A stretch of DNA of 64,000 bases from Bacteriovoracia bacterium (GTDB taxonomy: Bacteria > Bdellovibrionota > UBA1018 > CAIPTA01), in assembly GCA_050246755.1 (NCBI GenBank), contig JBFWVL010000001.1, positions 1,536,001 through 1,600,000 on the forward strand, written 5' to 3'. Each line of letters begins with the position of its first letter. Position 1 is the first letter of the stretch. Below the pieces are notes generated by a model. The model ran no database searches. It had not been told where the DNA came from and saw only the letters and a list, made by a program, of their open reading frames with translations. This document shows, piece by piece, positions 1 through 64,000 of this stretch. The translations under genes were made by a program, and so were the position numbers.

Positions 1-361
1 CGCCCACTTTCAAGGAGCGATGCAGGCCTCCGCACATTCCAAGCAGAAGAACGGCCTTGGGCTCGATCGTGGCGAGTACTTCGATGATGAGCGCGCAGGT
101 AGGCGCGCCGATATTGAAATTCACCAGGCTCACCCCGTGTTTAGGAGAGTGAATGGCGCTCATCGCCGAGCCCTTAGTGGCTTTTTTACAGCCGGTAATT
201 TTCCGGAACTGCTTCATGTAGTGTTCAAAATTGGTGAGCAGAATTTGTTTTTGAAAATTTTCGCGTGCAGATCCGGTATACCGCTCGAGAATGCTTTCCG
301 CGATGGAGCGCTTCTTCTCGTTCGAAAAAATTCGGCTAGAATTAAATCCGGGTGTTTGCAT
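1..361 (-). CDS. amn: AMP nucleosidase (PNP/UDP phosphorylase family), runs off the left edge
   Basis: Not in ORF track. Manual translation from ATG at 361: MQTPGFNSS...ILERYTG...QILLTNFEHY...NFNIGAPTCALIIEVLATIEPKAVLLLGMCGGL, matching the short Bacteroidetes/Chlamydia-type AMP nucleosidase pattern. Confidence 0.8.
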   Translation of the reverse strand, partial: MQTPGFNSSRIFSNEKKRSIAESILERYTGSARENFQKQILLTNFEHYMKQFRKITGCKKATKGSAMSAIHSPKHGVSLVNFNIGAPTCALIIEVLATIEPKAVLLLGMCGGLHRSLKVG

Positions 362-463
362 GATTTTCTCTTCCTAAGATCGTAGCACCTTCAGCTCAGA
401 GCGGCTAAGAAAAAATCAGCCATTTCACTTGGTTACGTGAGCCGGCTTCGCTATTCTTCCGGT

Positions 464-964
464 ATGGCGAAAGCGAAAAAAAGCGGTAAATCGGGAAGCG
501 AGTGGCAAACAAATTTGAAGGACTTTTTTCAAACTCCGCTCGCGGATAAAGCGGGGAGTTTTTTGAGCGAAAAAGCCACGATCGCCCTTCACGTGGAAGA
601 GGAGGCCTTTCTGTTTCGCCGGAAAAAAGGTGAAAACGTGATTGAAGAGGCGGATTCGAAGAAATGCGAGGCAGACGTACATTTTTGGATCCCAGCGAGC
701 GCATTGCGTCATCTTTTGGATTTGTCCGGCTTACCGGGCACCGGGTTGGGAGTGATGGGGGTTGCCGTGCTGGAGCATCTCTTTGCTGGAGAGCCGGAAA
801 GGAAGATCAAATTCCGCGTGGACTCAGGCTTTTTGGCACTCTGGGCAAAGGGATATTTTTCCGTTTTGAAAGCCGGAGGGCCTGAAGTAGCTTCGTATGT
901 GGCGCGCAAGGGCTTCAATAGCGTGACGCGCATCAAAGAAGTCTTAAAGAATATCCGAGGCTGA
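464..964 (+). CDS. hypothetical protein, possibly SCP2 sterol/lipid-binding fold
   Basis: Likely start ATG 464 within ORF 437..964; 'EADVHFWIP..ALRHLL' resembles SCP2; ends 1 nt before hpt. Confidence 0.5.
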   Translation: MAKAKKSGKSGSEWQTNLKDFFQTPLADKAGSFLSEKATIALHVEEEAFLFRRKKGENVIEEADSKKCEADVHFWIPASALRHLLDLSGLPGTGLGVMGVAVLEHLFAGEPERKIKFRVDSGFLALWAKGYFSVLKAGGPEVASYVARKGFNSVTRIKEVLKNIRG

Positions 965-965
965 A

Positions 966-1505
966 ATGCAATTCGACGACCGTCAATTTAAGCAGTTTCT
1001 TTCCGAGCAGGAAATTTCTGATCTGCTCGACGATCTCGCCGCCAAGATTAATAAAGACTACGACATGAACGACAAGATCTTGCTTGTGGGGGTGCTTAAG
1101 GGCGCCATTGTGGTCATGGCCGATTTAATCCGCCGCTTGCACTCCGACGTGGAAGTTGATTTCGTGCGGGTGGCTGCTTACGGTAAATCCGTGGGGAACT
1201 CGGGCACCATTACTTTGCTTAAAGATATCGGAGTGGATATCCGGAATCGCCACGTGATCATCGTAGAGGAAGTGATAGATAGCGGCCGCACCTTGAAGTA
1301 CCTCTACGATCGCCTAAAAGCCGGAAGCCCGCTTTCCATTCGCATCGCTACGCTGCTCGACAAGCAATCGAAGCGAGTAGTTAAAATCGATGCCGACTAT
1401 GTGGGCAAGGTCGTGGACGATCAATTTCTTATTGGATACGGCCTTGATCTGGAAGAGCGATGCCGGAATCTTCCCGACATTCATTCCCTGAAGTACCCGA
1501 ACTAG
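966..1505 (+). CDS. hpt: hypoxanthine phosphoribosyltransferase
   Basis: VGVLKGA, IIVEEVIDSGRTL PRPP-binding motif, FLIGYGLD..E..RNLP. Confidence 0.95.
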   Translation: MQFDDRQFKQFLSEQEISDLLDDLAAKINKDYDMNDKILLVGVLKGAIVVMADLIRRLHSDVEVDFVRVAAYGKSVGNSGTITLLKDIGVDIRNRHVIIVEEVIDSGRTLKYLYDRLKAGSPLSIRIATLLDKQSKRVVKIDADYVGKVVDDQFLIGYGLDLEERCRNLPDIHSLKYPN

Positions 1506-1507
1506 CT

Positions 1508-4171
<2,664 letters not shown>

Positions 4172-4182
4172 GCCCTAAAACC

Positions 4183-4419
4183 TCACGGGAGGTATTTTCT
4201 TTCAATTTTTTGCAGCGCCGGCCGGGCATTCTGAATGCCGTTGGCCCAGATAAAATATCCTGCACCAACGATCAACGCGACCGCCGAGAGGAGGCACCCT
4301 ATCGCTTTCCCGCCACGGCCCGTGCGCTTAAAGTGCGCCGACAATTCTACGAGTATGAGCGCCGTGGGAATTGCCCACCAGGGATAAATCTCAATGATAA
4401 AATAGAGAATGGAGAGCAC
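4183..4419 (-). CDS. small membrane protein, hypothetical
   Basis: Two hydrophobic segments; fills the gap between metK and valS on the same strand. Confidence 0.6.
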   Translation of the reverse strand: MLSILYFIIEIYPWWAIPTALILVELSAHFKRTGRGGKAIGCLLSAVALIVGAGYFIWANGIQNARPALQKIERKYLP

Positions 4420-4435
4420 TAGGCCTTGCCTTTGC

Positions 4436-5605
4436 TTACGCTTTGCAAGCGCGTTTCAAGTCTTCCACCCGGTCGGTCTCTTCCCAGGCGAAGCCTTCGC
4501 CGCGACGGCCGAAGTGACCGTAGGCGGCCGTCTGGCTGTAGATGGGACGCAGGAGCTTGAGGGTAGAAATGATCTGCGCCGGCTTAAAGGGAAATACTTC
4601 ACGTACGGCAGCCTGGATTTTATTCTCGTCCACTTTAGCGGTGCCGAAGGTTTCCACCATGAGGCTTACTGGTTCGGCCACCCCGATAGCGTAGCCAACT
4701 TGCACCAGGCAACGATCGGCGAGCCCCGCCGCCACCACGTTTTTCGCGGCGTAACGAGCCATGTAGCAGGCCGAGCGGTCCACCTTCGTGGGGTCTTTTC
4801 CGGAGAAGGCCCCGCCACCGTGAGCGCCATGCCCGCCGTAGGTGTCCACGATGATCTTACGGCCGGTGAGCCCACAGTCTCCCATGGGTCCGCCGATTAC
4901 GAAGCGTCCCGTGGGATTGATGTGAAATTTAGTTTTCGAATCGAGCCATTCCGCGGGGATAACTTTTTTGATCACTTCTTCGCGGATACCCTCTTGAATC
5001 TTAGCGAGGCTAACGTCGTCGGAGTGCTGTGAGCTCACCACGATGGCGTCAACGCGCTTGGGTTTCCCGTCCACGTATTCCATCGTTACTTGAGTCTTGC
5101 CGTCGGGGCGCAAGAACGAAAGGGGGCCGCCTTTGCGGGCCGCCGTGAGGCGCTCGGCCAAACGGTGAGACCAGAAAATCGTATGCGGCATTTGCTCGGG
5201 AGCTTCATTGATCGCGTAGCCGAACATGATGCCCTGATCGCCGGCGCCTTGTTCTTTACTGGCGCTGGTTTCGGCGGTAACGCCGAGGGAAATATCGGGA
5301 GACTGCTTGCCTAGCGCGACCATCACCGAACAGGTTTTATAATCGAAGCCTTTATTGGTGTCGTCGTAGCCGATTTTGCGCACGGTCTCGCGCACCACGG
5401 TGGGAATATCCACGATCGCGGAGGTGGTTACTTCGCCCGCCACTATCACGATCCCGGTGGTCGTCATGGTTTCGCAAGCCACGCGGCTGCGCGGATCCTG
5501 TGCGAGCATCGCATCCAGTACTGCATCGGAAATTTGATCAGCCATTTTATCTGGATGACCTTCGGTTACCGATTCAGACGTGAAAAAATAATCCCTCAAA
5601 ACCAT
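4436..5605 (-). CDS. metK: methionine adenosyltransferase
   Basis: [35 protein letters not shown]. Confidence 0.98.
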
Positions 5606-5888
5606 GCGCTACCTCTGTGTATTGGGCGAAGATTGGTAAAAAATTTAAACCCGCGGTTTAAGCGTGGATTTTGAATTTCGGCGTAGTGCCTTTGGCGCGC
5701 ACGGCTTTTTTGCGGCGCAATCCTTTGTTCGCTTTTTTGGTTTGACGGATGAGACGAGTTTTTCTTGTTGGTGATGCCATGGAAGCCTCTGATTTTGCTT
5801 GTAGTTATTGCCCTCAGAGCTATCGCAGCTGAGAGGAGAAATCAACCGGAATTGCAGGGCTGGCAAAGGGCTTGCTTAGCGGTGTTCC

Positions 5889-7184
5889 ATGGCAAACCTA
5901 CAGGCTGCGTTTTTGTTCTTTTTCTTCTTTTGGGCTCACTTCGCTTTCGCGGCTGACGCATTGCCCTTGGCGATAGGGGAGCAGAAGAGTTTTCCTGTGC
6001 CGGCCGGGCTTCGGTTTAGCGTGGGAAACCCCGAAGTGATCCAAGTGAAAGCCACGCAGCTGGCCGACGGGCAGGCTCTACTGATCGTAAAGGGAAAAAG
6101 CCAAGGCTATTCAGACCTTGTGTTCATTGGGGACAAAGACCTAAAGCGGAATCTTGCTTTCCGGGTATTCACTAAAAAGCAGGCCGCCATTACGCAGGAT
6201 GGCCGATCAGCCCTTTCCGCGGGTTCGGGCCTGGCCCTGGAGCCCCAAGGGGACGGCTGGTTACTAAGGGGAAAAACTCGCTCCATGGACGACTGGAATG
6301 TGGCTCAAGCGATGTTGAGCCAGGCGAAGGGCAAGGCCGCCGTGCTGGCTAGTCTCCATCCGCTAGAGCGCATTCGAGCCGAAAGCCGTATCCGCCGCCT
6401 GCTCCGCTCTTCTGGACTACAGGAAATCGAAGTAAAAAGTGCCGGGAGCCTAGTGGTGCTCACGGGGTTTGCGGCTTCCGCGCAAGAAAAGGAATTCGCC
6501 GAGGCACTTGGGCGCCAAGTGGTCCAGAGCCTGCGCTCAGAGGTGAAGGTTCCTTTCGAGAGCGGCGCGCGAATAAGATTTCACGCGAAAATCCTAGAGA
6601 TTTTGCGAACGGACGGAATGGCGCTCGGATTGAACTGGAACGAAGGTATTCCTTCGGCCCTTATGGTGAGCAAGGGCTTCACGAAGGCTAATTTTAGCCT
6701 TGAGGCCGGATTGAAACTGCTCGAAAAACGGGGGCACGCCCGCGTACTTTCTCAACCCGAGCTTTTACTAAACGAAAAGGGCATTGCCGAGTTGAAGGTG
6801 GGGGGAGAAATTCCCATTCCCACGCATTCCAAGAATTCCGCGAGCGTAGAGTGGAAACCCTACGGCCTTACCCTTCGGTTAGAGCTTCCGGGAGTTTCTA
6901 AGCGCCTGGCCCGCGCGAAAATCACCGTAGAAATCAGCACGCTGGATCCTACTACCGGAAACGAAGGAATTCCAGGAATCCGCTTGAGCCGGATGGAAAC
7001 TCAGGTGGATATGGCTCTGGGCAGGCCAGTTTTGCTTTCTGGGCTGATGGAGCGCCGGGAAAGCGATCTTCAGGCGGGGCTGCCTTTTTTGGGAAGAATT
7101 CCGATTCTCGGAGAGCTTTTCAAGTCTCGTGATTTTCAAGAGAATCGCTCGGAGCTGGTGATCTTGCTCGAGGCAGTGCGTTAG
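5889..7184 (+). CDS. cpaC: Tad/Flp pilus secretin (CpaC/RcpA family)
   Basis: Signal peptide (AFA|A), pilus-assembly N-domain (SVGNPEVI), BON-like middle, secretin motifs GGEIPIP, EWKPYG, GLPFLGRIPILGELFKS, ELVILL. Confidence 0.85.
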   Translation: MANLQAAFLFFFFFWAHFAFAADALPLAIGEQKSFPVPAGLRFSVGNPEVIQVKATQLADGQALLIVKGKSQGYSDLVFIGDKDLKRNLAFRVFTKKQAAITQDGRSALSAGSGLALEPQGDGWLLRGKTRSMDDWNVAQAMLSQAKGKAAVLASLHPLERIRAESRIRRLLRSSGLQEIEVKSAGSLVVLTGFAASAQEKEFAEALGRQVVQSLRSEVKVPFESGARIRFHAKILEILRTDGMALGLNWNEGIPSALMVSKGFTKANFSLEAGLKLLEKRGHARVLSQPELLLNEKGIAELKVGGEIPIPTHSKNSASVEWKPYGLTLRLELPGVSKRLARAKITVEISTLDPTTGNEGIPGIRLSRMETQVDMALGRPVLLSGLMERRESDLQAGLPFLGRIPILGELFKSRDFQENRSELVILLEAVR

Positions 7185-8245
7185 TGCGGGCTCGTGAATC
7201 TACTGCTGCCATACAGGAGTTTTTGCTGGCGCGCGGCCTCGAGGCTGGTGATCCCGATGCCATGGCCGCTGTGCGGGAAGAGCTAAAAATCGATGAGTTA
7301 GAGTTGGAAGAATTTTTCGGCCATGGGCCGCTCGCACCCTTGTTGGCGGACGAATCGATAACGGAAATCTTGGTGAATGGCCTGGATGAAATCTGGGTGG
7401 AAAGATCCGGAAACCTTATTCTTTCAGGCGCGAAATTTAGCGGAGAAGAAAGCTTGCGCCGGTACGTGCGGCGTCTTCTTGCGCAAGCCGGGCGCAAGGT
7501 GGATCACCAGGCCCCCTTCGCCGACGCTTCTCTTCCCTGCGGTAGCCGCCTGCACGTGGCCGGACCTCCGGTAACCAAACGTGGATACTGCCTTTCTATT
7601 CGAAAATTCTCTTCTTCTCCGTGGACGCTCGCGAGGCTGGAAGCGAGTGGTGCGCTAACGAAGAAAAGCGCCGTTCTTCTGGAGTCGCTTGTGCGCTCCC
7701 GCCAAAATATCTTAGTGGCGGGCGGTACGGGAAGTGGGAAAACCTCCATGCTCGGAGCGCTGTTGGGGCAAGTGGGAATAGCCGAACGCACGATTTTGCT
7801 CGAAGATATTTCTGAAATTAAGGCGCATCATGCGCACCTTATCGGCCTCGAGGCTCGCCCTCCTAATCAAGAGGGGGAAGGAGAAATTACGTTAAAGCGC
7901 CTGCTACGCGAAGCTCTGCGGATGCGTCCCGATCGGCTCGTAGTGGGGGAATGCCGGGGACCGGAAGCCCTCGATCTGCTGCTGGCCCTAAACACCGGGC
8001 ACCACGGCTCAATGGCCACGATCCATGCGAATTCTCCCCGTGAGGCATTAGCCAGACTGGAAACCCTGGCCATGCTTGCGGCCGAAAATCTCCGGGAAGG
8101 GGCCGTGAAATCGCTCGTAGCGGGAAGTATTCAGTTCGTGGCTCAGCTGGCGCGCACCGAAAACGGCCGGCGTCTCGTGAACCTGGCGGAAATCAAGGGA
8201 GTAGACGGCGGCCGTTATTTGTTAAAAGAACTAGAGCTCACATAA
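7184..8245 (+). CDS. cpaF: Tad pilus assembly ATPase CpaF/TadA
   Basis: ITEILVNG, Walker [40 protein letters not shown]. Confidence 0.93.
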
Positions 8246-8506
8246 GACCGAAATTCTCTCGCGTAGGATTTCTGATCTTGTTTCGCAAGTGGCGATATTC
8301 CGTTCCGCGGTTTCACAAAACGCTTTCGTAAGGGAAGGCTTTTCTATTTTATAGGCAAAAGCGAAAAGGTAAGCTTGGCGCGCTTCCTCGTGGCGGCAGG
8401 GAAGATCGGTGAAAGTGGGGATTTCTGTCTGTAGTCTCGGTATGTTCGCCCGGGTGCCCACACACACCGCGGCGAGCGGGATTAAAAATAGAATCTTGTA
8501 GTTCAT
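8231..8506 (-). CDS. small Cys-containing exported hypothetical protein
   Basis: Hydrophobic N-terminus; ATGA overlap with the stop of the upstream TadB/C gene. Confidence 0.5.
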   Translation of the reverse strand: MNYKILFLIPLAAVCVGTRANIPRLQTEIPTFTDLPCRHEEARQAYLFAFAYKIEKPSLTKAFCETAERNIATCETRSEILRERISVLCEL

Positions 8507-9528
8507 TGTAGTTCCTGGAGCAAGGGGATCAGCAGACCCGCTAACACCAGAAGCGTGCCCGGAAAAAAGCAGACAAAGAGGGGAAGTAAAAGAGTGACCG
8601 GCAGACGCTGCACTCTCTCTTCCCAGCGAGATTCAAGCTCCGAGTACAAGTTTTGTAAAAAGCCGAGGAGATCTTCCCGTAGGGGGGCGCCGGTGAGGGC
8701 GGCGTGGCGCAAAAGGGATTTCAGTTGTAGGATTTTTTCTGGCGGAGAAAATTTTCCGAGCATGAGCCGATTCAGTTCGCCCGAGGCCACGCTGGAAAGT
8801 GAACGCTCCAGCGCGGTATCGGCATCGGTGCCCATCGAGATCTCAGCCACCATCCTCAGCGTAAGCTCGGGGAGCTCTTTCTCTTCCAGCGATTCGGCCG
8901 GCGAGGCCGGTTCAAGGGCCCGCGCGAGCGCACGTTTCATCCATTGACGGCCGAGGCCCGTTAGGGCAATCGCGATTGCCCAGAGCAGCCAAGTAAGGGA
9001 ATGCCGAGCAGCTAGTTGGAACCATTCTTGGTCTACTAAGAAAATCATGAAAGCAAGGCCCCAGGGCAACCAAGAAAGAACCTCGGCCTGAGCTCGTGCC
9101 TGGCCGGTAAGAGCGCGAGATCGGAGCTGAAGTTTTCGCTTGGCACCTAGTACCTGCTGAAAAATTTGCAAAGTGGCGAGAATGGGCATGCCGGTGCGCA
9201 GCGCGGAGGAAAGGTAGGTAGAAAGAAAATCGGCGGGCGGGCTTCCATCGGCAATTCTGCGCAATTGTTCACGCACCGCGGTGGGGCAATCCTGTTCCTT
9301 AGCGGCCATCGTCAGGGCGGAATCGAGGCTAACTCCGGCGCGGGCCGCCGCGATTAAACGGGAGCAGATAAAAAGCCCGGGTTCGGTAACGCTATTTTGT
9401 TGCAGGAGCTGCTTTAAGCGCGCATGGGCAGTGGCGACGACTCTAACGCATAGGCGATCCATGCCTGTGGGCGCGACGGCGCAGCAAAAAAAAACAAGTA
9501 TTCCGACGATCATAGCCAAGATTGCCAT
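8503..9528 (-). CDS. TadB/TadC-like T2SSF-family membrane protein with two platform repeats
   Basis: AARAGVSLDSAL, LRSRALTGQARAQAEVLSWLP (TadB-like) plus TLLLPLFVCFFPGTLLV (TadC-like). Start is ATG 9528 or 9513. Confidence 0.8.
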   Translation of the reverse strand: MAILAMIVGILVFFCCAVAPTGMDRLCVRVVATAHARLKQLLQQNSVTEPGLFICSRLIAAARAGVSLDSALTMAAKEQDCPTAVREQLRRIADGSPPADFLSTYLSSALRTGMPILATLQIFQQVLGAKRKLQLRSRALTGQARAQAEVLSWLPWGLAFMIFLVDQEWFQLAARHSLTWLLWAIAIALTGLGRQWMKRALARALEPASPAESLEEKELPELTLRMVAEISMGTDADTALERSLSSVASGELNRLMLGKFSPPEKILQLKSLLRHAALTGAPLREDLLGFLQNLYSELESRWEERVQRLPVTLLLPLFVCFFPGTLLVLAGLLIPLLQELQ

Positions 9529-9626
9529 TTCTGGCCGATTGCAAAGCCGGAGCCAGGATACGATCAATCCGAAAGCACTTGAAGCAAAGAACGGTGAAGC
9601 ATTTGAACTCGTGGTACGATTTTCTA

Positions 9627-10910
9627 ATGAAGAAAACTTGGCGCCACAGCAAACAGAAGTTCATTGGACAATCCCAGCTCGAACGTTTTGATTTCGAGAA
9701 CGGATTGCGTCTGATTGTGCTGGAAAACAAATTGGCCCCGGTTTTTTCTTACCAAACTTGGTTCAACGTCGGATCCCGCGACGAGGAAAAGGGAAAGTCT
9801 GGCCTCGCGCATTTGTTCGAACACATGATGTTCAAGGGCACGCGCTCGCGCCCGCAGGGGGTTTTCGACCGCGCGATGGAGTCCGCAGGCGCTCGCGATT
9901 TAAACGCATTTACGAGCACCGACTACACGGCTTATGTGGCGAGCTTGCCGATCTCTTCCCTAGAGCTGGTGGCCGAGCTCGAATCCGATCGCATGACGAG
10001 TCTTAATCTCACAAAGGAGCAGTTCGAGTCTGAGCGCGAAGTGGTGCACAACGAGCGCAAGCAAGTGATGGAAAATAATCCCGAAGGGAAAATGTACGAG
10101 GAACTTCAGCGTCTCGCATTCACGCGCCATCCTTATGGGCGCCCGGTGATCGGCTTTGCCCAAGATTTGGATTCCATGACGGTGGAAGACTGCAACGATT
10201 TCTATAGAGGATTTTACGCTCCCGACCACGCCGTGATTTGCGTGGCTGGAGGAGTCAAACCCGAACGTGTCGCGGCGGTAGTGAACAAGTATTACGGGAA
10301 AATACCGGCCTCGGGCCGCAAAGAGCCGGCCGTAGCGCCTGAGCCCATGCCTACACAGGAGAACGTGAGCGTGCTCACGCTACCCGTGCAGGTGGAGAAG
10401 TGCTATATCGGCTACCGCGTGCCCGATGCCCGTCATGCCGATCAAGTTCCGCTCTCCATTCTTTCGATGGTCCTCTCCACCGGACGCAGTTCCCGGCTGT
10501 ATCAAGCCTTGGTGGATACCGGGATTTGTATCGACGCTGGCACCAGCGTGGGAGGCTCTAAGGATTCTTCGCTCTTTTACTTCAGCTTTACTTGTCAGAA
10601 GGGCAAGCGAGCTGAGGCCGCTATCGAGGTAATCGATCGCGAGCTCGCCTTGCTTCTGGAAAAAGGCATCACCGCCGAAGAGCTCGAGCGCGTGAAGAAT
10701 AAGCTGCGCACCGAGATTCATGCTGGGCTCGCAACCAATAGCGCCGTGGCCCGGTTTGTGGGGCAGAACGAGATTGTGCTCGGCAATGTGGAGGCCGCCA
10801 TCGATGAGATCGAGAAGATCCAGCGTGTAGAGGTTCCCGAAGTTCGCGAAATGGCGCGTAAATATTTGCGTAAAGAAACGCGTACCGTAGTGATTGGAAA
10901 GCCAGAATGA
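9627..10910 (+). CDS. M16B zinc peptidase, catalytic subunit
   Basis: GLAHLFEHMMFKGT (HxxEH), NAFTSTDYT, EREVVHNER; likely start ATG 9627. Confidence 0.93.
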   Translation: MKKTWRHSKQKFIGQSQLERFDFENGLRLIVLENKLAPVFSYQTWFNVGSRDEEKGKSGLAHLFEHMMFKGTRSRPQGVFDRAMESAGARDLNAFTSTDYTAYVASLPISSLELVAELESDRMTSLNLTKEQFESEREVVHNERKQVMENNPEGKMYEELQRLAFTRHPYGRPVIGFAQDLDSMTVEDCNDFYRGFYAPDHAVICVAGGVKPERVAAVVNKYYGKIPASGRKEPAVAPEPMPTQENVSVLTLPVQVEKCYIGYRVPDARHADQVPLSILSMVLSTGRSSRLYQALVDTGICIDAGTSVGGSKDSSLFYFSFTCQKGKRAEAAIEVIDRELALLLEKGITAEELERVKNKLRTEIHAGLATNSAVARFVGQNEIVLGNVEAAIDEIEKIQRVEVPEVREMARKYLRKETRTVVIGKPE

Positions 10911-12349
10911 AACGCGCAGTGAAATCGAAAGCAAGGCCTAAATCGAAGACTAAGGCTGGCAAGGGCAACCAGCTGAAGCTGATTCTCCTGCCGGAAAAGG
11001 ACGGCCCGCTCGTTCATTTCGAATTCGCTCTCCGTCATGGATCTCTGCGCGATCCCGAGGGAAAAGACGGGGTGGCCTCGCTTACGCTCAGCATGCTTTT
11101 GCGCGGCACCAAAAAAAATAAAGCCGTAGATTTTCACCGCGCGCTCGATAATCTCGGTGGCGAGATTCACCTGGGAAAATACAAAGAATCTCTAAGGATT
11201 CACGGGATGGTTCTCGCCGATAAGTTACCCGCGTTTCTCGACCTGTTCGAGGAAATGTTGGTAGAGCCCGCCTTTGCCGAGGAAGAATTCGCCAAGATCC
11301 GCGAGCAGGTTCGCTCTTCGCTGCTCGATGAGCTTGGCTCCGATGATGATATCGCCGATCGTCGTTTCCAGGAGTATCTACTGTGGGGGAACCTCTACGG
11401 ACGCATGACCTCGGGCAGCCTCGAGACCCTCGATAAAATCACCGTGGCCGATCTTAAAAGGTTTCATCAGGATTTTTTCCGTCGCGAAGATTTCGTGGTG
11501 GGGGCCTCGGGCGGATTCGACAAAAAGCAGCTCGAAAAACGTATTCGCTCTATTCTTTCCCGGCTGCCCGATGGGTCGGCGGGGGTTCTCGATGTTCCCG
11601 GTCCCGAAGTGGGCAAAGGGAAAACCTTGCTCTTGCTCGATAAGCCTGGCCGAACCCAGGCCCAGATCACCGTGGGGTCTTCGGGGATTTCTTTTCAGGA
11701 TAAAGACTATTTCAGCATGCAGATCGCTAACCATGTGTTCGGTGGGGGCTCTTTTAGCGCCCGCCTCATGAAGGAGGTTAGGGAGAAGCGTGGCTGGAGC
11801 TATGGAGCGTATTCCTGGTACCGTTCGGGCAAAAAGCCCCTCTACTTCGCCATGCATGCGGTACCTAGCAATAAGGACTCCGCGGCGGCCCTCGAATTAA
11901 TGATCGAGTTGTTTAGCCAATATTCGAAAAAGGGCATTGATAAGGCGGAGTTCGCTTTTGCTAAACAGAGTTTGGTGAACCAAAGCGCGTTCCTTCAGGA
12001 TACGCTGCGTAAACGCCTGGACAATAAAGTGAGCGAGGCGGTAATGGGGCTGCCGGATGGGTTCTATGATGGGTACCAGAAGCGTATCGAACGTATTACC
12101 TATGGCGGGGTGCAGGGGGCGATACGTCGTCGCGTAGACGCCGGGCGTATTTTCGCGCTCGTGCTAGGCAGTGCGGCTGATTTAAGGGGTGAGCTAACTA
12201 AGCTGAAGGGGTTTACGAAGTTGTGGGAGAGGAAGTTTGATGAGAGTCCATTGGACCTTCAAAAAGTGGACTCGCTTATTTTAGCGCCCCGCCGCGGCGC
12301 GGGTAAAGCAATTTCAAAAAAGCCTAAACGAAAGATTCCGCGTAAATAG
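10907..12349 (+). CDS. M16B peptidase, non-catalytic partner subunit
   Basis: Lacks HxxEH; has GGGSFSARLMKEVREKRGWSY; ATGA overlap with the catalytic subunit. Confidence 0.9.
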   Translation: MKRAVKSKARPKSKTKAGKGNQLKLILLPEKDGPLVHFEFALRHGSLRDPEGKDGVASLTLSMLLRGTKKNKAVDFHRALDNLGGEIHLGKYKESLRIHGMVLADKLPAFLDLFEEMLVEPAFAEEEFAKIREQVRSSLLDELGSDDDIADRRFQEYLLWGNLYGRMTSGSLETLDKITVADLKRFHQDFFRREDFVVGASGGFDKKQLEKRIRSILSRLPDGSAGVLDVPGPEVGKGKTLLLLDKPGRTQAQITVGSSGISFQDKDYFSMQIANHVFGGGSFSARLMKEVREKRGWSYGAYSWYRSGKKPLYFAMHAVPSNKDSAAALELMIELFSQYSKKGIDKAEFAFAKQSLVNQSAFLQDTLRKRLDNKVSEAVMGLPDGFYDGYQKRIERITYGGVQGAIRRRVDAGRIFALVLGSAADLRGELTKLKGFTKLWERKFDESPLDLQKVDSLILAPRRGAGKAISKKPKRKIPRK

Positions 12350-12492
12350 GTCTGCCATAGGGCTTGGTTTCACACGCTGGAATTCCACCGCAAAATCATG
12401 GGCGTACCTTACCGCCACGACGATAAATTCTTTTGCGGACGCTTCCCCCCGCTCAGCGATTCAGCGTACAATTTTCTTAGGGGGACCTTACG

Positions 12493-15021
12493 ATGAGGGA
12501 CAAAAAGAAGAGTGAAGCAGGAGCTAAGATCGTAGTGCCGATGCTGCCGTTGCGTGAAGTGATCATCTTCCCGCACATGGTAGTGCCGCTTTTCGTTGGA
12601 CGCGAAAAATCCATCGCCGCTCTAGAAGCCGCGATCACACATAAACTGGACCTCTTCCTCTGCGCCCAAAAAGACGCCGGAGTGGTGAACCCGAATGAGG
12701 GAGATCTCTATGAGATCGGAACTCTCGGCACAATTATCCAGCTCGTGAAGCTGCCCGACAATACCGTGAAGGTGTTGGTAGAAGGCAAGCGCCGCGCAAA
12801 AATCTCTGATTACGTGAACAATGATCAGTTCATCCAAGTAGAAGTGAAAGAGCTTCGCGATGATGACGAAGATCCGGTTCGCCAGGAGGCTCTTCTCCGC
12901 GGCGTAAAAAATACTTTTGAAGAATATGTGAAGTTCAATAAGCGCATTCCGCCCGAAGTGGTAATGAATATCAACGGCATCCAGGAGCCCTCACGCCTGG
13001 CCGACGTGGTAGTGGCCCACCTCACGCTGAAGATCGAAGAAAAGCAGCGAATTCTCGAGATCATCAATACCGCCGAACGCTTAGAGCGCATTCTTTCCCT
13101 CATGCAGGGCGAGATCGAAATCCTCCAAGTGGAGCGTAAGATCCGTTCGCGCGTGAAAAAGCAGATGGAGCGCAACCAGAAGGAGTACTACCTCAACGAG
13201 CAGATGAGCGCGATTCAGAAAGAGCTCGGCGAGAAGGACGAATTCAAGGTAGAGCTGGCCGAGATCGAGAAGAAGATCGAGACCAAAAAGCTATCGCGTG
13301 AAGCTCGCGATAAGATCAATAAAGAGTTCCGCAAGCTCAAGATGATGAGCCCTATGAGTGCCGAGGCCACCGTGGTCCGGAACTATATCGACTGGATCCT
13401 CACGCTGCCTTGGGGAGAGTACTCAGAGGATAACTGGGATCTCGATCGTGCCGACGAGGTTCTAAAAGAAGATCACTACGGCCTCGAGGAAGTGCGCGAG
13501 CGCATCCTGGAATATCTCTCGGTTCGTACCCTTACCAAAAACTCGAAAGGTTCGATCCTTTGCTTGGCCGGCCCTCCCGGCGTGGGAAAAACCTCGCTCG
13601 CTCGCTCCATCGCCAGGGCGGTGGGCAAGAATTTTGTCCGTGCCTCTTTGGGCGGAGTGAGAGACGAAGCCGAGATTCGCGGCCACCGCCGTACCTACGT
13701 GGGAGCATTGCCCGGTAAGCTGATCCAGTCCTTGAAAAAAGCCGGAACGGCGAATCCCGTATTTCTCCTCGATGAGATCGATAAAATGAGCAACGATTTC
13801 CGTGGCGATCCCGCCTCGGCGCTGCTCGAAGTTCTCGATCCTGAGCAGAACGCCGCTTTTATGGACCATTACCTCGAAGTGGAGTTCGACCTTTCGAAAG
13901 TAATGTTCGTGCTTACGGCGAACTCGCTCCACCAGATCCCGCGGCCGCTTCTCGACCGTATGGAAGTGATCACGATTCCTGGCTACACCATGAACGAGAA
14001 GCTCCACATTGGGCAGAAGTACCTACTGCCCAAGCAAGTTGAGCTCCACGGGCTTGGCAAGGGTCAGCTGGTTATTCCGGACGACACCATGAAATCTCTC
14101 GTGATGGGTTATACTCGCGAAGCCGGTGTCCGTAACCTCGAGCGTGAGCTTGCCGGTGTTTGCCGTAAGGTTGCGCATGAACTAGTGCGCAAAATGGGCA
14201 AGGCGGGTCAAGTGAGTAGCCTCAAGGAATCCGGCAAAGATAAGAAAAAGAAGAGCAGCAAAGCGGCCGACGTTGCCAGCGAAAAGGTGATTGTTACCGA
14301 AAAGATGCTCGAAAAATACTTGGGCGTGGCTCGTTACTCGATCTCGAAAACGGAAGAAATTGCCGAAATCGGATTGGCGAACGGATTGGCTTGGACGGAA
14401 TCGGGCGGCGATCTCTTGCAGATCGAAGTGGCGGTTCTTCCCGGCAAAGGCAGCCTGAAGGTTACGGGTAAGCTCGGCGACGTGATGCAGGAGTCTGCCC
14501 AGGCGGCTTTCTCCTACGTGCGCTCCCGTGCGGCTCTGATCGGGCTGGCTCCGGATTTTCACGATAAGATCGATATCCATTTGCACGTACCGGAAGGTGC
14601 GACGCCTAAGGATGGGCCTTCGGCGGGAATTACGATGGCGACAGCCCTTACTTCAGCCTTCATGCGCGTGCCGGTAAAACGGAACGTGGCCATGACGGGG
14701 GAGATAACCCTGCGCGGAAGAGTTCTGCCGATCGGTGGCTTGAAAGAAAAGCTCATCGCGGCGAAGCTCGGCGGCGCAAACGTGATCATCATCCCGAAAG
14801 AGAACGAGAAGGATCTGGCCAAGATGTCGAAAGAAATCCTAGATGGCCTCGAGATCCATCCCGTAACTCACGCCGATGAGGTGCTCCGTTTGGCTCTCGA
14901 AGTGCCGGACGCGAAGAACTTCATGAAACCCAAAGACGTGATTGAAGCCGAAGCCGCTCAAGCGAAAGAACTGGCTAAAAAAAAGAGCGGACAGGGCGGA
15001 GTACCGAGCGTAGCTCACTAG
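12493..15021 (+). CDS. lon: ATP-dependent protease La
   Basis: [26 protein letters not shown] catalytic Ser, IGGLKEK. Confidence 0.98.
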
Positions 15022-15059
15022 AAACCGGAGAGTCTCCGGGCTCGAGTACTTAAAAATAG

Positions 15060-15091
15060 AAAAGGCAGGGTGAAAACCCTGCCTTTTTTTT
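15060..15091 (+). terminator. rho-independent terminator after lon
   Basis: AAAAGGCAGGGT-GAAA-ACCCTGCCTTTT followed by a T run. Confidence 0.9.
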
Positions 15092-15115
15092 GGTAAGTAA
15101 GAGAGCAGTACAAAA

Positions 15116-17200
15116 ATGATTTTAACCACCATCCTACTGACCTCCCTCCAAGTGATAGGCAACCCTGTGCTGGCGCTGGTGCTTGGGCAGTCGGGTCTAG
15201 TCCCTCTCCTGATTCTCCTGGCCTCCTACCTTGGAATGGCGGCCGGGGCGGGAAAGTATTTTCCGGCTCCTAACAAATACCTATTTTTGATTCTTGGGCT
15301 AAGTGTGATCGGGGTAGGGATGATTCTCGCCTTCGACGGCACCCTTTTCTTCCGCGCGGGAATTTCCTATTTGGTGGCCGCGCTGTTTTTCCTCGTAACC
15401 GCCGTGGCCGGCTGGCTTTTGCGGGGTGAATTATACGACAGAAATACGGGCCTTTCCTTTTCGCAGAAATATTCACTCTTGAATTTCTGCGGGGCCGCGA
15501 CCATATTACTCGCCACGATTTCCGTTCACTATTTAGGGATCGCTTGGAATCTTTTAGCGCTGGGGTTATTCCTCGCCGCCAATTTTTTCCGGAATTTCGA
15601 AAAATCGACTTCGCAACCAGAGAAACGAAATACCGAGTTAGGGAAAACCATACTTCTCGGGGCGATGAGCGCCGGATATCTGGTGGTATTTTTCCAATTT
15701 TCCGAAGCCGCCTCGATTCGCTACGGCTACGGGTATTATGTCTATCTTTTTGCAACCTTCCTGTTCCTGGGTCTATCGCGTCCCTTACTCAGGGGTTCCG
15801 AGTTTTTGAAAATTCGTTTTCCCTCTCTGCTGTTCGTGCAGCTGGGATTCCTCCTCCTCGCATTGCTATTGATTCTTTTGGCGGGCACTCGGAATCTCGT
15901 GGGACCCTTGGTAGATCCCATCTGGGTTTATTCTTTGCTTCCGGCTCCTCTGCGGCACCACGTGTTCTTGTCCTCGGCCCTCTTGCTGCTTCTTCTCGCG
16001 CCCTACTTATTTTTCGCCGCGATCGTGCCGGCTAGAGAAAAAGAGGCTCCCGGGCACAACCATCTCTTTGCCTGCTTGGCGGGTAATCTCATCGGTTTGA
16101 TTCTGTTCCAGTGCGCGGCGATGGCCTTCGGCTACTGGATGCTCGTATTTTTGGTGGCCACGATCCTGTTACTCTACACGCGCTATTTCTATCGAGCGGA
16201 ACGAAGGTACGTATTCGGCAGTCGAGTTCTTTTCTTGCCGCTCGTGCTGATGCCTTTCGCGGTGGAAAGGGGCGTGGCCGTTTTGAACCTCCGGCTTTGG
16301 CCCATTTACTGGAACGCGGGCATGAAGAGCGACGAATATATTGCGGGCTACCTAAAGAATATTCCCGAATCGAATACCTTGATCAACTATGAGAATAACT
16401 ATCGGGGTATCCCCACCATAATCGCGACGCAGGCCGGAAAAACGTTCTTATCGCTGGGAGGCTATACTTCCTTTCTTTCTTCGGCAGGCGACGAAAAGAA
16501 AGGCGATCTCGTAGCGGACTACGCCATGAGGGCGAGACCGCGCAAAATCCTCCTTCTTGGGCTGGGTAATCATATCGTGCTCGCTCGAACCGTGAGTGCC
16601 ATGCAGAAGCATAAGTTGCCCTACGAGATCTCGGTGGTGGATAACTACCTGCCGTTTAGGGAGGAAGGAATCAGGAAAGTGGTAGGTGGGGGAAATGGAT
16701 TTTCCTGGAATGATCCGGCGGTAAGTTTTATTTCGGCCGATGCCGTGAACTATCTGGCGGAAAATAGAGGCGCCTTCGATCTGGTGATTTGGAACTTAGC
16801 CTATTCCGCGCACCCCTCCGGAATGAAGTTATTCACCCGAGAATTTTCGGCCCTAATTCGCGACTCGCTAAAAAGCGGAGGAGCATTCGTTGGGCAGATC
16901 AATGGAATTTCCGCCCTCGACTGTGCCGTGTTTCATTCTTTTCCGAGGGTGCACGCATTTTCTTTCGGAGATTTTCCTCCGCCCGCGATTGCGAGCAAAT
17001 CGGGCAATGCAATCGGCCACCTTCCCGATGTGAGCCTGGTTGATCTGTCGAGCTGCGCTGATTCCTCGCCCCTGACTTTCAGCAGCGTTCACGAGACGTT
17101 CCAGCCCGATCATTTCGAAGAAATGCGCAGGACTTTTGCGCGCCTGCGCTGTCCGATCGAGCAATACTTGGATGCCAAGAAGACGGCGGAGCTCTATTGA
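15116..17200 (+). CDS. polytopic membrane protein fused to a spermidine-synthase-like SAM-binding domain
   Basis: About 12 TM segments, then KILLLGLG, ISVVD, FISADAVNYL, FDLVIWN, LFTREF..L...LKSGG. Confidence 0.7.
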   Translation: MILTTILLTSLQVIGNPVLALVLGQSGLVPLLILLASYLGMAAGAGKYFPAPNKYLFLILGLSVIGVGMILAFDGTLFFRAGISYLVAALFFLVTAVAGWLLRGELYDRNTGLSFSQKYSLLNFCGAATILLATISVHYLGIAWNLLALGLFLAANFFRNFEKSTSQPEKRNTELGKTILLGAMSAGYLVVFFQFSEAASIRYGYGYYVYLFATFLFLGLSRPLLRGSEFLKIRFPSLLFVQLGFLLLALLLILLAGTRNLVGPLVDPIWVYSLLPAPLRHHVFLSSALLLLLLAPYLFFAAIVPAREKEAPGHNHLFACLAGNLIGLILFQCAAMAFGYWMLVFLVATILLLYTRYFYRAERRYVFGSRVLFLPLVLMPFAVERGVAVLNLRLWPIYWNAGMKSDEYIAGYLKNIPESNTLINYENNYRGIPTIIATQAGKTFLSLGGYTSFLSSAGDEKKGDLVADYAMRARPRKILLLGLGNHIVLARTVSAMQKHKLPYEISVVDNYLPFREEGIRKVVGGGNGFSWNDPAVSFISADAVNYLAENRGAFDLVIWNLAYSAHPSGMKLFTREFSALIRDSLKSGGAFVGQINGISALDCAVFHSFPRVHAFSFGDFPPPAIASKSGNAIGHLPDVSLVDLSSCADSSPLTFSSVHETFQPDHFEEMRRTFARLRCPIEQYLDAKKTAELY

Positions 17201-18327
17201 GTGATGCTTTTCATCCTGTTTCTCAGTCTTTTGGTATTAGCCTCGGTGGCTAGAGAAAATAAATGGCCGCAAGCGATGGTGAATAAGAAAATGAAGGTCG
17301 CCACGATCAGATTAGGCAAGCTCGGCGAGAACTTTTCGATGGGTGAAATCAGCGCGCGGATAAAAACTAAAATCGGCAGGTGCACCACGTAAAGCGAGAA
17401 AGAAAAACCGGCAATGAGCCGCGCGAATCTTGTATATGCCGCTGGTAAGGTTTGGTTATCGAGCATAATGAGGCCGAGCACCAGTGCCCACGTAAAGAAT
17501 CCGGTGATGAAATCTGCATTGAATTCCCCGATGCGCGGGTACAGGGGCCTAATTGCGAAGATTCCCAGGCTAAATAGAGAAATAAGTCTCAGGCCAAGCG
17601 ACTTCCTTCCTAGAATCCAAGATCTAGTGGAGAGGACGAGCGCCAGCACGCCGAGCAACCAGATGGCGAATCTGGCGAGAATCAGGTTATGAAAAATATA
17701 ATTGTATGCCCAAAGCAAGAAAGCAGCTGACAACAGTTTGGGCAGAATTTTTTTGCGAAAAAATAACACGAGCAGAGCTCCAAAAACGGCGTAGTACCAA
17801 AATTCGTAGGTAAGGCTCCAGAGCGCAGAATTGGAGCCAAAGATCGAGCTGCGAATCCCCTGAAGAAATAGCAGAGTGCCGATAAAGCCGTTCCAGCCAT
17901 ATTGCTCGGCGATCACGAAGCCATAGAACTGCTCCATTGGAGCATAATAAAAAGGAGCGGTGCGAGGGATGTTCATGCCCGCGTAGTCGAGGATCGCGGT
18001 GAGAAGGAGCCCGGGGATCACCACAATATAGAGACGGCTGAGGCGCCGCGCGGCGAAGTGAACGATCGAGAATTCGACGAGGGGCCCCCGGCTCACGCTC
18101 GCGGCAATCCAAAAGCCACTCAGTACGAAGAATACGATTACGGCGATATGGCCGAAAGAGGACAAATAGTAGAAAAACGTCAAAAAAAGCCCGGGATGCT
18201 CCAGGCTCTCGAAGGGCGGGAAAAATAGATAACGGAGGTGGCCGGCCACCACCAAGATGGAAGCGAGTCCTCTCAGGAAGTCCAGATGAACCGATGTGGA
18301 GAAGGGTAATTTCACTTTACTGGCCAC
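17194..18327 (-). CDS. acyltransferase family 3 (OafA-like)
   Basis: LDFLRGLASILVVAGH, VFFVLSGF, RRLSRLY, WSLTYEFWYY, SFSLYVVHLP. Confidence 0.92.
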   Translation of the reverse strand: MASKVKLPFSTSVHLDFLRGLASILVVAGHLRYLFFPPFESLEHPGLFLTFFYYLSSFGHIAVIVFFVLSGFWIAASVSRGPLVEFSIVHFAARRLSRLYIVVIPGLLLTAILDYAGMNIPRTAPFYYAPMEQFYGFVIAEQYGWNGFIGTLLFLQGIRSSIFGSNSALWSLTYEFWYYAVFGALLVLFFRKKILPKLLSAAFLLWAYNYIFHNLILARFAIWLLGVLALVLSTRSWILGRKSLGLRLISLFSLGIFAIRPLYPRIGEFNADFITGFFTWALVLGLIMLDNQTLPAAYTRFARLIAGFSFSLYVVHLPILVFIRALISPIEKFSPSLPNLIVATFIFLFTIACGHLFSLATEANTKRLRNRMKSITQ

Positions 18328-18352
18328 TGCTAACCAACAACGGCCAACCGAA

Positions 18353-20152
18353 CTAGGGGTTCTTTAGCTTACGTTTACGAATTCTCACGTGCTTTGGCGT
18401 TACTTCTACGATTTCGTCATCGCCGATCCATTCGAGCGAGCGCTCGAGGGTCATATCCCGGGGAGTGGAAAGCGTGGTGGCTTCGTCGGTTCCGGAAGCG
18501 CGCATGTTCGTGAGCTTCTTCGTCTTGTTGGCGTTCACCCAGAGATCGTTGGCCCGGGCGTTTTCCCCGATGATCATGCCTTCGTAGGTCTCCGTGCCAG
18601 CACCGATAAATAGCGTACCGCGAGGCTGGAGATGAAAGAGGCCATAGGGAGCCGTCATGCCGCTGGCGTCGGCCACGATGGCGCCGTTCTGACGTTCCGG
18701 GATATCGCCCTTATAGGGCTCGTAGCCGTGGAAAATCGTGTTCAGGATTCCCGTGCCGCGCGTGGCGGTGAGGAAGTGTGAACGAATGCCGATGAGCCCG
18801 CGAGACGGGATTTCGTATTCAATGCGAACGCGGCCCGAGCCTTTGTTCACCATATTGATCATTTTGCCTTTGCGCACGCACATCATTTCGTTCACGACGC
18901 CGAAGTGATCTTCCGGAACGTCGATATAGGCCTTCTCGATCGGCTCGAGCACTTCGCCATTTTCTTTTTTTAATACGGCCTTGGGTTTGCCCACGGCCAC
19001 TTCGAAGCCCTCACGGCGAATGGCCTCCACGATCACGGCCAGCTGAAGCTCGCCGCGGCCGGATACCAAAAATTCGTCTGGGTAAGCGGTGGGTTCCACG
19101 CGGATGGCGGGATTGCGGAGCTCTTCTTTTTTTAGTCGATTCAATAGCTCACGAGAGAGCAGAACTTTGCCCTCGCGGCCAGCCATAGGGGAGGAGTTCA
19201 CCAGGAAGCCCATGTTTACGGCCGGGGGATCTACTTCGATCCGGGGAAGTGCGGTCATGTTTTCGAGGGTGGTGATCGTATCGCCGATCTCTACGGCTTC
19301 CACGCCGGCGATAGCGGCCACGTCTCCGGCCAGCATCACTTCAGCCTTTACTTGCTTTGCGCCTTGGTAGGTCATGAGTTCTTGGATGCGCGCGGTGGTG
19401 CGCTTGCCGTTTTTGCCGAGGATGGCTACGGGCATACCTACTTTTACCGAACCCTGTTGGATGCGGCCTACTACGATACGGCCCAAGAAGTCAGAGTGGG
19501 AAAGGTTGCTCACCACCATCGCGAAGGGCTTATCGTTATCCACTTTTGGAGCGGGTACCACTCGCACGATAGTATCGAAAAGAGGTTCGAGATTGCCGGT
19601 CCAGGAAAGAGCTTCGGTATGATTTTCCGGGCGTTTCGTGGTGGCAAAGCCGTTACGAGCGATCGCGTATATGGTTTCGTAATTCATTTGGTCTTCAACG
19701 GCATCGAGGTCGATGAAAAGATCGAAGATCTCGTTTTCTACTTCGCCAATCCGGGAGTCGGGACGGTCGATTTTGTTGATAACCACGATTACTTTAAGGC
19801 CCTTTTCGAGGGCTTTGTTTAGTACGAAGCGGGTTTGGGGCAGGGGGCCCTCGGAAGCGTCCACGAGGAGGAGGCAGCCGTCGCACATCGTAAGAATCCG
19901 CTCTACTTCTCCGCCGAAATCGGCGTGGCCGGGCGTGTCAACGATGTTTACCTTCGTTCCCTTCCAAGTAAAGGAAGCATTTTTGGCCTCAATCGTGATC
20001 CCACGTTCTTTTTCCTGGTCCATAGAGTCCATAAGGCGCTCTGCGACGGCTTCGTTCTCACGAAATACGCCGGACTGCTTAAGCAGTGCGTCTACGAGGG
20101 TAGTTTTGCCATGGTCTACGTGCGCGATGATCGCGATATTACGAATATTCAT
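18353..20152 (-). CDS. typA: translational GTPase TypA/BipA
   Basis: [53 protein letters not shown]. Confidence 0.97.
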
Positions 20153-20263
20153 ATGAGGGTCCTAAAAAAAGTGGGTTCTAGGCTTATAGCGTCTTTTGCC
20201 CAGCAGAGCTACAAATGGTTGACGAGAAAGCGGTTTGATTGGTAACAAGACCAGACCAACCGA

Positions 20264-20339
20264 GGGCGCTTAGCTCAGTTGGCAGAGCGCCACCCTTACA
20301 AGGTGGATGTCGCAGGTTCGACCCCTGCAGCGCCCACCA
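20264..20339 (+). tRNA. tRNA-Val (anticodon TAC)
   Basis: 76-nt cloverleaf: GGGCGCT/AGCGCCC acceptor, GCTC/GAGC D stem, CCACC-CTTACAA-GGTGG anticodon arm, GCAGG-TTCGACC-CCTGC T arm, encoded CCA. Confidence 0.97.
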
Positions 20340-20629
20340 TACCAATACAATTCCCCCGATTACTTCGTTGCCTTACTCGCGCCCCGTTCCGGCGTACTAA
20401 AGTACGCCTCACGGTTGCGCTCCGTCGTCGCCTCGTCTCGGGGGAATTGTATTGGTATGGACCGAACATTTGTTGGGGTCGAAAAGGAGGAGCGACCTGC
20501 GGTGATATCGCGCGAGCGATTTCGCGAAGGGAAGAAAACCCGGAAGGTTTTCTTGGCGACGAAGGAGGGCCCGCGCAGGGAGAGGCAGGAGCCTCAACCG
20601 TAGTGGGCGACCCCTGCAGCGCCCACCAT
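20319..20629. repeat. 22-bp direct repeat of the tRNA 3' end bracketing a structured element
   Basis: CGACCCCTGCAGCGCCCACCAT at 20319-20340 and 20608-20629; perfect 23-bp inverted repeat 20337-20359 / 20438-20460. Confidence 0.9.
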
Positions 20630-20682
20630 CACCAAAGCCAGAGAACCTGGATTTGTTTCCACGGTAAGTGTAAAATTCAGCC

Positions 20683-21144
20683 ATGAGAAAAATTGCTATA
20701 GTTGGTCTTGGCTTAAATTTTTTCAGCCCATTTGCATTGGCAGATAATCATACTGTTCATTGTTTTATCGGTGTGGGTGCCAACGAAAATATGTCTGGGC
20801 AAATTAAAAATCTTTCGGGCACGGACAATGTTTATTTAGAAAAAAGCATCACTCCTCCGGATAAGGGAGAAGTAACGCTCACAAATAAAGATGAACGCTT
20901 TTCCTACTTTGTTAAATTTGCCAACGGCAAAGTAGATTATATGGCGCTGAGGGATGAAAAGGTTGGAATTAACGCCAGTAGAACTGGTGGTGCTGTAAAG
21001 GTGCCCAAAGACGAAGCTTTGGCTGTGATATTGCGGAAAGATTTGACTAGCAAAGCCGGAGAGAAAATCGAGTTCAGCCAATTAAGCTGTGCTGGGGAAT
21101 CGCTATTCAAAAAGATGCTGTCTAGAGCCAAGAAAAAAGAATAA
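20683..21144 (+). CDS. exported hypothetical protein
   Basis: Sec signal ending FALA|D; visibly more AT-rich than flanking core genes. Confidence 0.7.
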   Translation: MRKIAIVGLGLNFFSPFALADNHTVHCFIGVGANENMSGQIKNLSGTDNVYLEKSITPPDKGEVTLTNKDERFSYFVKFANGKVDYMALRDEKVGINASRTGGAVKVPKDEALAVILRKDLTSKAGEKIEFSQLSCAGESLFKKMLSRAKKKE

Positions 21145-21211
21145 AAGTTGGGAACAATTTTTATTACGAAATTCCGAATATTGAGCTGATCACAGCAGAA
21201 ATTTCGACGGG

Positions 21212-22299
21212 TGGCCTGATACCCAACGCTACCAGGGAGCCTTGAAGATACTCCGCGTCGGTTAGGCTGTGAACTTAGCGGCAAATTCATTCGGGGTTAG
21301 GTTCCCGAGTGAACTATGCGGCCGATCGCAGTTGTATTCTTCTCGCCACTCTTCGATTCGAACTTTAGCTTCCTGCAAATTTACAATCCATTGGCCGCGC
21401 AAGCATTCATCTCGAAACCTTCCGTTGAACGATTCGACGAACGCATTTTCTACTGGGTTTCCTGGGCGGATAAAATCTAGCTTGATCTCGTTTTGATGGG
21501 TGAAACTGTCGAGGTCTCTGCCGGTAAATTCTGGACCATAGTACGTTATCGATCACGACGGATCTGGGCTTCGCATTTCGGGTAAAGATAATTTTTTCTA
21601 GCACCTGAGCTACGCGAAGACGCTGGCAGCGAAGTATCGACCTCAATCGCTAAGCGCTCCCTCGTAAAATCATCCACGATGTTTAAGCAGCGAAATCTTC
21701 TTCCCGTAGGCCCGAGCTGATCGGACATGAAATTCATCGACCAGCGTTGGTTCGGGCCTTCGGGTGGTGCAATTGGCACTCGAGCCACAGAAACAAGCCG
21801 CTTTCGCTTTCTTACCTTTGAGAGAGAGTTTTTCCTCTCGGTAAATACGGTACACGAGCTTTCTGTTCGATTGAAAGCCATCTCGCCATAGTAGCACATG
21901 CGCCGTACCGCCTCCGATATTCCGCAAGCTCCTTGAGCCTTTTGCGAAGCCCCGGCGGTTCGCTCAAATTTCGCTGGCGGCGAAATGTGGAGCGCTCGAT
22001 CGACACAATTTTGTAGGCTCGGCGCTCCGTAATCTCGTGGGCGCGGATCGCGTGGCTAGTGGCCTCGAGAGCACGCAACTTCTTTACGTCGCCTAGCTCG
22101 AGGCCGCCGAGTTTTTTCTTCCAGTTGTAGATCGTGCCATGGCTTACGCCGTGCTTTCTCGAAACGTCTTTGATCGGCACGCCGCTATCGAGCTCGGCTA
22201 AAGCTTTTAGTTTTTGCTGTCTCCATGGCCCGTTCCGGAACCGTTTATGATGCGGAGCGACTTCAAGGGAAAAATGAAGGCGTTTCGGGTGTCAGGTCA
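21212..22299 (-). mobile_element. degenerate IS3-family insertion sequence
   Basis: Imperfect terminal IRs TGGCCTGATACCC..CCTTGAAG (21212) vs TGACCTGACACCC..CCTTGAAG (rc, 22299). OrfA HTH 'DVSRKHGVSHGTIYNWKKK' and rve fragments '[10 protein letters not shown]','[12 protein letters not shown]' are split across frames. Confidence 0.88.
21260..22226 (-). pseudogene. IS3 transposase orfA/orfB pseudogene (boundaries approximate)
   Basis: Fragments 21812..22180 and 21546..21899 plus a further downstream piece in other frames; the end of orfA is apparently deleted. Confidence 0.8.
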
Positions 22300-22493
22300 A
22301 TTTGTAGCCGCCAATTGACTTGCCGTGTCGGCCCTTCCGCAACAGAAGCGGGAGGCGAAGATGGTGGGGCGGCTGGTAGCCGCGAGCCGAGGGATGGGCG
22401 AGACTGTGCGAGCAGTGTGGAATCAAGCTAACGCCCAACAATTTGGACCGGTAAAATTTGCCCGCGGGGAAAAAATGTACTTATAATTGAGTA

Positions 22494-22934
22494 ATGAGAT
22501 CTGTTTGCTTAGCGCTAAGTTTAATTTTCTGCTCACAAGTTGAAGCAACGACCATGGTGGAGAGCGCCGGTAGAGCCAACCTAGAGGCGGTTAATTCTTG
22601 CCAAGTTCGCGCAAAGTACCTGGGCACCCAGGTGGCGCGTGAGTCATACCTGCGCAAGGGCGTCGCTGGAAGCGTCGACTTTGTTTGGTGGAATTTGGAT
22701 ATTTTTAAGAGCGTTGGCGCAAACTGCCCGACCAACGGGAATACGAAGATTCGCATTCGTAGTGCAGATTTTTCCGGATCGATTAAGTCTCCGAGCATTC
22801 GTTATCCTCTGGAACTTTCCTCGCCAGAGTTGGATTCCGTCATTAGTGCACAACTGCGCTGGGTGGCGGGAAAAGACTCTTTACTGAATCGTGACTATCA
22901 AGAATGGATTCTGGTATCCGTTGATGTGGAATAA
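22494..22934 (+). CDS. exported hypothetical protein
   Basis: Signal peptide ending VEA|T; overlaps the start of the next gene. Confidence 0.65.
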   Translation: MRSVCLALSLIFCSQVEATTMVESAGRANLEAVNSCQVRAKYLGTQVARESYLRKGVAGSVDFVWWNLDIFKSVGANCPTNGNTKIRIRSADFSGSIKSPSIRYPLELSSPELDSVISAQLRWVAGKDSLLNRDYQEWILVSVDVE

Positions 22935-24678
22935 GTTTTTTTTCATTTTATTTTTTTCGTTATTTGCGGCTAAAGAGGCGTCGGCGTTTATTTTTATAAA
23001 GTTCGGCAGCTATTCCCAAGGGGCGGTACCGGTCTCCATGGCGCCCATTTGGCCGACGGGAAGGGTTACCTTTTACGTCAATACCGACACGAGTGCCTAT
23101 GGCGGCAGTCTTACGGAAAAGGTGACGAGTGCCCAGTTTTTAGCCGCGTTCAATGCGGCGGCGGCTACGTGGAATAACCTCTGTAACTCCAAAATTACCG
23201 TCGTTACGGGGGGCACCACCACGAGTGTTCGCAATGCTTCCGATTTAGTGAATACTGTTTCCTACGACAACCGCACGACCGCAGGTGGCAACGCGTTTGC
23301 CAGTTCTAGTATGGTGGCCTGGGCAGTTCCTACTTTGTCCATGGTGTCCGGAAATTACCAATGGACCGACTGCGATATCCAGGTAAACGGTGAAATGGCG
23401 TATACGCTGGGAACTTCAGGCACTACGGACCTCGATCTCCAGAGTATTTTCACCCACGAGATTGGGCATTGCCTCGGGCTCGATCATACCTACGGTACGA
23501 ACTACAACAGCGCCACTTACTGGACGACTAATTCCACCTTGTTGAATTCCGTGATGCGGGGAAGTAGCACCCTGCAGTCTATAGAACAGCGAACGTTGAG
23601 CCAAGATGATATCGATGGGATGCAATGCCTGTATCCGAGCAGCGGAACCTATAGATACGGTTCCTATTGCAGCAGTTATCATGGCACTAACGGCGGCGCG
23701 GCCATCAGCGGCTTGGTGAACGGCGGGGCAGCCTCCACTCGATCCTGCGGCAGCGGAATGAATTCGGGGTTTACTACGAATGGAGAAACGGGCGGAGGTT
23801 GTATTTCTTCGGCGATCGCGGAGGACGGATCGGGACGGACGCCGACTACCGACACGGGCTTGATTTTTGCGCTTTTATTCCCGTTAGTGATATGGGTGTT
23901 CCGGAAGTTTCGAGCTTGGGCGGGCGCATTTTTCGCCGTCGGCTTCTTCTTTGTCCATCCGGCCATGGCCGCGGTAGAAATTGGCTACGACTATTTCAAA
24001 TCCAGCCCGTCGTTGGTGAACCGGGCTACTTCCATTTCTTCGGGCGACGGAAGCTTTAGTTACACTGGATCCACCTCAAAAAAAACGAAGTACAGCTCCC
24101 TGAATGCTTTCTATGGTGCTATTTCTATGGAAAGCGCAGATTCGTCGACGGGGCTTTACTATAGAAGCAATGTTGCCCAGACAGTTTCCCTGCAGGGGTA
24201 TGATTTAGCTAATACTCTGCAGCTCACGAAGGTGAGCAAGCTAGAAGGCTGGAGCGCGGGTGTTGCGAGTAGATGGTATCTCAACTTTTCAGTCGATCCT
24301 TCTGGCGCAGAAGGACGTTCCACCAAATTTTTTTTTGAACTACAGCTAGGCATTGGCCAATCAAACTTTTCGCAAACGATAACCAATAGTAATGGGTTTG
24401 GGGCGGGCAATGGCGACAGTAGTGTTAGCGCCGCGGCTTGGGTTTTAGAAACCAATGCTTTTTTGGGAACGCGCATACCCATTTGGGAACTTCTCGACGC
24501 CGCGCTAAAGGTGGGCTATGCCCGACAGCGCTCTACGGCCTACGTGGTGAGTAGTGCGAGTGGAACGCGATTTTCTGGTGTGAATCCGGGGGAGCGGTTG
24601 TCGTTGCAGGAAGGCCAGGACGCTCGTTTGAGTCGGGGTGGGCTCGGGGGAACGGTTTCGCTGGTGGCTGTATTCTAG
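22924..24678 (+). CDS. matrixin-like (M10) metalloprotease fused to a putative outer-membrane beta-barrel
   Basis: Signal peptide (ASA|F), HEIGHCLGLDH, Met-turn SVM, internal GGGC + TM + RKFR, then amphipathic beta-strands ending in C-terminal Phe; likely start ATG 22924. Confidence 0.75.
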   Translation: MWNKFFFILFFSLFAAKEASAFIFIKFGSYSQGAVPVSMAPIWPTGRVTFYVNTDTSAYGGSLTEKVTSAQFLAAFNAAAATWNNLCNSKITVVTGGTTTSVRNASDLVNTVSYDNRTTAGGNAFASSSMVAWAVPTLSMVSGNYQWTDCDIQVNGEMAYTLGTSGTTDLDLQSIFTHEIGHCLGLDHTYGTNYNSATYWTTNSTLLNSVMRGSSTLQSIEQRTLSQDDIDGMQCLYPSSGTYRYGSYCSSYHGTNGGAAISGLVNGGAASTRSCGSGMNSGFTTNGETGGGCISSAIAEDGSGRTPTTDTGLIFALLFPLVIWVFRKFRAWAGAFFAVGFFFVHPAMAAVEIGYDYFKSSPSLVNRATSISSGDGSFSYTGSTSKKTKYSSLNAFYGAISMESADSSTGLYYRSNVAQTVSLQGYDLANTLQLTKVSKLEGWSAGVASRWYLNFSVDPSGAEGRSTKFFFELQLGIGQSNFSQTITNSNGFGAGNGDSSVSAAAWVLETNAFLGTRIPIWELLDAALKVGYARQRSTAYVVSSASGTRFSGVNPGERLSLQEGQDARLSRGGLGGTVSLVAVF

Positions 24679-24958
24679 GTAAAATTTCGCCTCATCAGGA
24701 ATCAAAATCACTGTTCTCTGAGAAAGCCGCACATTAGAGGGGCCGCTGATATTGCGCGCCTTCTTTGGTTTTCCCGTTCTGCAATTATCTTTAATGACAA
24801 CGCCTTATATTGAAAGCGAGAGATATGTTCGTTATACGGTCAACAAAATGGAGAACATAGCACGCTCTCAATTTGTTCTTTGGCGTCCACCATACTTCTC
24901 CACTTCCCCAAATCCATCGTCATCGCCGCCGCGAATGCTGGAGCATTCGAAATAGAAA

Positions 24959-27900
24959 CTAGTCACTCGTCATCGACTGCATCTGCGCGGCGCTGAGCGC
25001 GCGCGCGCGGTAGGTAAACTTCCTTAAATGTCCATTCAGCTGCTTCGTGAAGGAGCCGCTGCGTCCGCTCGTGCCGATTGCGAAGGAGCGCAGAGTTGGT
25101 TTCGAGGCGCTGCCGCTGAGAGTGGCCGCCGTTCCATTCACTACGGTTCTCAGTTCGCCCGCCGCGCTTTGGCTGAATGCGGCTTGCACGGTTACGCCGT
25201 TGAGGTCGGCGGCATTGGCGTAGGAAGAACTGGCCACGTTCGCGGAGGAAACATCGGCGTTTCCGTTGAAGGTATTGGCAATGGTGGAGAAGTTCGCCTC
25301 GAAGTGATCGGCCGCGCAGGTGGCGCCCGAAGTATTGTCGCAAGCGGAGAAGAGCGTGGGTGTGGCCGCGATCGAGTTCGGCTCATAGCTGGTGCGGCTA
25401 AAATCGAGGATCGCCGTCCAGGCAGAGGGATTGAACCAGTTAGAGAAATTATCCACGGAAATTCCCTCAGCGGCGCGGGTGGCGGTGGTGCCAGCGGTGG
25501 GAATATAGCTCGTAGCAATCGAACCGGCTTCGAGCTGGGCGCCCCAGAGGTAGATGGCACCTAAAGTATCCGCCGCGGAATTTGCCGGGTATACGGCCAC
25601 GGTGGCGAGCCCGGCGTCGGAAGCGTTGGTGGTGAAATTGAGGTGAACGCGGTACCAACCATTGCCCACGGATTCCGCGGTGCCGGCCGAAACGCTCGGC
25701 ACCCCGGCACTCCAGGTGAGGGTAGAAATTTTTCCGGCATTGCCGCTATTGGCGGCGGTGAGCTCGATGAGGGACTGGGAAGAGCTTGCGTTCTTCACGA
25801 AGAAGCTGAGGGTATAGGCCGTGCTCGCTTGCAGCGAAACCGTTTGCGCCACGTGATCGGCGTTCGCGAGGCTGCTCGAAGCGGAAGTGATGGCTTCGGC
25901 ATCAACGCTGCCATCCGGAGAGGTGGTGGTATCGGCAGTTACGCTCACGTTATTGGCCACCCAGGTGGTATCGAAGGCCATCGATCTCACCAAAAGATTG
26001 GTGCGGGATTCTTCGATCAAGAGCCCGCGCGCGGCGCAGGTGCCGGCGCAAGAGGCGGGGTTATGATCGAAGCGCGGAGTGCCCGAAGCGGCGGTTTGCA
26101 TCACGCCGGCGGCGTTGAAATAGGTGGCGGTGCTAGCGCGCGAGAAGGTGAGGCCGCTCGGGAGCGTGCCGTCCAGGAAGTTGAAGTAGAGCACGGCGTC
26201 CTGGATGGTCACGGCGGCGGTAGCGGTGCCGAGGGTGGCGTTCGCTGGATTGGAAATTGTCACGGAGAAATCTTCGTCGGGCTCATCGTCGCCGTCGTCG
26301 GCGGTGGTGACGGAGACCGTGGTGGTAAGAGAGCCGGCGGTGATCGTGGCGGTTCCGGAAACAGCGGTGAAGTCGGTGCCCGCGGAGGCCGTGCCATCCA
26401 CGGTGGTATAGTCTACCGTCACGTCGGAAGAAGAGGCGTGGTTCAAGGTGAGCGTGAAGCCGGCGTTGGCTCCTTCCGTGACGGTGGAGCTATCGGCCGT
26501 GAGAGTGACCGTGGGCGTGGAGTCGGTATTCATGATGGTTCCCGTGGCGGTATTCATGGTGGAGTTCGCGGTCATGCTGAGCGTGAAGGTGAGGTTTCCG
26601 GTATGAGTTCCATCGCTCAGGCTCGTTACGCTCACGGTTTTCGAGGTTTCTCCGGCGGCGTAGGTAAGGGTCCCTGATTTCGCCGTATAGTTCGTACCGG
26701 AAATCGCCGTACCGTTCGAGGTAGCGTAGGTGACGGATGTGGACGAATCGGCGGCGCGGTTCAGCGTTACGGTGAAGGTAAGGTTCGAGCCTTCGCTCGC
26801 GGAAACGTTGCTGGCACTGGCCGTGGGTGCGGCTTCAGTATTCACGATGGTGCCGGTAGCCGTATTCGTAGTGGAGTTCGCCGTCATGCTCAGCGTGAAC
26901 GTGAGGTTCGAGGTGTAAGTTCCATCGGCGAGGCTCGAGACAGTTACCGTCTTCGAGGTCTCTCCCGCGGCGAAGGTGAGAGTGCCCGAAGCCGAAGTAT
27001 AGTTGGTGCCGGAGGCGGCCGTTCCATTCGAAGTGGCGTAGGTGACAGAAGTAGAGGAAGCGGAAGCGCGGTTCAGGTTTACCGTGAAGGTGAGGTCAGA
27101 GCCTTCATTCGCGGAAACGTTGCCCGCGGTAGCCACGGGGGCGGTGTCCGTGTTCGTCACGGTTCCGGTGGCGGTATTCGTAGTAGAATTTGCCGTCAGA
27201 CTCAGAGTGAAAGTAAGGTTCGAAGTATAGGTAGAATCGGCGAGGCTGGAAACCGTTACGGTTTTGGATGTTTCTCCGGCGGCGAACGTGAGGGTTCCGG
27301 AGGCGGCGGTATAGTTTGTTCCCGCTACGGCCGTGCCATTGCTCGTGGCGTAGGTCACGGAGGTAGAGGTGGACGAGGCCCGCGTGAGATTTACGGTGAA
27401 GGTGAGGTCGGAGCCTTCGTTGGCGGAGACGTTGCTGGCGCTCGCCGTGGGGGCAGCGTTCGCGTTTACCACAGTGCCGACCGCGGTGTTCGTAACCGAG
27501 TTCGCGGTGAGGTTCAGGTTGAACGTAAGGTTCGGAGTATAGACACCATCGTCGATGCTCGTGACGTTCACGGTTTTGGAGGTTTCGCCCGCGGCGAAGG
27601 TGAGCGTTCCCGAAGTGGCGCTATAATTCGTTCCGGCGAAGGCGCTATCGCCGACGGTGGCGTACGTTACCGAAGTAGAAGTGGAAGAGGCGCGGCTCAG
27701 GTTCACCGTGAAAGATAGCGTGGCTCCCTCGTTCGCCGAAACGTTGCTGGCGGAAGCGGTGGGCGCGGCGTCGACGTTTACCACCGTGCCGGTGGCGGTA
27801 TTTGTCGTCCCATTAGCCGTGAGGCTTAAGGTGAAATTTAGGTCGGCGGTATACACTGAATCGTTCGCGCTCGAGATGCTCAGCGTTTTAGACGTTTCTC

Positions 27901-30900
27901 CCGCCGCAAAAGTAAGGGTACCAGTTGCGCCCGTATAGTTGGTGCCAGAGATGGCCGTGCCGTTCGAAGTGGCATAGCTCACCGAGGTAGAGGCGGAGGA
28001 AGGCCTCGTTAGATTCACCGTGAAAGTTAAGCTGGAGCCTTCGTTGGCGGACACATTGCTGGCGCTGGCGGTGGGGGCCGCATCGGTGTTCACGATGGTT
28101 CCCGTGGCGGTATTCGTGACGGAATTCGCGGTTACGCTCAGGATGGCCGTGAGGTTGGGGGTATAGGTCCCATCGTTCGCGGTGGAAATATTCAGCGTTT
28201 TCGAGGTTTCTCCTGCCGCGAAGGTGAGGGTTCCGGAGGCGGCAGTATAGTTTATTCCAGAGGCAGCCGTGCCGTTCGAGGTGGCGTAGGTTACCGAGGT
28301 GGAAGTATTGGAGGGGCGATTCAACTCTACGGTGAAAGTGAGGTTGGATCCTTCATTGGCAAATACGTCGCCCGCGCTAGCCGTGGGCGCAGCGTCAGTA
28401 TTGGTGATGGTTCCGACGGCCGCATTCGTGACCGAGTTCGCGATAAGGTTTAAGTTGAACGTAAGGTTCGGCGTATACGTTCCGTCGGCGAGGCTGGTAA
28501 TAGTAACGGTCTTGGAAGTTTCACCTGCCGCGTACGTGAGCGTTCCCGATTTCGCGGTGTAGTTAGTGCCGGCGAAAGCCGTATTGCCAACGGTGGCGTA
28601 GGTTACCGTGGTGGAGGTGGCGGAAGCTCTGTCTAGAGTGACCGTGAAGGTAAGGTCGGATCCCTCGTTGGCGGAAACGTTGCTGGCATTGGCGGTGGGC
28701 GCCGCATCGGTGTTCACGATCGTGCCCGTGGCCGTATTGGTCACAGAGTTCGCCGTCATGCTTAGGGTGAAATTTAAGTCGGCAGTATAAATGGAATCGC
28801 CGGCGCTGCTCACCGTGACGGTTTTGGTCGTTTCCCCTGCGGCGAACGTCAATGTTCCGGAGGCCGCCGTATAGTTGGTGCCGGCGGCGGCAGTTCCGTC
28901 CGAAGTGGCGTAGGTTACTGAAGTAGAAGATGCCGAAGCTCTATTCAGGGTAACGGTGAAGGACAAGCTCGATCCTTCGTTCGCAGATACGTTACCCGCC
29001 GTGGCGGTGGGTGCAGCGTTGGTATTCACCACGGTGCCGGTGGTGGTGTGGGTGACGGAATTGGCCGTTAGGCTCAGCGTGAAGGTAAGGTTGCCCGTGT
29101 GTACTCCATCATTTTGGCTGGCGACAGATACCGTTTTCGAAGTTTCTCCCGCGGCGAAGGTAAGCGTGCCCGAAGCGGCGCTATAGTTTGTGCCTTCTAC
29201 TGCCGTGCCGTCGCTGGTGGCGTAAGTGACCGAAGTGGCCGCCGAAGAGGGTCGGTCCAAGTTTACGGTGAAGGAAAGATTCGATCCTTCGTTCGCCGAG
29301 ACGTTACTCGCCGTGGCTTCGGGCGCCGCGGCGGTATTTACGATCGTACCGGTGGCCGTATTGGTGGTGGCGTTGGCCGTCATGCTCAGCGTGAAGGTAA
29401 GGTTCGGAGTATAGGTGCCGTCGTTTGCGGAAGGAACGGTCACCGTTTTGGACGTTTGCCCCGCGGTAAAAGTTAGGGTTCCCGAGGTGGACGTATAATT
29501 CGTTCCGTTGGCGGCAGTTCCGTCGCTGGTGGCGTAGGTAACGGAGGTGGAAGTCGCAGAAGGGCGGTTCAGATTCACGGTGAACACTAAATTCGAACCT
29601 TCGTTGGCAGACACATTGCTCGCGCTCGCCGTGGGAGCGGCTTCTGTGTTCACCACGGTACCCGTGGCCGTATTCGTGGTGGAATTTGCCGTCAGGCTGA
29701 GGGTGAACGAAAGGTTGGCCGTATAAGTCGTATCCGCCAAAGAGCTTACCGTCAGCGTCTTCGAGGTTTCGCCAGCGGCGAAAGTAAGAGTTCCCGACTT
29801 AGCAGTGTAGTTGGTGCCATCGATCGCGGTCCCGTCGGAGGTGGAGTAGGTGACGGAAGTAGAAGAAGCGGATGCTCGGTTCAAGCTCACCGTGAAGGTC
29901 AGGTCAGATCCTTCATTGGCAGACACATTGCTCGCGGTGGCCACGGGGGCGGCGTTCATATTCACGATCGTGCCGGTAGCCGTATGGGTTACGGAGTTGG
30001 CGGTCATGCTGAGTGTGAACGTGAGATCTGCGGTATGCACGCTATCATTTTGGCTGGAGATGGTGACTGTTTTAGAAGTCTCTCCGGCGGCGAACGTTAA
30101 CGTTCCGGAAGAGGCCGTATAGTTGGTGCCGGAAATCGCGGTGCCATTCGAGGTGGCGTAGGTAACGGAAGTGGAAACCGAAGCCGGTCTATCTAGGCTC
30201 ACCGTAAACGACAAGTCGGATCCCTCATTGGCGGATACGTTGCTCGCCGTGGCTTCGGGTAAGGCATCCGTATTCACCACCGTGCCGGTGGCCGTATTGG
30301 TTACGGAATTCGCGGTGAGGCTTAGCGTGAAGGTAAGATTTGAAGTATATGTGCCATCGTTCGCGGAAGGAACGGTTACGGTTTTCGAGGTTTGGCCCGC
30401 CGTAAACGTGAGGGTTCCCGAAGTGTTCGTGTAGTTAGTACCCGCCACCGCCGTGCCGTTACTGGTGGCGTAGGTGACGGTAGTGGAAGCGGAAGACGCT
30501 CGAGATAGATTCACTGTGAATACTAAGCTGGATCCTTCGTTGGCGGAAACGTTGCTGGCGGAAGCCGTGGGAGCAGCATCGGTGTTTACGATGGTTCCGG
30601 TGGCGGTATTCGCGGTGGAGTTGGCGGTGAGGCTCAGCGTGAAGGTGAGGCTTGGCGTGTAGGTGGAATCGGCGGCACTGTTCACGGTGATCGTTTTCGA
30701 GGTCTCTCCTGCGGCGAAGGTGAGAGTGCCCGAGGCCGAAGTATAGTTCGTTCCATCCACGGCGCTCACGTCGGTGGTCGCGTAGGTTACCGAAGTAGAG
30801 GTAGAGGATGCACGGGTCAAGTTCACCGTGAAGACTAAATTCGATCCTTCATTCGCGGAAATGTCGCTGGCGCTAGCCGTGGGCGCGGCGTTGGTATTTA

Positions 30901-33214
30901 TGATCGTGCCGGTGGCCGTATTACTTACTGAATTCGCCGTTAGACTCAGCGAGAAATCTAGGTCGGCGGTATACGTATTATCGTTTTGGCTCGGCACCGT
31001 AATCGTTTTAGAGGTTTCTCCGGCGGCAAAAGTGAGGGTGCCGGAGGTGGACGTATAGTTTGTTCCCGCGAGTCCGGTTCCGTTGGCCGTGGCGTACACC
31101 ACCGAGGTGGAAACGGAGGACGCACGAGTTAGGTTTACGGTGAAGACCAAGTTCGATCCTTCATTCGCGGAAACGTCGCTGGCGCTAGCCGTGGGCGCGG
31201 CGTCGGTATTTACGATCGTGCCGACGGCAGAATTAGTCACGGAACTCGCGGTGAGATTTAGGTTAAAGGTGAGATCCGGAGAATAAATTCCGTCCGCAAG
31301 GCTGGTTACGGTAACGGTTTTGGAGGTTTCGCCCGCGGCGAAGGTTAAGGTGCCGGAAGTAGCCGTATAGTTCGTGCCGGCAAAAGCCGTGTTCCCCACG
31401 GTGGCATACGTTACGGATGTGGAGGTAGACGAGGACCGATTTAAGTTCACCGTGAAAACCAAATTCGACCCTTCGTTGGCGGAAATGTCCGCCGCGCTCG
31501 CAGTGGGGGCCGCATCGGTGTTCACCACGGTGCCGGTAGCGGTGTTGGTGGTGGAATTCGCCGTGAGGCTCAGGGTGAAAGTGAGGTTTGCGGTAAATAC
31601 CCCATCGACGGTGGTGGGAACAGTTATCGTTTTAGAAGTTTCTCCGGCCGCGAACGTTAAGGTACCTGAAGTGGAGGTATAATTTGTTCCCGCGCTCGCG
31701 GTGCCGTTCGAGGTAGCATAAACAACCGAAGTGGAGATAGACGAGGGGCGGTTCAGGTTCACGGTGAAAGTTACGTTCGAGCCCTCATTCGCTGACGCAT
31801 TTCCGGCGGAAGCGGTGGGCGCGGTGTCTACATTCACCACGGTGCCGGTGGCCGTATTGGTTACGGAGTTTGCGGTCACGCTGAGGGTAAAGCTAAGGTC
31901 TCCGGTGTAAGTGCCGTCGTTTTGGCTAGGCACGGTTAGGGTTTTGGAAGTTTCTCCGGCCGCGAAAGTAAGGGTTCCCGAAGTAGAAGTATAGTTCGTG
32001 CCGGCTACGGCGGTTCCATTCGAAGTAGCATAGGTAACCGCGGTGGCCGAGGCGGAAGGCCTATCTAAATTTACCGTGAATACTAAATTAGATCCTTCGT
32101 TGGCGGACACATTGCTCGAGCTCGCGATCGGTGCCGCATCGGTGTTGACCACCGTGCCGGTAGCCGTATTGGTAGTGGAGTTCGCCGTGAGATTGAGTGA
32201 AAATATTAAGCCGGCTGTGTAGGTGCCATCGTTTTGGGTTGGTACGGTTACGGTTTTGGAGGTTTCGCCCGCCGCGAAAATAAGGGTTCCCGAGGTGGAC
32301 GTATAGTTCGTGCCGGCTACGGCGGTGCCATTGGCCGTGGCGTAGGTCACGGAGGTGGAAGTGGTGGAAGCGCGGTTCAAGTTCACCGTGAAAACGAGAT
32401 TCGACCCTTCGCTGGCGGAAACGTCCGCCGCGCTGGCGGTAGGGGCCGCATCGGTGTTCACCACGGTTCCCGTGGCGGTGGCGTTCACGCCCACGGCGCT
32501 TACACTCAGGGAAAAATTTAAATTCGGCGCATAAATAGAATCGTGAATGGTGGGCACGTTCAGCGTTTTGGAGGTTTCTCCCGGAGCGAATACTAGGCTG
32601 CCGGAGGTGGCCGTATAGTTCACCCCGGCGATCGCGGTTCCGTCCGAAGTTGAGTAGTTAACCGTTTTAGGAAGCGGAGAGGCTTGCGTGAGGTTCACGG
32701 CAAAGCCCACGTTGCTTCCTTCGTTCGCCGAAGCATTGCTGATCACCGCGATAGGATTTCCTTCGAGCACGGTGAGCGTAAACGTAGAGAAAGCAGAATT
32801 GCTGCCGTCGTATACCTGCACGCGCACGGTGCTGGTTCCCCAGTATCCCGAGGAGGGCGTGAGTCTCAGGCTGCACCTCGGGGCCGCACCCCCGCGAACC
32901 ATGTTCATCGGCGTGAGCAAAGTGGGATTGGAGGTGGTTAGAAAGATAGAGCTTTGGCAATTCAGCGGGCTGTCGGGGTCGGCAATCGTGAAATCTACCG
33001 TAGTGCTGGCATCTTGGTTGATTGTCACGTTGCTGATTGAAGAAATCGTGGGAGAGCCGGCCGTATTCTTCGGGGCGGAGGGGGAAGGAGTGCTTTTTTC
33101 GATTTCTTTATCGATGGGATTTGCGCAGGAAGCGAGCGCGAGCAAAGCGAGGCCGAGCCACAACATACGTGCGAGCGCGCTAACAGGGCCCAATAGTAGA
33201 TTCGGTTTATCCAT
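24959..33214 (-). CDS. giant lipoprotein adhesin: Ig/cadherin-like domain, 21 Calx-beta-like repeats, phage/GTA head-spike-like C-terminal domain
   Basis: Lipobox LASC; repeats 'ANEG..L.FTV.L.R....SVTYATSNGTA.AGTNY...SGTLTFAAGETSKT'; C-terminal LTFSRASTATY..PRFD..GLLIEESRTNLL. Confidence 0.9.
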   Translation of the reverse strand: MDKPNLLLGPVSALARMLWLGLALLALASCANPIDKEIEKSTPSPSAPKNTAGSPTISSISNVTINQDASTTVDFTIADPDSPLNCQSSIFLTTSNPTLLTPMNMVRGGAAPRCSLRLTPSSGYWGTSTVRVQVYDGSNSAFSTFTLTVLEGNPIAVISNASANEGSNVGFAVNLTQASPLPKTVNYSTSDGTAIAGVNYTATSGSLVFAPGETSKTLNVPTIHDSIYAPNLNFSLSVSAVGVNATATGTVVNTDAAPTASAADVSASEGSNLVFTVNLNRASTTSTSVTYATANGTAVAGTNYTSTSGTLIFAAGETSKTVTVPTQNDGTYTAGLIFSLNLTANSTTNTATGTVVNTDAAPIASSSNVSANEGSNLVFTVNLDRPSASATAVTYATSNGTAVAGTNYTSTSGTLTFAAGETSKTLTVPSQNDGTYTGDLSFTLSVTANSVTNTATGTVVNVDTAPTASAGNASANEGSNVTFTVNLNRPSSISTSVVYATSNGTASAGTNYTSTSGTLTFAAGETSKTITVPTTVDGVFTANLTFTLSLTANSTTNTATGTVVNTDAAPTASAADISANEGSNLVFTVNLNRSSSTSTSVTYATVGNTAFAGTNYTATSGTLTFAAGETSKTVTVTSLADGIYSPDLTFNLNLTASSVTNSAVGTIVNTDAAPTASASDVSANEGSNLVFTVNLTRASSVSTSVVYATANGTGLAGTNYTSTSGTLTFAAGETSKTITVPSQNDNTYTADLDFSLSLTANSVSNTATGTIINTNAAPTASASDISANEGSNLVFTVNLTRASSTSTSVTYATTDVSAVDGTNYTSASGTLTFAAGETSKTITVNSAADSTYTPSLTFTLSLTANSTANTATGTIVNTDAAPTASASNVSANEGSSLVFTVNLSRASSASTTVTYATSNGTAVAGTNYTNTSGTLTFTAGQTSKTVTVPSANDGTYTSNLTFTLSLTANSVTNTATGTVVNTDALPEATASNVSANEGSDLSFTVSLDRPASVSTSVTYATSNGTAISGTNYTASSGTLTFAAGETSKTVTISSQNDSVHTADLTFTLSMTANSVTHTATGTIVNMNAAPVATASNVSANEGSDLTFTVSLNRASASSTSVTYSTSDGTAIDGTNYTAKSGTLTFAAGETSKTLTVSSLADTTYTANLSFTLSLTANSTTNTATGTVVNTEAAPTASASNVSANEGSNLVFTVNLNRPSATSTSVTYATSDGTAANGTNYTSTSGTLTFTAGQTSKTVTVPSANDGTYTPNLTFTLSMTANATTNTATGTIVNTAAAPEATASNVSANEGSNLSFTVNLDRPSSAATSVTYATSDGTAVEGTNYSAASGTLTFAAGETSKTVSVASQNDGVHTGNLTFTLSLTANSVTHTTTGTVVNTNAAPTATAGNVSANEGSSLSFTVTLNRASASSTSVTYATSDGTAAAGTNYTAASGTLTFAAGETTKTVTVSSAGDSIYTADLNFTLSMTANSVTNTATGTIVNTDAAPTANASNVSANEGSDLTFTVTLDRASATSTTVTYATVGNTAFAGTNYTAKSGTLTYAAGETSKTVTITSLADGTYTPNLTFNLNLIANSVTNAAVGTITNTDAAPTASAGDVFANEGSNLTFTVELNRPSNTSTSVTYATSNGTAASGINYTAASGTLTFAAGETSKTLNISTANDGTYTPNLTAILSVTANSVTNTATGTIVNTDAAPTASASNVSANEGSSLTFTVNLTRPSSASTSVSYATSNGTAISGTNYTGATGTLTFAAGETSKTLSISSANDSVYTADLNFTLSLTANGTTNTATGTVVNVDAAPTASASNVSANEGATLSFTVNLSRASSTSTSVTYATVGDSAFAGTNYSATSGTLTFAAGETSKTVNVTSIDDGVYTPNLTFNLNLTANSVTNTAVGTVVNANAAPTASASNVSANEGSDLTFTVNLTRASSTSTSVTYATSNGTAVAGTNYTAASGTLTFAAGETSKTVTVSSLADSTYTSNLTFTLSLTANSTTNTATGTVTNTDTAPVATAGNVSANEGSDLTFTVNLNRASASSTSVTYATSNGTAASGTNYTSASGTLTFAAGETSKTVTVSSLADGTYTSNLTFTLSMTANSTTNTATGTIVNTEAAPTASASNVSASEGSNLTFTVTLNRAADSSTSVTYATSNGTAISGTNYTAKSGTLTYAAGETSKTVSVTSLSDGTHTGNLTFTLSMTANSTMNTATGTIMNTDSTPTVTLTADSSTVTEGANAGFTLTLNHASSSDVTVDYTTVDGTASAGTDFTAVSGTATITAGSLTTTVSVTTADDGDDEPDEDFSVTISNPANATLGTATAAVTIQDAVLYFNFLDGTLPSGLTFSRASTATYFNAAGVMQTAASGTPRFDHNPASCAGTCAARGLLIEESRTNLLVRSMAFDTTWVANNVSVTADTTTSPDGSVDAEAITSASSSLANADHVAQTVSLQASTAYTLSFFVKNASSSQSLIELTAANSGNAGKISTLTWSAGVPSVSAGTAESVGNGWYRVHLNFTTNASDAGLATVAVYPANSAADTLGAIYLWGAQLEAGSIATSYIPTAGTTATRAAEGISVDNFSNWFNPSAWTAILDFSRTSYEPNSIAATPTLFSACDNTSGATCAADHFEANFSTIANTFNGNADVSSANVASSSYANAADLNGVTVQAAFSQSAAGELRTVVNGTAATLSGSASKPTLRSFAIGTSGRSGSFTKQLNGHLRKFTYRARALSAAQMQSMTSD
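26520..32757 (-). repeat. 20 tandem ~312-bp (104-aa) intragenic repeats
   Basis: Counted 20 ANEG/ASEG units; antisense shadow ORFs recur at multiples of 312 bp (26730, 27042; 29226, 29850, 30474). Confidence 0.92.
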
Positions 33215-33352
33215 AAACCTTCTTCTAGAAATCCGTTTCCTTTAGACGCATCGGGTTTAAGGGAGAAACTCCTTAGAATTCATTCTATTTTTTGGGAAAA
33301 AAGCGCGTAATAGCGAAGTAATTTACTCTATGAGAAATACACGGTTATCGGA

Positions 33353-34258
33353 TCAAAGGTAGAGCTGCAGTAGGGCCGAGTGAGAATAGCGGTAAAGGCC
33401 ATATTCGTAGCCTACGCCAAACCGTGTGCCTAGGCGCCGTTGGATGCCGAAACGATGCCAGGTATCGGGATTTCCCCGGTGATCTCGCTGGAATTTCATG
33501 TTTCCGTATAGGGTCCATTTGGCTTTGGTGAAGCGCAGGCCAACTACGTCGGCGAAGCTCCGTGCGACCGAACTGGAAACCGCGATCCTCGAATAACCTA
33601 GGTAGAACGGGCCGACAGGAAAACCAACGGCGAGGGTGGAAACGGTAATTTTCGGAAGCAGCGTGGAAATGCGCTCGTAGCTTTCCGAATATCCCAGCCC
33701 AATCCCAAAAATCCGTAAAAGAACTCCGGCCTGTGGGGACCAATCTCCGTGCGTGCGCCCCTTTCCTCCAGAGACGCCTACGCTGAGACGTATTCCTTTA
33801 GGAAATAATTTTTTTGGAAAGGCCACGCTAGTCCCGAGGCGAAGACCGAGCGAGGAAGGGGGATTCATTTCGTATTGTTTATATTCTTCCAGCGAAGAGC
33901 TGCCGAGAAAGTGGCTGGGAAGATCGGGTGCCGCGAAGCTGCCTTCCGACCACGACCCGATCCCGAAGCCGATTCCCTCGAATGCCTTGATCGTAGATCC
34001 GGAGAACTTCGCCTTTCCCGCTGGGAACGAGCGATCGGTATACATTCCTTCCACGCCGAAAGGAGTGGGAATGGTGGGTAGGGCCGCCGGATTCGATTCC
34101 ACGGAGTCACCCAGGCGAGAAGAGGAGCCTCCGACCGATGCGCTGGAAAAAGATCCATCGCAGCTCCAGAAAGATTTATCGGCGTTCCAGCCGCAATCTT
34201 CGGCGCCGAAAGCAAGGGGAGAGAAGAAAAATAATAGGAGATAGGCCCGCGGGTGCAT
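33353..34258 (-). CDS. exported protein, probable outer-membrane beta-barrel
   Basis: Signal peptide (AFG|A), NPAAL motif, Gly/aromatic alternating strands, C-terminus LLQLYL. Confidence 0.6.
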   Translation of the reverse strand: MHPRAYLLLFFFSPLAFGAEDCGWNADKSFWSCDGSFSSASVGGSSSRLGDSVESNPAALPTIPTPFGVEGMYTDRSFPAGKAKFSGSTIKAFEGIGFGIGSWSEGSFAAPDLPSHFLGSSSLEEYKQYEMNPPSSLGLRLGTSVAFPKKLFPKGIRLSVGVSGGKGRTHGDWSPQAGVLLRIFGIGLGYSESYERISTLLPKITVSTLAVGFPVGPFYLGYSRIAVSSSVARSFADVVGLRFTKAKWTLYGNMKFQRDHRGNPDTWHRFGIQRRLGTRFGVGYEYGLYRYSHSALLQLYL

Positions 34259-34442
34259 TCCGAAAACAATACTGGGAATCTCGGGATCGGAACAGATTAT
34301 TTCGCTACTCGATGGCGTGGAGGATGAATTTTGCCATCAGCCGGTAGCTCTCGGCGTTTGGATGTTTATCGGGCGATAAGCGGCCGCGGTAGCCGCTGCG
34401 GAGACGTAGTTTCAAAGAAACAGAACCTTTTTAATCATTGCG

Positions 34443-35756
34443 ATGGTACGAATTATAGGGATGGATAAATGGAAAGCCTCCGGCAAAACTTCCGTACTCG
34501 CCGTTTTTTTCTTTTTGCTCTGTTATTTCGTTCATTTCGGGGCAATCTGGAAATACGCCGTGAATATTCCCTCCATGGATGAATGGGAGGCGCTGAATGA
34601 CAACGCCTTGATTGCACCCTCCTTTCGCTGGTTCTTTGCCAAGCACAACGAGCACATGATCGCTCCAACTAAATTGCTGGCTTGGCTGCTCCTTCACCTG
34701 AACGGCTGGAATATCCGAAGCTCTATTCTGCTGAGCTTTGGAATTTTTGGGCTATTGGTGGCCTCGGTGGTAGTGGTGGGCCGGAGACTGATGTTTGCCC
34801 TTCCGCTTTGGGCCGTGCTTGCCTTTTGCCTATTTTTACTTTCCACGCTGCCGAGCGAAAATCATATGTGGGGGTTTCAGTCTCAGTTCCATTTCTTTCT
34901 TCTATTTAAAGTGATCGCCATTTTATTTTTGTTCGATTCGCGTCAGGGCTGGCCCGCGGTTTTCCTCGGCACGCTGGCGCTGGCCGCTTCGATCGTTTCA
35001 TTTTCGGCGGGCGTGGCTTCCGCCGCTGCGCTACTGGCGATTTTCGTACTTTTCAAGTGGCATCGTTTTTCGAAAATCAGAGGATGGGATAAGCGGGAGC
35101 TTCAGCAGCTGGTTTTTACCGTGACGATTACCGCGGTGGTTATGTTGTTTTGGTGGAGCGTGCCAGGCCCATCAGTTCCTTTCAGTTACCCCACGGGGAT
35201 GATTTTTTGGCGCATGCTGTTTCGGATGGTCGGATGGGGATACGGTCTTTTCGCGGTCTCCCCATTTCCAGTATTTCTGGGTTTTTTATTCGCTGGCGCG
35301 CTGCCGCTGTTGCTGATCTGGCGGCGAAGCGAGATTGGTCTCACGGAGAAAGCCATGATCACGGCCTGTATTGGCTCCACCCTGGCCGAGCTGTCGGCTA
35401 TCTCCTTGGGGCGCGGATATTTCGGCCAGCTATTCGTGATCTACCGCTATACCGAGGTCGCCTTCCTCCTTGTGCCCTGGAGCGCTTTCGCCTGGGCCAT
35501 GGCGCTGGAGAAAGAAAAAATCGCGCGTTCATTCGTGCTTGCAGGTTTGTGGATTTTTTTCGCGGTTAACTTTTCCGCTTATCTAGGAACCGAGGCCTAC
35601 GAAGGGATCCGAAATTGGCGCCGGCACGGAGTCGATTGCCTTGAGTCCGCGAACCGGCGCGGTGGAGAAATTCGCTGCGAAGCCCTCTACCCAGGCCCGC
35701 TCAATCATCGCCTAGAAAATGCCCGTGTGTTGAATATCTCTTTTACGCGCCGCTGA
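34443..35756 (+). CDS. polytopic membrane protein, GT-C-fold glycosyltransferase-like
   Basis: First TM followed by IPSMDEWE and HNEH loop; about 11 TMs. Confidence 0.55.
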   Translation: MVRIIGMDKWKASGKTSVLAVFFFLLCYFVHFGAIWKYAVNIPSMDEWEALNDNALIAPSFRWFFAKHNEHMIAPTKLLAWLLLHLNGWNIRSSILLSFGIFGLLVASVVVVGRRLMFALPLWAVLAFCLFLLSTLPSENHMWGFQSQFHFFLLFKVIAILFLFDSRQGWPAVFLGTLALAASIVSFSAGVASAAALLAIFVLFKWHRFSKIRGWDKRELQQLVFTVTITAVVMLFWWSVPGPSVPFSYPTGMIFWRMLFRMVGWGYGLFAVSPFPVFLGFLFAGALPLLLIWRRSEIGLTEKAMITACIGSTLAELSAISLGRGYFGQLFVIYRYTEVAFLLVPWSAFAWAMALEKEKIARSFVLAGLWIFFAVNFSAYLGTEAYEGIRNWRRHGVDCLESANRRGGEIRCEALYPGPLNHRLENARVLNISFTRR

Positions 35757-36477
35757 GTTTCAACAGGCGCAGCACGTGGATTTCGCCGCCGCGCACCTGC
35801 CACTCCACGTCGAAAATAGAAACGCGAAATCTAAAAATCGCGCCTTCGGTTTTCGCTCCCTTCAGCGGCATGGTTTTTCTTTGGGAAATCGGCCGCGGGT
35901 CGAGCGAAAGAGTTTCGGCGAGAAATTCGCGAAATCGCGGCATGAGAAGTTGGCTCTGCTCCGCGATCGTTCGCAGGCTTTCCGCGGAAAAATGTACCGG
36001 AAAGCGTTGGATTTCTTCCGAGGCCCAACCAGCAATGGCTTCGGGTATGGAATCGGCATAAGGAATATACGGTTTGATATCCAGCACGGGCGTTCCATCG
36101 AGCAAATCCACGCCGCTAAGGTGAACTTCGATTCCTCCTTCGGCAGATAGATCGATTCGATCCAGTTTCACCGCCGAGATCCCAATGGGATTGGGCCGGT
36201 GCGGGGCGCGCGAAGCAAATACGCCTACTTTGTCTATTTCCAATCGCGGAGGGCTAATTTTGGGCCGCCAAGCCTGACCAAGGTGCTGGTGAAAAACAAA
36301 AACAAGCCATACATGGCTGAAACCTTCGAGCTGGTTCAGGGCATCCGGATACAGAGGATCGGGGTTCAGTTTTAGGATTCCCTTGGCCTCGGAAACCAGC
36401 AGGGACTGCCGGGGCGTGCCGAATTTTTCTTTAAAGCAGGTGCTCACGAACCCAATGGGGGGATAAACGTCTTTCAT
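35743..36477 (-). CDS. trmO: tRNA (N6-threonylcarbamoyladenosine37-N6)-methyltransferase
   Basis: KFGTPRQ, LEGFSHVWLVFVFH, GVFASRAPHRPNPIG, DLLDGTPVLDIKPY. Confidence 0.95.
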   Translation of the reverse strand: MKDVYPPIGFVSTCFKEKFGTPRQSLLVSEAKGILKLNPDPLYPDALNQLEGFSHVWLVFVFHQHLGQAWRPKISPPRLEIDKVGVFASRAPHRPNPIGISAVKLDRIDLSAEGGIEVHLSGVDLLDGTPVLDIKPYIPYADSIPEAIAGWASEEIQRFPVHFSAESLRTIAEQSQLLMPRFREFLAETLSLDPRPISQRKTMPLKGAKTEGAIFRFRVSIFDVEWQVRGGEIHVLRLLKLSGA

Positions 36478-36568
36478 CTGGAAGAATCGACTCTAGTTCA
36501 CCTAGGTAGACTTGCAATGGAAGAATCATCCGTTACGTGGATTCCGCCCGCTTTGCTAGTTTTGCCTT

Positions 36569-37414
36569 ATGAGATACGATTGGGCGATTATGACAAGCCG
36601 CTTCGCCTGGATGCAGCGCCCGCTGGCCGTTTTGATGGTTTCCATCTTCGCGTTGGCCGCTCCGGCCAAATTTGTGGATTATGCGGCGATCGGCGGCTTG
36701 TTAGCGCATTACTTGCTCGCTTTTTGGTTTCACCCTTGGGCGAAGGTAAAGAACGCGGGAGTGCTTGCACCCCATATCTTCTTGATTGGCATTTTGGCGC
36801 TAGTGGCTCTGCTCCAGAACTTTTATCAATTTCCCCATATTATTCTATTTTTTGGGATGCATTTCGTGCTGACGGAAATGTATGAGCGCAAGCAGGCGGA
36901 AGAGAGCGTGGTAAAGCTGGCGCGCGCTATCTATTACGCTGCCGCCTACCTTTGTTTCATGAAGTTCAATCTGGGCCTTGGGGAAATCGGATTTCCTCTG
37001 CTAGCCGCCGCCGCTGTGGCCCTCGCTTTTCTGTTGGTTAAGCTAAGGAGTTGGAAGCAAGCGATACGGGAGCTGGCGTTTTTCATTCCGATTGTTTTAA
37101 CGTTTCGTGAGCCTACGCGATTTAATTATATTTTACTCTATCATGTGGCCATCTGGTGGGCGATTCCCCTGCTGAATCCTTCGGGAGTTACGAAAAAATA
37201 CGTAAGAGACTCGGCGCTCGTGACCGGAATTTTCTTGGCCCTGGTATTCATCAGCTGCGCCTGGCAGGAATCGCTTTATTGGGCCTGGAACCGGGAAACG
37301 ATGCGGCTCGGCTATATCCATGTAGCCATCAGCCTGGTGATGTCGAGTTCGAATCCGCTGTTCGTGCGAACCGCGGCGCTGCGTGCGCAGGGATTTTTTC
37401 GCAATGTTCTCTAG
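36569..37414 (+). CDS. membrane protein with His residues in TM helices, function unknown
   Basis: About 8 TMs; LAHY, GMHF, LYHV, YIHV. Confidence 0.6.
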   Translation: MRYDWAIMTSRFAWMQRPLAVLMVSIFALAAPAKFVDYAAIGGLLAHYLLAFWFHPWAKVKNAGVLAPHIFLIGILALVALLQNFYQFPHIILFFGMHFVLTEMYERKQAEESVVKLARAIYYAAAYLCFMKFNLGLGEIGFPLLAAAAVALAFLLVKLRSWKQAIRELAFFIPIVLTFREPTRFNYILLYHVAIWWAIPLLNPSGVTKKYVRDSALVTGIFLALVFISCAWQESLYWAWNRETMRLGYIHVAISLVMSSSNPLFVRTAALRAQGFFRNVL

Positions 37415-38450
37415 GTTGATTTCCGCCTGGCGCTGGCCCGTAATTTTTCTTCTGGTCTTTTTTTCGCTGGATGCGTTCGTGGCGCGTTCGGGGACGGCTG
37501 CCCGCTTCTTAACCAAATATTCCGACATCGCCTTCGACAATCCATTGCGATTTTTCTATAAGTTTAGCCGCACAGTGCGAGATCCGGCGAAACCGCTGGC
37601 TATTTTTTTAGGGTCTAGCGTGGCCCGCGAAGGCTTCGACGAAGAAATCGTCCAAGCCGAGTTACGGCAGAGTGCGCAGGTAATCAACTTAGGTTTTTTT
37701 CATGGAAGGCCAGTGGATCTCTGGATGCTTTCGGATCAGCTCATGAGGCTTCAGCCGGATCTAGTGGTGCTGCCTATGAATCCAGGAGATATCCTGCTGG
37801 AATATAGTTATCGCCTCACGATGCCATATTATTTCAGCGAAAAAATCTTCGAGCTCGTAGGAACCCGGGAGGTTATCGGTAACTGGCGGGAGTTTTTTTA
37901 TGCTGGGGTGTCCCGCGCTTCGGTGATTTTTCGTTACCGGGATTCTATCGGCTCGGCGCTGCTTAGGTTCGGCCAGGATCAGCTTGGCTTGGAGCCGTGG
38001 AGAAAAAACGAAGAAAAATTCCGCTTTTATCAGGAGATGGAACACCTGCCGGATCTGGACCCTTCCTTTTCCTTCTTCGGGCAGGATTTCCGGCCGGACT
38101 ATGACCTGAGCGTGCGGGCGATGGAAAGGCTTTTGCGGTTTTTTTCTGAACGGCGCGTGCGGGTGGTATTCGTACCCATGCCCAACCACCCTAAGTTAGA
38201 TTCTGAATTGTTACGGCTGCAGCGCCGCGATCTAAGTGATTTCAACCGGGTCGTATTTCCGCGCTTCCTTAGTGGCTGGGCCGCGGCACCGGGGGTGAAC
38301 GTAGCGGCGCTGCCGGTAAGCCTCATACATAATTCCGACTTCAGCGATTACGTGCACGTGAATGCCGGTGGCCGGGAAAAATTGTCACGCTGGTTCGCGA
38401 AGTGGCTAAGCGAGAGCAAGCTTCTCGAAACGAAGGTGCCGGGGCCATGA
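37404..38450 (+). CDS. SGNH-hydrolase-like periplasmic O-acyltransferase partner (AlgJ/DltD-like)
   Basis: N-terminal TM, FLGSS block I, VINLG, FSDYVHVN (DxxH); adjacent MBOAT; likely start ATG 37404. Confidence 0.75.
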   Translation: MFSRLISAWRWPVIFLLVFFSLDAFVARSGTAARFLTKYSDIAFDNPLRFFYKFSRTVRDPAKPLAIFLGSSVAREGFDEEIVQAELRQSAQVINLGFFHGRPVDLWMLSDQLMRLQPDLVVLPMNPGDILLEYSYRLTMPYYFSEKIFELVGTREVIGNWREFFYAGVSRASVIFRYRDSIGSALLRFGQDQLGLEPWRKNEEKFRFYQEMEHLPDLDPSFSFFGQDFRPDYDLSVRAMERLLRFFSERRVRVVFVPMPNHPKLDSELLRLQRRDLSDFNRVVFPRFLSGWAAAPGVNVAALPVSLIHNSDFSDYVHVNAGGREKLSRWFAKWLSESKLLETKVPGP

Positions 38451-39865
38451 CCTTTAACTCCATCGAATTCTGGGTATTTTTCGCCGCCGTTTTCTCGCTC
38501 TATTTACGCTTGGGCCAGAGAAAGCAAAATTGGCTTCTTTTGGCGGCTAGCTATGCTTTCTATTTTTCCATCGCTCGCTTTTTTGTGCTGTTGCTTTGCT
38601 TCACGACCATATTCGATTTTTTCTGCGGAAAAATGATCGCGCAAGCCTCTACCCCAGGCCGCCGGCGCCGGTATTTGCTGCTAAGTATTCTTAGTAATAT
38701 TTCCGTCTTGCTCGTATTTAAGTACCTCGATTTCTTTTCCGCGCATGTGTCACAGATCTTCGGTACCGGCACCTCGGGTGTGGTATTTAATCTGGCCGTC
38801 CCGATTGGCTTGTCGTTTTATATCCTGCAATCGATTAGCTACGTGATCGATGTGTATCGCGGCGATTGCAAAGCCCACGAGCGGATCTCCGAGTATGCGC
38901 TCTACATCGCGTTTTTTCCGCAGTTACTGGCAGGCCCAATTGAGCGAGCGTCTCGTATGCTTCCGCAGTTCGGTTCGGCCCGCGCCATCACGGGTGAAAG
39001 CTGGAAAGCCGGCCTTTGGCTTTGCTTCTGGGGACTGATCGAAAAATGCGTGGTGAGTGATAATCTCCAGGCCCGGATTATTACGCCCTATTTCCAGTCG
39101 GGGGGCGATAGCAACGGATTGAGCACTTTACTGGTGCTGTGGTCTTGCAGCATGCGAATTTATTTGGATTTCGACGGATATTCCAATATTGCTCGCGGGG
39201 TGGCACGGCTCATGGGCTTCGATTTATCGGCCAATTTTTTCCTGCCGAACTACGCCGTGAGCTCCAAGGATTTGTGGCGCCGCTTTCACATCACTTTCTA
39301 TCGTTGGGCCCGCGACTATATTTATATTCCGCTCGTAAAAAATTTACGTCTACCCGTGTGGGTGGCGTTGCCCGTAGTATTTATTCTTTCTGGTTTATGG
39401 CATCAGGTGAGCTGGACCTTCGTTTGCTGGGGAGCATTTGAAGCGACGGTAATTTTATTATCGGAAATTCCCGGGCGCTTTCTCGCTCCCATTTACGCGG
39501 CCACCCGCGGCTTTCCTAAGTTTCTTCTTACCGTGGCGGGTCTGATGAGCACGAAGTTTTTCCGCGCCATCAGCACGGCCTTTTTCGTGGCCGAAAGCGT
39601 GCCCACCGCAATGGACAGCATCCGCCCCGTTCTGCAGTTGGCTAGCTGGCGCCTGGATCGTGAATTCTTAGGCCTCTTATTTCTCTTCCTTTTTTTTACC
39701 CTTCCCCTTCGTCCCGTTGAGTTCTTGCAGCTGCGTAAAAATAAACTATTGGCGCCGCTAGAGCTAAGCCCTCCGCTTTTCGCCGGTCTATTGTTTTTCT
39801 TGGCTATTTTCTGGGTGGTCTACGGGGTAAATGCTGCCCAGCGTTTCGTTTACTTTCAGTTCTGA
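38447..39865 (+). CDS. MBOAT family O-acyltransferase (AlgI-like)
   Basis: MTFNS, PIGLSFY, FFPQLLAGPIER, YLDFDGYSNIARG, LWRRFHI, SGLWH, FVYFQF; start ATG 38447. Confidence 0.93.
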   Translation: MTFNSIEFWVFFAAVFSLYLRLGQRKQNWLLLAASYAFYFSIARFFVLLLCFTTIFDFFCGKMIAQASTPGRRRRYLLLSILSNISVLLVFKYLDFFSAHVSQIFGTGTSGVVFNLAVPIGLSFYILQSISYVIDVYRGDCKAHERISEYALYIAFFPQLLAGPIERASRMLPQFGSARAITGESWKAGLWLCFWGLIEKCVVSDNLQARIITPYFQSGGDSNGLSTLLVLWSCSMRIYLDFDGYSNIARGVARLMGFDLSANFFLPNYAVSSKDLWRRFHITFYRWARDYIYIPLVKNLRLPVWVALPVVFILSGLWHQVSWTFVCWGAFEATVILLSEIPGRFLAPIYAATRGFPKFLLTVAGLMSTKFFRAISTAFFVAESVPTAMDSIRPVLQLASWRLDREFLGLLFLFLFFTLPLRPVEFLQLRKNKLLAPLELSPPLFAGLLFFLAIFWVVYGVNAAQRFVYFQF

Positions 39866-39925
39866 TGAAGGTTTACATTTCGCCCCGCGCAAATTAATAT
39901 TCTCTCGGATCTTGGGTGGGGGCCG

Positions 39926-41332
39926 ATGCTGAAAAATTTACTTTTATTGTTGTGCTTATTGGGGGGTTCTCAAAATTCGCGGGCCGATTCTTTGCCCGAT
40001 GAAGATGTACTTGCCCAGCTCAACTCTCTGCCGGGAGTGGAAGCCACCGAGAAAACCACTCGCGACGACGCCGCCAAAAATGTGCGCCGTTTTTCCGCCA
40101 CGATCGAACAGCCCGTGGATCACTTCAATCCGAAATCGGCCAAGTTTCGCCAGAAGCTGGTGATCTTTCACCGTGGTTATAAAGAGCCAATGGTTCTTCA
40201 GACCAGCGGTTATATTATTTTTGGCGAACGGCTTTCCCGCTTGGCCTCGGTATTTGGCACGAATCAAATTCAGGTGGAGCACCGCTACTTCGGAGAATCT
40301 ACTCCGGTGCCCACCGACTGGAGCAAGCTCACGGTGCGCCAGAGCGCCGAGGATTTTCATCACATCGCGGAAACGTTTAAATCCACCTATTCCGCTCGTT
40401 GGGTAAATACCGGCGCGAGTAAGGGCGGAATGACTTCGGTTTTCCATCGGCGCTTCTATCCCAATGATTTGGCCGGCACCGTGGCCGACGTGGCGCCGTT
40501 TTCCTACGCACTCGACGACGACAGGTACGTGGCTTTCGTGGACGCCGTGGGGGGCGCTACATACGCGGACTGTCGAGAGCGGCTCTATGATTTGCAGCAG
40601 GCGCTTCTTCGGAGAAGTGAAGAAATTCTTCCCGAGATCGAGGGGAGTTACGAAAAACTGGGAGACAAGCTGATCGCCTACGAATCCGCGGTGGTAGAAA
40701 TGCCCTTCGTGTTCTGGCAATACGGCGATCCCACGAATGCGCAGTGGGGTTGCGGGGCGCTGCCTGCTGCGTCTGCTTCGGCGCATACTCTCGCGAATTT
40801 CTTGAAGGTGGCCAATAATCCTAATAGTTCCGCCGACGCCGGCCTTGAAATTTTTCAGCCCTACTTTTTTCAGGCCGCAGCGGAGCTCGGCGGGCCGGGC
40901 GCGAAGCTCTCCCACCTGCGGGGACTGCTGAAGTATCCCTACGTGCTGGATCCATTTTTACCTAAGGGCGTGAGGACTCCTTACTCCAACGGTGTGCTTC
41001 TCGATATGCGTGGCTGGGCCGCGGAATCGGCGAATAAGTTACTTTTTATTTATGGGGAATTCGATCCCTGGACGGCCGGCTCTTTCCCTCGCCTGCAGAC
41101 CGGCGAAAAAGCGGATAACCATCAGTTCGTGGTGCCGAGGGGAAATCACAGTGCCAATTTTATGATGCTGCCGGGCACCCAGCGGTCCGAAGCTATCGCT
41201 ACGCTTAGCCGTTGGCTAAATAAGGCACCGGTGGCGAGCGAAACATCGCTGCAGGCGTTCGGGCCCACCGCCGTTGACGATTCCCTCGAAGCACTCGAGC
41301 TTCGTGCCTTGCGTTCCTACCGGCCTCGCTAG
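39926..41332 (+). CDS. exported serine aminopeptidase (S37/S28 tripeptidyl-peptidase-like)
   Basis: Signal peptide, EQPVDH, VEHRYF, TGASKGG nucleophile, YGEFDPW, GNH. Confidence 0.88.
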   Translation: MLKNLLLLLCLLGGSQNSRADSLPDEDVLAQLNSLPGVEATEKTTRDDAAKNVRRFSATIEQPVDHFNPKSAKFRQKLVIFHRGYKEPMVLQTSGYIIFGERLSRLASVFGTNQIQVEHRYFGESTPVPTDWSKLTVRQSAEDFHHIAETFKSTYSARWVNTGASKGGMTSVFHRRFYPNDLAGTVADVAPFSYALDDDRYVAFVDAVGGATYADCRERLYDLQQALLRRSEEILPEIEGSYEKLGDKLIAYESAVVEMPFVFWQYGDPTNAQWGCGALPAASASAHTLANFLKVANNPNSSADAGLEIFQPYFFQAAAELGGPGAKLSHLRGLLKYPYVLDPFLPKGVRTPYSNGVLLDMRGWAAESANKLLFIYGEFDPWTAGSFPRLQTGEKADNHQFVVPRGNHSANFMMLPGTQRSEAIATLSRWLNKAPVASETSLQAFGPTAVDDSLEALELRALRSYRPR

Positions 41333-41438
41333 GCCCCCTGTCGATCTCCTATACAGCCAACCTCTCTTTGGCCACGCCTGGGGGCCCATCTAGGTCTAAT
41401 GCGAATAGGGCTGGCTTTCCCCCGGCAAAGTACTTGCA

Positions 41439-42677
41439 ATGCTTGGTGAAATGCCATTTTTTCTCTTCAAGAATAGATCCAAAATAGTAGCCGTATCGAG
41501 CCTATTTTTCCTCTTATCGCTCAGCCTGCTTGCGGGTTGCGCGAAGGACAAAAACGACGAGCCGCCCACGCCGAAGGTGACGGAGCGGTCTTCCGTGCTC
41601 GCGGGTTCTCTCACCGAAAACGTGACTGCGATTCATAAAGAAGCGGCTTACCAGGATCCCTGCGAAGAACAGTTTCGGGACGCGCAGCTCGAAATAGCCA
41701 AAGTTTTGGATGCAAAGGCTTCCGAGATCACCGCGTTCACCAAAAAAAAATCGGAGAATACCGCCGCTTCGTACCGCCGGGTACGGCTTGGGTCCATCCA
41801 AGTTCGGGAACTCGTAAACCCGGTTTCTCCCAAGCCGGGCTGGCAGAGCTATCGTACTACTTGGAAGACGATACTCGAAGATTACCATGCCATTAAGGGT
41901 ACGCCCGTGAACGACTATTGGGTTCAGCTAAATGCCGATGTCCGAGGCATTTTGTTGGACGACGTGGATCGCGTGGTTCATTCGTATAATATTTACTTGG
42001 ACAAAGACTCCGGCCCAAAGATCGAGCGCATGGTGGCGGCGATTCAAAAGTGCGTTGATGTCCCGGGATGCGCGTCGATAGAGTGGCCGCCTGATGTTTC
42101 GGATTTTGTGATCCAGCAGCCGTATTACGGCTCGTATCATCGCGGCATTGAGAGAAAAGAAAGCTTGGTCGAAAAGCGCAAGATGATGCAAAGATTTTTG
42201 TCCTACGCACTCGGCGATCTAAAAAGTTACCGATTCGAGCCCACTCCAAAAATGCAAAGAGTGAGCACGGGTCGCTATTACCTCCAGGTAGACCCAGGGC
42301 CCCTGGAGGAAGTTTCCGATCAGCTCCGCGGATATATCGAGAGCGTATGGCGCTCTTCCCAAGAGCAGGTTTCCATCAAGTGGAAAGACGCGCGCAGCGC
42401 TTCGGATATCTACCGCATCGTTATCGGCGCCACCGTGGGCGACCGTGCCTTCGTAACGAGGAAAAATAAAACGATCACGCTATTTTCCGACGTGCGCGCG
42501 AAGTCCATCGCCCACGAGTTTGGCCACGTGATGGGATTCAACGATCGATATTTCACCATTTGGCACCCTGAGAGCTGCGAATATGTGGTTCAGTACAGCG
42601 CCGAAGATATCATGTCGGATCCTTCCACCGGCGTGGTGCTCCAGGAACACTGGGACGACCTGGCCCGTTACTACTGA
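41439..42677 (+). CDS. lipoprotein with C-terminal zinc metalloprotease motif
   Basis: Lipobox LAGC; AHEFGHVMGFND and Met-turn DIMS; start could be 41451. Confidence 0.75.
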   Translation: MLGEMPFFLFKNRSKIVAVSSLFFLLSLSLLAGCAKDKNDEPPTPKVTERSSVLAGSLTENVTAIHKEAAYQDPCEEQFRDAQLEIAKVLDAKASEITAFTKKKSENTAASYRRVRLGSIQVRELVNPVSPKPGWQSYRTTWKTILEDYHAIKGTPVNDYWVQLNADVRGILLDDVDRVVHSYNIYLDKDSGPKIERMVAAIQKCVDVPGCASIEWPPDVSDFVIQQPYYGSYHRGIERKESLVEKRKMMQRFLSYALGDLKSYRFEPTPKMQRVSTGRYYLQVDPGPLEEVSDQLRGYIESVWRSSQEQVSIKWKDARSASDIYRIVIGATVGDRAFVTRKNKTITLFSDVRAKSIAHEFGHVMGFNDRYFTIWHPESCEYVVQYSAEDIMSDPSTGVVLQEHWDDLARYY

Positions 42678-42685
42678 AGAATCCC

Positions 42686-42734
42686 GAAAAAGAAAAAAGC
42701 GAGCCCCTCCCGGGAGCTCGCTTTTTTCTTTTTC
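42686..42734. terminator. bidirectional rho-independent terminator
   Basis: GAAAAAGAAAAAAGCGAGC...GCTCGCTTTTTTCTTTTTC between convergent genes. Confidence 0.9.
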
Positions 42735-42746
42735 TATCCTAACCGA

Positions 42747-44321
42747 CTAGTCGATGTAGGGGCGGGCTTGTTTCAGGAAGACCGTGGGAACGCCATTGTC
42801 TTCCGAGTCCACTTTGAACTCCAGGTCGAGGGCGAAGTCCGCTTTGTCCGCGCCGAAGATCGGCTTGAAGTGAGCGTGGGCCTTCATCACTTGGTAGGCG
42901 AGGTCTTTGGCCTGTTCTACCGAGAGAATTTCCTTCGGATTGTCGTGATCGAGGATGGTCTCGTTGTCGTCGGCAATATTGGATTTCTGCAAGTAGCGCA
43001 CTTCGTACTGGGCTACGTTGAGGGGGTCGCGGTCGTTGAAGAGGATCAAAACCTTCTCGGGCTTGATTCCTGATTCAGGGTTCATCACGCTGAATTTATC
43101 GCCGCGCTGGGCTTCTACGTATACGCCCGGAGCGGTGAGATTAGGATCTTTCGAAACGTTTTTCGTCACCACTACGCCGCTGGCACCTTCATCGCTGAAG
43201 GAGGGATTCACTTGGATGCCCATTTTCACATCGCCATGAGGGATACGGAAGAAGGCTCTCTCTTCGTAGGCACGCAGGTTCCAAACCGAGGCCCATACTT
43301 TGCGCAGGGTTTCACTGAGGGCGGCCACTTTTTTCTCCCGCTTCTTCTCTTTGCCGTCTTTCGCAGGCTTATAAGAGTAAGAGTCGTAGAGGCCAGCGCC
43401 GTTGAAGTTCGGCAGGTCTTCCGAGTTGGTAGAGGAGCGCAGCTTCAGCTTACGGGGAACTCCGTCCTTCGTCACTTTCTTGTCGAAGAGCTCGATCAGG
43501 CGGTCGATCAAGGCCGGGCTGATCACGGCGGTTTCGGCCATCATCAGGTCTTGCAGGGCCTTGAGCTTCTCTTCACGGTAGCTCACCTTGGAAACGCGCT
43601 TCATGAGGGGATCGCGGAGGATTCCTTCGATAGAGGCTTTGATTTTTGGGTTACTGTCGATGAACTCTTGGTAGAAGTAGAAGGGGATACCGAAGCCCGT
43701 GCGCACCACGGTGCGATCCGCGGTATTAAGGGCTTTAGCGAGCTCGCCGCAGTTGGCGGCTTTCGATCCTACTTTGTCGGCATCGGCAGAGGAAAGATCT
43801 TCGGTGCGAATCACGTCGCGGGCACTCATGTCGGCCTTTAGCTTAACGTCTACGCCTTTTTTAGCTTGGTAGAACGCGGTGGCTTCGGCTTCGGTGGATT
43901 TCTCGAGAAGGATCTGCCCGTCTTTCGAAAGCACCATGCGAACCCAGTCTCCGTCTTTGAAGGGCTTCATCAGCGAGCTGCTGAGGCCGCCGTCGAGCTC
44001 GGAAATATCGAGGTTCGGGGTTCCGCGCGCGCGGGATTTCAGCTGAACGTGCGAGAGCAGGTTCTGCTGCTTGAGGGTGATCGATCCCGTTACCACGGCG
44101 AGATCCATGGGGAGCTCGGCGAAAACGGGCAAGGAGAGAGGGCTCAGGGCTTTGAACTTAGGAGACAGCTTCTGAACGTCGTCCACGGAAAGGTAAACGA
44201 GCTGTCCTTTCGCTTCACCCGGGTTCATCACGCGGGCGGCCGCGAAGGTTATATTGGGGATCAGGTTCAATAGGAGTGTAAGGGTAATCACTCTACGTAC
44301 GTTGCTTCCGATATTTTTCAT
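42747..44321 (-). CDS. exported dikinase-like protein: phosphohistidine swivel domain plus PPDK_N ATP-grasp domain
   Basis: Signal peptide (TFA|A); GSIT..LLSH(91)VQLKSRARGTPN; VGSKAAN; LRSSTNSEDL..FNGAGLYDS; VWASVW; DLEFK; KQARP. Confidence 0.85.
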   Translation of the reverse strand: MKNIGSNVRRVITLTLLLNLIPNITFAAARVMNPGEAKGQLVYLSVDDVQKLSPKFKALSPLSLPVFAELPMDLAVVTGSITLKQQNLLSHVQLKSRARGTPNLDISELDGGLSSSLMKPFKDGDWVRMVLSKDGQILLEKSTEAEATAFYQAKKGVDVKLKADMSARDVIRTEDLSSADADKVGSKAANCGELAKALNTADRTVVRTGFGIPFYFYQEFIDSNPKIKASIEGILRDPLMKRVSKVSYREEKLKALQDLMMAETAVISPALIDRLIELFDKKVTKDGVPRKLKLRSSTNSEDLPNFNGAGLYDSYSYKPAKDGKEKKREKKVAALSETLRKVWASVWNLRAYEERAFFRIPHGDVKMGIQVNPSFSDEGASGVVVTKNVSKDPNLTAPGVYVEAQRGDKFSVMNPESGIKPEKVLILFNDRDPLNVAQYEVRYLQKSNIADDNETILDHDNPKEILSVEQAKDLAYQVMKAHAHFKPIFGADKADFALDLEFKVDSEDNGVPTVFLKQARPYID

Positions 44322-44322
44322 A

Positions 44323-45705
44323 TTATTTCTTTCTCAGTTTTTCGATAACGTTGGAGGCGGTATTAAGCGCCGAACTTTTGATGGTGCTGTCCATGAAGTA
44401 AGACATCTTGGGTTCGATCGAAACCCATTGGTCGTACGTTGGGCGGAATGCTTCCGTGAGAGTAGCCGTGGAGGCATCCACGATATCTCCGAGAAGAGAG
44501 GCGGCGTCACCGGCGGTAGTGGCTTCCTTCTGGAAGTAAACCCAGTTGTCCTTGATCAAGAAACCTTCCACATAGATCGTGTTCACAACCGTTTCGGTGA
44601 TCTTGTTGCTAAGGGTCTTCACGGTGGCGGAAGAGATTCCGCTGATTTCTTTGTTCAATACTTTGGTGGTTTCCGCGAGCAACGCGAGGGTTAGTCCGCG
44701 TTTCTCGTAGGGAACCCGGGCGGTAGCGATATCAGAGCGCAGGTTGGCGGCAGCACGCGAGAGCTCGAGGAGTCCGTCGGTGAAGGTCGCCTTTTTGGCC
44801 ACTTTATCGGCCGCCGCTTTGATCTCGGGGTAGCCGAGTTTCTTGGCGGTATTACTGATTTTCCCTACGCTGATCCCAAAGTATTCCACGAGGATTCTGC
44901 GAAGCTCCGGGAAGTAGGAATCATTGCGGTAGCTGGGATAGCTTTTCAGGAACTGATCGAGCTGGCCGACCACTTCTTTGCTCAGCTGGTTATGGATATT
45001 ATTGCGGAGCTTATACATCTCCTGCAGCCCGCTTTGGTCCACGCCCCAGCCGCCGGCGTTATAGTAGTCGAAGGCCTGGGCGATCAGATCGCGAGCGCGT
45101 TCGAGCGAGGCCGAGGCTACGATCGGGCTTTTATTCACGAGGATGAAAGCCGGAAGATACTGGAAATCTTCCGTGATGGAGCTGAGGTAGAAATTGAAGA
45201 AATACTGAGCGAAGGTTTGTTCGTTCACCACGTCGCTGATCCCACGGTAGGCGAAGGCCATTCCCATCTGGGATTGCGGAAATTGGTTCAGGTACTGCTT
45301 TTCCAGCACCCATCCGCGCACCATGGCCGCCGCTTTCGGCATCGCCTTGGCACCCACGTCGGCCAGGCGCTTATGCTCGAGAGGGTGATTGCTCATCGGA
45401 TCTCCGAACACGTATTCACCCATGAGCTCGTAGTAGTTCGTGGTGAAGAGATTGCCCAAGTAGAACGTGTCTTGAGCGATCATGTCGCGGGCGATTTTGT
45501 TGCGGTAAGCGGCCTGGAACAAGGCGCCGCCGTCCACGTGGGTGCCATTTTTTACGGCCACACGCGAGCGGGCACCCTGGATATAGTTCAGCTCAAAGGG
45601 ACCTTTATTGGTCGAATTGATCTGGGCCCAGTTCTGTTTCAGGTTCGCCGCATGCGCCGTTAAGGCATAGGTGGCGAGAAAGAGCGTAATAAAGAAGTTT
45701 CTCAT
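44323..45705 (-). CDS. exported, mostly helical hypothetical protein
   Basis: Signal peptide (AHA|A); ends 1 nt before the dikinase start. Confidence 0.8.
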   Translation of the reverse strand: MRNFFITLFLATYALTAHAANLKQNWAQINSTNKGPFELNYIQGARSRVAVKNGTHVDGGALFQAAYRNKIARDMIAQDTFYLGNLFTTNYYELMGEYVFGDPMSNHPLEHKRLADVGAKAMPKAAAMVRGWVLEKQYLNQFPQSQMGMAFAYRGISDVVNEQTFAQYFFNFYLSSITEDFQYLPAFILVNKSPIVASASLERARDLIAQAFDYYNAGGWGVDQSGLQEMYKLRNNIHNQLSKEVVGQLDQFLKSYPSYRNDSYFPELRRILVEYFGISVGKISNTAKKLGYPEIKAAADKVAKKATFTDGLLELSRAAANLRSDIATARVPYEKRGLTLALLAETTKVLNKEISGISSATVKTLSNKITETVVNTIYVEGFLIKDNWVYFQKEATTAGDAASLLGDIVDASTATLTEAFRPTYDQWVSIEPKMSYFMDSTIKSSALNTASNVIEKLRKK

Positions 45706-45716
45706 GATTCAAATCC

Positions 45717-47546
45717 TCAGCGGGCTTGGTTAATGATCTGATTGGCTTCGCGGTCGAAAGCGTTTTCTCCGCAGGCTTCTTTATCTGAGAATGGTGCGCA
45801 GCCGCGGATACGTCCCATGAGGCGAACGATACGTTTGCTGAGCGCCGAGTTGCTGATCTCTTCGAGGCCCGAGGTGTCGCTGGGAAGATAGAGCTGGATC
45901 TTGTCGCGCTCATATTCCTGTTCGTAGAGCGGAAGCACGCCGTTCACTACCATGCGCGTCTTCATTCCACGCTTCTGGAAATCCAGGTACGAAGGAACCG
46001 AAACGCCAGGGTTGTTGAAAAGGTAAGTTCCGTCTTCCGTTACGGTGAATACGTTCTTCGCGCCGTAGAGAGTGGTGTAGAACTTCAGTTTTCCGCGTTC
46101 GGCGATGTCGAGATCTTTTCCCTCACGATTTGCGAGGCCGCTGGCGGCCTGCGTTCCGTAGGAGATAGAGTATTTCACGCCCATTACTTCGGGTTTGCCG
46201 TCGCCGTCGATGTCGTATACGTCGAAATCCTTAGGGTCTTGCATGAAGGTATATACTTGGGTGGCAACGCTGTTCTGCGAGGGCAGAATGGAGCGCATTT
46301 CCCAGGCGTGGCCCGAAGCGAGCCGCGAGCAACCGTGGGAAACTCCGCCGCGCATTACGGCCCAGAGAGTCTGGTGATTGGCAGGAATGTTCAATGCCGC
46401 GCGCACGGCTTTCGAAGTCCAGTTGCGCACGCCTGGATTGTGGAAGCCGTTTCCGATGCCTTCGTAGTCCATCTTGGGGATCCAAGCGTAGTAAGGCTCT
46501 TGGCGGATATTGTCGAAATCGGCGTAAGAGCGCGAGAGGAATTTCCAGAGACCGGTGGTGCCGAAGCTCGAAATCGAGTTTCCGAATTGATCGCGAGTTT
46601 TTTCCACTACGGTGCCGGTGGGATATATCGTGGTGAATTCAGTATAGGCAAGCAGGCAGCTGGCCGCGCTGGTGCACTGGATGAGATTTTCCCAGCGTCC
46701 GTTCACAAACTGACGCGTCTGGTATTTGTTGCCAGTGAGGGTCTTGAAGAGGTCGAGGGCGTTGAGTACGAACTCGTCCTCGTTGCCGTCAAGCTTCGCC
46801 ATTTCGGCTAGAGTTACGAGTTTGGCCATCACTTCGGGCGTAGGCTTGGCGATATAGTTCACGCGTCCCCATACGAGGCTATCGATCGCGATCACGGTCT
46901 GGCCGGGATTTTTCGCGAAGAAGGCCGTGGTATCGGCCTGATTGGCGAGCATGGCGCGGATCTGAGATTTCCATTTGCGGAATTCATTCGTGAGGTTTAG
47001 GCGGATAGTATAGATGCGGCCGGGGTTCAGCGCGGTGATGGTGGCCAAGCCCTTGGCGTAGATTTCTTCACGAGACGTTGCGCCTGAGTTCGCACGCTCT
47101 ACGAAGGGGAGGATGCCATAGGCATCGGACTCGATGATTTTGTTAAAATTGGAGAGCTGGGGTAGGAAGGCGGCGCTTTTTGAGTCGATCGCGGTGTTCA
47201 CGATCGTGGTGGCGCCCACGCGGCTCGTTACGTTCTTGTAAAACTTATAGCGTTTCACGAGATCGAAGAGGTAATCGCTCGCGGTTTGCTCATCAAGAAT
47301 CACGCTGATGCGGGTATTGTTTCCGCGCGCGAGGCGGATATGAATCCGGGAAGGGGTGCTCACGCGAGGAGCGAAGCCGGTATAGAAACTGGGATAGTAA
47401 CCGCCAATGGCGTTGTTACCGGCGGTCCAGGTGGTTCCCCACACTGGCAAAGAGGCGTTAAGATCGTCAATGGTGAAGGCGGCCTGAGCGTTGCTTAGCC
47501 AGCCAGCGGAGAGCGCGAGAGCGCCTACGAGCGATACGAATTTCAT
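45717..47546 (-). CDS. exported protein with L,D-transpeptidase-like H...SHGCxR motif
   Basis: Start ATG 47546 with GAGGT RBS; signal peptide (AQA|A); GFHNPG...GVSHGCSRL; DIDGDGKPE Ca-binding-like loop. Confidence 0.7.
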   Translation of the reverse strand: MKFVSLVGALALSAGWLSNAQAAFTIDDLNASLPVWGTTWTAGNNAIGGYYPSFYTGFAPRVSTPSRIHIRLARGNNTRISVILDEQTASDYLFDLVKRYKFYKNVTSRVGATTIVNTAIDSKSAAFLPQLSNFNKIIESDAYGILPFVERANSGATSREEIYAKGLATITALNPGRIYTIRLNLTNEFRKWKSQIRAMLANQADTTAFFAKNPGQTVIAIDSLVWGRVNYIAKPTPEVMAKLVTLAEMAKLDGNEDEFVLNALDLFKTLTGNKYQTRQFVNGRWENLIQCTSAASCLLAYTEFTTIYPTGTVVEKTRDQFGNSISSFGTTGLWKFLSRSYADFDNIRQEPYYAWIPKMDYEGIGNGFHNPGVRNWTSKAVRAALNIPANHQTLWAVMRGGVSHGCSRLASGHAWEMRSILPSQNSVATQVYTFMQDPKDFDVYDIDGDGKPEVMGVKYSISYGTQAASGLANREGKDLDIAERGKLKFYTTLYGAKNVFTVTEDGTYLFNNPGVSVPSYLDFQKRGMKTRMVVNGVLPLYEQEYERDKIQLYLPSDTSGLEEISNSALSKRIVRLMGRIRGCAPFSDKEACGENAFDREANQIINQAR

Positions 47547-47891
47547 ATTTTTTACCTCAGTTGAAAGCGAAAAAAATCTCAGTTGGCCGGAACCTACCCG
47601 ACAACAACGCGCCAAGTCAATATGCTTTAACGCTGAGCGCAAATTATTTTCCACCGAGAAAAAGAGGCCTGCGCAAAGAGTGACCAAGTAACGCAGCAAG
47701 GTGAGGATGTAAGAGAAACGCGTGCATTGTAGGCTGGATTCCGCTTTCCGGGTACCGTTGCAAGCAAATGAAAGAAAAAAGCTTATAAAAACTACACACT
47801 TAGCTTGGTCAATGGGGCGCGGCACATTATCCTAAATAGACCACGCCATTGGTAATTCTATTCGTTTCAACGGTTCATGGAGGAGCTGTAA

Positions 47892-48836
47892 ATGAATGTA
47901 TCTCTCGTGTTTCTGTCCTTATTAGTCTTCGCTTCATGCGGCCAAACGACACCTGGACAAGCGCAGGTACCTGTCACTCCCGTGACCGATCCGAACTTCC
48001 TGGTGCTGGCCAACGGGACAGATTTGAGAACAATCAAAGTATCCGGCGCGGCTCTCTCCTTGGCGCGCGGAACGGGGAACAGTTTTGGGGCAAGCCAGCA
48101 GGCGCAGTATATGGCGCTGAAATCTCGTTCGAAGGCTGGGGATCCTAAGATTCAGTGGGTGCTCATGGACCTCGATAGCCACGTGATCGTGGACCAAAGT
48201 GCCAATACGGAAAAACGAATGTTTGGGGCTTCAGCCTCAAAAATTTTCGTGGCCGGAACTCTGTTGGATAAGCAGAGGGGGGAGCTTAGCTCCAAGCAAC
48301 TGCAGCTGATGTCGGACATGCTGGTGATTTCTTCCAATACAGCCTGGGTGGAATTGCAAAGCCAGATAGGCGACGGCAACTCAGACCGCGGCCGCGAGCT
48401 GAACTACCAGTTTACCCAACGGATGGGGTACAAAAATACCCGCGGTTTTCAGGGGAACTGGGGCTCTATGCATGGCAATGAGCTGTCCTCAGCCGACGTA
48501 GCCGAATTCCTCTACGATACCTACCAGGGCAATTATCCTGGGGCAGATACGATGTGGAAAATTATGCATACCTCGCGGACGGGAGCCGAGCGGGCAAAAA
48601 AATATATGCCGGCGGATCTGGTGCTGGGCGGAAAAACTGGAACCTATGCCGGAAGCACCGTGGATCCCGATACCGGGAGAGGGATCAAGGTAGACGTGGC
48701 CCACCAAGAGATCGTGTTTAATATGGGCGGGCGTCAATACGCGCTGGTGGTGCTTGCCGATACGGGCACGAACGAAACCGCCGCTTTATTGGCCGGTGGC
48801 TTATTGCGCGAATACACCACGTATCGCGGGAAATAA
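47892..48836 (+). CDS. serine beta-lactamase/DD-peptidase-fold lipoprotein
   Basis: GGAGG RBS; lipobox FASC; SASK (SxxK), SSN (SxN), KTG. Confidence 0.85.
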   Translation: MNVSLVFLSLLVFASCGQTTPGQAQVPVTPVTDPNFLVLANGTDLRTIKVSGAALSLARGTGNSFGASQQAQYMALKSRSKAGDPKIQWVLMDLDSHVIVDQSANTEKRMFGASASKIFVAGTLLDKQRGELSSKQLQLMSDMLVISSNTAWVELQSQIGDGNSDRGRELNYQFTQRMGYKNTRGFQGNWGSMHGNELSSADVAEFLYDTYQGNYPGADTMWKIMHTSRTGAERAKKYMPADLVLGGKTGTYAGSTVDPDTGRGIKVDVAHQEIVFNMGGRQYALVVLADTGTNETAALLAGGLLREYTTYRGK

Positions 48837-48851
48837 ATTGAGTCCTGAGGG

Positions 48852-48881
48852 AGGCAGCTTGGAAACGGGCTGCCTTTTTTT
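48852..48881 (+). terminator. rho-independent terminator
   Basis: AGGCAGCTT-GGAAAC-GGGCTGCCT followed by a T run. Confidence 0.8.
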
Positions 48882-48891
48882 GCGCCTAAAA

Positions 48892-50487
48892 TTATAGGCG
48901 GGGAGAAGTTTTGAGCCGCATCTCTTCGAGATCCAGTTCCTGCACGAGGGCGTGAAAAATTTCGTCGTGTACTTCGCCCTTTTGGCGCATCTCATTTAAA
49001 GACTTTCTTTCGAGGGCAAGCGCTTCGTGCGTGAGGCGGCGCAGCTGTTGGTCGTCATCAATAAGACTAGAAAAAGGGGTAGGGTCGAGATTGGAGCGCA
49101 CCGTTTTTAGCCGGCGCTCGTATCTTTCTTGTAGCTGAATCAGGTGGGGCTTCATCGGCGTGGGCACCTGGCGCTTGCGGAAATGCTCCACCACGGCTTC
49201 GGTGGAACGAACGCGCGCCTTTGCTTCTTCTCTCTGGGGCCCGCCGTCGTCTTTCAGCCCAAAGAAGCGAATCATTAGGGGAAGCGTAGCCGCCGGAATT
49301 AGGAGGGTGGCGAGCACCACGCTGTAGGTGAGGAATATCAGCAAGTCGCGGTTGGGGAAGGGCGCTCCGTTCTCCAGGGTGATAGGGATAGCCAGCGCCG
49401 CCGCCAGCGAGACAATCCCCCGCATGCCGGTCCAACTCAGCAATACCACTACGCGCCAGGGAGGCGAAGGGTCTCGCTTGGCTACGCTGGAAATAAGGTA
49501 ACGCGGCAAATAGGTGGCCGGAAATACCCAGAGGATCCTCACTCCCATCACCACTGCTACGGTAACGGCCGCGTAGCCGAGCAAGGTGGCCGTGATGCCG
49601 CCGCTGAGATTGCTCAGGATGGTAGGAAGTTGAAGGCCGATCAGGGTGAAAATGAGGCCATTGATCACGAAAAGCACGAGCTCCCAGCTGGCGCGCGATT
49701 CAATTCTTGTTTTGGCCGAAGCCGCGCCGGAAGAAGGCAGCATGCGGCCGAAGTAGAGACCGCCCGCCACCGTGGCGAGCACTCCCGAAAAGCCTAGATG
49801 CTCGGCACCGAGGAAGCAGGCAAAGGCGGTGAGGAGCGACCACAGCGTTTCGGCGCGCGAATCCCGCAAGCGGAGGAGGATGGCATAGGCGCCGAAGCCG
49901 ATCGCCAGGCCAAAAATGATCCCCCCCGAGGCAATCCAGAAGAAGCTCGTTACCGCGCGGCCGGCGGAAAATTCTCCGGTGGCCACGGCCGCTAGGGCGA
50001 AACGGTAGCAAACGAGCGCGGTGGCATCATTTACCAGGCTTTCCCCCTCGAGCACGGCCACGAGCCGGCGGGGAATAGGAAAGTTTCGGATTAGCGCGGA
50101 AGCGGCCGAGGCATCGGGCGGTGAAACAATGGCGCCGAGCAGGAGCGCCTGGGTTAACGGAAGGCCGGGAATCAGCCAATGCAGCAGAAAGCCCAGCGAG
50201 AAAGTAGTGCACAGGACGAGGCCGATGGCGAGCAACGCAATCGGGCGCATATTGAATTTTAAGTCGTGCCAGGAGGTAAAATAGGCCGCCCCGAATAAAA
50301 TAGGAGGCAGGAAAACTTCAAAAATCAGCTCGGGATTGAGATCCAGATGGGGAAGATGAGGGACGAAGCTAAGCAGCAGGCTGCCGAGCAAGAGCAAAAC
50401 TTCCAGCGGAACATGCAGCTTGCGGGTAAGTGAAACGCCCAGCGTGGCGAAAATTAAAACGCAGATTGTGATTTCAACGGTATTCAA
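48892..50487 (-). CDS. Na+/H+ antiporter, CPA1 (NhaP/YjcE) family
   Basis: LPPILF, GAIVSPPD, LEGESLVNDA, WTGMRGIVSLAAAL, ELDLEE. Confidence 0.93.
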   Translation of the reverse strand: MNTVEITICVLIFATLGVSLTRKLHVPLEVLLLLGSLLLSFVPHLPHLDLNPELIFEVFLPPILFGAAYFTSWHDLKFNMRPIALLAIGLVLCTTFSLGFLLHWLIPGLPLTQALLLGAIVSPPDASAASALIRNFPIPRRLVAVLEGESLVNDATALVCYRFALAAVATGEFSAGRAVTSFFWIASGGIIFGLAIGFGAYAILLRLRDSRAETLWSLLTAFACFLGAEHLGFSGVLATVAGGLYFGRMLPSSGAASAKTRIESRASWELVLFVINGLIFTLIGLQLPTILSNLSGGITATLLGYAAVTVAVVMGVRILWVFPATYLPRYLISSVAKRDPSPPWRVVVLLSWTGMRGIVSLAAALAIPITLENGAPFPNRDLLIFLTYSVVLATLLIPAATLPLMIRFFGLKDDGGPQREEAKARVRSTEAVVEHFRKRQVPTPMKPHLIQLQERYERRLKTVRSNLDPTPFSSLIDDDQQLRRLTHEALALERKSLNEMRQKGEVHDEIFHALVQELDLEEMRLKTSPRL

Positions 50488-50532
50488 AAAAATCCCCGGA
50501 GCAAAGATAATCTAAGCCCCGGGGCGGATCAA

Positions 50533-50973
50533 TTATTTGCTGAGCTGCCCATCCATGGAGGCTTTGCCGCCGCCGCGAAGCATGAGGGCGATCGCGATAC
50601 CGATCGCCAGCAAATGGTATTCGAATCCTTCGCCAGATTGCTGGCCAGACCAGTTCATGAAGAATCCCACGTTTAGGTGAGCGGTAAGTACGGCCACCAC
50701 CATTACGGAGAAAATACCGAAAGCCGCCACCCGCGTGAGCAAGCCCACGATCAAGCCGAGCGCTCCGAGAAACTCCGCCGCGATCGCGAGCAGGGCAAAA
50801 AGCGCGGGAATATGCATCATTTCGGTGAAGAACTGCATGGTGGCCGAAAAGCCGTGGCCACCGAACCACCCAAGCGTTTTCTGCAAGCCGTGGGGAAGCA
50901 TTACGATTCCGAGGGTGAGGCGCAGGGCGAGTTGGGTGAAGCTTTGGTCGGTTCTGATTAGCTTATTCCACAT
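50533..50973 (-). CDS. DoxX family membrane protein
   Basis: LRLTLGIVMLPHGLQK, AEFLG, GLLTR, GEGFEYHLL. Confidence 0.92.
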   Translation of the reverse strand: MWNKLIRTDQSFTQLALRLTLGIVMLPHGLQKTLGWFGGHGFSATMQFFTEMMHIPALFALLAIAAEFLGALGLIVGLLTRVAAFGIFSVMVVAVLTAHLNVGFFMNWSGQQSGEGFEYHLLAIGIAIALMLRGGGKASMDGQLSK

Positions 50974-51001
50974 GGGTTCTCCTAAAATTTATTTGCTGTT
51001 A

Positions 51002-51056
51002 TACTTACTTTAGAACAGTTACTTACTTATTAAAAGTAGGTACCGAAAGGTAACTA
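51002..51056. promoter_or_regulatory. putative HxlR operator array between the divergent DoxX and HxlR genes
   Basis: TACTTACTT at 51002 and 51020, inverted AAGTAGGTA at 51034, overlapping TAGGTACC-GAAA-GGTAACTA. Confidence 0.6.
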
Positions 51057-51088
51057 TATCGACCCGTAGCGGTGATATAAGAGGACGC

Positions 51089-51478
51089 ATGAAGATACGG
51101 CCAAATCCCAAAAAAGTGGCGGACCCCGCCCCGGACTGCCCACTAAATGATTGCCTGAACCTAATGGCCGGCGCGTGGACGGCGGAAGTGATCTGGTACC
51201 TGCAAAAAGAACCACGACGTTTTGGCGATTTGCAGCGCGATTTGGCGGGCGTTTCCTCTAAAGTGCTCACCTCCCGTTTGCGGGAGCTGGAAGAGCGAGG
51301 CGTAGTGGCACGGGCCGTATTTCCCACCAAGCCCCCCACGGTGGAATATTCCCTTACGGCCATCGGCCGCCGGCTTTTGCCCGTACTCGATGCGGTGGTG
51401 GAGGTAGGAAAAGATTTGCGTAAGCGCGGAGAGGTTTCCCGGCGCCCCATCGTAAAGAAACGAACGAGTTTCGCATGA
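51089..51478 (+). CDS. HxlR/DUF24 winged-helix transcriptional regulator
   Basis: CP..CL, W, RRFGDLQRDL.GVSSKVL..RLRELE..G, PPTVEYSLT..G. Confidence 0.93.
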   Translation: MKIRPNPKKVADPAPDCPLNDCLNLMAGAWTAEVIWYLQKEPRRFGDLQRDLAGVSSKVLTSRLRELEERGVVARAVFPTKPPTVEYSLTAIGRRLLPVLDAVVEVGKDLRKRGEVSRRPIVKKRTSFA

Positions 51479-52056
51479 GCCAAATTCCGTCGAAAAAAGG
51501 CGCCGCGGTTACTTTCTTGGTGGGTGGGCTTCTGCCAGTGGTGGCATTCACGGTGGTGGAACAGTTTTATGGCCCAGTCGGTGGTGCCATCGCCGGGATC
51601 GTTTTCGGGGTGGGGGAAATTTGCTGGGAATTATGGCGCAACGGGCGCGTGCAAAAGATAACCTGGCTTTCCAATCTCTTGGTATTGGTGTTCGGAGTGC
51701 TTTCTTTGTGGGAGAGCGATGGAACGTTCTTTAAGCTCCAGCCCGCGGCTTTGCTGCTGATTTTTGCGGCGCTGCTCTTCGGCTCGTCTTTTCTGAAGAA
51801 GCCCTTCCTAACCGCCATGGCAAAAAAGCAGAATCCTACCCTCCCTCCCGAGGCCGAAGCGCTTTTGACTCGCATGAATTTCCGTCTTGGTTTTGTCTTC
51901 CTGATTCTTACCGCCATCTCTGTGTATGCGGCCTTTTATTGGAGTACCGTAGCGTGGGCCACGCTCAAAGGCGTAGGTTTACCGGTTCTCCTGGCGATTT
52001 ACATGGCGGGCGAATTTATTTGGCTGCGGATCCAGCGCGGCCGGGCTAAGAAATAG
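51475..52056 (+). CDS. yciB: inner membrane protein YciB / intracellular septation protein A
   Basis: LLPVVAF, LVLVFGVLSL..SDGTFFKLQP, WATLK. Confidence 0.8.
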   Translation: MSQIPSKKGAAVTFLVGGLLPVVAFTVVEQFYGPVGGAIAGIVFGVGEICWELWRNGRVQKITWLSNLLVLVFGVLSLWESDGTFFKLQPAALLLIFAALLFGSSFLKKPFLTAMAKKQNPTLPPEAEALLTRMNFRLGFVFLILTAISVYAAFYWSTVAWATLKGVGLPVLLAIYMAGEFIWLRIQRGRAKK

Positions 52057-52058
52057 AA

Positions 52059-52742
52059 ATGTCTCGCCTGAGCTACCTATTCTTCGATTTTGGCGGCTGC
52101 ATCGATGCTCCGGGAATCCACACGCGCATTTTATTCTGGGATGCGTATCGCCACCTCGATTTGCGGCCCGCCGACACGCGGGAGGAATTCCAGGAGGCCT
52201 ATACGATGGCTGACCAGCGCATGATGGCCACTGGCGAAGCGAAGGCGATGGGCCTCCAAGAATTTAATCGGCATAATAGCCGGCTAATCGCGGAGAAGAT
52301 CGGCGTGAGCGAGGCCGATGCGGAGCGGGCGGCGGATCGCGTGACGGGCCAAATGCGGGCTTATATCGAGAGCAGCAAGAAAATTCTCACGCAGCTAGGT
52401 GAAAAATATCCGCTGGGGCTAATTTCTAATTTCACCGGCAATCTCGAGGTAATTCTGGCGGAATTTGGCATGCGGAGCCTTTTCGATTCCGTTACCGAGT
52501 CTTTTTACGTGGGGTATTCGAAACCGTCGCCGGAAATTTTCCGGGCCGCATTGAAGAAACAGGCGTTTCCCACCACGGAATGCCTTTACGTGGGCGATAA
52601 TCCCAAAAACGACATCATTCCCGCGAAAGCACTAGGCCTACGTACGGCGCTGATTCATCGCCCGGGGGAAAAAAAGGAATGCGGCGCGGATTACTACGTG
52701 GAAACCCTGGAGGGTTTAGTGCCTTTCATCCAGAGCAAATAA
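52059..52742 (+). CDS. HAD-family hydrolase
   Basis: FFDFGGCID, ISNF, KPSPEIF, YVGDNPKNDI. Confidence 0.9.
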   Translation: MSRLSYLFFDFGGCIDAPGIHTRILFWDAYRHLDLRPADTREEFQEAYTMADQRMMATGEAKAMGLQEFNRHNSRLIAEKIGVSEADAERAADRVTGQMRAYIESSKKILTQLGEKYPLGLISNFTGNLEVILAEFGMRSLFDSVTESFYVGYSKPSPEIFRAALKKQAFPTTECLYVGDNPKNDIIPAKALGLRTALIHRPGEKKECGADYYVETLEGLVPFIQSK

Positions 52743-53650
52743 CCTAAGGCCATCCAAAGAATTTCCACGAGCCGGTAGAGCACGGCCACGCTTACGGCGG
52801 AGTCCGCACCCATGCGAAGCACGTTTTTGCACAGAAGCAGCAGGCTCGCTTCACGGCTGCCCACCTGATAGGGAATGAAAAAGAACACATTGTCCATAAG
52901 CGCGCGTCCCACGTCCAGCAGCGCGCAGTAGAAAAGGGAAATCGGCTCGCCAAGGGCGCGGAAGGCGATGTAGAAAGTGAAGCCCTCCACGAAACGCGCG
53001 AGGGTCTCCACGAAGACCGCCAGCCAAAAGCGCCAGGGATGCACCTGGGAAAAAACATGGATCTTCGCGAGCCCCCAGCGGATCCCAAACCCGATTTTCC
53101 AAAGCATGTTTTTTTGCGCAGGCTTCTTTCTTCCGCCCACGCGTAATCGCGGTAGGAAATAGGCGAGGAGAAATAGCGCCGAGAACACAAAGATCAGCGA
53201 AACGAAGCCGATCCGGATCGGCGCGGACACCGGAAAATGAAAAAGAATGATGAACGTGCCCACTAAGAAGGCGAGCAGGGTTCCCAGCGTGTGCACCAGG
53301 TTATAGAGCACAACGCTTTTGATGGCGGTCTTGCGGGAAACCAGCTGCTCGAGCATGACCACGCGCACTGGTTCGCCTAAAACTTTCACGAAGGGGCTCA
53401 GGTTATTCCAGGCGATGCTCGCGAGCATATAGCGGAATAAACGGGGAAAGCGCGAAGGCGGAAGCTCGGGCAGTGTGAGTTGCCAGGCCAGCGTATAGCA
53501 GAGAGCTACCGGTATGAAGGAGAGGGCGAGGGGCAGCGACCACCATCCAAGGCTGGCGATATCGAAATATAGTTTTTCAAAGCCGAAGCTATAGAGAATC
53601 GAGCCGAGGGATAATAGCCCGAGCACGCTGAACAGGGCTTTCCAAATCAA
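52694..53650 (-). CDS. lysylphosphatidylglycerol-synthase TM-domain (flippase-like) protein
   Basis: WNNLSP...GEPVRV, FFIPYQVGSRE, YRLVEILW; likely TTG start at 53650 in a TTGA overlap. Confidence 0.82.
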   Translation of the reverse strand: MIWKALFSVLGLLSLGSILYSFGFEKLYFDIASLGWWSLPLALSFIPVALCYTLAWQLTLPELPPSRFPRLFRYMLASIAWNNLSPFVKVLGEPVRVVMLEQLVSRKTAIKSVVLYNLVHTLGTLLAFLVGTFIILFHFPVSAPIRIGFVSLIFVFSALFLLAYFLPRLRVGGRKKPAQKNMLWKIGFGIRWGLAKIHVFSQVHPWRFWLAVFVETLARFVEGFTFYIAFRALGEPISLFYCALLDVGRALMDNVFFFIPYQVGSREASLLLLCKNVLRMGADSAVSVAVLYRLVEILWMALGYLLWMKGTKPSRVST

Positions 53651-54558
53651 ACAATCCCCCGCGCTTTTAGGGCGGCATTGAATTTTGCGTCCACGCGCGA
53701 CTGGAAAAATCGCAGGGCGAGCAGCGCAAGCGTGAGGCAAACGATATCTACGGCGATCAGGTAGAGATCGAAGCGGCGCGCGAAGGCGAACACGATGATC
53801 ATGATGGTATGAAAATTGGCGCCCATTAGCCGCCAGCAGCGAAGCATGAAGCGATTTTGCTCGCGGTAAAGATGCTGGAACTCTTCACCCCGAGGGCCGC
53901 TCGTGAGTGCGCGCCAGGCGAAACGTTCCGCATCGCCCCGGCTCGTTAGCTTATTCTGCTGCCAGATCCAGGAGAAACGCAGATTCCAGAACAAGCGCTC
54001 GGAACCCTTGGCGGCCTCACACTCACGGGTCGCCTCGGTGATGGTCGGATTCCAGTAATCTCCTTTTACTTTTCCGTAGCCGAAATAAAGGTACTCACGA
54101 TTGTAGAAATCCAGCATCGAGCTTTGCAGGGAATGGCAAACGCCCGCAAAGATCGCGATCGGCCAGATCTCGGCCCCCCAATTGGACAGCGCAAGCGTGG
54201 AGCCGATATAGGCGGCGGCGAACACGATATTATCGCAGAGGCCGTCGAGCACGAGCCCGAGCTTGGTGGATTTGCCCCCCAGCCGGGCTAATTGGCCGTC
54301 GGAGCTGTCGAAGATTCCCGCTAAAACGAAAAGCACGCTGGCGATTGTGAGCGAGAGATTGGTTTCATTGAGGTAAAAAAAGCGCCCGGAAATGAGGCCG
54401 AGCACGAGTCCGATCAGGGTGAGCTGAGTGGGAGTGGCGCCTATGGCCCAGGCAATTTTCGCGATCAAGAAGCCCACCGGACGGTACAGGTAGAGATCGA
54501 GCTTTTCTTCGGTGTCGAAGCTCTTAATGCTCTTCCAGTATTCCTCTTTCCAGGACAT
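53647..54558 (-). CDS. CDP-alcohol phosphatidyltransferase family protein
   Basis: DSSDGQLAR.....T.LG..LDGLCD signature; EEKLDLYLYRP. Confidence 0.93.
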   Translation of the reverse strand: MSWKEEYWKSIKSFDTEEKLDLYLYRPVGFLIAKIAWAIGATPTQLTLIGLVLGLISGRFFYLNETNLSLTIASVLFVLAGIFDSSDGQLARLGGKSTKLGLVLDGLCDNIVFAAAYIGSTLALSNWGAEIWPIAIFAGVCHSLQSSMLDFYNREYLYFGYGKVKGDYWNPTITEATRECEAAKGSERLFWNLRFSWIWQQNKLTSRGDAERFAWRALTSGPRGEEFQHLYREQNRFMLRCWRLMGANFHTIMIIVFAFARRFDLYLIAVDIVCLTLALLALRFFQSRVDAKFNAALKARGIV

Positions 54559-55425
54559 CTAGATTCCGCTGGCGGAAACGGCCGTTACTTTTTTGGAAGA
54601 AAGCATTTTGGCGAGATGCTCGGAGGCAAGGGTGGCGATGGCGTTAGAGGCATCGTCGCGGCAGATGCGGAATGAAGGCCAGTCGTTTACGTCGATTAGG
54701 TGGAAATTCCCGTTGGCATCGAGGATTGCATCGCCGCCGTAGATAACGAGCCCGAGGGCTTCCGCGGAAACGGCCGCCGCGCGCTCGAGCGAAGCGAGGT
54801 TCGGTGCCGAGGCGTCGGTGAGGAAGGTGCGAACTTTAATGGGACGGAAAAACTTTCCCTTAACGCCGTAGAATTTATAGATATCGCCGGCAATATGCTT
54901 TTGAATAATCACTTCGCGCACGCCGCGCTCGCGGAATTTCACCAGCTTGGACTCCGCTTCGGCGGTGCTCTCGGCGAGGCTCACGTCGTCGTCGCAAATG
55001 GCGTGAAAATCACTGCGTTTCAGCCAGTAGGATTCTCCCTCAGAAAGGCGGGGCGTTCCGTCGGTGGCGAGAATCTGGAAGGGCACGTAATTCACGGGTA
55101 GGCCTACCAGGGTTTCCGACATCGTCTTGCGGTAGCAATTGCGGATGGCTTGAGTGCTGTTCCACACGATATTTTTCGGAAATAGCTTATCCAGGGCCGC
55201 TAGGGTTTCTTCGCTTTGGCTCATGGTGAACACTAAATCGTAGTGGGTGGAGACGCTGGTTTTCGCCTTCGCTTCTCCCTCTTCCCAGAAATCCAATTGC
55301 ACTTGGCCCGGATGCGCGCGCTGAATTTTCGCGAGGGACTCCTGCAAAATCAAACGGTCCGCTTCGATGGCGTTATTGGAAAATTTGGGGTCTCGGTAAA
55401 TCCCGAGAATCTTCAGTGGTTTCAA
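54559..55425 (-). CDS. ATP-grasp fold protein
   Basis: YWLKR.DFH, IIQKHIAGDIYKFYGV, YGGD, IDVNDWPSF. Confidence 0.75.
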   Translation of the reverse strand: MKPLKILGIYRDPKFSNNAIEADRLILQESLAKIQRAHPGQVQLDFWEEGEAKAKTSVSTHYDLVFTMSQSEETLAALDKLFPKNIVWNSTQAIRNCYRKTMSETLVGLPVNYVPFQILATDGTPRLSEGESYWLKRSDFHAICDDDVSLAESTAEAESKLVKFRERGVREVIIQKHIAGDIYKFYGVKGKFFRPIKVRTFLTDASAPNLASLERAAAVSAEALGLVIYGGDAILDANGNFHLIDVNDWPSFRICRDDASNAIATLASEHLAKMLSSKKVTAVSASGI

Positions 55426-56132
55426 GGGGAAGATCCTTTGGCGCCGCGCAAAAAATGTTCGGCCGATTCGAGGTCAGAAGGATGGTCTACATCAATTGTC
55501 TTCTCTACTACAAATGTTTTTATGGTCAGCCCCTGCTCCACTAAGGCCGCGAGAAAATTACGCATTTTTTGCATCCCCTGGCCCGTAAATTTAGGTGCCA
55601 GCGCCATGGCGGGGGGGGAGAGGAAATACATGCCCGAAGTAACGAGGTGCGCGCCTTCGGCCCCGAATTTTTTTACGTAGCCTTCGTCATCTACTTGTAC
55701 CCAAAGAGGTTTCTCATCTTCCACGAAAGGCGTAACCAGCAGCGCAGATTCGCCGGCGGGCAAATCTGCGCAGAATTTCCAGAAACCAGCCAAATCGGAA
55801 TCTCGGAGGATGGTGTCCACCATGCTGAAAAGCACGGGCCCCTGAGGTGGGCTTAGGGCTTCTACTAGGGCGGCCAGGGTGTGGAGAGAGCTCTCGGTAT
55901 TCACAAATAGGTATTGCGATTGTGGAGGGAGGGTCTGTTTGTCTGCGGGATCAAGCAATTCCTCGCGCAGGGCAAAGAGAATCTCGCTGGCCCCGAGGGC
56001 AAGAAATTGATTTTGCAGGCGGTCCACTAGAGTTTTCCCGGCGATCCTGGCCAGGGGTTTTGCTTTCGCCAGGCCTTGCATCCGGGAGCCGAGGCCTGCC
56101 CCTAGCACTGCCACGCGTATTCCGCTTTTCAT
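55422..56132 (-). CDS. NTP transferase (sugar/polyol-phosphate nucleotidyltransferase)
   Basis: LGAGLGSRM...KPL, SMVD, DEKPL, IDVDHPSDL. Confidence 0.88.
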   Translation of the reverse strand: MKSGIRVAVLGAGLGSRMQGLAKAKPLARIAGKTLVDRLQNQFLALGASEILFALREELLDPADKQTLPPQSQYLFVNTESSLHTLAALVEALSPPQGPVLFSMVDTILRDSDLAGFWKFCADLPAGESALLVTPFVEDEKPLWVQVDDEGYVKKFGAEGAHLVTSGMYFLSPPAMALAPKFTGQGMQKMRNFLAALVEQGLTIKTFVVEKTIDVDHPSDLESAEHFLRGAKGSSP

Positions 56133-56146
56133 GGGGCCAAACTAGC

Positions 56147-56183
56147 AAAAAAAGAAAAGGCCCGGAAGGTGATTCCGGGCCTT
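56147..56183 (-). terminator. rho-independent terminator
   Basis: AAGGCCCGGAA-GGTGA-TTCCGGGCCTT preceded by an A run on the + strand. Confidence 0.8.
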
Positions 56184-56206
56184 AATCAGGAAGTGAGGGA
56201 TACTTC

Positions 56207-56713
56207 CTAAAATAGTTGGGGAAGGGGGCTAAGCGCAAACTCTCCCGAGGCGGTTTCATCGGCCGCGCGGCGATACTGCACGCTAAGGGTGCCATCGTTG
56301 CGGGGAATCACGGCAAATTCGAATTGGTCTCCGGGGCGCGTTTCGGAGAAGTAGCCTACGGTAGGCTGGCCATTCATCACCACGGTGCGGCTCTGCAGGG
56401 GAAAGCTAACGCGCAGATTAGCTTGGTCTTTCGCCACCAGTGATAGACGGAAAGAGGCGCGCTTTACGGGAGCAAGGGGAACGAGGGTTTGGATACGCGC
56501 GGCCATGTGATTGGGGATGCTGAATTCCTGTTCTGATTTTTCGAGGGCGGCAACGAGGTCCACTCCGTCGAGCTGGGTGGTGCCGATATAAATCGCCGAC
56601 CAGTTGCCGCGCTGGAGTTGCACCGAGGTTCCGTTATTTTCCAAGGTGGCCGCCTGGGTGATCACGGTATTGGCGAGAATGAAAGTTAGACAGGTGAAGA
56701 GAAGGCGGCTCAT
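56207..56713 (-). CDS. exported hypothetical protein
   Basis: Signal peptide (TQA|A), GGAG RBS, followed by a terminator. Confidence 0.7.
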   Translation of the reverse strand: MSRLLFTCLTFILANTVITQAATLENNGTSVQLQRGNWSAIYIGTTQLDGVDLVAALEKSEQEFSIPNHMAARIQTLVPLAPVKRASFRLSLVAKDQANLRVSFPLQSRTVVMNGQPTVGYFSETRPGDQFEFAVIPRNDGTLSVQYRRAADETASGEFALSPLPQLF

Positions 56714-56920
56714 AAAGACTCCATTTGGCGAAAGCTATTTGCCCTCCTAGTGCAGTTGGAGTGCCAGTTAATCCGAGCGTTTTGCTTTCATTTGTTAATT
56801 TGTAATTCACTGAAATCAAAGAGGTTTCTTGTGGGCGGAGAGGTGTTTTGTTTTCGAATGAGGATTTTGGTGCCAGAATGGTTCCAGTCTCCTGGTTTCA
56901 ATCTTGGGCTCAGCTCCACA

Positions 56921-58525
56921 ATGGACCTCCGTAGTAAACGTCTGGAACCTATTCTCTTCTTCCTGCTCTACGTGGCAGTGGGAAGCATTTTTCTGGGCGT
57001 GCTCACCGATTGGGTGAGCTTTGCGGTGGACGAAGGATTCACCAGTTACGGCGCCCAGCGGCTACGCGAAGGGGAATGGCCGCACCGAGATTTTTTCTTC
57101 CTTTGGACTCCCGGAATCCTGGTCTGGCACGCATTTTTGCAGGAGCTAGGGTTCAGCTGGCTCGGAGAAAGAGCTTCCGCCCTCGTGGCTGCGGCTTTCA
57201 CCGGCGCCTTGCTCCTTCGGCAAGCTCACGACTGGAACTTCCGCGCCACCCAGCGCGCCCTGCTAGCGCTCGGCATTTTACTCTGGGGATTCTCTCTCTG
57301 GAATATTCCCTATTCCTCCTGGTATGCGCTGCCATTTGCGCTTCTGGGGGCACGCTTGGGGCCGACCCGCTCGATTCTCGCGGGCCTCTGCTTGGCGGCC
57401 GCTTTTTGGTTTAAGCAGAATATTGGCATCCTTGCGTGCGTGGGCTCGCTGAGCGCGCTTTACTTGGCCGGGGAAAAGAAGAAAGCTTGGCGCGTGGGAA
57501 TGCTTTTCGCGCTCGGATTGGCCATTCCCTTCGCCGCGATTTTCATCTTCGGTGGTGAGGTTGCTTTTACCCGGGCTTTTTCCCAGATATTTCTTTTCCC
57601 GCTGCGATACCCCGCCTTGATGAGCGAGTGGCCGCAACGGCAGTGGTTCGCTTCGCCCTTGATGCTGTTTGGTCTGTGGATACTTGGGCTCTTCAGCTTA
57701 CGGCCTAACCTTGTGGGTGGAGCTCCGCGCCTGCTGAGGATCGCGCTCGTTCTTTTTCTCGGCTACGCCGCTTTTTTTGGCGGGCAAATCTTTTTTCTCG
57801 GATCCTTCCTGCTTTTTTCTTGCCTGGCCTGGGGGCTGAGTTTGGGAGTCGCACTCACTTTGCCCGCGGAAGAGAAGAAATCTTTTTGGCTCTATTTTCT
57901 TCCGGCGCTCGGCGCGTTCCTGCAAGTTTTTCCGCGCGTGGATTTTCAGCATTTTCTCTTCGTGTTTCCGCCCGCGTTCATCTTGTGGATCTGGAGCATC
58001 GAAAAGCTTCGCCTTCGCTATCCCTGGCTGCGTGGCGGCCTGCTTTTTATTCCGATACTGGTTTTGCTTTGGGGTGGGTTCTTTTTTCAGTCCCGGCTGA
58101 TTTCTCTTCGTGCCTACGGAGTGAAGGACTCGCTGGGGATGATCAGTTATGGCTGGGCTCACCGGATGAATAACGAGCTCGCGGAAGTAATTCATGCGCT
58201 GGAAGCGCGGGGACTAAAAAGGGGCGATCCTATTTTGGTGCTGCCCAACGCCACTTCTTTTTACCGCGTTTCGGGGTTTCGCAATCCCACCGCCCATAAC
58301 CAATTTTTCCCCGGCTACGTAGAGGCTTTCGGCGAAAGCCCGGTAGAAGTGCTAGCCGGATACGAGAAGGCCGGCGGCCGTTACTTGGTTTGGCAGTATA
58401 AGAGCGGTCTGAAGAATCCGCCGGCGATAGAGAAGGAAATTTCGGAAAATTATCGCATGCTGGAACAATTTCCCGAGCATTTCAGTGTTTGGGAGAGAAA
58501 AACAGCCCAGGCGCCTATTCACTAG
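56921..58525 (+). CDS. GT-C (ArnT/PMT-like) membrane glycosyltransferase
   Basis: VDEG after TM1, GEWPHRDFF..WTPG, FKQNIG, periplasmic C-terminal domain; likely start ATG 56921. Confidence 0.7.
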   Translation: MDLRSKRLEPILFFLLYVAVGSIFLGVLTDWVSFAVDEGFTSYGAQRLREGEWPHRDFFFLWTPGILVWHAFLQELGFSWLGERASALVAAAFTGALLLRQAHDWNFRATQRALLALGILLWGFSLWNIPYSSWYALPFALLGARLGPTRSILAGLCLAAAFWFKQNIGILACVGSLSALYLAGEKKKAWRVGMLFALGLAIPFAAIFIFGGEVAFTRAFSQIFLFPLRYPALMSEWPQRQWFASPLMLFGLWILGLFSLRPNLVGGAPRLLRIALVLFLGYAAFFGGQIFFLGSFLLFSCLAWGLSLGVALTLPAEEKKSFWLYFLPALGAFLQVFPRVDFQHFLFVFPPAFILWIWSIEKLRLRYPWLRGGLLFIPILVLLWGGFFFQSRLISLRAYGVKDSLGMISYGWAHRMNNELAEVIHALEARGLKRGDPILVLPNATSFYRVSGFRNPTAHNQFFPGYVEAFGESPVEVLAGYEKAGGRYLVWQYKSGLKNPPAIEKEISENYRMLEQFPEHFSVWERKTAQAPIH

Positions 58526-58553
58526 TGCGGGCCAGGCGTGGTATCCAATTTTC

Positions 58554-58787
58554 ATGAGCGGTAAAAAAGAAGAAAAATTTGAAGACGCGCTAGAGCGATT
58601 ACAGGGCCTAGTGCGCGAGCTCGAATCGGGAGATTGTGCTCTCGAAGATTCGATCAAGAAATTTGAAGACGGCATGGCGCTCGCCCGCAAATGCCAGGAT
58701 CGCCTGAATCAGGCGGAGCAAAAGATCGAAATTTTGCTGAAAGCCGATAAGAACGGCGTGAGTGCGGAACTTTTTGACGAAGAGTAA
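58554..58787 (+). CDS. xseB: exodeoxyribonuclease VII small subunit
   Basis: FEDALERL..LVRELESG...LEDSIKKFEDG..L...C...L..AEQKI; start ATG 58554. Confidence 0.95.
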   Translation: MSGKKEEKFEDALERLQGLVRELESGDCALEDSIKKFEDGMALARKCQDRLNQAEQKIEILLKADKNGVSAELFDEE

Positions 58788-59538
58788 CGAAAAAAAACGC
58801 CTTGATTTGCTCTTGCTTGCCCTCGGTCTCGCCTCTACCCGCACCAAGGCACAGGATCTTATTGCGGGCGGCCACGTGACCGTAGACGGCGCGGTGGTGG
58901 ACCACGCGGGCGCGAAATTTTCCGCCGAAAGCGTCGTTCAGCTCAAAGAGCCGGAGAATCCTTACGTTTCGCGCGGCGGGCTTAAGCTGGCCGCGGCACT
59001 CGACGCTTTTCGCGTGCCGGTAAAGGGCATGCGCGCCCTTGATATAGGTCAGTCCACAGGGGGATTCACGGACTGCCTGTTGCAGGCGGGTGCCGAAGAG
59101 ATCGTGGGGGTGGACGTAGGTATTGGCCAGCTGGATCCGCGCCTGCGCGATTCGCGGCGGGTAAAGTTTCTCGAAAAAATGGATATCCGCCAGCTGGATC
59201 CCGTGACCGTGCGGGCGCCTTTCTCTCTCTTCGTGGCCGACCTTTCTTTTATTTCGCTTACTTTGGTATTGCCCACGATCACACGCTTCCTGGCGAAGCC
59301 GTCCGATGGAATCATTCTGGTCAAGCCGCAGTTCGAGCTCAGTCCAGATGGAATTGGCTCTGGCGGGATTGTGCGCAATGCGGCGTTGCGGGAATCCGCG
59401 TTGGCGCGGGTACTAGGGGCCGCTAAAGACCTTGGATTCACGGTAGCGGGATCGATTCCTTCTCCCGTGCATGGCGGCGACGGAAACCAGGAGTATTTAG
59501 TTCATCTGCGGTGGCACTCGCAAGCCACCCGGATTTGA
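58762..59538 (+). CDS. tlyA: TlyA family rRNA 2'-O-methyltransferase
   Basis: KRLD S4 domain, YVSRGGLKL, LDIGQSTGGFTD, DLSFIS, LVKPQFE, GNQEY; start may be TTG 58774. Confidence 0.95.
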   Translation: MRNFLTKSNEKKRLDLLLLALGLASTRTKAQDLIAGGHVTVDGAVVDHAGAKFSAESVVQLKEPENPYVSRGGLKLAAALDAFRVPVKGMRALDIGQSTGGFTDCLLQAGAEEIVGVDVGIGQLDPRLRDSRRVKFLEKMDIRQLDPVTVRAPFSLFVADLSFISLTLVLPTITRFLAKPSDGIILVKPQFELSPDGIGSGGIVRNAALRESALARVLGAAKDLGFTVAGSIPSPVHGGDGNQEYLVHLRWHSQATRI

Positions 59539-59556
59539 TTTATTCTCAATCAATCC

Positions 59557-60600
59557 ATGTTTGCGAAAAAGATCACCCTCGTCGTAACCCTCCTCGCGCT
59601 TTCGCTTAGCGGATGCGCGGCCATTAAAGAACGCCAAGCCTCGCAGGAGGAAAACGAGATCTACGACGGCGTGCCCGTGGAAGAAAAAACCATAGACCAG
59701 CAAGTGGCGGAAGGTGACCCTTACGGCCCTCCCGCCAGCGATGCTCCCGCGCCTTCCGCGGAAGTGGCGGGTCCGCCGCCTCCTCCGCCCGGTTCCGAAG
59801 TGCCTCCGGCTCCAGCCGAAGCGGCTAAGCTTTGTTTATTGCTCGGGCCGGGCATGGCGAAGGCCCTGGCCGAAGCCGCCGTGCTCGAAGCTATTAAAAA
59901 AGCGCAAATTCCGGTTCACTGCGTGGTGGGCACCGAAATGGGCGCGGTAGTGGGAGCGCTCTACGCATACGCCAACGGCAGCACGAACACGATGCAGTGG
60001 CAGCTGTTTAAGTTTACTAAGGACATTTATTTTAATTTCCCGGTGCTTTCTTTGCGGGACCCGAAATCCAGCGGGAAGAAGCTGCATGACTTCTTGCGCG
60101 GGATATTTCGCGATAAGAAAATTGAAGAGTTGCCGGTTCCCTTCGCCACCGCGGCCCTCGACAGCGATCGCGACAGCCTCTTTTTTTTCGAGCGCGGAGA
60201 AGTGGCCGACGCGTTGAGCGCGACCCTGGCCGTTCCGGGCATTTTCGAGGCCTGGAAAATCGGATCCGCTTCTTACGTAACGGGTGCGGTATCGTCTCCG
60301 GCCCCCATAGAGCTGGCGCGGAAGCTTGGCGGGAATTTTTTCGTATTGGTCGACGTTACCGCGGACAATTCGGGAGCGAAGGCCGGGGCTCGTTTCCAGA
60401 AAGCCTTTTCGCCCGTTCGCAATTTGATGAGGCTGCAGAAAAAAGAAGCCTCCTTCGTGATCGAGGTGAAGGCCGGAGCGATCAGCTACGATGATTTCGA
60501 TCGTCAGGGAGAAATTCTGGCGGCCGGAGGGCGCGCTGCGGAAAAATCTGTGCCGGAGTTGAAAGCGGCCTGGGAGAAGTGGAATGCTGGCACGCATTAG
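59557..60600 (+). CDS. patatin-like lipoprotein with degenerate active site
   Basis: Lipobox LSGC, Pro-rich linker, patatin-like core with VVGTEMGAVVGALYA and AVPGIF. Confidence 0.78.
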   Translation: MFAKKITLVVTLLALSLSGCAAIKERQASQEENEIYDGVPVEEKTIDQQVAEGDPYGPPASDAPAPSAEVAGPPPPPPGSEVPPAPAEAAKLCLLLGPGMAKALAEAAVLEAIKKAQIPVHCVVGTEMGAVVGALYAYANGSTNTMQWQLFKFTKDIYFNFPVLSLRDPKSSGKKLHDFLRGIFRDKKIEELPVPFATAALDSDRDSLFFFERGEVADALSATLAVPGIFEAWKIGSASYVTGAVSSPAPIELARKLGGNFFVLVDVTADNSGAKAGARFQKAFSPVRNLMRLQKKEASFVIEVKAGAISYDDFDRQGEILAAGGRAAEKSVPELKAAWEKWNAGTH

Positions 60601-63229
60601 CCAATTGAAAGCCAAACGTCTCGGCTATGCCATCGTGGGCGGAGCGTTGGCATGTGCCGTGCTCGCGGTTTTGATTTTCGCTTGGGCGATCCTGAATCTT
60701 CCGAAGCTCGACAATATGCAGGACTATCGCCCCTCACTCGGCAGCGTGGTGCTGGCGCGCGACGGAAAAGTGCTCGGTGAGTTCTACGATAGTGAGCGTC
60801 GCTACCTCGTGAGCATGGACGAGATTCCCGAGGTGGTGGCTAATGCCTTCATCGCGGCCGAGGACGATCATTTCTACCAGCATTCCGGCGTGGATTTTTC
60901 CGGTATCGCCCGCGCCTTTTGGGCCAACCTCAAAGCCGGGGGAGTGGTGCAAGGAGGGAGTACGATCACGATGCAGGTTTCGAAGGGACTCCTGCTCACT
61001 TCGCAGCGCACTTTCGGTCGTAAGCTCCGCGAGCTATTGCTGGCCCAGCGCGTGGAGAAAAATTTTTCCAAGCGGCAGATTCTTTATCTTTACCTAAATC
61101 ACGTCTATTTCGGCCAGCGCGCCTACGGCGTAGAAGCCGCCTCCCGCTCTTATTTCCATAAAAAGGTGAAAGACATTTCGATCGCCGAGGCCGCGCTGCT
61201 GGCGGGTCTCGTGAAGGCTCCCTCCAGCTATGCTCCTACGCGCGATCCCAACCGCGCGCGCGAACGCCAGCTCTACGTGCTGCGCCGGATGCACGAGACG
61301 AATAAGATCACCGCCGAGCAGTACAAGGCCGCGCTAGCCGAGGAGGTGCGCGTGTATCCGGAAGACAATCCGAACGCAATGATCGCGCCCTATTACCTGG
61401 AGCATCTGCGCCAGATCTTGATCGCGAAGCATGGCCAGGACGTGCTCTACCGCGGGGGCCTCGTGATCGAGGCCGCGGCCGACGCCGATCTTTCGCTCAC
61501 GGCGATGAAGGCCGTGCGGGCGAACGTGGACGAACTTGATAAGCGCCAAGGCTACCGCGGGCCGGTGGGCCATGTGTCCACTCCCGAGGGCATGGCTGAC
61601 CTACAAAAAGAAATTCACGCCGAGGTTTTCAATCGCCGCTTCGGATTCCACGTGATGCCGCTCAACCCCGAAGAGAAAATGAGCAAGGGGGTGTGGGAAG
61701 ATTATACTCGCGCCCGGCTCGCGCTTCAGGACCCTTCGCTTACCGACGAGCGGCGCCTGCTCCAGCCCTGGGAGAAGTACCGAGCCATCGTGACCAAGGT
61801 AGAGGCCGACGGGAAAAGTGCGCAGCTCATGATCGGCACCATTCCGGCTCGTCTCTCGATCGGCAATATGCGTTGGGCAAAGCGCATCAAGCCGCCGGAA
61901 ACCGCCAACTACGCCCAGATCGCGCACGTGGGAGAGGCGATCAAGGCGGGTGACGTGATTCTCGTGAAACCGATTTTGCCGCTTTCGGAAAAAACCGAAG
62001 ATCCCGTGAATGTTTCGCTCGAGCAGCATCCAATTGTGCAAAGCGCCCTGCTTAGCATGGAGGCGGCTACCGGCCACGTGGTGGCGATGGTGGGCGGTTA
62101 CGAGTTCAGCGGGTCGGAATACAACCGCGCCCTGCAGGGAGAGAGGCAGCCCGGCTCTTCGTTCAAGCCCCTGCTCTACGCGGCCGCGCTGGACAAAGGT
62201 TTCACTCCTTCTTCGATCATCGTGGATTCTCCGCTCATCTTCGAAAATCAGGGAGGCTCGAACCTGAAGTGGATTCCGGAAAACAACAGCGAGAAGTTTT
62301 ACGGCGATACCACGCTTCGCACCGCGATCATCAACTCGCGCAATATCCCGGCGGTAAAGCTTCTCCAGGAAATCGGGCTCACCTATTTCGTGAAGTACCT
62401 GCGTAGCGTGGGCATCGGGGGAGATATCAGCCCGGATCTTTCACTGGCCCTCGGATCAAAATCCATTTCCCTGCTGGACCTCACTAAAACCTACGCCCTA
62501 TTCCCTCGGCTCGGGATGCGGATCGAACCCGTATTTTTGCTCAAGGTTACCGATCGCGACGGCAAGGTTTTGGAAGAGTATTCTTATAAGGAGTTTCAGC
62601 GGGAGATGTCGGCTAAATGGCTGGCTTGGAAAGAATCCCAGAATCCCACTAAGCCTACGGACACCACAGTGACGGCGAATACCCAAACCGCCACGGCCAC
62701 CGCGACCGAGGTGACCAAAAATCCCGATCAGCCTCCTACCTTCGATGATCCTCTGCGCGCGATGGATGAGCGCACGGCTTTCGTAATGGGCAATCTCCTG
62801 CAGGAGGTGGTGCTCTACGGAACCGGAACCGGCGCCCGCACCCTGAAGCGTAAGGTGGGTGGTAAAACTGGCACCACCAACGATTTCGTGGACGCTTGGT
62901 TCATGGGGTTTTCGCCCGAACTCGTGACCGGTGTATGGACCGGTTTCGACAACCCCCGTTCCCTGGGAAAAGGCGAAGTGGGAGGCCGGGCTTCGCTGCC
63001 GGCCTGGAACGAATACATGGCCGCCGCGCTCGAGCACTATCGCGCCGATGAATACGCCGTGCCTAAGGGGATCGTTTTTGTGAGGATCGACCCTAAAACT
63101 GGCTCGCTCGCGAAGGCCGGAAATAGCGCGGGTGTGAAAGAAGCCTTCGTGGAAGGTACCGAGCCCACCCTGGAACGGCAAAATCAGCAAGCTCCTGATT
63201 CCAGTGACTTTTTTCGCGAAGACCTTTAA
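60584..63229 (+). CDS. mrcA: class A penicillin-binding protein PBP1A
   Basis: AEDDHFYQH.GVD, QGGSTITMQ, RKLRE, RQPGSSFKP, SRN, KTG. Confidence 0.95.
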   Translation: MLARISQLKAKRLGYAIVGGALACAVLAVLIFAWAILNLPKLDNMQDYRPSLGSVVLARDGKVLGEFYDSERRYLVSMDEIPEVVANAFIAAEDDHFYQHSGVDFSGIARAFWANLKAGGVVQGGSTITMQVSKGLLLTSQRTFGRKLRELLLAQRVEKNFSKRQILYLYLNHVYFGQRAYGVEAASRSYFHKKVKDISIAEAALLAGLVKAPSSYAPTRDPNRARERQLYVLRRMHETNKITAEQYKAALAEEVRVYPEDNPNAMIAPYYLEHLRQILIAKHGQDVLYRGGLVIEAAADADLSLTAMKAVRANVDELDKRQGYRGPVGHVSTPEGMADLQKEIHAEVFNRRFGFHVMPLNPEEKMSKGVWEDYTRARLALQDPSLTDERRLLQPWEKYRAIVTKVEADGKSAQLMIGTIPARLSIGNMRWAKRIKPPETANYAQIAHVGEAIKAGDVILVKPILPLSEKTEDPVNVSLEQHPIVQSALLSMEAATGHVVAMVGGYEFSGSEYNRALQGERQPGSSFKPLLYAAALDKGFTPSSIIVDSPLIFENQGGSNLKWIPENNSEKFYGDTTLRTAIINSRNIPAVKLLQEIGLTYFVKYLRSVGIGGDISPDLSLALGSKSISLLDLTKTYALFPRLGMRIEPVFLLKVTDRDGKVLEEYSYKEFQREMSAKWLAWKESQNPTKPTDTTVTANTQTATATATEVTKNPDQPPTFDDPLRAMDERTAFVMGNLLQEVVLYGTGTGARTLKRKVGGKTGTTNDFVDAWFMGFSPELVTGVWTGFDNPRSLGKGEVGGRASLPAWNEYMAAALEHYRADEYAVPKGIVFVRIDPKTGSLAKAGNSAGVKEAFVEGTEPTLERQNQQAPDSSDFFREDL

Positions 63230-63282
63230 ACGCCGCAGTTTGCTCTCAGATTACCTGGAAAATGATAGGATGAAGTCAAGAG

Positions 63283-63309
63283 AAGCGGTTCTCGAGTGAA
63301 CCGCTTTTT
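63283..63309 (+). terminator. probable rho-independent terminator
   Basis: AAGCGGTTC-TCGAGT-GAACCGCTT followed by TTT. Confidence 0.65.
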
Positions 63310-63378
63310 CTGCAAGATCACGGCGTTTTTTTTGCATCGTTGTGATCAGATTGCCGATACGTTTTGAAGGAGGGGCAT

Positions 63379-64000
63379 TTGTACCCTACGAGCATGGAAG
63401 CAAAAAGAAATCGTGAAGCACTGACGCTATTTTTAGCGCTCTCTTTGCTCGCTCATTTCGCTTTCGTGCTCACGATGTACTACGCGCGCTGGGAGCCATC
63501 GGCGCGTGCTCCTGAGGCCGTATACGTAGATCTCAATGCGCTTCCTCCCTCGGCACTCACTCCTGAGCAAGAAAAGGCCAAGCAAGTGGCCGAATCCGAC
63601 GTAGCGCCCAATACCGATATTCCTAAAGACGCGAAGTATCTTGGCGAGCGCAGCCAAACCGTAGAGGAAGAGACCAAGGCCAAGACTGTGGATCGTTTCC
63701 GCAAAGGCGGAGCCACTTCGATTGCCGGCGACGGCAAACAGCTCAGCTTGAAGGATCTCGCGCCTCCCACGAAGGCCGTAGCTCCTCCTACTAAGCTCGA
63801 GATGGAAGGCTATAAGCAAGAACAGCAAAAGCTGGCCCGCACCGAATCCGGCCGGGGCGGCACGATCGCTCCCGATAGCCAGGGTGCGGCCACCAATGAT
63901 TATTTGAAAGAAGTAAAAGACGGCGACAAGACCATGCTGAGCACGAAGGAGTTCGTGTACTTTGGTTACTACCGTCGCATCCGCGAGCGCCTGGAAGTAG
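63379..64000 (+). CDS. TonB/TolA-like energy transducer protein, runs off the right edge
   Basis: Not in ORF track. AGGAGG RBS, TTG 63379 (or ATG 63394), TM with SLLAH (SxxxH), then ATNDYL..V..GD.T.L.TKEF.Y.GYY.RIR. Confidence 0.72.
   Translation, partial: MYPTSMEAKRNREALTLFLALSLLAHFAFVLTMYYARWEPSARAPEAVYVDLNALPPSALTPEQEKAKQVAESDVAPNTDIPKDAKYLGERSQTVEEETKAKTVDRFRKGGATSIAGDGKQLSLKDLAPPTKAVAPPTKLEMEGYKQEQQKLARTESGRGGTIAPDSQGAATNDYLKEVKDGDKTMLSTKEFVYFGYYRRIRERLEV

Follow-up and report, generated by a model that had tools for sequence, protein, structure and literature searches.

A phage- and GTA-related fibre unit at the C-terminal tip of a giant Calx-beta repeat protein from a Bdellovibrio-like bacterium

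Introduction

Predatory and Bdellovibrio-like bacteria face many kinds of cell surface to recognise. To our knowledge, the MAT fibres, which are trimeric and resemble phage tail fibres, are the only recognition proteins characterised so far. In Bdellovibrio bacteriovorus, these fibres carry phage-related adhesive modules at their C-terminal tips. They are described as having a signal peptide, a conserved beta-rich N-terminal domain of ~130 aa and a trimeric beta-helix/beta-prism stalk; their tips have S74, TNF-like, C-type-lectin or novel trimeric folds, and glycan binding has been demonstrated for one of them (PMC10769870).

Virion-borne fibres provide a second point of comparison. Rcc01080 (GhsB), the head-spike fibre of RcGTA, is a 325-aa virion protein described as a single, flexible subunit with a distal binding module. 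It is anchored to the capsid through residues 2–10: this short peptide at the N-terminus, made of (iso)leucine/glycine repeats, inserts into a base protein that forms a pentamer (PMC7296036). Fluorescently tagged Rcc01080 is reported to bind ~100% of capsulated but ~4% of capsule-less Rhodobacter capsulatus cells (PMC10218006).

Here, we analyze a gene from a Bacteriovoracia bacterium (GTDB lineage Bacteria; Bdellovibrionota; UBA1018; CAIPTA01) for which a preliminary description, made from the sequence, had proposed a fibre domain of this kind at the tip of a giant adhesin. The analyzed DNA, hereafter the window, is the 64,000-nt stretch at positions 1,536,001–1,600,000 (forward strand) of contig JBFWVL010000001.1 in assembly GCA_050246755.1, which is MAG-like, consists of 10 contigs and represents an uncultured, Bdellovibrio-like organism. 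Our literature search found nothing linking "head spike fiber" with "Calx-beta" and nothing on "head spike fiber domain"; as judged by title and abstract, nothing relevant joined Bdellovibrio with Calx-beta.

Results

The gene for the protein, P0001, occupies 24959..33214 (−) of the window, where the ORF list and its translation give an uninterrupted frame of 2,751 codons, intact over 8.2 kb. From its N-terminus onwards, the product comprises a signal of the lipoprotein type, a region weakly matching an Ig-like domain, 21 Calx-beta repeats and, at the C-terminus, a tip of ~410 aa. It has orthologues of 54–60% identity in three genomes of the same genus and among metagenome proteins. The signal peptide (33125..33214, −), as read from the translation, includes the lipobox-like motif LASC, with Cys30, after a hydrophobic stretch. 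This motif-level reading extends to the orthologues, in which the motif is kept (LTAC in P0002 and FTAC in P0147 of genome G005), and a lipobox-like motif after a hydrophobic stretch was present in 10 of the 18 distinct tip-bearing proteins from Bdellovibrionota or metagenomes that we examined. From these motifs we infer that the N-terminus of P0001 would be lipid-anchored in the outer membrane.

The Ig-like region that follows (residues 55–148; 32771..33052, −) is a weak match to Pfam PF17963 (Big_9; E 0.0029, 18.9 bits, under the cut-off of 23.6). When residues 1–160 were compared with shorter proteins, this N-terminal region proved to be common to 7 proteins of unrelated architecture, 5 of which have precomputed PF17963 annotations together with other repeat domains. 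One of the sharers, P0288, has Calx-beta and LapA domains, and another, P0289, has PA14, cadherin-like and Big_2 domains.

The stalk (residues ~150–2340; 26195..32767, −) was resolved by Pfam into 21 Calx-beta (PF03160) stretches upstream of the tip (E 1.1e-283, 922.8 bits against a cut-off of 27), so that the "21-domain stalk" of the preliminary description is correct. At the DNA level, TRF reports a tandem array at 26505–32476, with a period of 312 bp, 19.1 copies and 68% matches; about 19 of the 21 domains thus belong to the array. A scan of the organism's own genome recovered all 21 domains and, elsewhere, Calx-beta only in one frame of 1,182 aa. A beta-sandwich domain spans about 4 nm, and at that size the Calx-beta stalk would reach roughly 80–100 nm.

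Long tandem beta-sandwich stalks with a distal ligand-binding region and a strain-variable number of repeats are also characteristic of RTX/T1SS adhesins of the LapA type. P0001 resembles these adhesins in its very long beta-sandwich stalk and putative distal binding region, but its apparent anchor is an N-terminal lipid and hence its C-terminus, not its N-terminus, would be distal. Pfam revealed no RTX or T1SS signal in P0001. MAT fibres also place phage-related modules at the C-terminal tip, a parallel to P0001; the two nevertheless differ in construction, with P0001 having a Calx-beta stalk, a lipobox-like motif and a double jelly-roll tip, and neither a beta-helix nor an S74 domain (PF13884, absent by Pfam). 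Its tip fold is unlike those described for MAT tips, and BLASTP of its residues 1–400 against a MAT-like protein with S74 from G058, another Bdellovibrionota genome, found no similarity (E 0.73). With Calx-beta as its only Pfam assignment, we rejected P0001 as a member of the MAT family, in agreement with the earlier view that it differs from the trimeric Bdellovibrio fibres.

We then considered the genomic surroundings. Pfam searches of 18 neighbouring ORFs and PHROGs searches of 11 recognised housekeeping genes, a transposase fragment and an O-acetyltransferase, and nothing else; phage structural genes were absent from these sets, as had been supposed, and we rejected a prophage reading. A tRNA-Val(tac) gene and a 21-nt direct repeat of its 3′ end (20264..20628, +; ARAGORN and exact-repeat search) mark the edge of a variable region that contains the P0001 gene. 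The exact copies of the repeat lie at 20319–20339 and 20608–20628 (chance expectation 0), and synteny with G005, a genome of the same genus, ends directly after the tRNA gene. Of 19 other window proteins compared, none had a match at the corresponding loci of G005, G003 or G007, so the neighbours are no guide to function.

A repeat-rich gene in a MAG-like assembly of 10 contigs, with a degraded insertion-sequence fragment 3 kb away, might in principle be a mis-assembled chimera of a repeat protein and a prophage fibre, or a decaying prophage remnant. We give almost no credence to this explanation. The frame is intact over its whole length, phage genes do not flank it, and the stalk repeats show only 68% matches as DNA, so that neither a collapsed nor a chimeric assembly is likely. 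In addition, the fusion of stalk and tip occurs independently in G005 (7 Calx-beta domains), P0002 (12) and P0207 (4), as well as in G003, where the reading frame is cut by the end of a contig.

For the analysis of the tip, we used a 446-aa query (24962–26299, −), to which "tip numbering" refers below. The motifs on which the preliminary description was based (LTFSRASTATY, TAASGTPRFD, GLLIEESRTNLL, YLWGAQLEAGSIATSYIPT, ATRAA and LNGHLRKFTYRARALS) are all present within the last ~410 residues. The query matched phrog_5939, annotated as "tail protein", over residues 37–445 (E 1.1e-57). This is a domain-level relationship, covering profile positions 357–762 of 801 and lacking the N-terminal half seen in the phage proteins. 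The NCBIfam family NF048003 (GTA_spike_fiber) was matched over its full length (profile positions 1–182 of 182; tip 94–277) with an E value of 9.2e-40 and 137.1 bits against a curated cut-off of 36; searched with the whole protein, it gave 133 bits at residues 2399–2582. The PDB chain 6tb9_F3, "Head spike fiber Rcc01080", aligned at E 5.9e-24 (tip 40–282 with chain 33–277 of 325), and a 32-sequence profile of the tip retrieved Rcc01080 at E 3.7e-70 and also matched the phage proteins Pa193 gp46 (4.6e-27) and E217 gp45 (7.1e-27) and a gp17 tail fibre (2.7e-19). These similarities are far beyond chance and show, as first proposed, that the tip of P0001 is truly homologous to the head-spike fibre of RcGTA as well as to tail and structural proteins of phages. 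One relative is already named "phage head spike fiber domain-containing protein" by PGAP. Carbohydrate-binding families gave much weaker signals: CBM_4_9 of Pfam was matched at E 0.017, under its cut-off, the A1 profile matched the NanA CBM weakly (E 0.0049), and neither CBM40 nor Laminin_G was found in the tip by Pfam.

Compared with Rcc01080 (GhsB; PDB 6TB9/6TBA; NF048003), homology covers tip residues 40–282. Beyond the aligned part, Rcc01080 has 48 residues, where P0001 has a full second domain of 170 aa. On the N-terminal side, the homologous region of P0001 is preceded not by an RcGTA-type plug peptide but by 2,340 stalk residues. In contrast to the virion protein, the unit of P0001 forms the C-terminus of a stalk protein of the lipoprotein type, and no virion genes were seen in its neighbourhood. 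The experimental structure of Rcc01080 models residues 2–10 only and not the homologous domain, so that a fold comparison with Rcc01080 itself is impossible in the PDB.

Further close counterparts are stand-alone phage proteins of phrog_5939 and phrog_1419 ("tail protein"), for example those of Synechococcus phages S-WAM2 and S-CAM4 and of IMG/VR contigs, which match both tip domains (residues 50–445) at 30–43% identity. They share the order seen in P0001, in which an N-terminal segment, domain 1, a conserved junction motif and domain 2 follow one another and the unit comes last; they differ in lacking a Calx-beta stalk and in being encoded among head or tail genes.

The tip can be divided into three parts. 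The N-terminal segment (residues 2342–2401; 26012..26191, −) aligns with Rcc01080 33–90, contains a CxxxC pair that is present in 7 of the 8 clade members, and has near-invariant columns at R76, D78, P81, G92–L94, E96, R99 and N101 (tip numbering). Domain 1 (residues 2402–2578; 25481..26011, −) is the GTA_spike_fiber core, identified by NF048003 and, with VIA-align, as a CBM4/16-like jelly roll. It is the most variable region of the tip, with 56% identity to close and 29% to distant clade members. Domain 2 (residues 2582–2751; 24962..25471, −) extends to the end of the protein and is a CBM40/LamG-like jelly roll by VIA-align; its Cx7C pair is present in all 8 clade members. The two cysteine pairs are a feature of the P0001 clade and not general in viral units, for which the median is 2 Cys per unit.

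The AlphaFold2 model of the tip, of moderate quality (pLDDT 70.6, pTM 0.48), predicts two tandem lectin-like jelly rolls. Its pLDDT is poor in the N-terminal segment (below 60, with the lowest parts below 50) and at the inter-domain junction (below 50), and the most conserved residues of the family fall in segments that the model leaves without resolved structure. In VIA-align comparisons, the model of domain 1 matched Pa193 gp46 (Z 19.4, 26% identity), E217 gp45 (Z 16.4) and, with Z scores of 13–14, CBM16 and CBM4-2. The model of domain 2 matched the CBM40 of NanC (Z 17.2, rmsd 2.5 over 158 residues, 15% identity), that of R. gnavus (Z 16.4), and PAPP-A LamG and pentraxins (Z 14–15). The earlier "LamG-like" label for the C-terminal part therefore holds at the level of fold, as tip 277–446 aligns with CBM40, LamG and pentraxin modules at Z 14–17. 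For CBM40 and CBM4/CBM16 alike, the likeness to the tip is one of fold, at 10–19% identity and with both under the curated family thresholds.

E217 gp45 and Pa193 gp46 (PDB 8ENV and 9B45) are the sole solved structures homologous to domain 1, with 25–26% identity. In these proteins, the domain lies inside a 500-aa "triplex" subunit of the baseplate that holds the tail fibre (PMC10329688); unlike in P0001, it is not distal and has no counterpart of domain 2. In the part of that account available to us, the gp45 domain is placed in the baseplate wedge, and glycan binding is not among the roles described for it (PMC10329688).

The jelly rolls might alternatively belong to an enzyme, namely a polysaccharide hydrolase or lyase of the ConA-like superfamily that is carried on the stalk and degrades capsule or EPS. 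The neighbours of the tip in BFVD are ConA-like phage proteins annotated as "Concanavalin A-like lectin/glucanases superfamily", and the near-invariant residues R76, D78, E96, R99, N101, Q255, E257, Y265, R275 and D278 (tip numbering) could form an active site. We nevertheless consider catalysis very unlikely. The best structural matches (CBM40, CBM16, CBM4-2, LamG, pentraxin and phage baseplate domains) are non-catalytic, no glycoside-hydrolase or lyase family was detected in the tip by Pfam and NCBIfam at E values of up to 1, and Rcc01080 is reported to bind cells rather than to degrade (PMC10218006).

The unit is very common in phages, where it is abundant and diverse across viruses of many host phyla: we found it in no fewer than 598 stretches of IMG/VR and 30,868 representatives of clusters. 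A viral setting applies to 78 phage records and to 598 of the 619 IMG/VR stretches, and on three contigs (L026, L028 and L029) the unit is a protein of 420–470 aa whose gene is adjacent to those for major head, portal, terminase, scaffold or tail-fibre proteins. Viral ORFs with the unit are short (median 478 aa, as stop-to-stop frames), and the unit often begins within the first 20–100 residues. The full unit stops no more than 15 aa from the end of the ORF in 297 of 359 hits.

In Bdellovibrionota, the distribution of the unit is sporadic (19 of 301 genomes and 15 of 170 genera), and it was detected in one of the four genera of the host family. The proteins that carry it here resemble lipoproteins, differ in their stalks and have the unit at their C-terminal end. 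The loci in this phylum (L180–L187) have non-phage neighbours, as judged by ORF inspection and, for four of these neighbours, by Pfam scans.

In unrooted trees, ten Bdellovibrionota tips form a starred clade with an SH-aLRT of 99 and no viral or other-phylum rows. Further starred clades dominated by Bdellovibrionota have 11 rows (99) and 13 rows (95), the latter including MAG rows labelled Alphaproteobacteria, Proteobacteria and Rhodospirillaceae. Without a root, and with the tips from Bdellovibrionota in separate deep clades, the trees do not reveal the direction of transfer. These separate clades, together with the cellular origin of the CBM4/16 and CBM40 folds, would fit a transfer in the reverse direction, in which phages borrowed the double jelly-roll unit from cells, where it would be an ancient pair of CBMs. 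We think this unlikely, given the abundance and diversity of the unit in phages, its scattered occurrence in the phylum and in the host family, and the position of the gene next to a tRNA gene, within a variable region that lacks synteny; for rcc01080, Hynes et al. have argued a phage origin (PMC5026251). Most likely, this Bdellovibrionales lineage took up the tip module from phages at an early stage, a virus-to-cell direction that we take solely from the far larger diversity of the unit in phages.

Discussion

We consider it probable that P0001 is a lipid-anchored cell-surface adhesin whose phage-derived distal tip binds extracellular polysaccharide on another cell or surface. Glycan binding by the tip is plausible in view of its modelled CBM-like fold and, by analogy, of the report that cell binding by tagged Rcc01080 depends on capsule (PMC10218006). 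The lipid would hold the N-terminus in the outer membrane and the Calx-beta stalk would carry the tip outward, where it would bind capsule, LPS or EPS of another cell or surface. Domain 1, as the fastest-diverging part, would most likely set the specificity. The virion unit is attached by a short N-terminal peptide, and in P0001 the stalk would replace that peptide.

Giant adhesins with Calx-beta or Ig repeats generally serve in attachment to surfaces or in biofilms. The same adhesin might be directed at a different target, be it exopolysaccharide made by the producer itself, the matrix of a biofilm, or a surface of eukaryotic or abiotic nature, and function in attachment or matrix anchoring rather than in recognising prey or other bacteria. 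This is a possible, though somewhat unlikely, assignment. The P0001 gene has polysaccharide-modifying genes within 5–8 kb, encoding an Acyl_transf_3 protein (17194–18327) and an MBOAT protein (38402–39865), as well as a weak DUF1574 match at 37383–38450 (E 0.00021, under its cut-off). Similarly, rcc01080 adjoins capsule genes of its own host (PMC5026251). Two circumstantial hints point the other way, to a set of adhesins of the predator type. The organism's own genome encodes an S74-terminated fibre-like protein related to a MAT-like protein of another Bdellovibrionota genome, and in G058 a tip-only homologue directly follows two fibre lipoproteins, one of which has an S74 domain. If the tip binds the matrix of its producer, P0001 would be a giant adhesin of the ordinary kind, unusual only in its tip.

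A more specific version of the adhesin reading, in which the target is prey, is tentative and, as it stands, more doubtful. Bdellovibrionota may have recruited a monomeric phage receptor-binding unit as a second prey-recognition system, independent of the MATs, and P0001 may act as a tether of ~80–100 nm that captures prey capsule or LPS before contact. The stalks of such a system would consist of 1 to 21 Calx-beta repeats in the P0001 clade and be of Ig-like or uncharacterised types in others. P0001 would then follow the same logic as the MAT fibres by another construction, as a candidate monomeric, lipid-anchored Calx-beta stalk with a two-lectin unit of the kind by which phages and a gene transfer agent bind their hosts. 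Should the tip bind capsule or LPS of foreign cells, it would be another case of cells reusing virion receptor-binding modules, and would offer a compact, probably monomeric module of ~400 aa whose sequence clusters number in the tens of thousands, a natural diversity in which glycan specificities could be sought. The full two-domain unit is without an experimental structure in this family, and the well-delimited cellular version is a convenient target for obtaining one.

The preliminary description had suggested that tips might be swapped among relatives. We searched relatives for the same stalk with other tips and found no evidence for such swapping. The N-terminal 260 aa of P0001 had no match in G004, G006, G001, G002 or G008, two of which are fragmented or 76–90% complete. 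Between orthologues, stalk and tip have similar identity, and relatives differ in the type of stalk and the number of repeats, not in the tip.

A scan of 24500–34500 for promoters and terminators gave sites no more frequent than in shuffled sequence. Upstream of the P0001 gene, on the same strand, is an ORF at 33353–34258 (P0286); its product, which has no match in Pfam, PHROG or NCBIfam and no counterpart beside the G005 gene, looks secreted and beta-rich.

A phage- and GTA-related tip on a Calx-beta stalk

The giant adhesin gene is a single open frame of 2,751 codons, running from 33214 to 24959 on the minus strand. Its translation begins with a hydrophobic signal ending in a lipobox-like LASC motif (Cys30), followed by a weak Ig-like match (Big_9, residues 55-148; 18.9 bits in Pfam, under the family cut-off) and then by a stalk, for which Pfam returned the 21 domains that had been described, all of the Calx-beta family (E 1.1e-283). 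At the DNA level, about 19 of them are arrayed in tandem at a period of 312 bp, and the copies match each other at just 68%, which argues against assembly collapse.

The preliminary description had placed a phage- or GTA-like domain at the tip of this protein, and the motifs that it quoted were all located in the last ~410 residues of the product. We used as query a 446-residue tip encoded at 24962-26299 on the minus strand. In PHROGs, the 'tail protein' family phrog_5939 matched tip residues 37-445 (E 1.1e-57), with further matches to phrog_1419 (8e-24) and phrog_34853 (2.4e-17). The NCBIfam model NF048003, GTA_spike_fiber, aligned over its entire 182 positions with 137.1 bits (cut-off 36), and the PDB chain 6tb9_F3, 'Head spike fiber Rcc01080', aligned from residue 33 to 277 of its 325 with tip residues 40-282 (E 5.9e-24). 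A profile built from an alignment of 32 homologues strengthened the match to Rcc01080 to 3.7e-70 and detected Pa193 gp46 'baseplate wedge 2' (4.6e-27), E217 gp45 (7.1e-27), a gp17 tail fibre (2.7e-19) and, weakly, the CBM of the NanA sialidase (0.0049). The observation was thus confirmed by several independent libraries, and the homology of the tip to phage and GTA proteins is secure.

Predicted fold and best reading of the tip

We modeled the tip with AlphaFold2 from the same alignment. The model is of moderate quality (mean pLDDT 70.6, pTM 0.48), with two well-predicted cores at about 100-260 and 290-446, and with a poorly predicted N-segment and junction (266-285). Foldseek searches with this model recovered laminin LG pairs, Pa193 and E217 baseplate chains and CBM40 modules from the PDB, and phage 'Concanavalin A-like lectin/glucanase' and tail-fibre proteins from BFVD (E 1e-20 to 1e-14). 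VIA-align told two tandem domains apart. Tip residues 73-273 matched Pa193 gp46 (Z 19.4, rmsd 3.2, 183 aligned, 26% identity), E217 gp45 (Z 16.4) and CBM16, CBM4-2 and porphyran CBM modules (Z 13-14). Tip residues 277-446 matched the CBM40 of NanC (Z 17.2, rmsd 2.5, 158 aligned), that of R. gnavus (Z 16.4), and PAPP-A LamG and pentraxins (Z 14-15); the LamG-like character ascribed to the C-terminal part is therefore seen in the predicted model as well. On the basis of these domain matches, the tip is predicted to consist of two jelly rolls in tandem, the first CBM4/16-like and the second CBM40/LamG-like.

The RcGTA head spike consists of an Rcc01079 pentamer and one flexible Rcc01080 subunit anchored via its residues 2-10, and these are the only residues, of 325, that are resolved, the Rcc01080 domain being without an experimental structure (PMC7296036). 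Disruption of rcc01080 is reported to lower gene transfer by about two-thirds and to impair adsorption; its homologues are patchy across bacteria and also occur in phages, and the authors argue for a phage origin (PMC5026251). Binding of mNeonGreen-tagged Rcc01080 is given as about 100% for wild-type cells and about 4% for a capsule-less mutant, and as higher in a capsule-restored strain (PMC10218006). E217 gp45, a subunit of the baseplate 'triplex', is described as holding the tail fibre, and the part of that report consulted states no glycan role for its domain homologous to the tip (PMC10329688). We found no description in the literature of a Calx-beta/lipoprotein stalk that carries a head-spike-fibre tip.

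Our best reading is that the giant protein is a lipid-anchored surface adhesin whose distal, phage-type double-lectin unit binds extracellular polysaccharide. We infer its target (prey, capsule or its own matrix), its surface exposure, its oligomeric state and the direction of movement from virus to cell. Among 18 distinct tip-bearing proteins examined, 10 have a lipobox-like motif following a hydrophobic stretch; those that lack it include one partial protein and two that begin within an Ig domain. The tip also has two short-range Cys pairs, kept in 7/8 and 8/8 clade members, and this conservation fits an extracytoplasmic location.

Distribution and phylogeny of the two-domain unit

An exhaustive HMMER search for the unit returned 30,868 cluster representatives with an E-value of 1e-3 or lower; at the stricter limit of 1e-30, there were 2,929. 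Many of the representatives bear multiple copies. By tblastn, the unit was found in 78 phage records, among them phages of Synechococcus, Rhodobacter (RcapMu), Rhizobium, Nonlabens, Escherichia, Salmonella and Campylobacter, the annotations being 'tail protein', 'tail fibre' or 'minor tail protein'. At least 598 of the 619 pattern-matched stretches listed from IMG/VR encode a tip relative, and among the matches listed the top identity is 43% and the majority span tip residues 50-445, that is, both domains. Three viral contigs (L026, L028 and L029) encode the homologue as a protein of 420-470 aa, next to genes for major head, portal, terminase, scaffold or tail-fibre proteins. Stop-to-stop frames that carry the unit on viral contigs have a median length of 478 aa, with the start of the unit often falling in the first 20-100 residues. 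A whole-unit HMM identified 359 full-length units in the sequence set searched, 297 of which finish 15 or fewer residues from the ORF end; in multi-copy proteins, the internal repeats comprise the domain 1 core only and the full unit is kept at the end.

Two trees were built, one with FastTree from 176 full units and the other with IQ-TREE in 'quick' mode (LG+G4) from 125 units, comprising all Bdellovibrionota and Calx-beta rows, a random sample of 28 of 80 viral rows and 10 of the other metagenome rows, and the non-duplicate units of named genomes. Both placed the window tip within a starred clade of 10 rows with a support of 99; the trees are unrooted, and long branches can inflate quick and FastTree support values. 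This clade contains only rows from Bdellovibrionota genomes, Calx-beta-bearing metagenome proteins and the protein P0027; neither tree puts a viral-contig or other-phylum row inside it. Two more starred clades consist mostly of Bdellovibrionota rows. One comprises the giant multi-unit proteins of G148, an Oligoflexia MAG, with metagenome relatives; the second comprises the Bdellovibrionota genome G058 and MAGs labelled Micavibrio, Pseudobdellovibrionaceae or Bdellovibrionales, and it also takes in MAG rows whose label is Alphaproteobacteria, Proteobacteria or Rhodospirillaceae. The trees show lineage-specific residence and no direction of transfer.

The G148 proteins (P0008 and P0211, on L008 and L023; 3,510 and 2,656 aa) contain Big_1, Invasin_D3 and Calx-beta domains and three full tip units each, with additional core copies. 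Units at equivalent positions in different proteins of this type group together in the tree.

Relatives vary in the stalk

The domain occurs in four of the nine genomes of the GTDB family (own included), all of the same genus, and in 19 of 301 sampled genomes of the phylum, representing 15 of 170 genera. The closest named contigs are titled 'Bdellovibrionales bacterium' (54-58% identity), and the closest database protein (72%) is a 'phage head spike fiber domain-containing protein, partial [Bdellovibrionota bacterium]'; automated annotation thus already picks out this domain in a relative.

Tip swapping among relatives, which the preliminary description had raised, left no sign, since stalk and tip are similarly conserved between orthologues: identity to the orthologue in G005, a genome of the same genus, is 56-59% along the full length, and identities to four close relatives are 60% for the last two Calx-beta domains, 71% for the N-segment, 56% for domain 1 and 62% for domain 2. 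The varying part is the stalk, with Calx-beta counts of 21 in the giant protein, 12 in P0002, 7 in G005/P0147, 4 in P0207 and 1 each in G007 and P0224; G024 has one match slightly below the cut-off. In other genomes of the phylum, the C-terminal unit comes after Big_1/Invasin_D3/fn3 (G234) or Big_13/Big_3_3/LamG domains (G281), or a stalk without a Pfam match (G286, G283 and G209). The other Bdellovibrionota loci have non-phage neighbours by ORF inspection, with four neighbours scanned with Pfam. Towards far clade members, domain 1 is the most variable part (29%, against 39-57% for the others), which weakly suggests a specificity determinant.

Genomic setting

The genome (3.55 Mb, 10 contigs) has exactly one NF048003 match, the giant gene, in contig C1. 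As had been claimed, no phage genes lie nearby: by Pfam on 18 ORFs, the neighbours of the giant gene are housekeeping or envelope genes, among them M16 peptidases, Lon, BipA, TrmO, an S37 peptidase, an Acyl_transf_3 O-acetyltransferase and a metalloprotease, and PHROGs searches of 11 nearby ORFs returned a transposase fragment and the O-acetyltransferase, and nothing else. Synteny with G005 covers the M16 peptidases, Lon, BipA and tRNA-Val(tac) (20264-20339) and ends after this tRNA; the G005 and G007 orthologues are located elsewhere, with no neighbours in common with the window. The giant gene is therefore placed in a variable region that adjoins a tRNA gene. This tRNA has a 21-nt 3' end that occurs in exact copies at 20319-20339 and 20608-20628, 289 bp apart (0 expected by chance), and 20264-20680 looks like the scar of a small element integrated at, or excised from, a tRNA attachment site. 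By eye, an inverted repeat of ~18 nt lies between the copies (about 20342-20360 and 20440-20458).

A degraded insertion sequence (21300-22250, minus strand) coincides with the window's low-GC stretch (0.493); it includes an rve integrase-core fragment at 21546-21899 (Pfam E 1.3e-5, under the cut-off; phrog_157 transposase, 1.7e-6) and, upstream of the fragment, an ORF without a match (21812-22180). The gene at 22891-24678 (plus strand), which converges on that of the adhesin, encodes the metalloprotease-like protein of 595 aa; this matches Matrixin, M66 and reprolysin weakly and, far under the cut-off, a myxosortase-dependent metalloprotease family faintly. Genes for polysaccharide O-acylation are found close to the adhesin gene. 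One is an MBOAT (AlgI/DltB-type) gene within 36569-39865 (plus strand), located after an ORF that matches DUF1574 weakly (E 0.00021, under the cut-off); the other, separate from it, is the Acyl_transf_3 O-acetyltransferase gene at 17194-18327 (minus strand). P0287 (34443-35756) is a multi-pass membrane protein without a family match. P0286 (301 aa; 33353-34258, minus strand), 139 bp upstream of the giant gene and on the same strand, has a signal-peptide-like start and glycine/aromatic-rich, beta-strand-like segments; it has no match in Pfam, PHROG or NCBIfam and no counterpart beside the G005 orthologue, and could be located in the outer membrane and share a transcript with the adhesin.

Relation to MAT fibres

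Reuse of phage adhesive modules by cells is already known in Bdellovibrio. MATs are described as trimeric beta-helix or beta-prism fibres with a conserved ~130-aa N-terminal domain and with S74, TNF-like, C-type-lectin or novel tips (PMC10769870). By Pfam, in contrast, the giant adhesin has none of these features, and its N-terminus shows no relation to a MAT-like S74 protein (E 0.73), so the claim that it differs from the trimeric Bdellovibrio fibres stands.

In a cellular context, the same genome carries the gene of one fibre-like protein terminating in a Peptidase_S74 chaperone domain (786 aa; contig C1, locus L188, 2750-5107, minus strand), and this protein is 26% identical (E 6e-31) to an S74 lipoprotein of G058. 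In G058 (contig C2, locus L186, 1522-9348), three tandem genes encode, in order, that S74 lipoprotein (1,219 aa), a 949-aa fibre-like, paralogue-like lipoprotein with the same N-terminus and, directly after these two, a secreted protein of 451 aa that comprises essentially nothing but the tip unit. This cluster and the S74 protein link the adhesin to a MAT-type repertoire circumstantially. The 786-aa protein resembles the S74 class of Bdellovibrio MAT fibres, and its gene adjoins those of an HtrA-like protease and a LysM protein.

Follow-up and report, generated by a model that had tools for sequence, protein, structure and literature searches.

To our knowledge, dikinases that work through a phosphohistidine swivel have been described only from the cytoplasm or from plastids, and the periplasm is by textbook account free of ATP. 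Phenylphosphate synthase is one two-component small-molecule dikinase. Another is HpeHI of Rhodococcus, a dikinase split over two proteins that reportedly uses a His-swivel mechanism with the ATP-grasp on HpeI and the swivel and acceptor portions on HpeH (PMC12167813). RPH is reported to be a three-domain His-swivel dikinase (PMC4844700). In potato GWD1, an all-helical central domain (~440 residues) reportedly precedes the His domain, which is followed by the ATP domain; the central domain contacts the ATP domain, and the His domain swings back and forth between these two (PMC13553574).

Here we describe, in a predatory-type bacterium (Bacteriovoracia bacterium, GCA_050246755.1), a conserved gene cluster in which an ATP-using phosphate-transfer enzyme is apparently exported together with two cell-wall-type enzymes. 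The window analyzed was a stretch of 64,000 nucleotides (JBFWVL010000001.1:1536001-1600000), and domain anatomy, export signals, B-C fusion, co-occurrence, and intact catalytic residues were computed in silico. The first-pass annotation had read the locus as three co-oriented genes, 11 and 1 nt apart, closed by one terminator. The ORF listing and a script check returned exactly this arrangement for genes A, B, and C (A/B gap, 11 nt; B/C gap, 1 nt), and the single terminator was borne out by a strong hairpin (−35 kcal/mol, z = −6.0 upon folding; 0 of 200 shuffles as stable). The hairpin was found by direct reading and folding; none of the seven terminator-like sites of a consensus scan lay on the minus strand. 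The frame of gene A extends without a stop as far as a GTG at 47825. A promoter-like site upstream of A was weak (9 of 12 matches; one site found versus 2.5 expected).

Features of the A-B-C-D locus (positions counted from the first nucleotide of the window)
Feature	Position	Strand	Remarks
Gene A	45717-47546	minus	609 aa, counted from the ATG at which homologues start; ORF listing
Gene B	44323-45705	minus	460 aa; ORF listing
Gene C	42747-44321	minus	524 aa; ORF listing
Gene D	47892-48836	plus	314 aa, divergent from gene A; PF13354 match
Hairpin terminator	42686-42734	minus	bidirectional, A- and U-tracts on either side; common to the convergent gene
Promoter-like site	47826-47855	minus	upstream of A, within the 345-nt A/D divergent spacer
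Signal peptide of C	44238-44321	minus	residues 1-28; model pLDDT about 51-53
Phosphohistidine swivel domain of C	43857-44237	minus	about residues 29-155
His91 codon of C	44049-44051	minus	script check
ATP-grasp nucleotide-binding domain of C	42750-43814	minus	residues 170-524

Gene C encodes a signal peptide followed by a phosphohistidine swivel domain and a PPDK-type ATP-grasp. PF01326 (PPDK_N) matched residues 182 to 521 (E = 7.6e-22; 78.5 bits versus a cutoff of 27), and a profile search gave a match to PEP synthase 9dae at 5.4e-10. The PEP/pyruvate-binding barrel (PF02896) was not found in C, which ends at residue 524. PF00391 was not detected by Pfam in C itself at E ≤ 1; it was found at the swivel position in 5 of 10 fused relatives tested, above cutoff in 2. 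When the swivel of C was aligned by hhalign with the canonical PPDK His domains of relatives (probability, 52.6%; E = 1.4e-4), SH91 fell on the TSH motif. None of the 27 aligned homologues departed from S90 and H91 or from the ATP-grasp residues K187, R295, E301, D302, D499, E501, Q518, and R520, and the motif SH[VIL]Q[LI]K was present in 115 of the 120 listed homologues. Judged by these alignments, the catalytic residues of C are intact. The PF01326 match and the H91 alignment thus uphold the earlier description of a swivel histidine, His91, lying N-terminal to an intact PPDK-type ATP-grasp without a pyruvate barrel, and the conservation on which that description depended.

In the AF2 model of C (pLDDT, 89.1; pTM, 0.85), His91 starts a helix (residues 91 to 99). 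Foldseek matched the swivel fold to MccF and glycerol dehydratase reactivase, and its best structural matches for C were the small-molecule dikinases RPH (E = 2.9e-15) and HpeI (7.3e-15), not glucan dikinases; PEP synthase (4.6e-14) and PPDK (4.9e-7) followed. C shares with PEP synthase and PPDK the PF01326 ATP-grasp and the aligned catalytic histidine, but its domain order is reversed and it lacks the PEP/pyruvate TIM barrel; NCBIfam PEP synthase models gave 73.6 bits versus a cutoff of 598. A canonical ~908-aa PEP synthase/PPDK-type enzyme with a PEP-utilizers (PF00391) domain is encoded elsewhere in the genome. RPH, the best structural match to the ATP-grasp of C, has the order ATP-grasp, RIF-binding domain, and swivel and, unlike C, lacks a signal peptide; on C, the NCBIfam RPH model gave 27.5 bits versus a cutoff of 999. 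The plant glucan water dikinase order that had been proposed for C agrees with that reported for potato GWD1.

We count B as the third domain of the dikinase because it is fused to C in relatives and is predicted to bind C, and we propose it as the acceptor-binding subunit. Single ORFs of 949, 989, and 973 aa in three genomes carry B, the His domain, and the ATP-grasp, with B N-terminal to the other two in all three fused loci. Among 1.84 billion representatives, only 103 proteins were matched by the B profile; 23 of these were long forms (894 to 1051 aa) with B within the N-terminal half, and PF01326 was found at the C terminus in all 10 long B-C representatives tested. Prediction of the B-C complex gave an ipSAE of 0.67 (runs, 0.65 to 0.69) versus 0.00 for the best control, with partner pLDDT values of 85 to 86 and at least 95% contact agreement between runs; 58 of the 80 solved complexes reached this ipSAE mark, as did 2 of the 110 mismatched pairs, a calibration that applies only roughly here because the alignments were our own. 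Since B is absent from all solved structures, this pass is not likely to be a memory of a like complex. The predicted contact of B is with the ATP-grasp domain of C. B had no match in Pfam, PDB, or Atlas; its sole PDB profile match, an LXG helical protein (E = 1.9e-4), is probably noise from helical composition, and likeness to the RIF-binding domain was not found in the same PDB profile search. Residues R234, N235, H238, and N239 of B were invariant.

Like GWD1 and PWD, the fused proteins run from an acceptor-side domain through the phosphohistidine domain to a C-terminal PPDK-type ATP-binding domain, and the pyruvate barrel is absent from both the plant enzyme and B-C. With about 440 mature residues, B fills in the fused relatives the position reported for the central domain of GWD1, and the predicted contact with the ATP-grasp corresponds as well. 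B has, however, no detectable sequence similarity to GWD, and its profile matched no GWD-length protein among the same representatives; CBM45 and CBM20 had no Pfam match in A, B, C, or 10 fused relatives. Also unlike GWD, B-C is bacterial, by its N-termini Sec-exported, made of two polypeptides, and partnered with the L,D-transpeptidase-like protein A. With HpeHI the locus shares a dikinase spread over separate polypeptides, a His swivel as its mechanism, and an ATP-grasp structurally close to that of HpeI. The cut falls elsewhere than the one reported for HpeHI, with the candidate acceptor subunit B on one side and swivel plus ATP-grasp (C) on the other. HpeHI is also part of a catabolic pathway of the cytoplasm, in contrast to B and C with their signal peptides.

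Gene A encodes an exported-type protein with a divergent L,D-transpeptidase-like motif (VSHGCSRL) at Cys406; its 197 homologues are all unnamed or "hypothetical." Five cysteines (C291, C297, C406, C583, and C592) were invariant in 25 of 25 sequences and are the only ones in A; disulfides are probable. H369, 37 residues upstream of C406, was likewise invariant. The Cys motif was found in 99 of the 120 listed homologues, 22 of which have S or R in place of the adjacent histidine. No Pfam match was obtained for A at E ≤ 1, YkuD (PF03734) included, and no PDB sequence match. L,D-transpeptidases headed the Foldseek list for the AF2 model of A (pLDDT, 91.2), but weakly (best E = 0.031; probability, 0.90; 135 columns), with no match at E ≤ 1e-3, and hhalign aligned A with canonical YkuD domains over 20 columns only, around the Cys motif (probability, 40%; E = 2.9e-4). 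A thus shares with these enzymes the invariant cysteine in an (S)xGCxR(L/F/M) motif and the top structural matches, but differs in lacking PF03734, in its far larger size (609 aa), in its extra domains, and in its weak similarity scores; the four canonical YkuD genes of the genome are located elsewhere. From motif and model, A appears to be a cysteine enzyme with a weakly L,D-transpeptidase-like active site. Gene D would probably encode a lipoprotein with a class A beta-lactamase fold, as suggested by a lipobox-like N terminus (Cys16), a match to the broad fold family PF13354 (E = 3.5e-10; 40 bits versus a cutoff of 22), and the presence of all three of SxxK (SASK at residue 114), SxN (SSN at 147), and KTG (at 248). 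The NCBIfam class A beta-lactamase model NF033103 stayed below its cutoff (25.5 versus 200 bits).

Export was assessed with a strict home-made heuristic (charged n-region, a hydrophobic stretch of 10 residues, and small amino acids at −3/−1). Among homologues starting with M, 106 of 113 passed for C, 105 of 117 for A, and 106 of 116 for B; the failures mostly lacked K/R or were N-terminally truncated. In 15 of 15 C homologues read by eye, the hydrophobic N terminus stopped just before the conserved VMNPGEA block, and the fused B-C forms had a single, N-terminal signal peptide with no second one between domains. The invariance of all five cysteines of A and the lipobox-like N terminus of D also fit export. 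By this heuristic, the signal peptides initially assigned to A, B, and C correspond to Sec-type N-termini that are kept across homologues, and all three proteins look exported.

Among 251 genomes sampled across the phylum, A (E ≤ 1e-20), B (profile E ≤ 1e-10), and C (E ≤ 1e-60) were present in the same 9 genomes, always adjacent, and no other genome had any of them at these thresholds. The trio thus co-occurs strictly, a point that the first-pass annotation had named for checking. The A-B-C order was kept in all 8 split-form loci with room for it, and A was always directly upstream of the dikinase genes, also in fused-form loci. D adjoined the trio in 9 of 9 split-form loci and is part of the module there; it was not found within 14 kb around three fused loci. 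Members of the fused family with signal peptides were present in Microbaculum, an alphaproteobacterium. More distant exported fused dikinases had no A- or D-like neighbors, and in one case genes with FGE-sulfatase domains took their place. Given these distant forms and the lack of D near the fused loci, the cell-wall link may hold for this clade only.

We give about an even chance to the reading that B and C form a two-subunit, Sec-exported His-swivel dikinase that works with A (and D) on an envelope polymer or building block. In this scheme, where the catalytic direction, the kind of acceptor, the roles of A and D, and the origin of the nucleotide are all inferred, the ATP-grasp of C would take the beta- and gamma-phosphates of a nucleoside triphosphate, leaving His91 phosphorylated, and the swivel domain would hand the phosphate over at an acceptor site that B provides. 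This subunit would lie against a helical insert of the ATP-grasp, by analogy with the all-helical central domain of GWD beside its ATP-binding domain. A would act as the cysteine enzyme partner and D, in the closest clade, as a serine hydrolase lipoprotein partner. Because A is L,D-transpeptidase-like and D has a beta-lactamase fold, the cell envelope is the most likely arena, and the job would most likely be phosphorylation of an envelope polymer or building block; the two features that suggest a macromolecular acceptor are this weak likeness of A and the fold of D. Predation in the group of the host depends on editing of prey peptidoglycan, and peptidoglycan, the bacterium's own or the prey's, would be the leading acceptor candidate. 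Bdellovibrio reportedly strengthens the prey wall with L,D-transpeptidases (PMC11870529). Against the envelope dikinase stands the fact that no nucleotide source is evident for an exported enzyme. The small-molecule dikinases that head the structural matches of C, the absence of detectable likeness between B and any solved protein, the weak L,D-transpeptidase scores of A, the missing PF00391 match in C, and a B paralogue that stands alone in the genome also speak against it. ATP from prey, as suggested at first, cannot be a general answer, since the fused form in an alphaproteobacterium weakens this idea. In a wider and distinctly improbable version, exported His-swivel dikinases would be a widespread family running on extracytoplasmic nucleoside triphosphates (in predators, ATP leaking from prey), which in this clade would phosphorylate peptidoglycan or convert a stem-peptide carboxylate to an acyl-phosphate for A.

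The structural proximity of C to RPH and HpeI, the reported precedent of HpeHI for a two-protein dikinase (PMC12167813), and the fold of D would all suit an exported small-molecule phosphotransferase in which B binds an antibiotic, phenolic, xenobiotic, signal, or nutrient, C phosphorylates it, and A and D are further detoxifying or processing enzymes. We consider this unlikely, since the characterized small-molecule dikinases compared have the ATP-grasp first or on a separate subunit and none is reported to be exported, B showed no RIF-binding-domain likeness in the PDB profile search, D falls far under the beta-lactamase cutoff, and the ATP problem persists. It is very unlikely that the phosphohistidine domain instead serves a protein kinase whose acceptor is most simply A, the phosphate switching its cysteine-based activity: the constant company of A with B and C (9 of 9 genomes, always directly upstream, fused loci too) would be explained, and VadK is reported to be a PPDK-derived regulatory kinase. 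The wider fused family does without A, however, which means that A cannot serve as its general acceptor.

Water dikinases are effectively irreversible, no candidate high-energy envelope donor is at hand, and the module has no transporter or nucleotidase partner. These points make it highly improbable that His91 takes phosphate from an extracytoplasmic phospho-substrate to make nucleoside triphosphate from AMP and Pi or PPi, or that scavenged nucleotides are hydrolyzed, even though such a reverse or salvage reaction would avoid the need for periplasmic ATP and PPDK is reportedly ATP forming in bacteria and protozoa (PMC5371819). Finally, as export was judged by a home-made heuristic only, the proteins could be cytoplasmic with hydrophobic N-termini that are not signals, or the ATP-grasp could be vestigial, a dead binding module. 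This appears extremely unlikely, as the signal-like N-termini vary in sequence yet persist in roughly 90% or more of the members of each family, fusions drop the inner signal peptide and keep the outer one, and the cysteine pairs of A as well as His91 and the nucleotide-site residues of C are invariant.

Export signals on a whole dikinase machine, in hundreds of homologues and more than one phylum, conflict with the view of an ATP-free periplasm. Activity outside the cytoplasm would require one of three things: covalent modification at the expense of an extracytoplasmic nucleotide, a phosphate donor not yet known, or action within prey. The strict link to the L,D-transpeptidase-like A and the penicillin-binding-fold lipoprotein D points to an undescribed cell-wall modification; if the wider, improbable version above is true, this modification would be energy coupled and could mark or loosen the polymer, as phosphorylation loosens starch. 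B as a third domain, the strict A-B-C co-occurrence, the cell-wall-like partners, and the fused form beyond predators are new here; the first-pass annotation knew of no such system, and our literature search likewise found no published description of an exported dikinase with such partners. A genome record bearing the name Bdellovibrio bacteriovorus, a named species and not a metagenome bin, contained a homologue of B. Together with the split and fused forms, this homologue makes the question directly testable. A standalone paralogue of B was also found in the same genome as the locus, away from any A or C.

The genes A, B and C are co-oriented on the minus strand, with gaps of 11 nt between A and B and of 1 nt between B and C, in a genome assembled as 10 contigs (3.55 Mb in all); close protein relatives of the window carry the labels of Pseudobdellovibrionaceae, Bdellovibrionales or Oligoflexia MAGs. 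A hairpin 3' of C folded at −35 kcal/mol (z = −6.0), and 0 of 200 shuffles were as good. A consensus scan returned no minus-strand terminator after C, which was dismissed as a limit of the tool on direct reading and folding, and the closely spaced trio with a single terminator described in the first-pass annotation was confirmed. A GAGG box precedes the ATG at 47546, and 25 of 25 aligned homologues begin near this codon, at which the start of A was placed. The frame of A stays open 5' as far as a GTG at 47825, an extension that is supported by no homologue, and is open through most of the spacer, long for this region of the genome, that separates A from the divergent gene D.

Features of the dikinase locus and its surroundings (positions in the window)
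Feature	Position	Strand	Length	Description	Basis
A	45717-47546	minus	609 aa		ORF listing
B	44323-45705	minus	460 aa		ORF listing
C	42747-44321	minus	524 aa		ORF listing
D	47892-48836	plus		probable lipoprotein, class-A beta-lactamase fold	
Hairpin terminator	42686-42734			3' of C, A- and U-tracts on either side	direct reading and folding
A/D spacer	47547-47891		345 nt	divergent spacer	
Metalloprotease-motif gene	41439-42677	plus	412 aa	probable lipoprotein, convergent with C	
S37 (PS-10) peptidase gene	39926-41332	plus		signal peptide	
DUF1574-like and MBOAT genes	37383-39865	plus		overlapping pair	

Signal peptides, which had been assigned to all three proteins, were scored by a strict in-house heuristic on homologues beginning with M and were predicted for most of them (106/113 for C, 105/117 for A and 106/116 for B); failures mostly lacked K/R or were truncated. 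In the 15 homologues of C that were read, the variable hydrophobic N terminus stopped right before a conserved VMNPGEA block. Tat export of C was rejected, and Sec is the likely route, since homologues do not keep the RR of its n-region. Export of A, B and C is well supported in silico.

In Pfam, C matched PF01326 (PPDK_N; E = 7.6e-22, residues 182 to 521) and nothing else, and among NCBIfam models those for PEP synthase and rifampin phosphotransferase (RPH) covered the ATP-grasp alone, with scores far under their cut-offs. An AF2 model of C built from 27 homologues (pLDDT 89.1, pTM 0.85) matched RPH (2.9e-15), HpeI (7.3e-15), PEP synthase (4.6e-14) and PPDK (4.9e-7) in a Foldseek search of the PDB, and a part of about 150 columns matched the swivel-fold proteins MccF and glycerol dehydratase reactivase. 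In the model, His91 is the first residue of a helix (91 to 99); it was invariant in 27 of 27 aligned sequences, and its motif was present in 115 of 120 homologues of C among the matches listed. A profile of the N-terminal domain from 14 sequences, distant ones included, aligned over 101 columns with canonical PPDK His domains from seven related genomes (probability 52.6%, E = 1.4e-4); SH91 fell on the TSH motif, and GDW was paired with GDW. This profile comparison is moderate evidence for a PPDK-like His domain, a reading strengthened by matches to PF00391 at this position in 5 of 10 fused relatives (2 above the cut-off). The nucleotide-site residues K187, R295, E301, D302, D499, E501, Q518 and R520 were invariant; we take them, in part from alignments, to be the equivalents of PPDK K22, R92, D321, E323, Q335 and R337. 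On this domain evidence, C consists of a predicted signal peptide, a probable swivel His domain and an intact ATP-grasp, with no pyruvate barrel, and both this anatomy and the structural neighbors bear out the PPDK-type ATP-grasp that the first-pass annotation had recognized.

Protein B had no match in Pfam, NCBIfam, the PDB (phmmer) or the Atlas. Its place in the enzyme emerged from three less closely related genomes in the phylum (G047, G187 and G097), in which a homologue of A is followed by a single ORF (949, 989 and 973 aa, respectively) with a signal peptide, a B-like domain, a His domain and an ATP-grasp, and with no inner signal peptide. When 1.84 billion representatives were searched with the B profile, only 103 proteins were found; 23 of them are long (894 to 1051 aa) and have B in the N-terminal half, and the others are fragments or stand alone at about 455 aa. 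A C-terminal PF01326 was present in 10 of 10 long forms tested, and a signal-like hydrophobic N terminus in every long form read (P0375, P0391, P0430, P0445, P0408, P0435, P0439 and P0387); one cluster of long forms came from the alphaproteobacterium Microbaculum, and a homologue of B is present in a genome labeled Bdellovibrio bacteriovorus. A complex of mature C with mature B was predicted at an ipSAE of 0.67 (runs, 0.65 to 0.69; best control, 0.00), with a partner pLDDT of 85 to 86 and at least 95% of contacts agreeing between runs. Of 80 solved complexes 58 scored as high, as did 2 of 110 mismatched pairs; these counts are approximate, because custom alignments were used. The predicted interface joins C 233 to 252, a helical insert of the ATP-grasp with invariant D237, P238, Y248 and R249, to B 179 to 181 and 384 to 418. 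Taken together, the fusions, the rarity of the domain, the architecture of the long forms and the predicted B-C binding identify B, at the level of sequence and model, as the third domain of the dikinase, and its invariant residues R234, N235, H238 and N239 are a candidate acceptor or phosphate site.

Several weaker matches were set aside. Those to F420 (E = 0.096) and FG-GAP_3 (E = 0.18) in library scans of A and B were taken as noise; a match of the B profile to an LXG helical protein, the sole one in the PDB (E = 1.9e-4), was given no functional weight; and a BLASTP match of B to the N terminus of a distant fused protein at locus L006 (E = 0.028) was not counted as evidence. In the ESM Atlas, B's own model was poor (pLDDT 0.38) and yielded no usable match; the B part of one fused relative scored 0.81, which is a lead only. 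The B domain also occurred in proteins of about 535 to 620 aa (P0398, P0403, P0409 and P0444), and in one Atlas cluster PF00391 was found in 17% of members, which hints, as a lead only, at a third mode of splitting, with B and His on one chain and the ATP-grasp on another, as in HpeHI, a two-component small-molecule dikinase. The genome also encodes a free-standing paralogue of B (482 aa, 59 to 65% identical) at another site (L029:6820-8268, G000:C2:386819-388267). This paralogue carries a signal peptide of its own and an insert rich in Gly. It lies between a hydrophobic, membrane-protein-like ORF of 202 aa and an ORF of 478 aa, a context unrelated to the trio, with neither A nor C nearby.

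Known dikinases offer several alternative identities. The domain order of C is the reverse of that in PPDK, PEP synthase and RPH, and by its order and its lack of a barrel the enzyme is neither a PPDK nor a PEP synthase, despite the shared ATP-grasp. HpeHI is likewise split into two chains, but at a point different from that between B and C, and the system is therefore not of this type. In domain order C agrees with potato glucan water dikinase (GWD1): as the annotation had proposed for plant water dikinases, His precedes ATP-grasp in both (PMC13553574). The GWD1 report also describes an all-helical central domain of about 440 residues before the His domain, with a fixed interface to the ATP domain (PMC13553574), which B resembles in placement and predicted ATP-grasp contact, although B has no sequence similarity to it. 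Lacking CBMs and any sequence link through B, the system falls outside the GWD family; by analogy, it may work like a His-swivel dikinase of GWD order.

In an even sample of the phylum (251 genomes; thresholds of E ≤ 1e-60 for C, E ≤ 1e-20 for A and E ≤ 1e-10 for the B profile), A, B and C were found in the same 9 genomes and in no other, and were adjacent in 9 of 9; the nine are kin, and this co-occurrence is therefore not a statistical test. The order A-B-C was kept in 8 of 8 split-form loci with room (nine were seen outside the window; the ninth is a 2-kb contig with C and the ends of B and D). D, which has the motifs SASK, SSN and KTG and scores far under beta-lactamase family cut-offs, adjoins the trio in 9 of 9 split-form loci, where it is divergent upstream, co-directional downstream or convergent downstream; no D turned up within the 14 kb retrieved around the three fused loci. 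A contains exactly five cysteines, all invariant, which would fit two disulfides (C291/C297 and C583/C592) and one catalytic thiol (C406), a pattern that also bears on export. Its model (pLDDT 91.2) is without a strong structural neighbor, the top Foldseek matches being L,D-transpeptidases (E = 0.031 and weaker). No YkuD match was found in Pfam, nor any Pfam or NCBIfam family, nor anything by phmmer against the PDB; the A profile found nothing there below E = 0.098, and BLASTP gave no match to the L005 protein, a larger relative of the enzyme. Against YkuD domains of related genomes, hhalign aligned 20 columns only, around the invariant Cys406 motif (probability 40%). Whether A is an L,D-transpeptidase-like cysteine enzyme is about evenly balanced. 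In Bdellovibrio, L,D-transpeptidases and DD-peptidases are among the known tools for editing the prey wall (PMC11870529).

We consider it very probable that the pair B and C is a split, exported dikinase. C would be charged on His91 from a nucleoside triphosphate, its swivel domain would transfer phosphate to an acceptor that B binds, and A and D would act on the same substrate. The folds of A and D suggest peptidoglycan or another envelope polymer, a target that we put forward tentatively and think somewhat less probable than its opposite; exported split dikinase and envelope target together are the best explanation overall, one as apt to be right as wrong. The interpretation first proposed, an exported macromolecule-directed dikinase, is supported in part: established in silico are the co-occurrence, the B-C fusion, the anatomy with its intact catalytic residues, and the export signals, and the macromolecular acceptor is something that we infer. 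The periplasm is generally taken to lack ATP, and phosphate transfer to lipid A there draws on lipid donors. Possible ways around this are prey or other extracellular ATP, onward secretion of the proteins into prey cells, an enzyme running in reverse, or some other phosphate donor. Family members in a genome of Microbaculum, which is not known to be a predator, argue against prey ATP, a possible source in the first-pass annotation, as a general answer. In agreement with the annotation, no description of an exported dikinase was found in full-text searches of the main text of openly available articles. In the main text of a B. bacteriovorus predation proteome (PMC12546842), dikinase, pyruvate-binding, phosphoenolpyruvate synthase and ATP-grasp each occurred 0 times; its supplements may list a homologue. 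The novelty lies in the unexpected compartment of an otherwise known catalytic machine, in its proposed acceptor domain, which is an orphan, and in its new partners.

In the genome G035, exported fused dikinases that are more distantly related lie beside FGE-sulfatase-domain genes, with neither A nor D nearby. Together with the lone B paralogue and apparently cytoplasmic relatives, this context limits the cell-wall reading and indicates that the conserved core is the enzyme of B, His and ATP-grasp, and that A, and D even more so, are partners specific to the clade. One G035 locus (L054:8300-17984, G035:C5) has a pair of paralogous genes for exported fused dikinases (970 and 981 aa), intermingled with a 213-aa ORF and two genes for FGE-sulfatase-domain proteins (300 and 731 aa); the enzyme core may here have another set of partners. 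A 667-aa protein (L009:1192-3195, minus strand) has no signal peptide, an unknown N-terminal domain, a His domain and PF01326, and is followed by a membrane-transporter-like gene; similar matches occurred in L008, L010 to L012 and L014, and C-matching open frames of 676 to 713 aa in several related genomes. Judged by sequence, L009-type proteins look like a cytoplasmic branch of the His-then-ATP-grasp architecture. Still larger relatives (L056:6746-10606, plus strand; L005:271-3405, minus strand) include a 1286-aa protein with PF01326 at its extreme C terminus and an exported form of 1044 aa that continues for about 340 residues past the ATP-grasp.

Three neighbors of the trio, a 412-aa HExxH lipoprotein, an S37 peptidase and an Na/H exchanger, were rejected as module members, not being kept beside it elsewhere. 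The probable lipoprotein belongs to no Pfam family but has the metalloprotease motif HEFGH, and its gene is preceded by that of the peptidase. About 3 kb from the module, a DUF1574-like gene overlaps one for an MBOAT membrane O-acyltransferase, a pairing typical of polysaccharide or teichoic-acid O-acylation systems.
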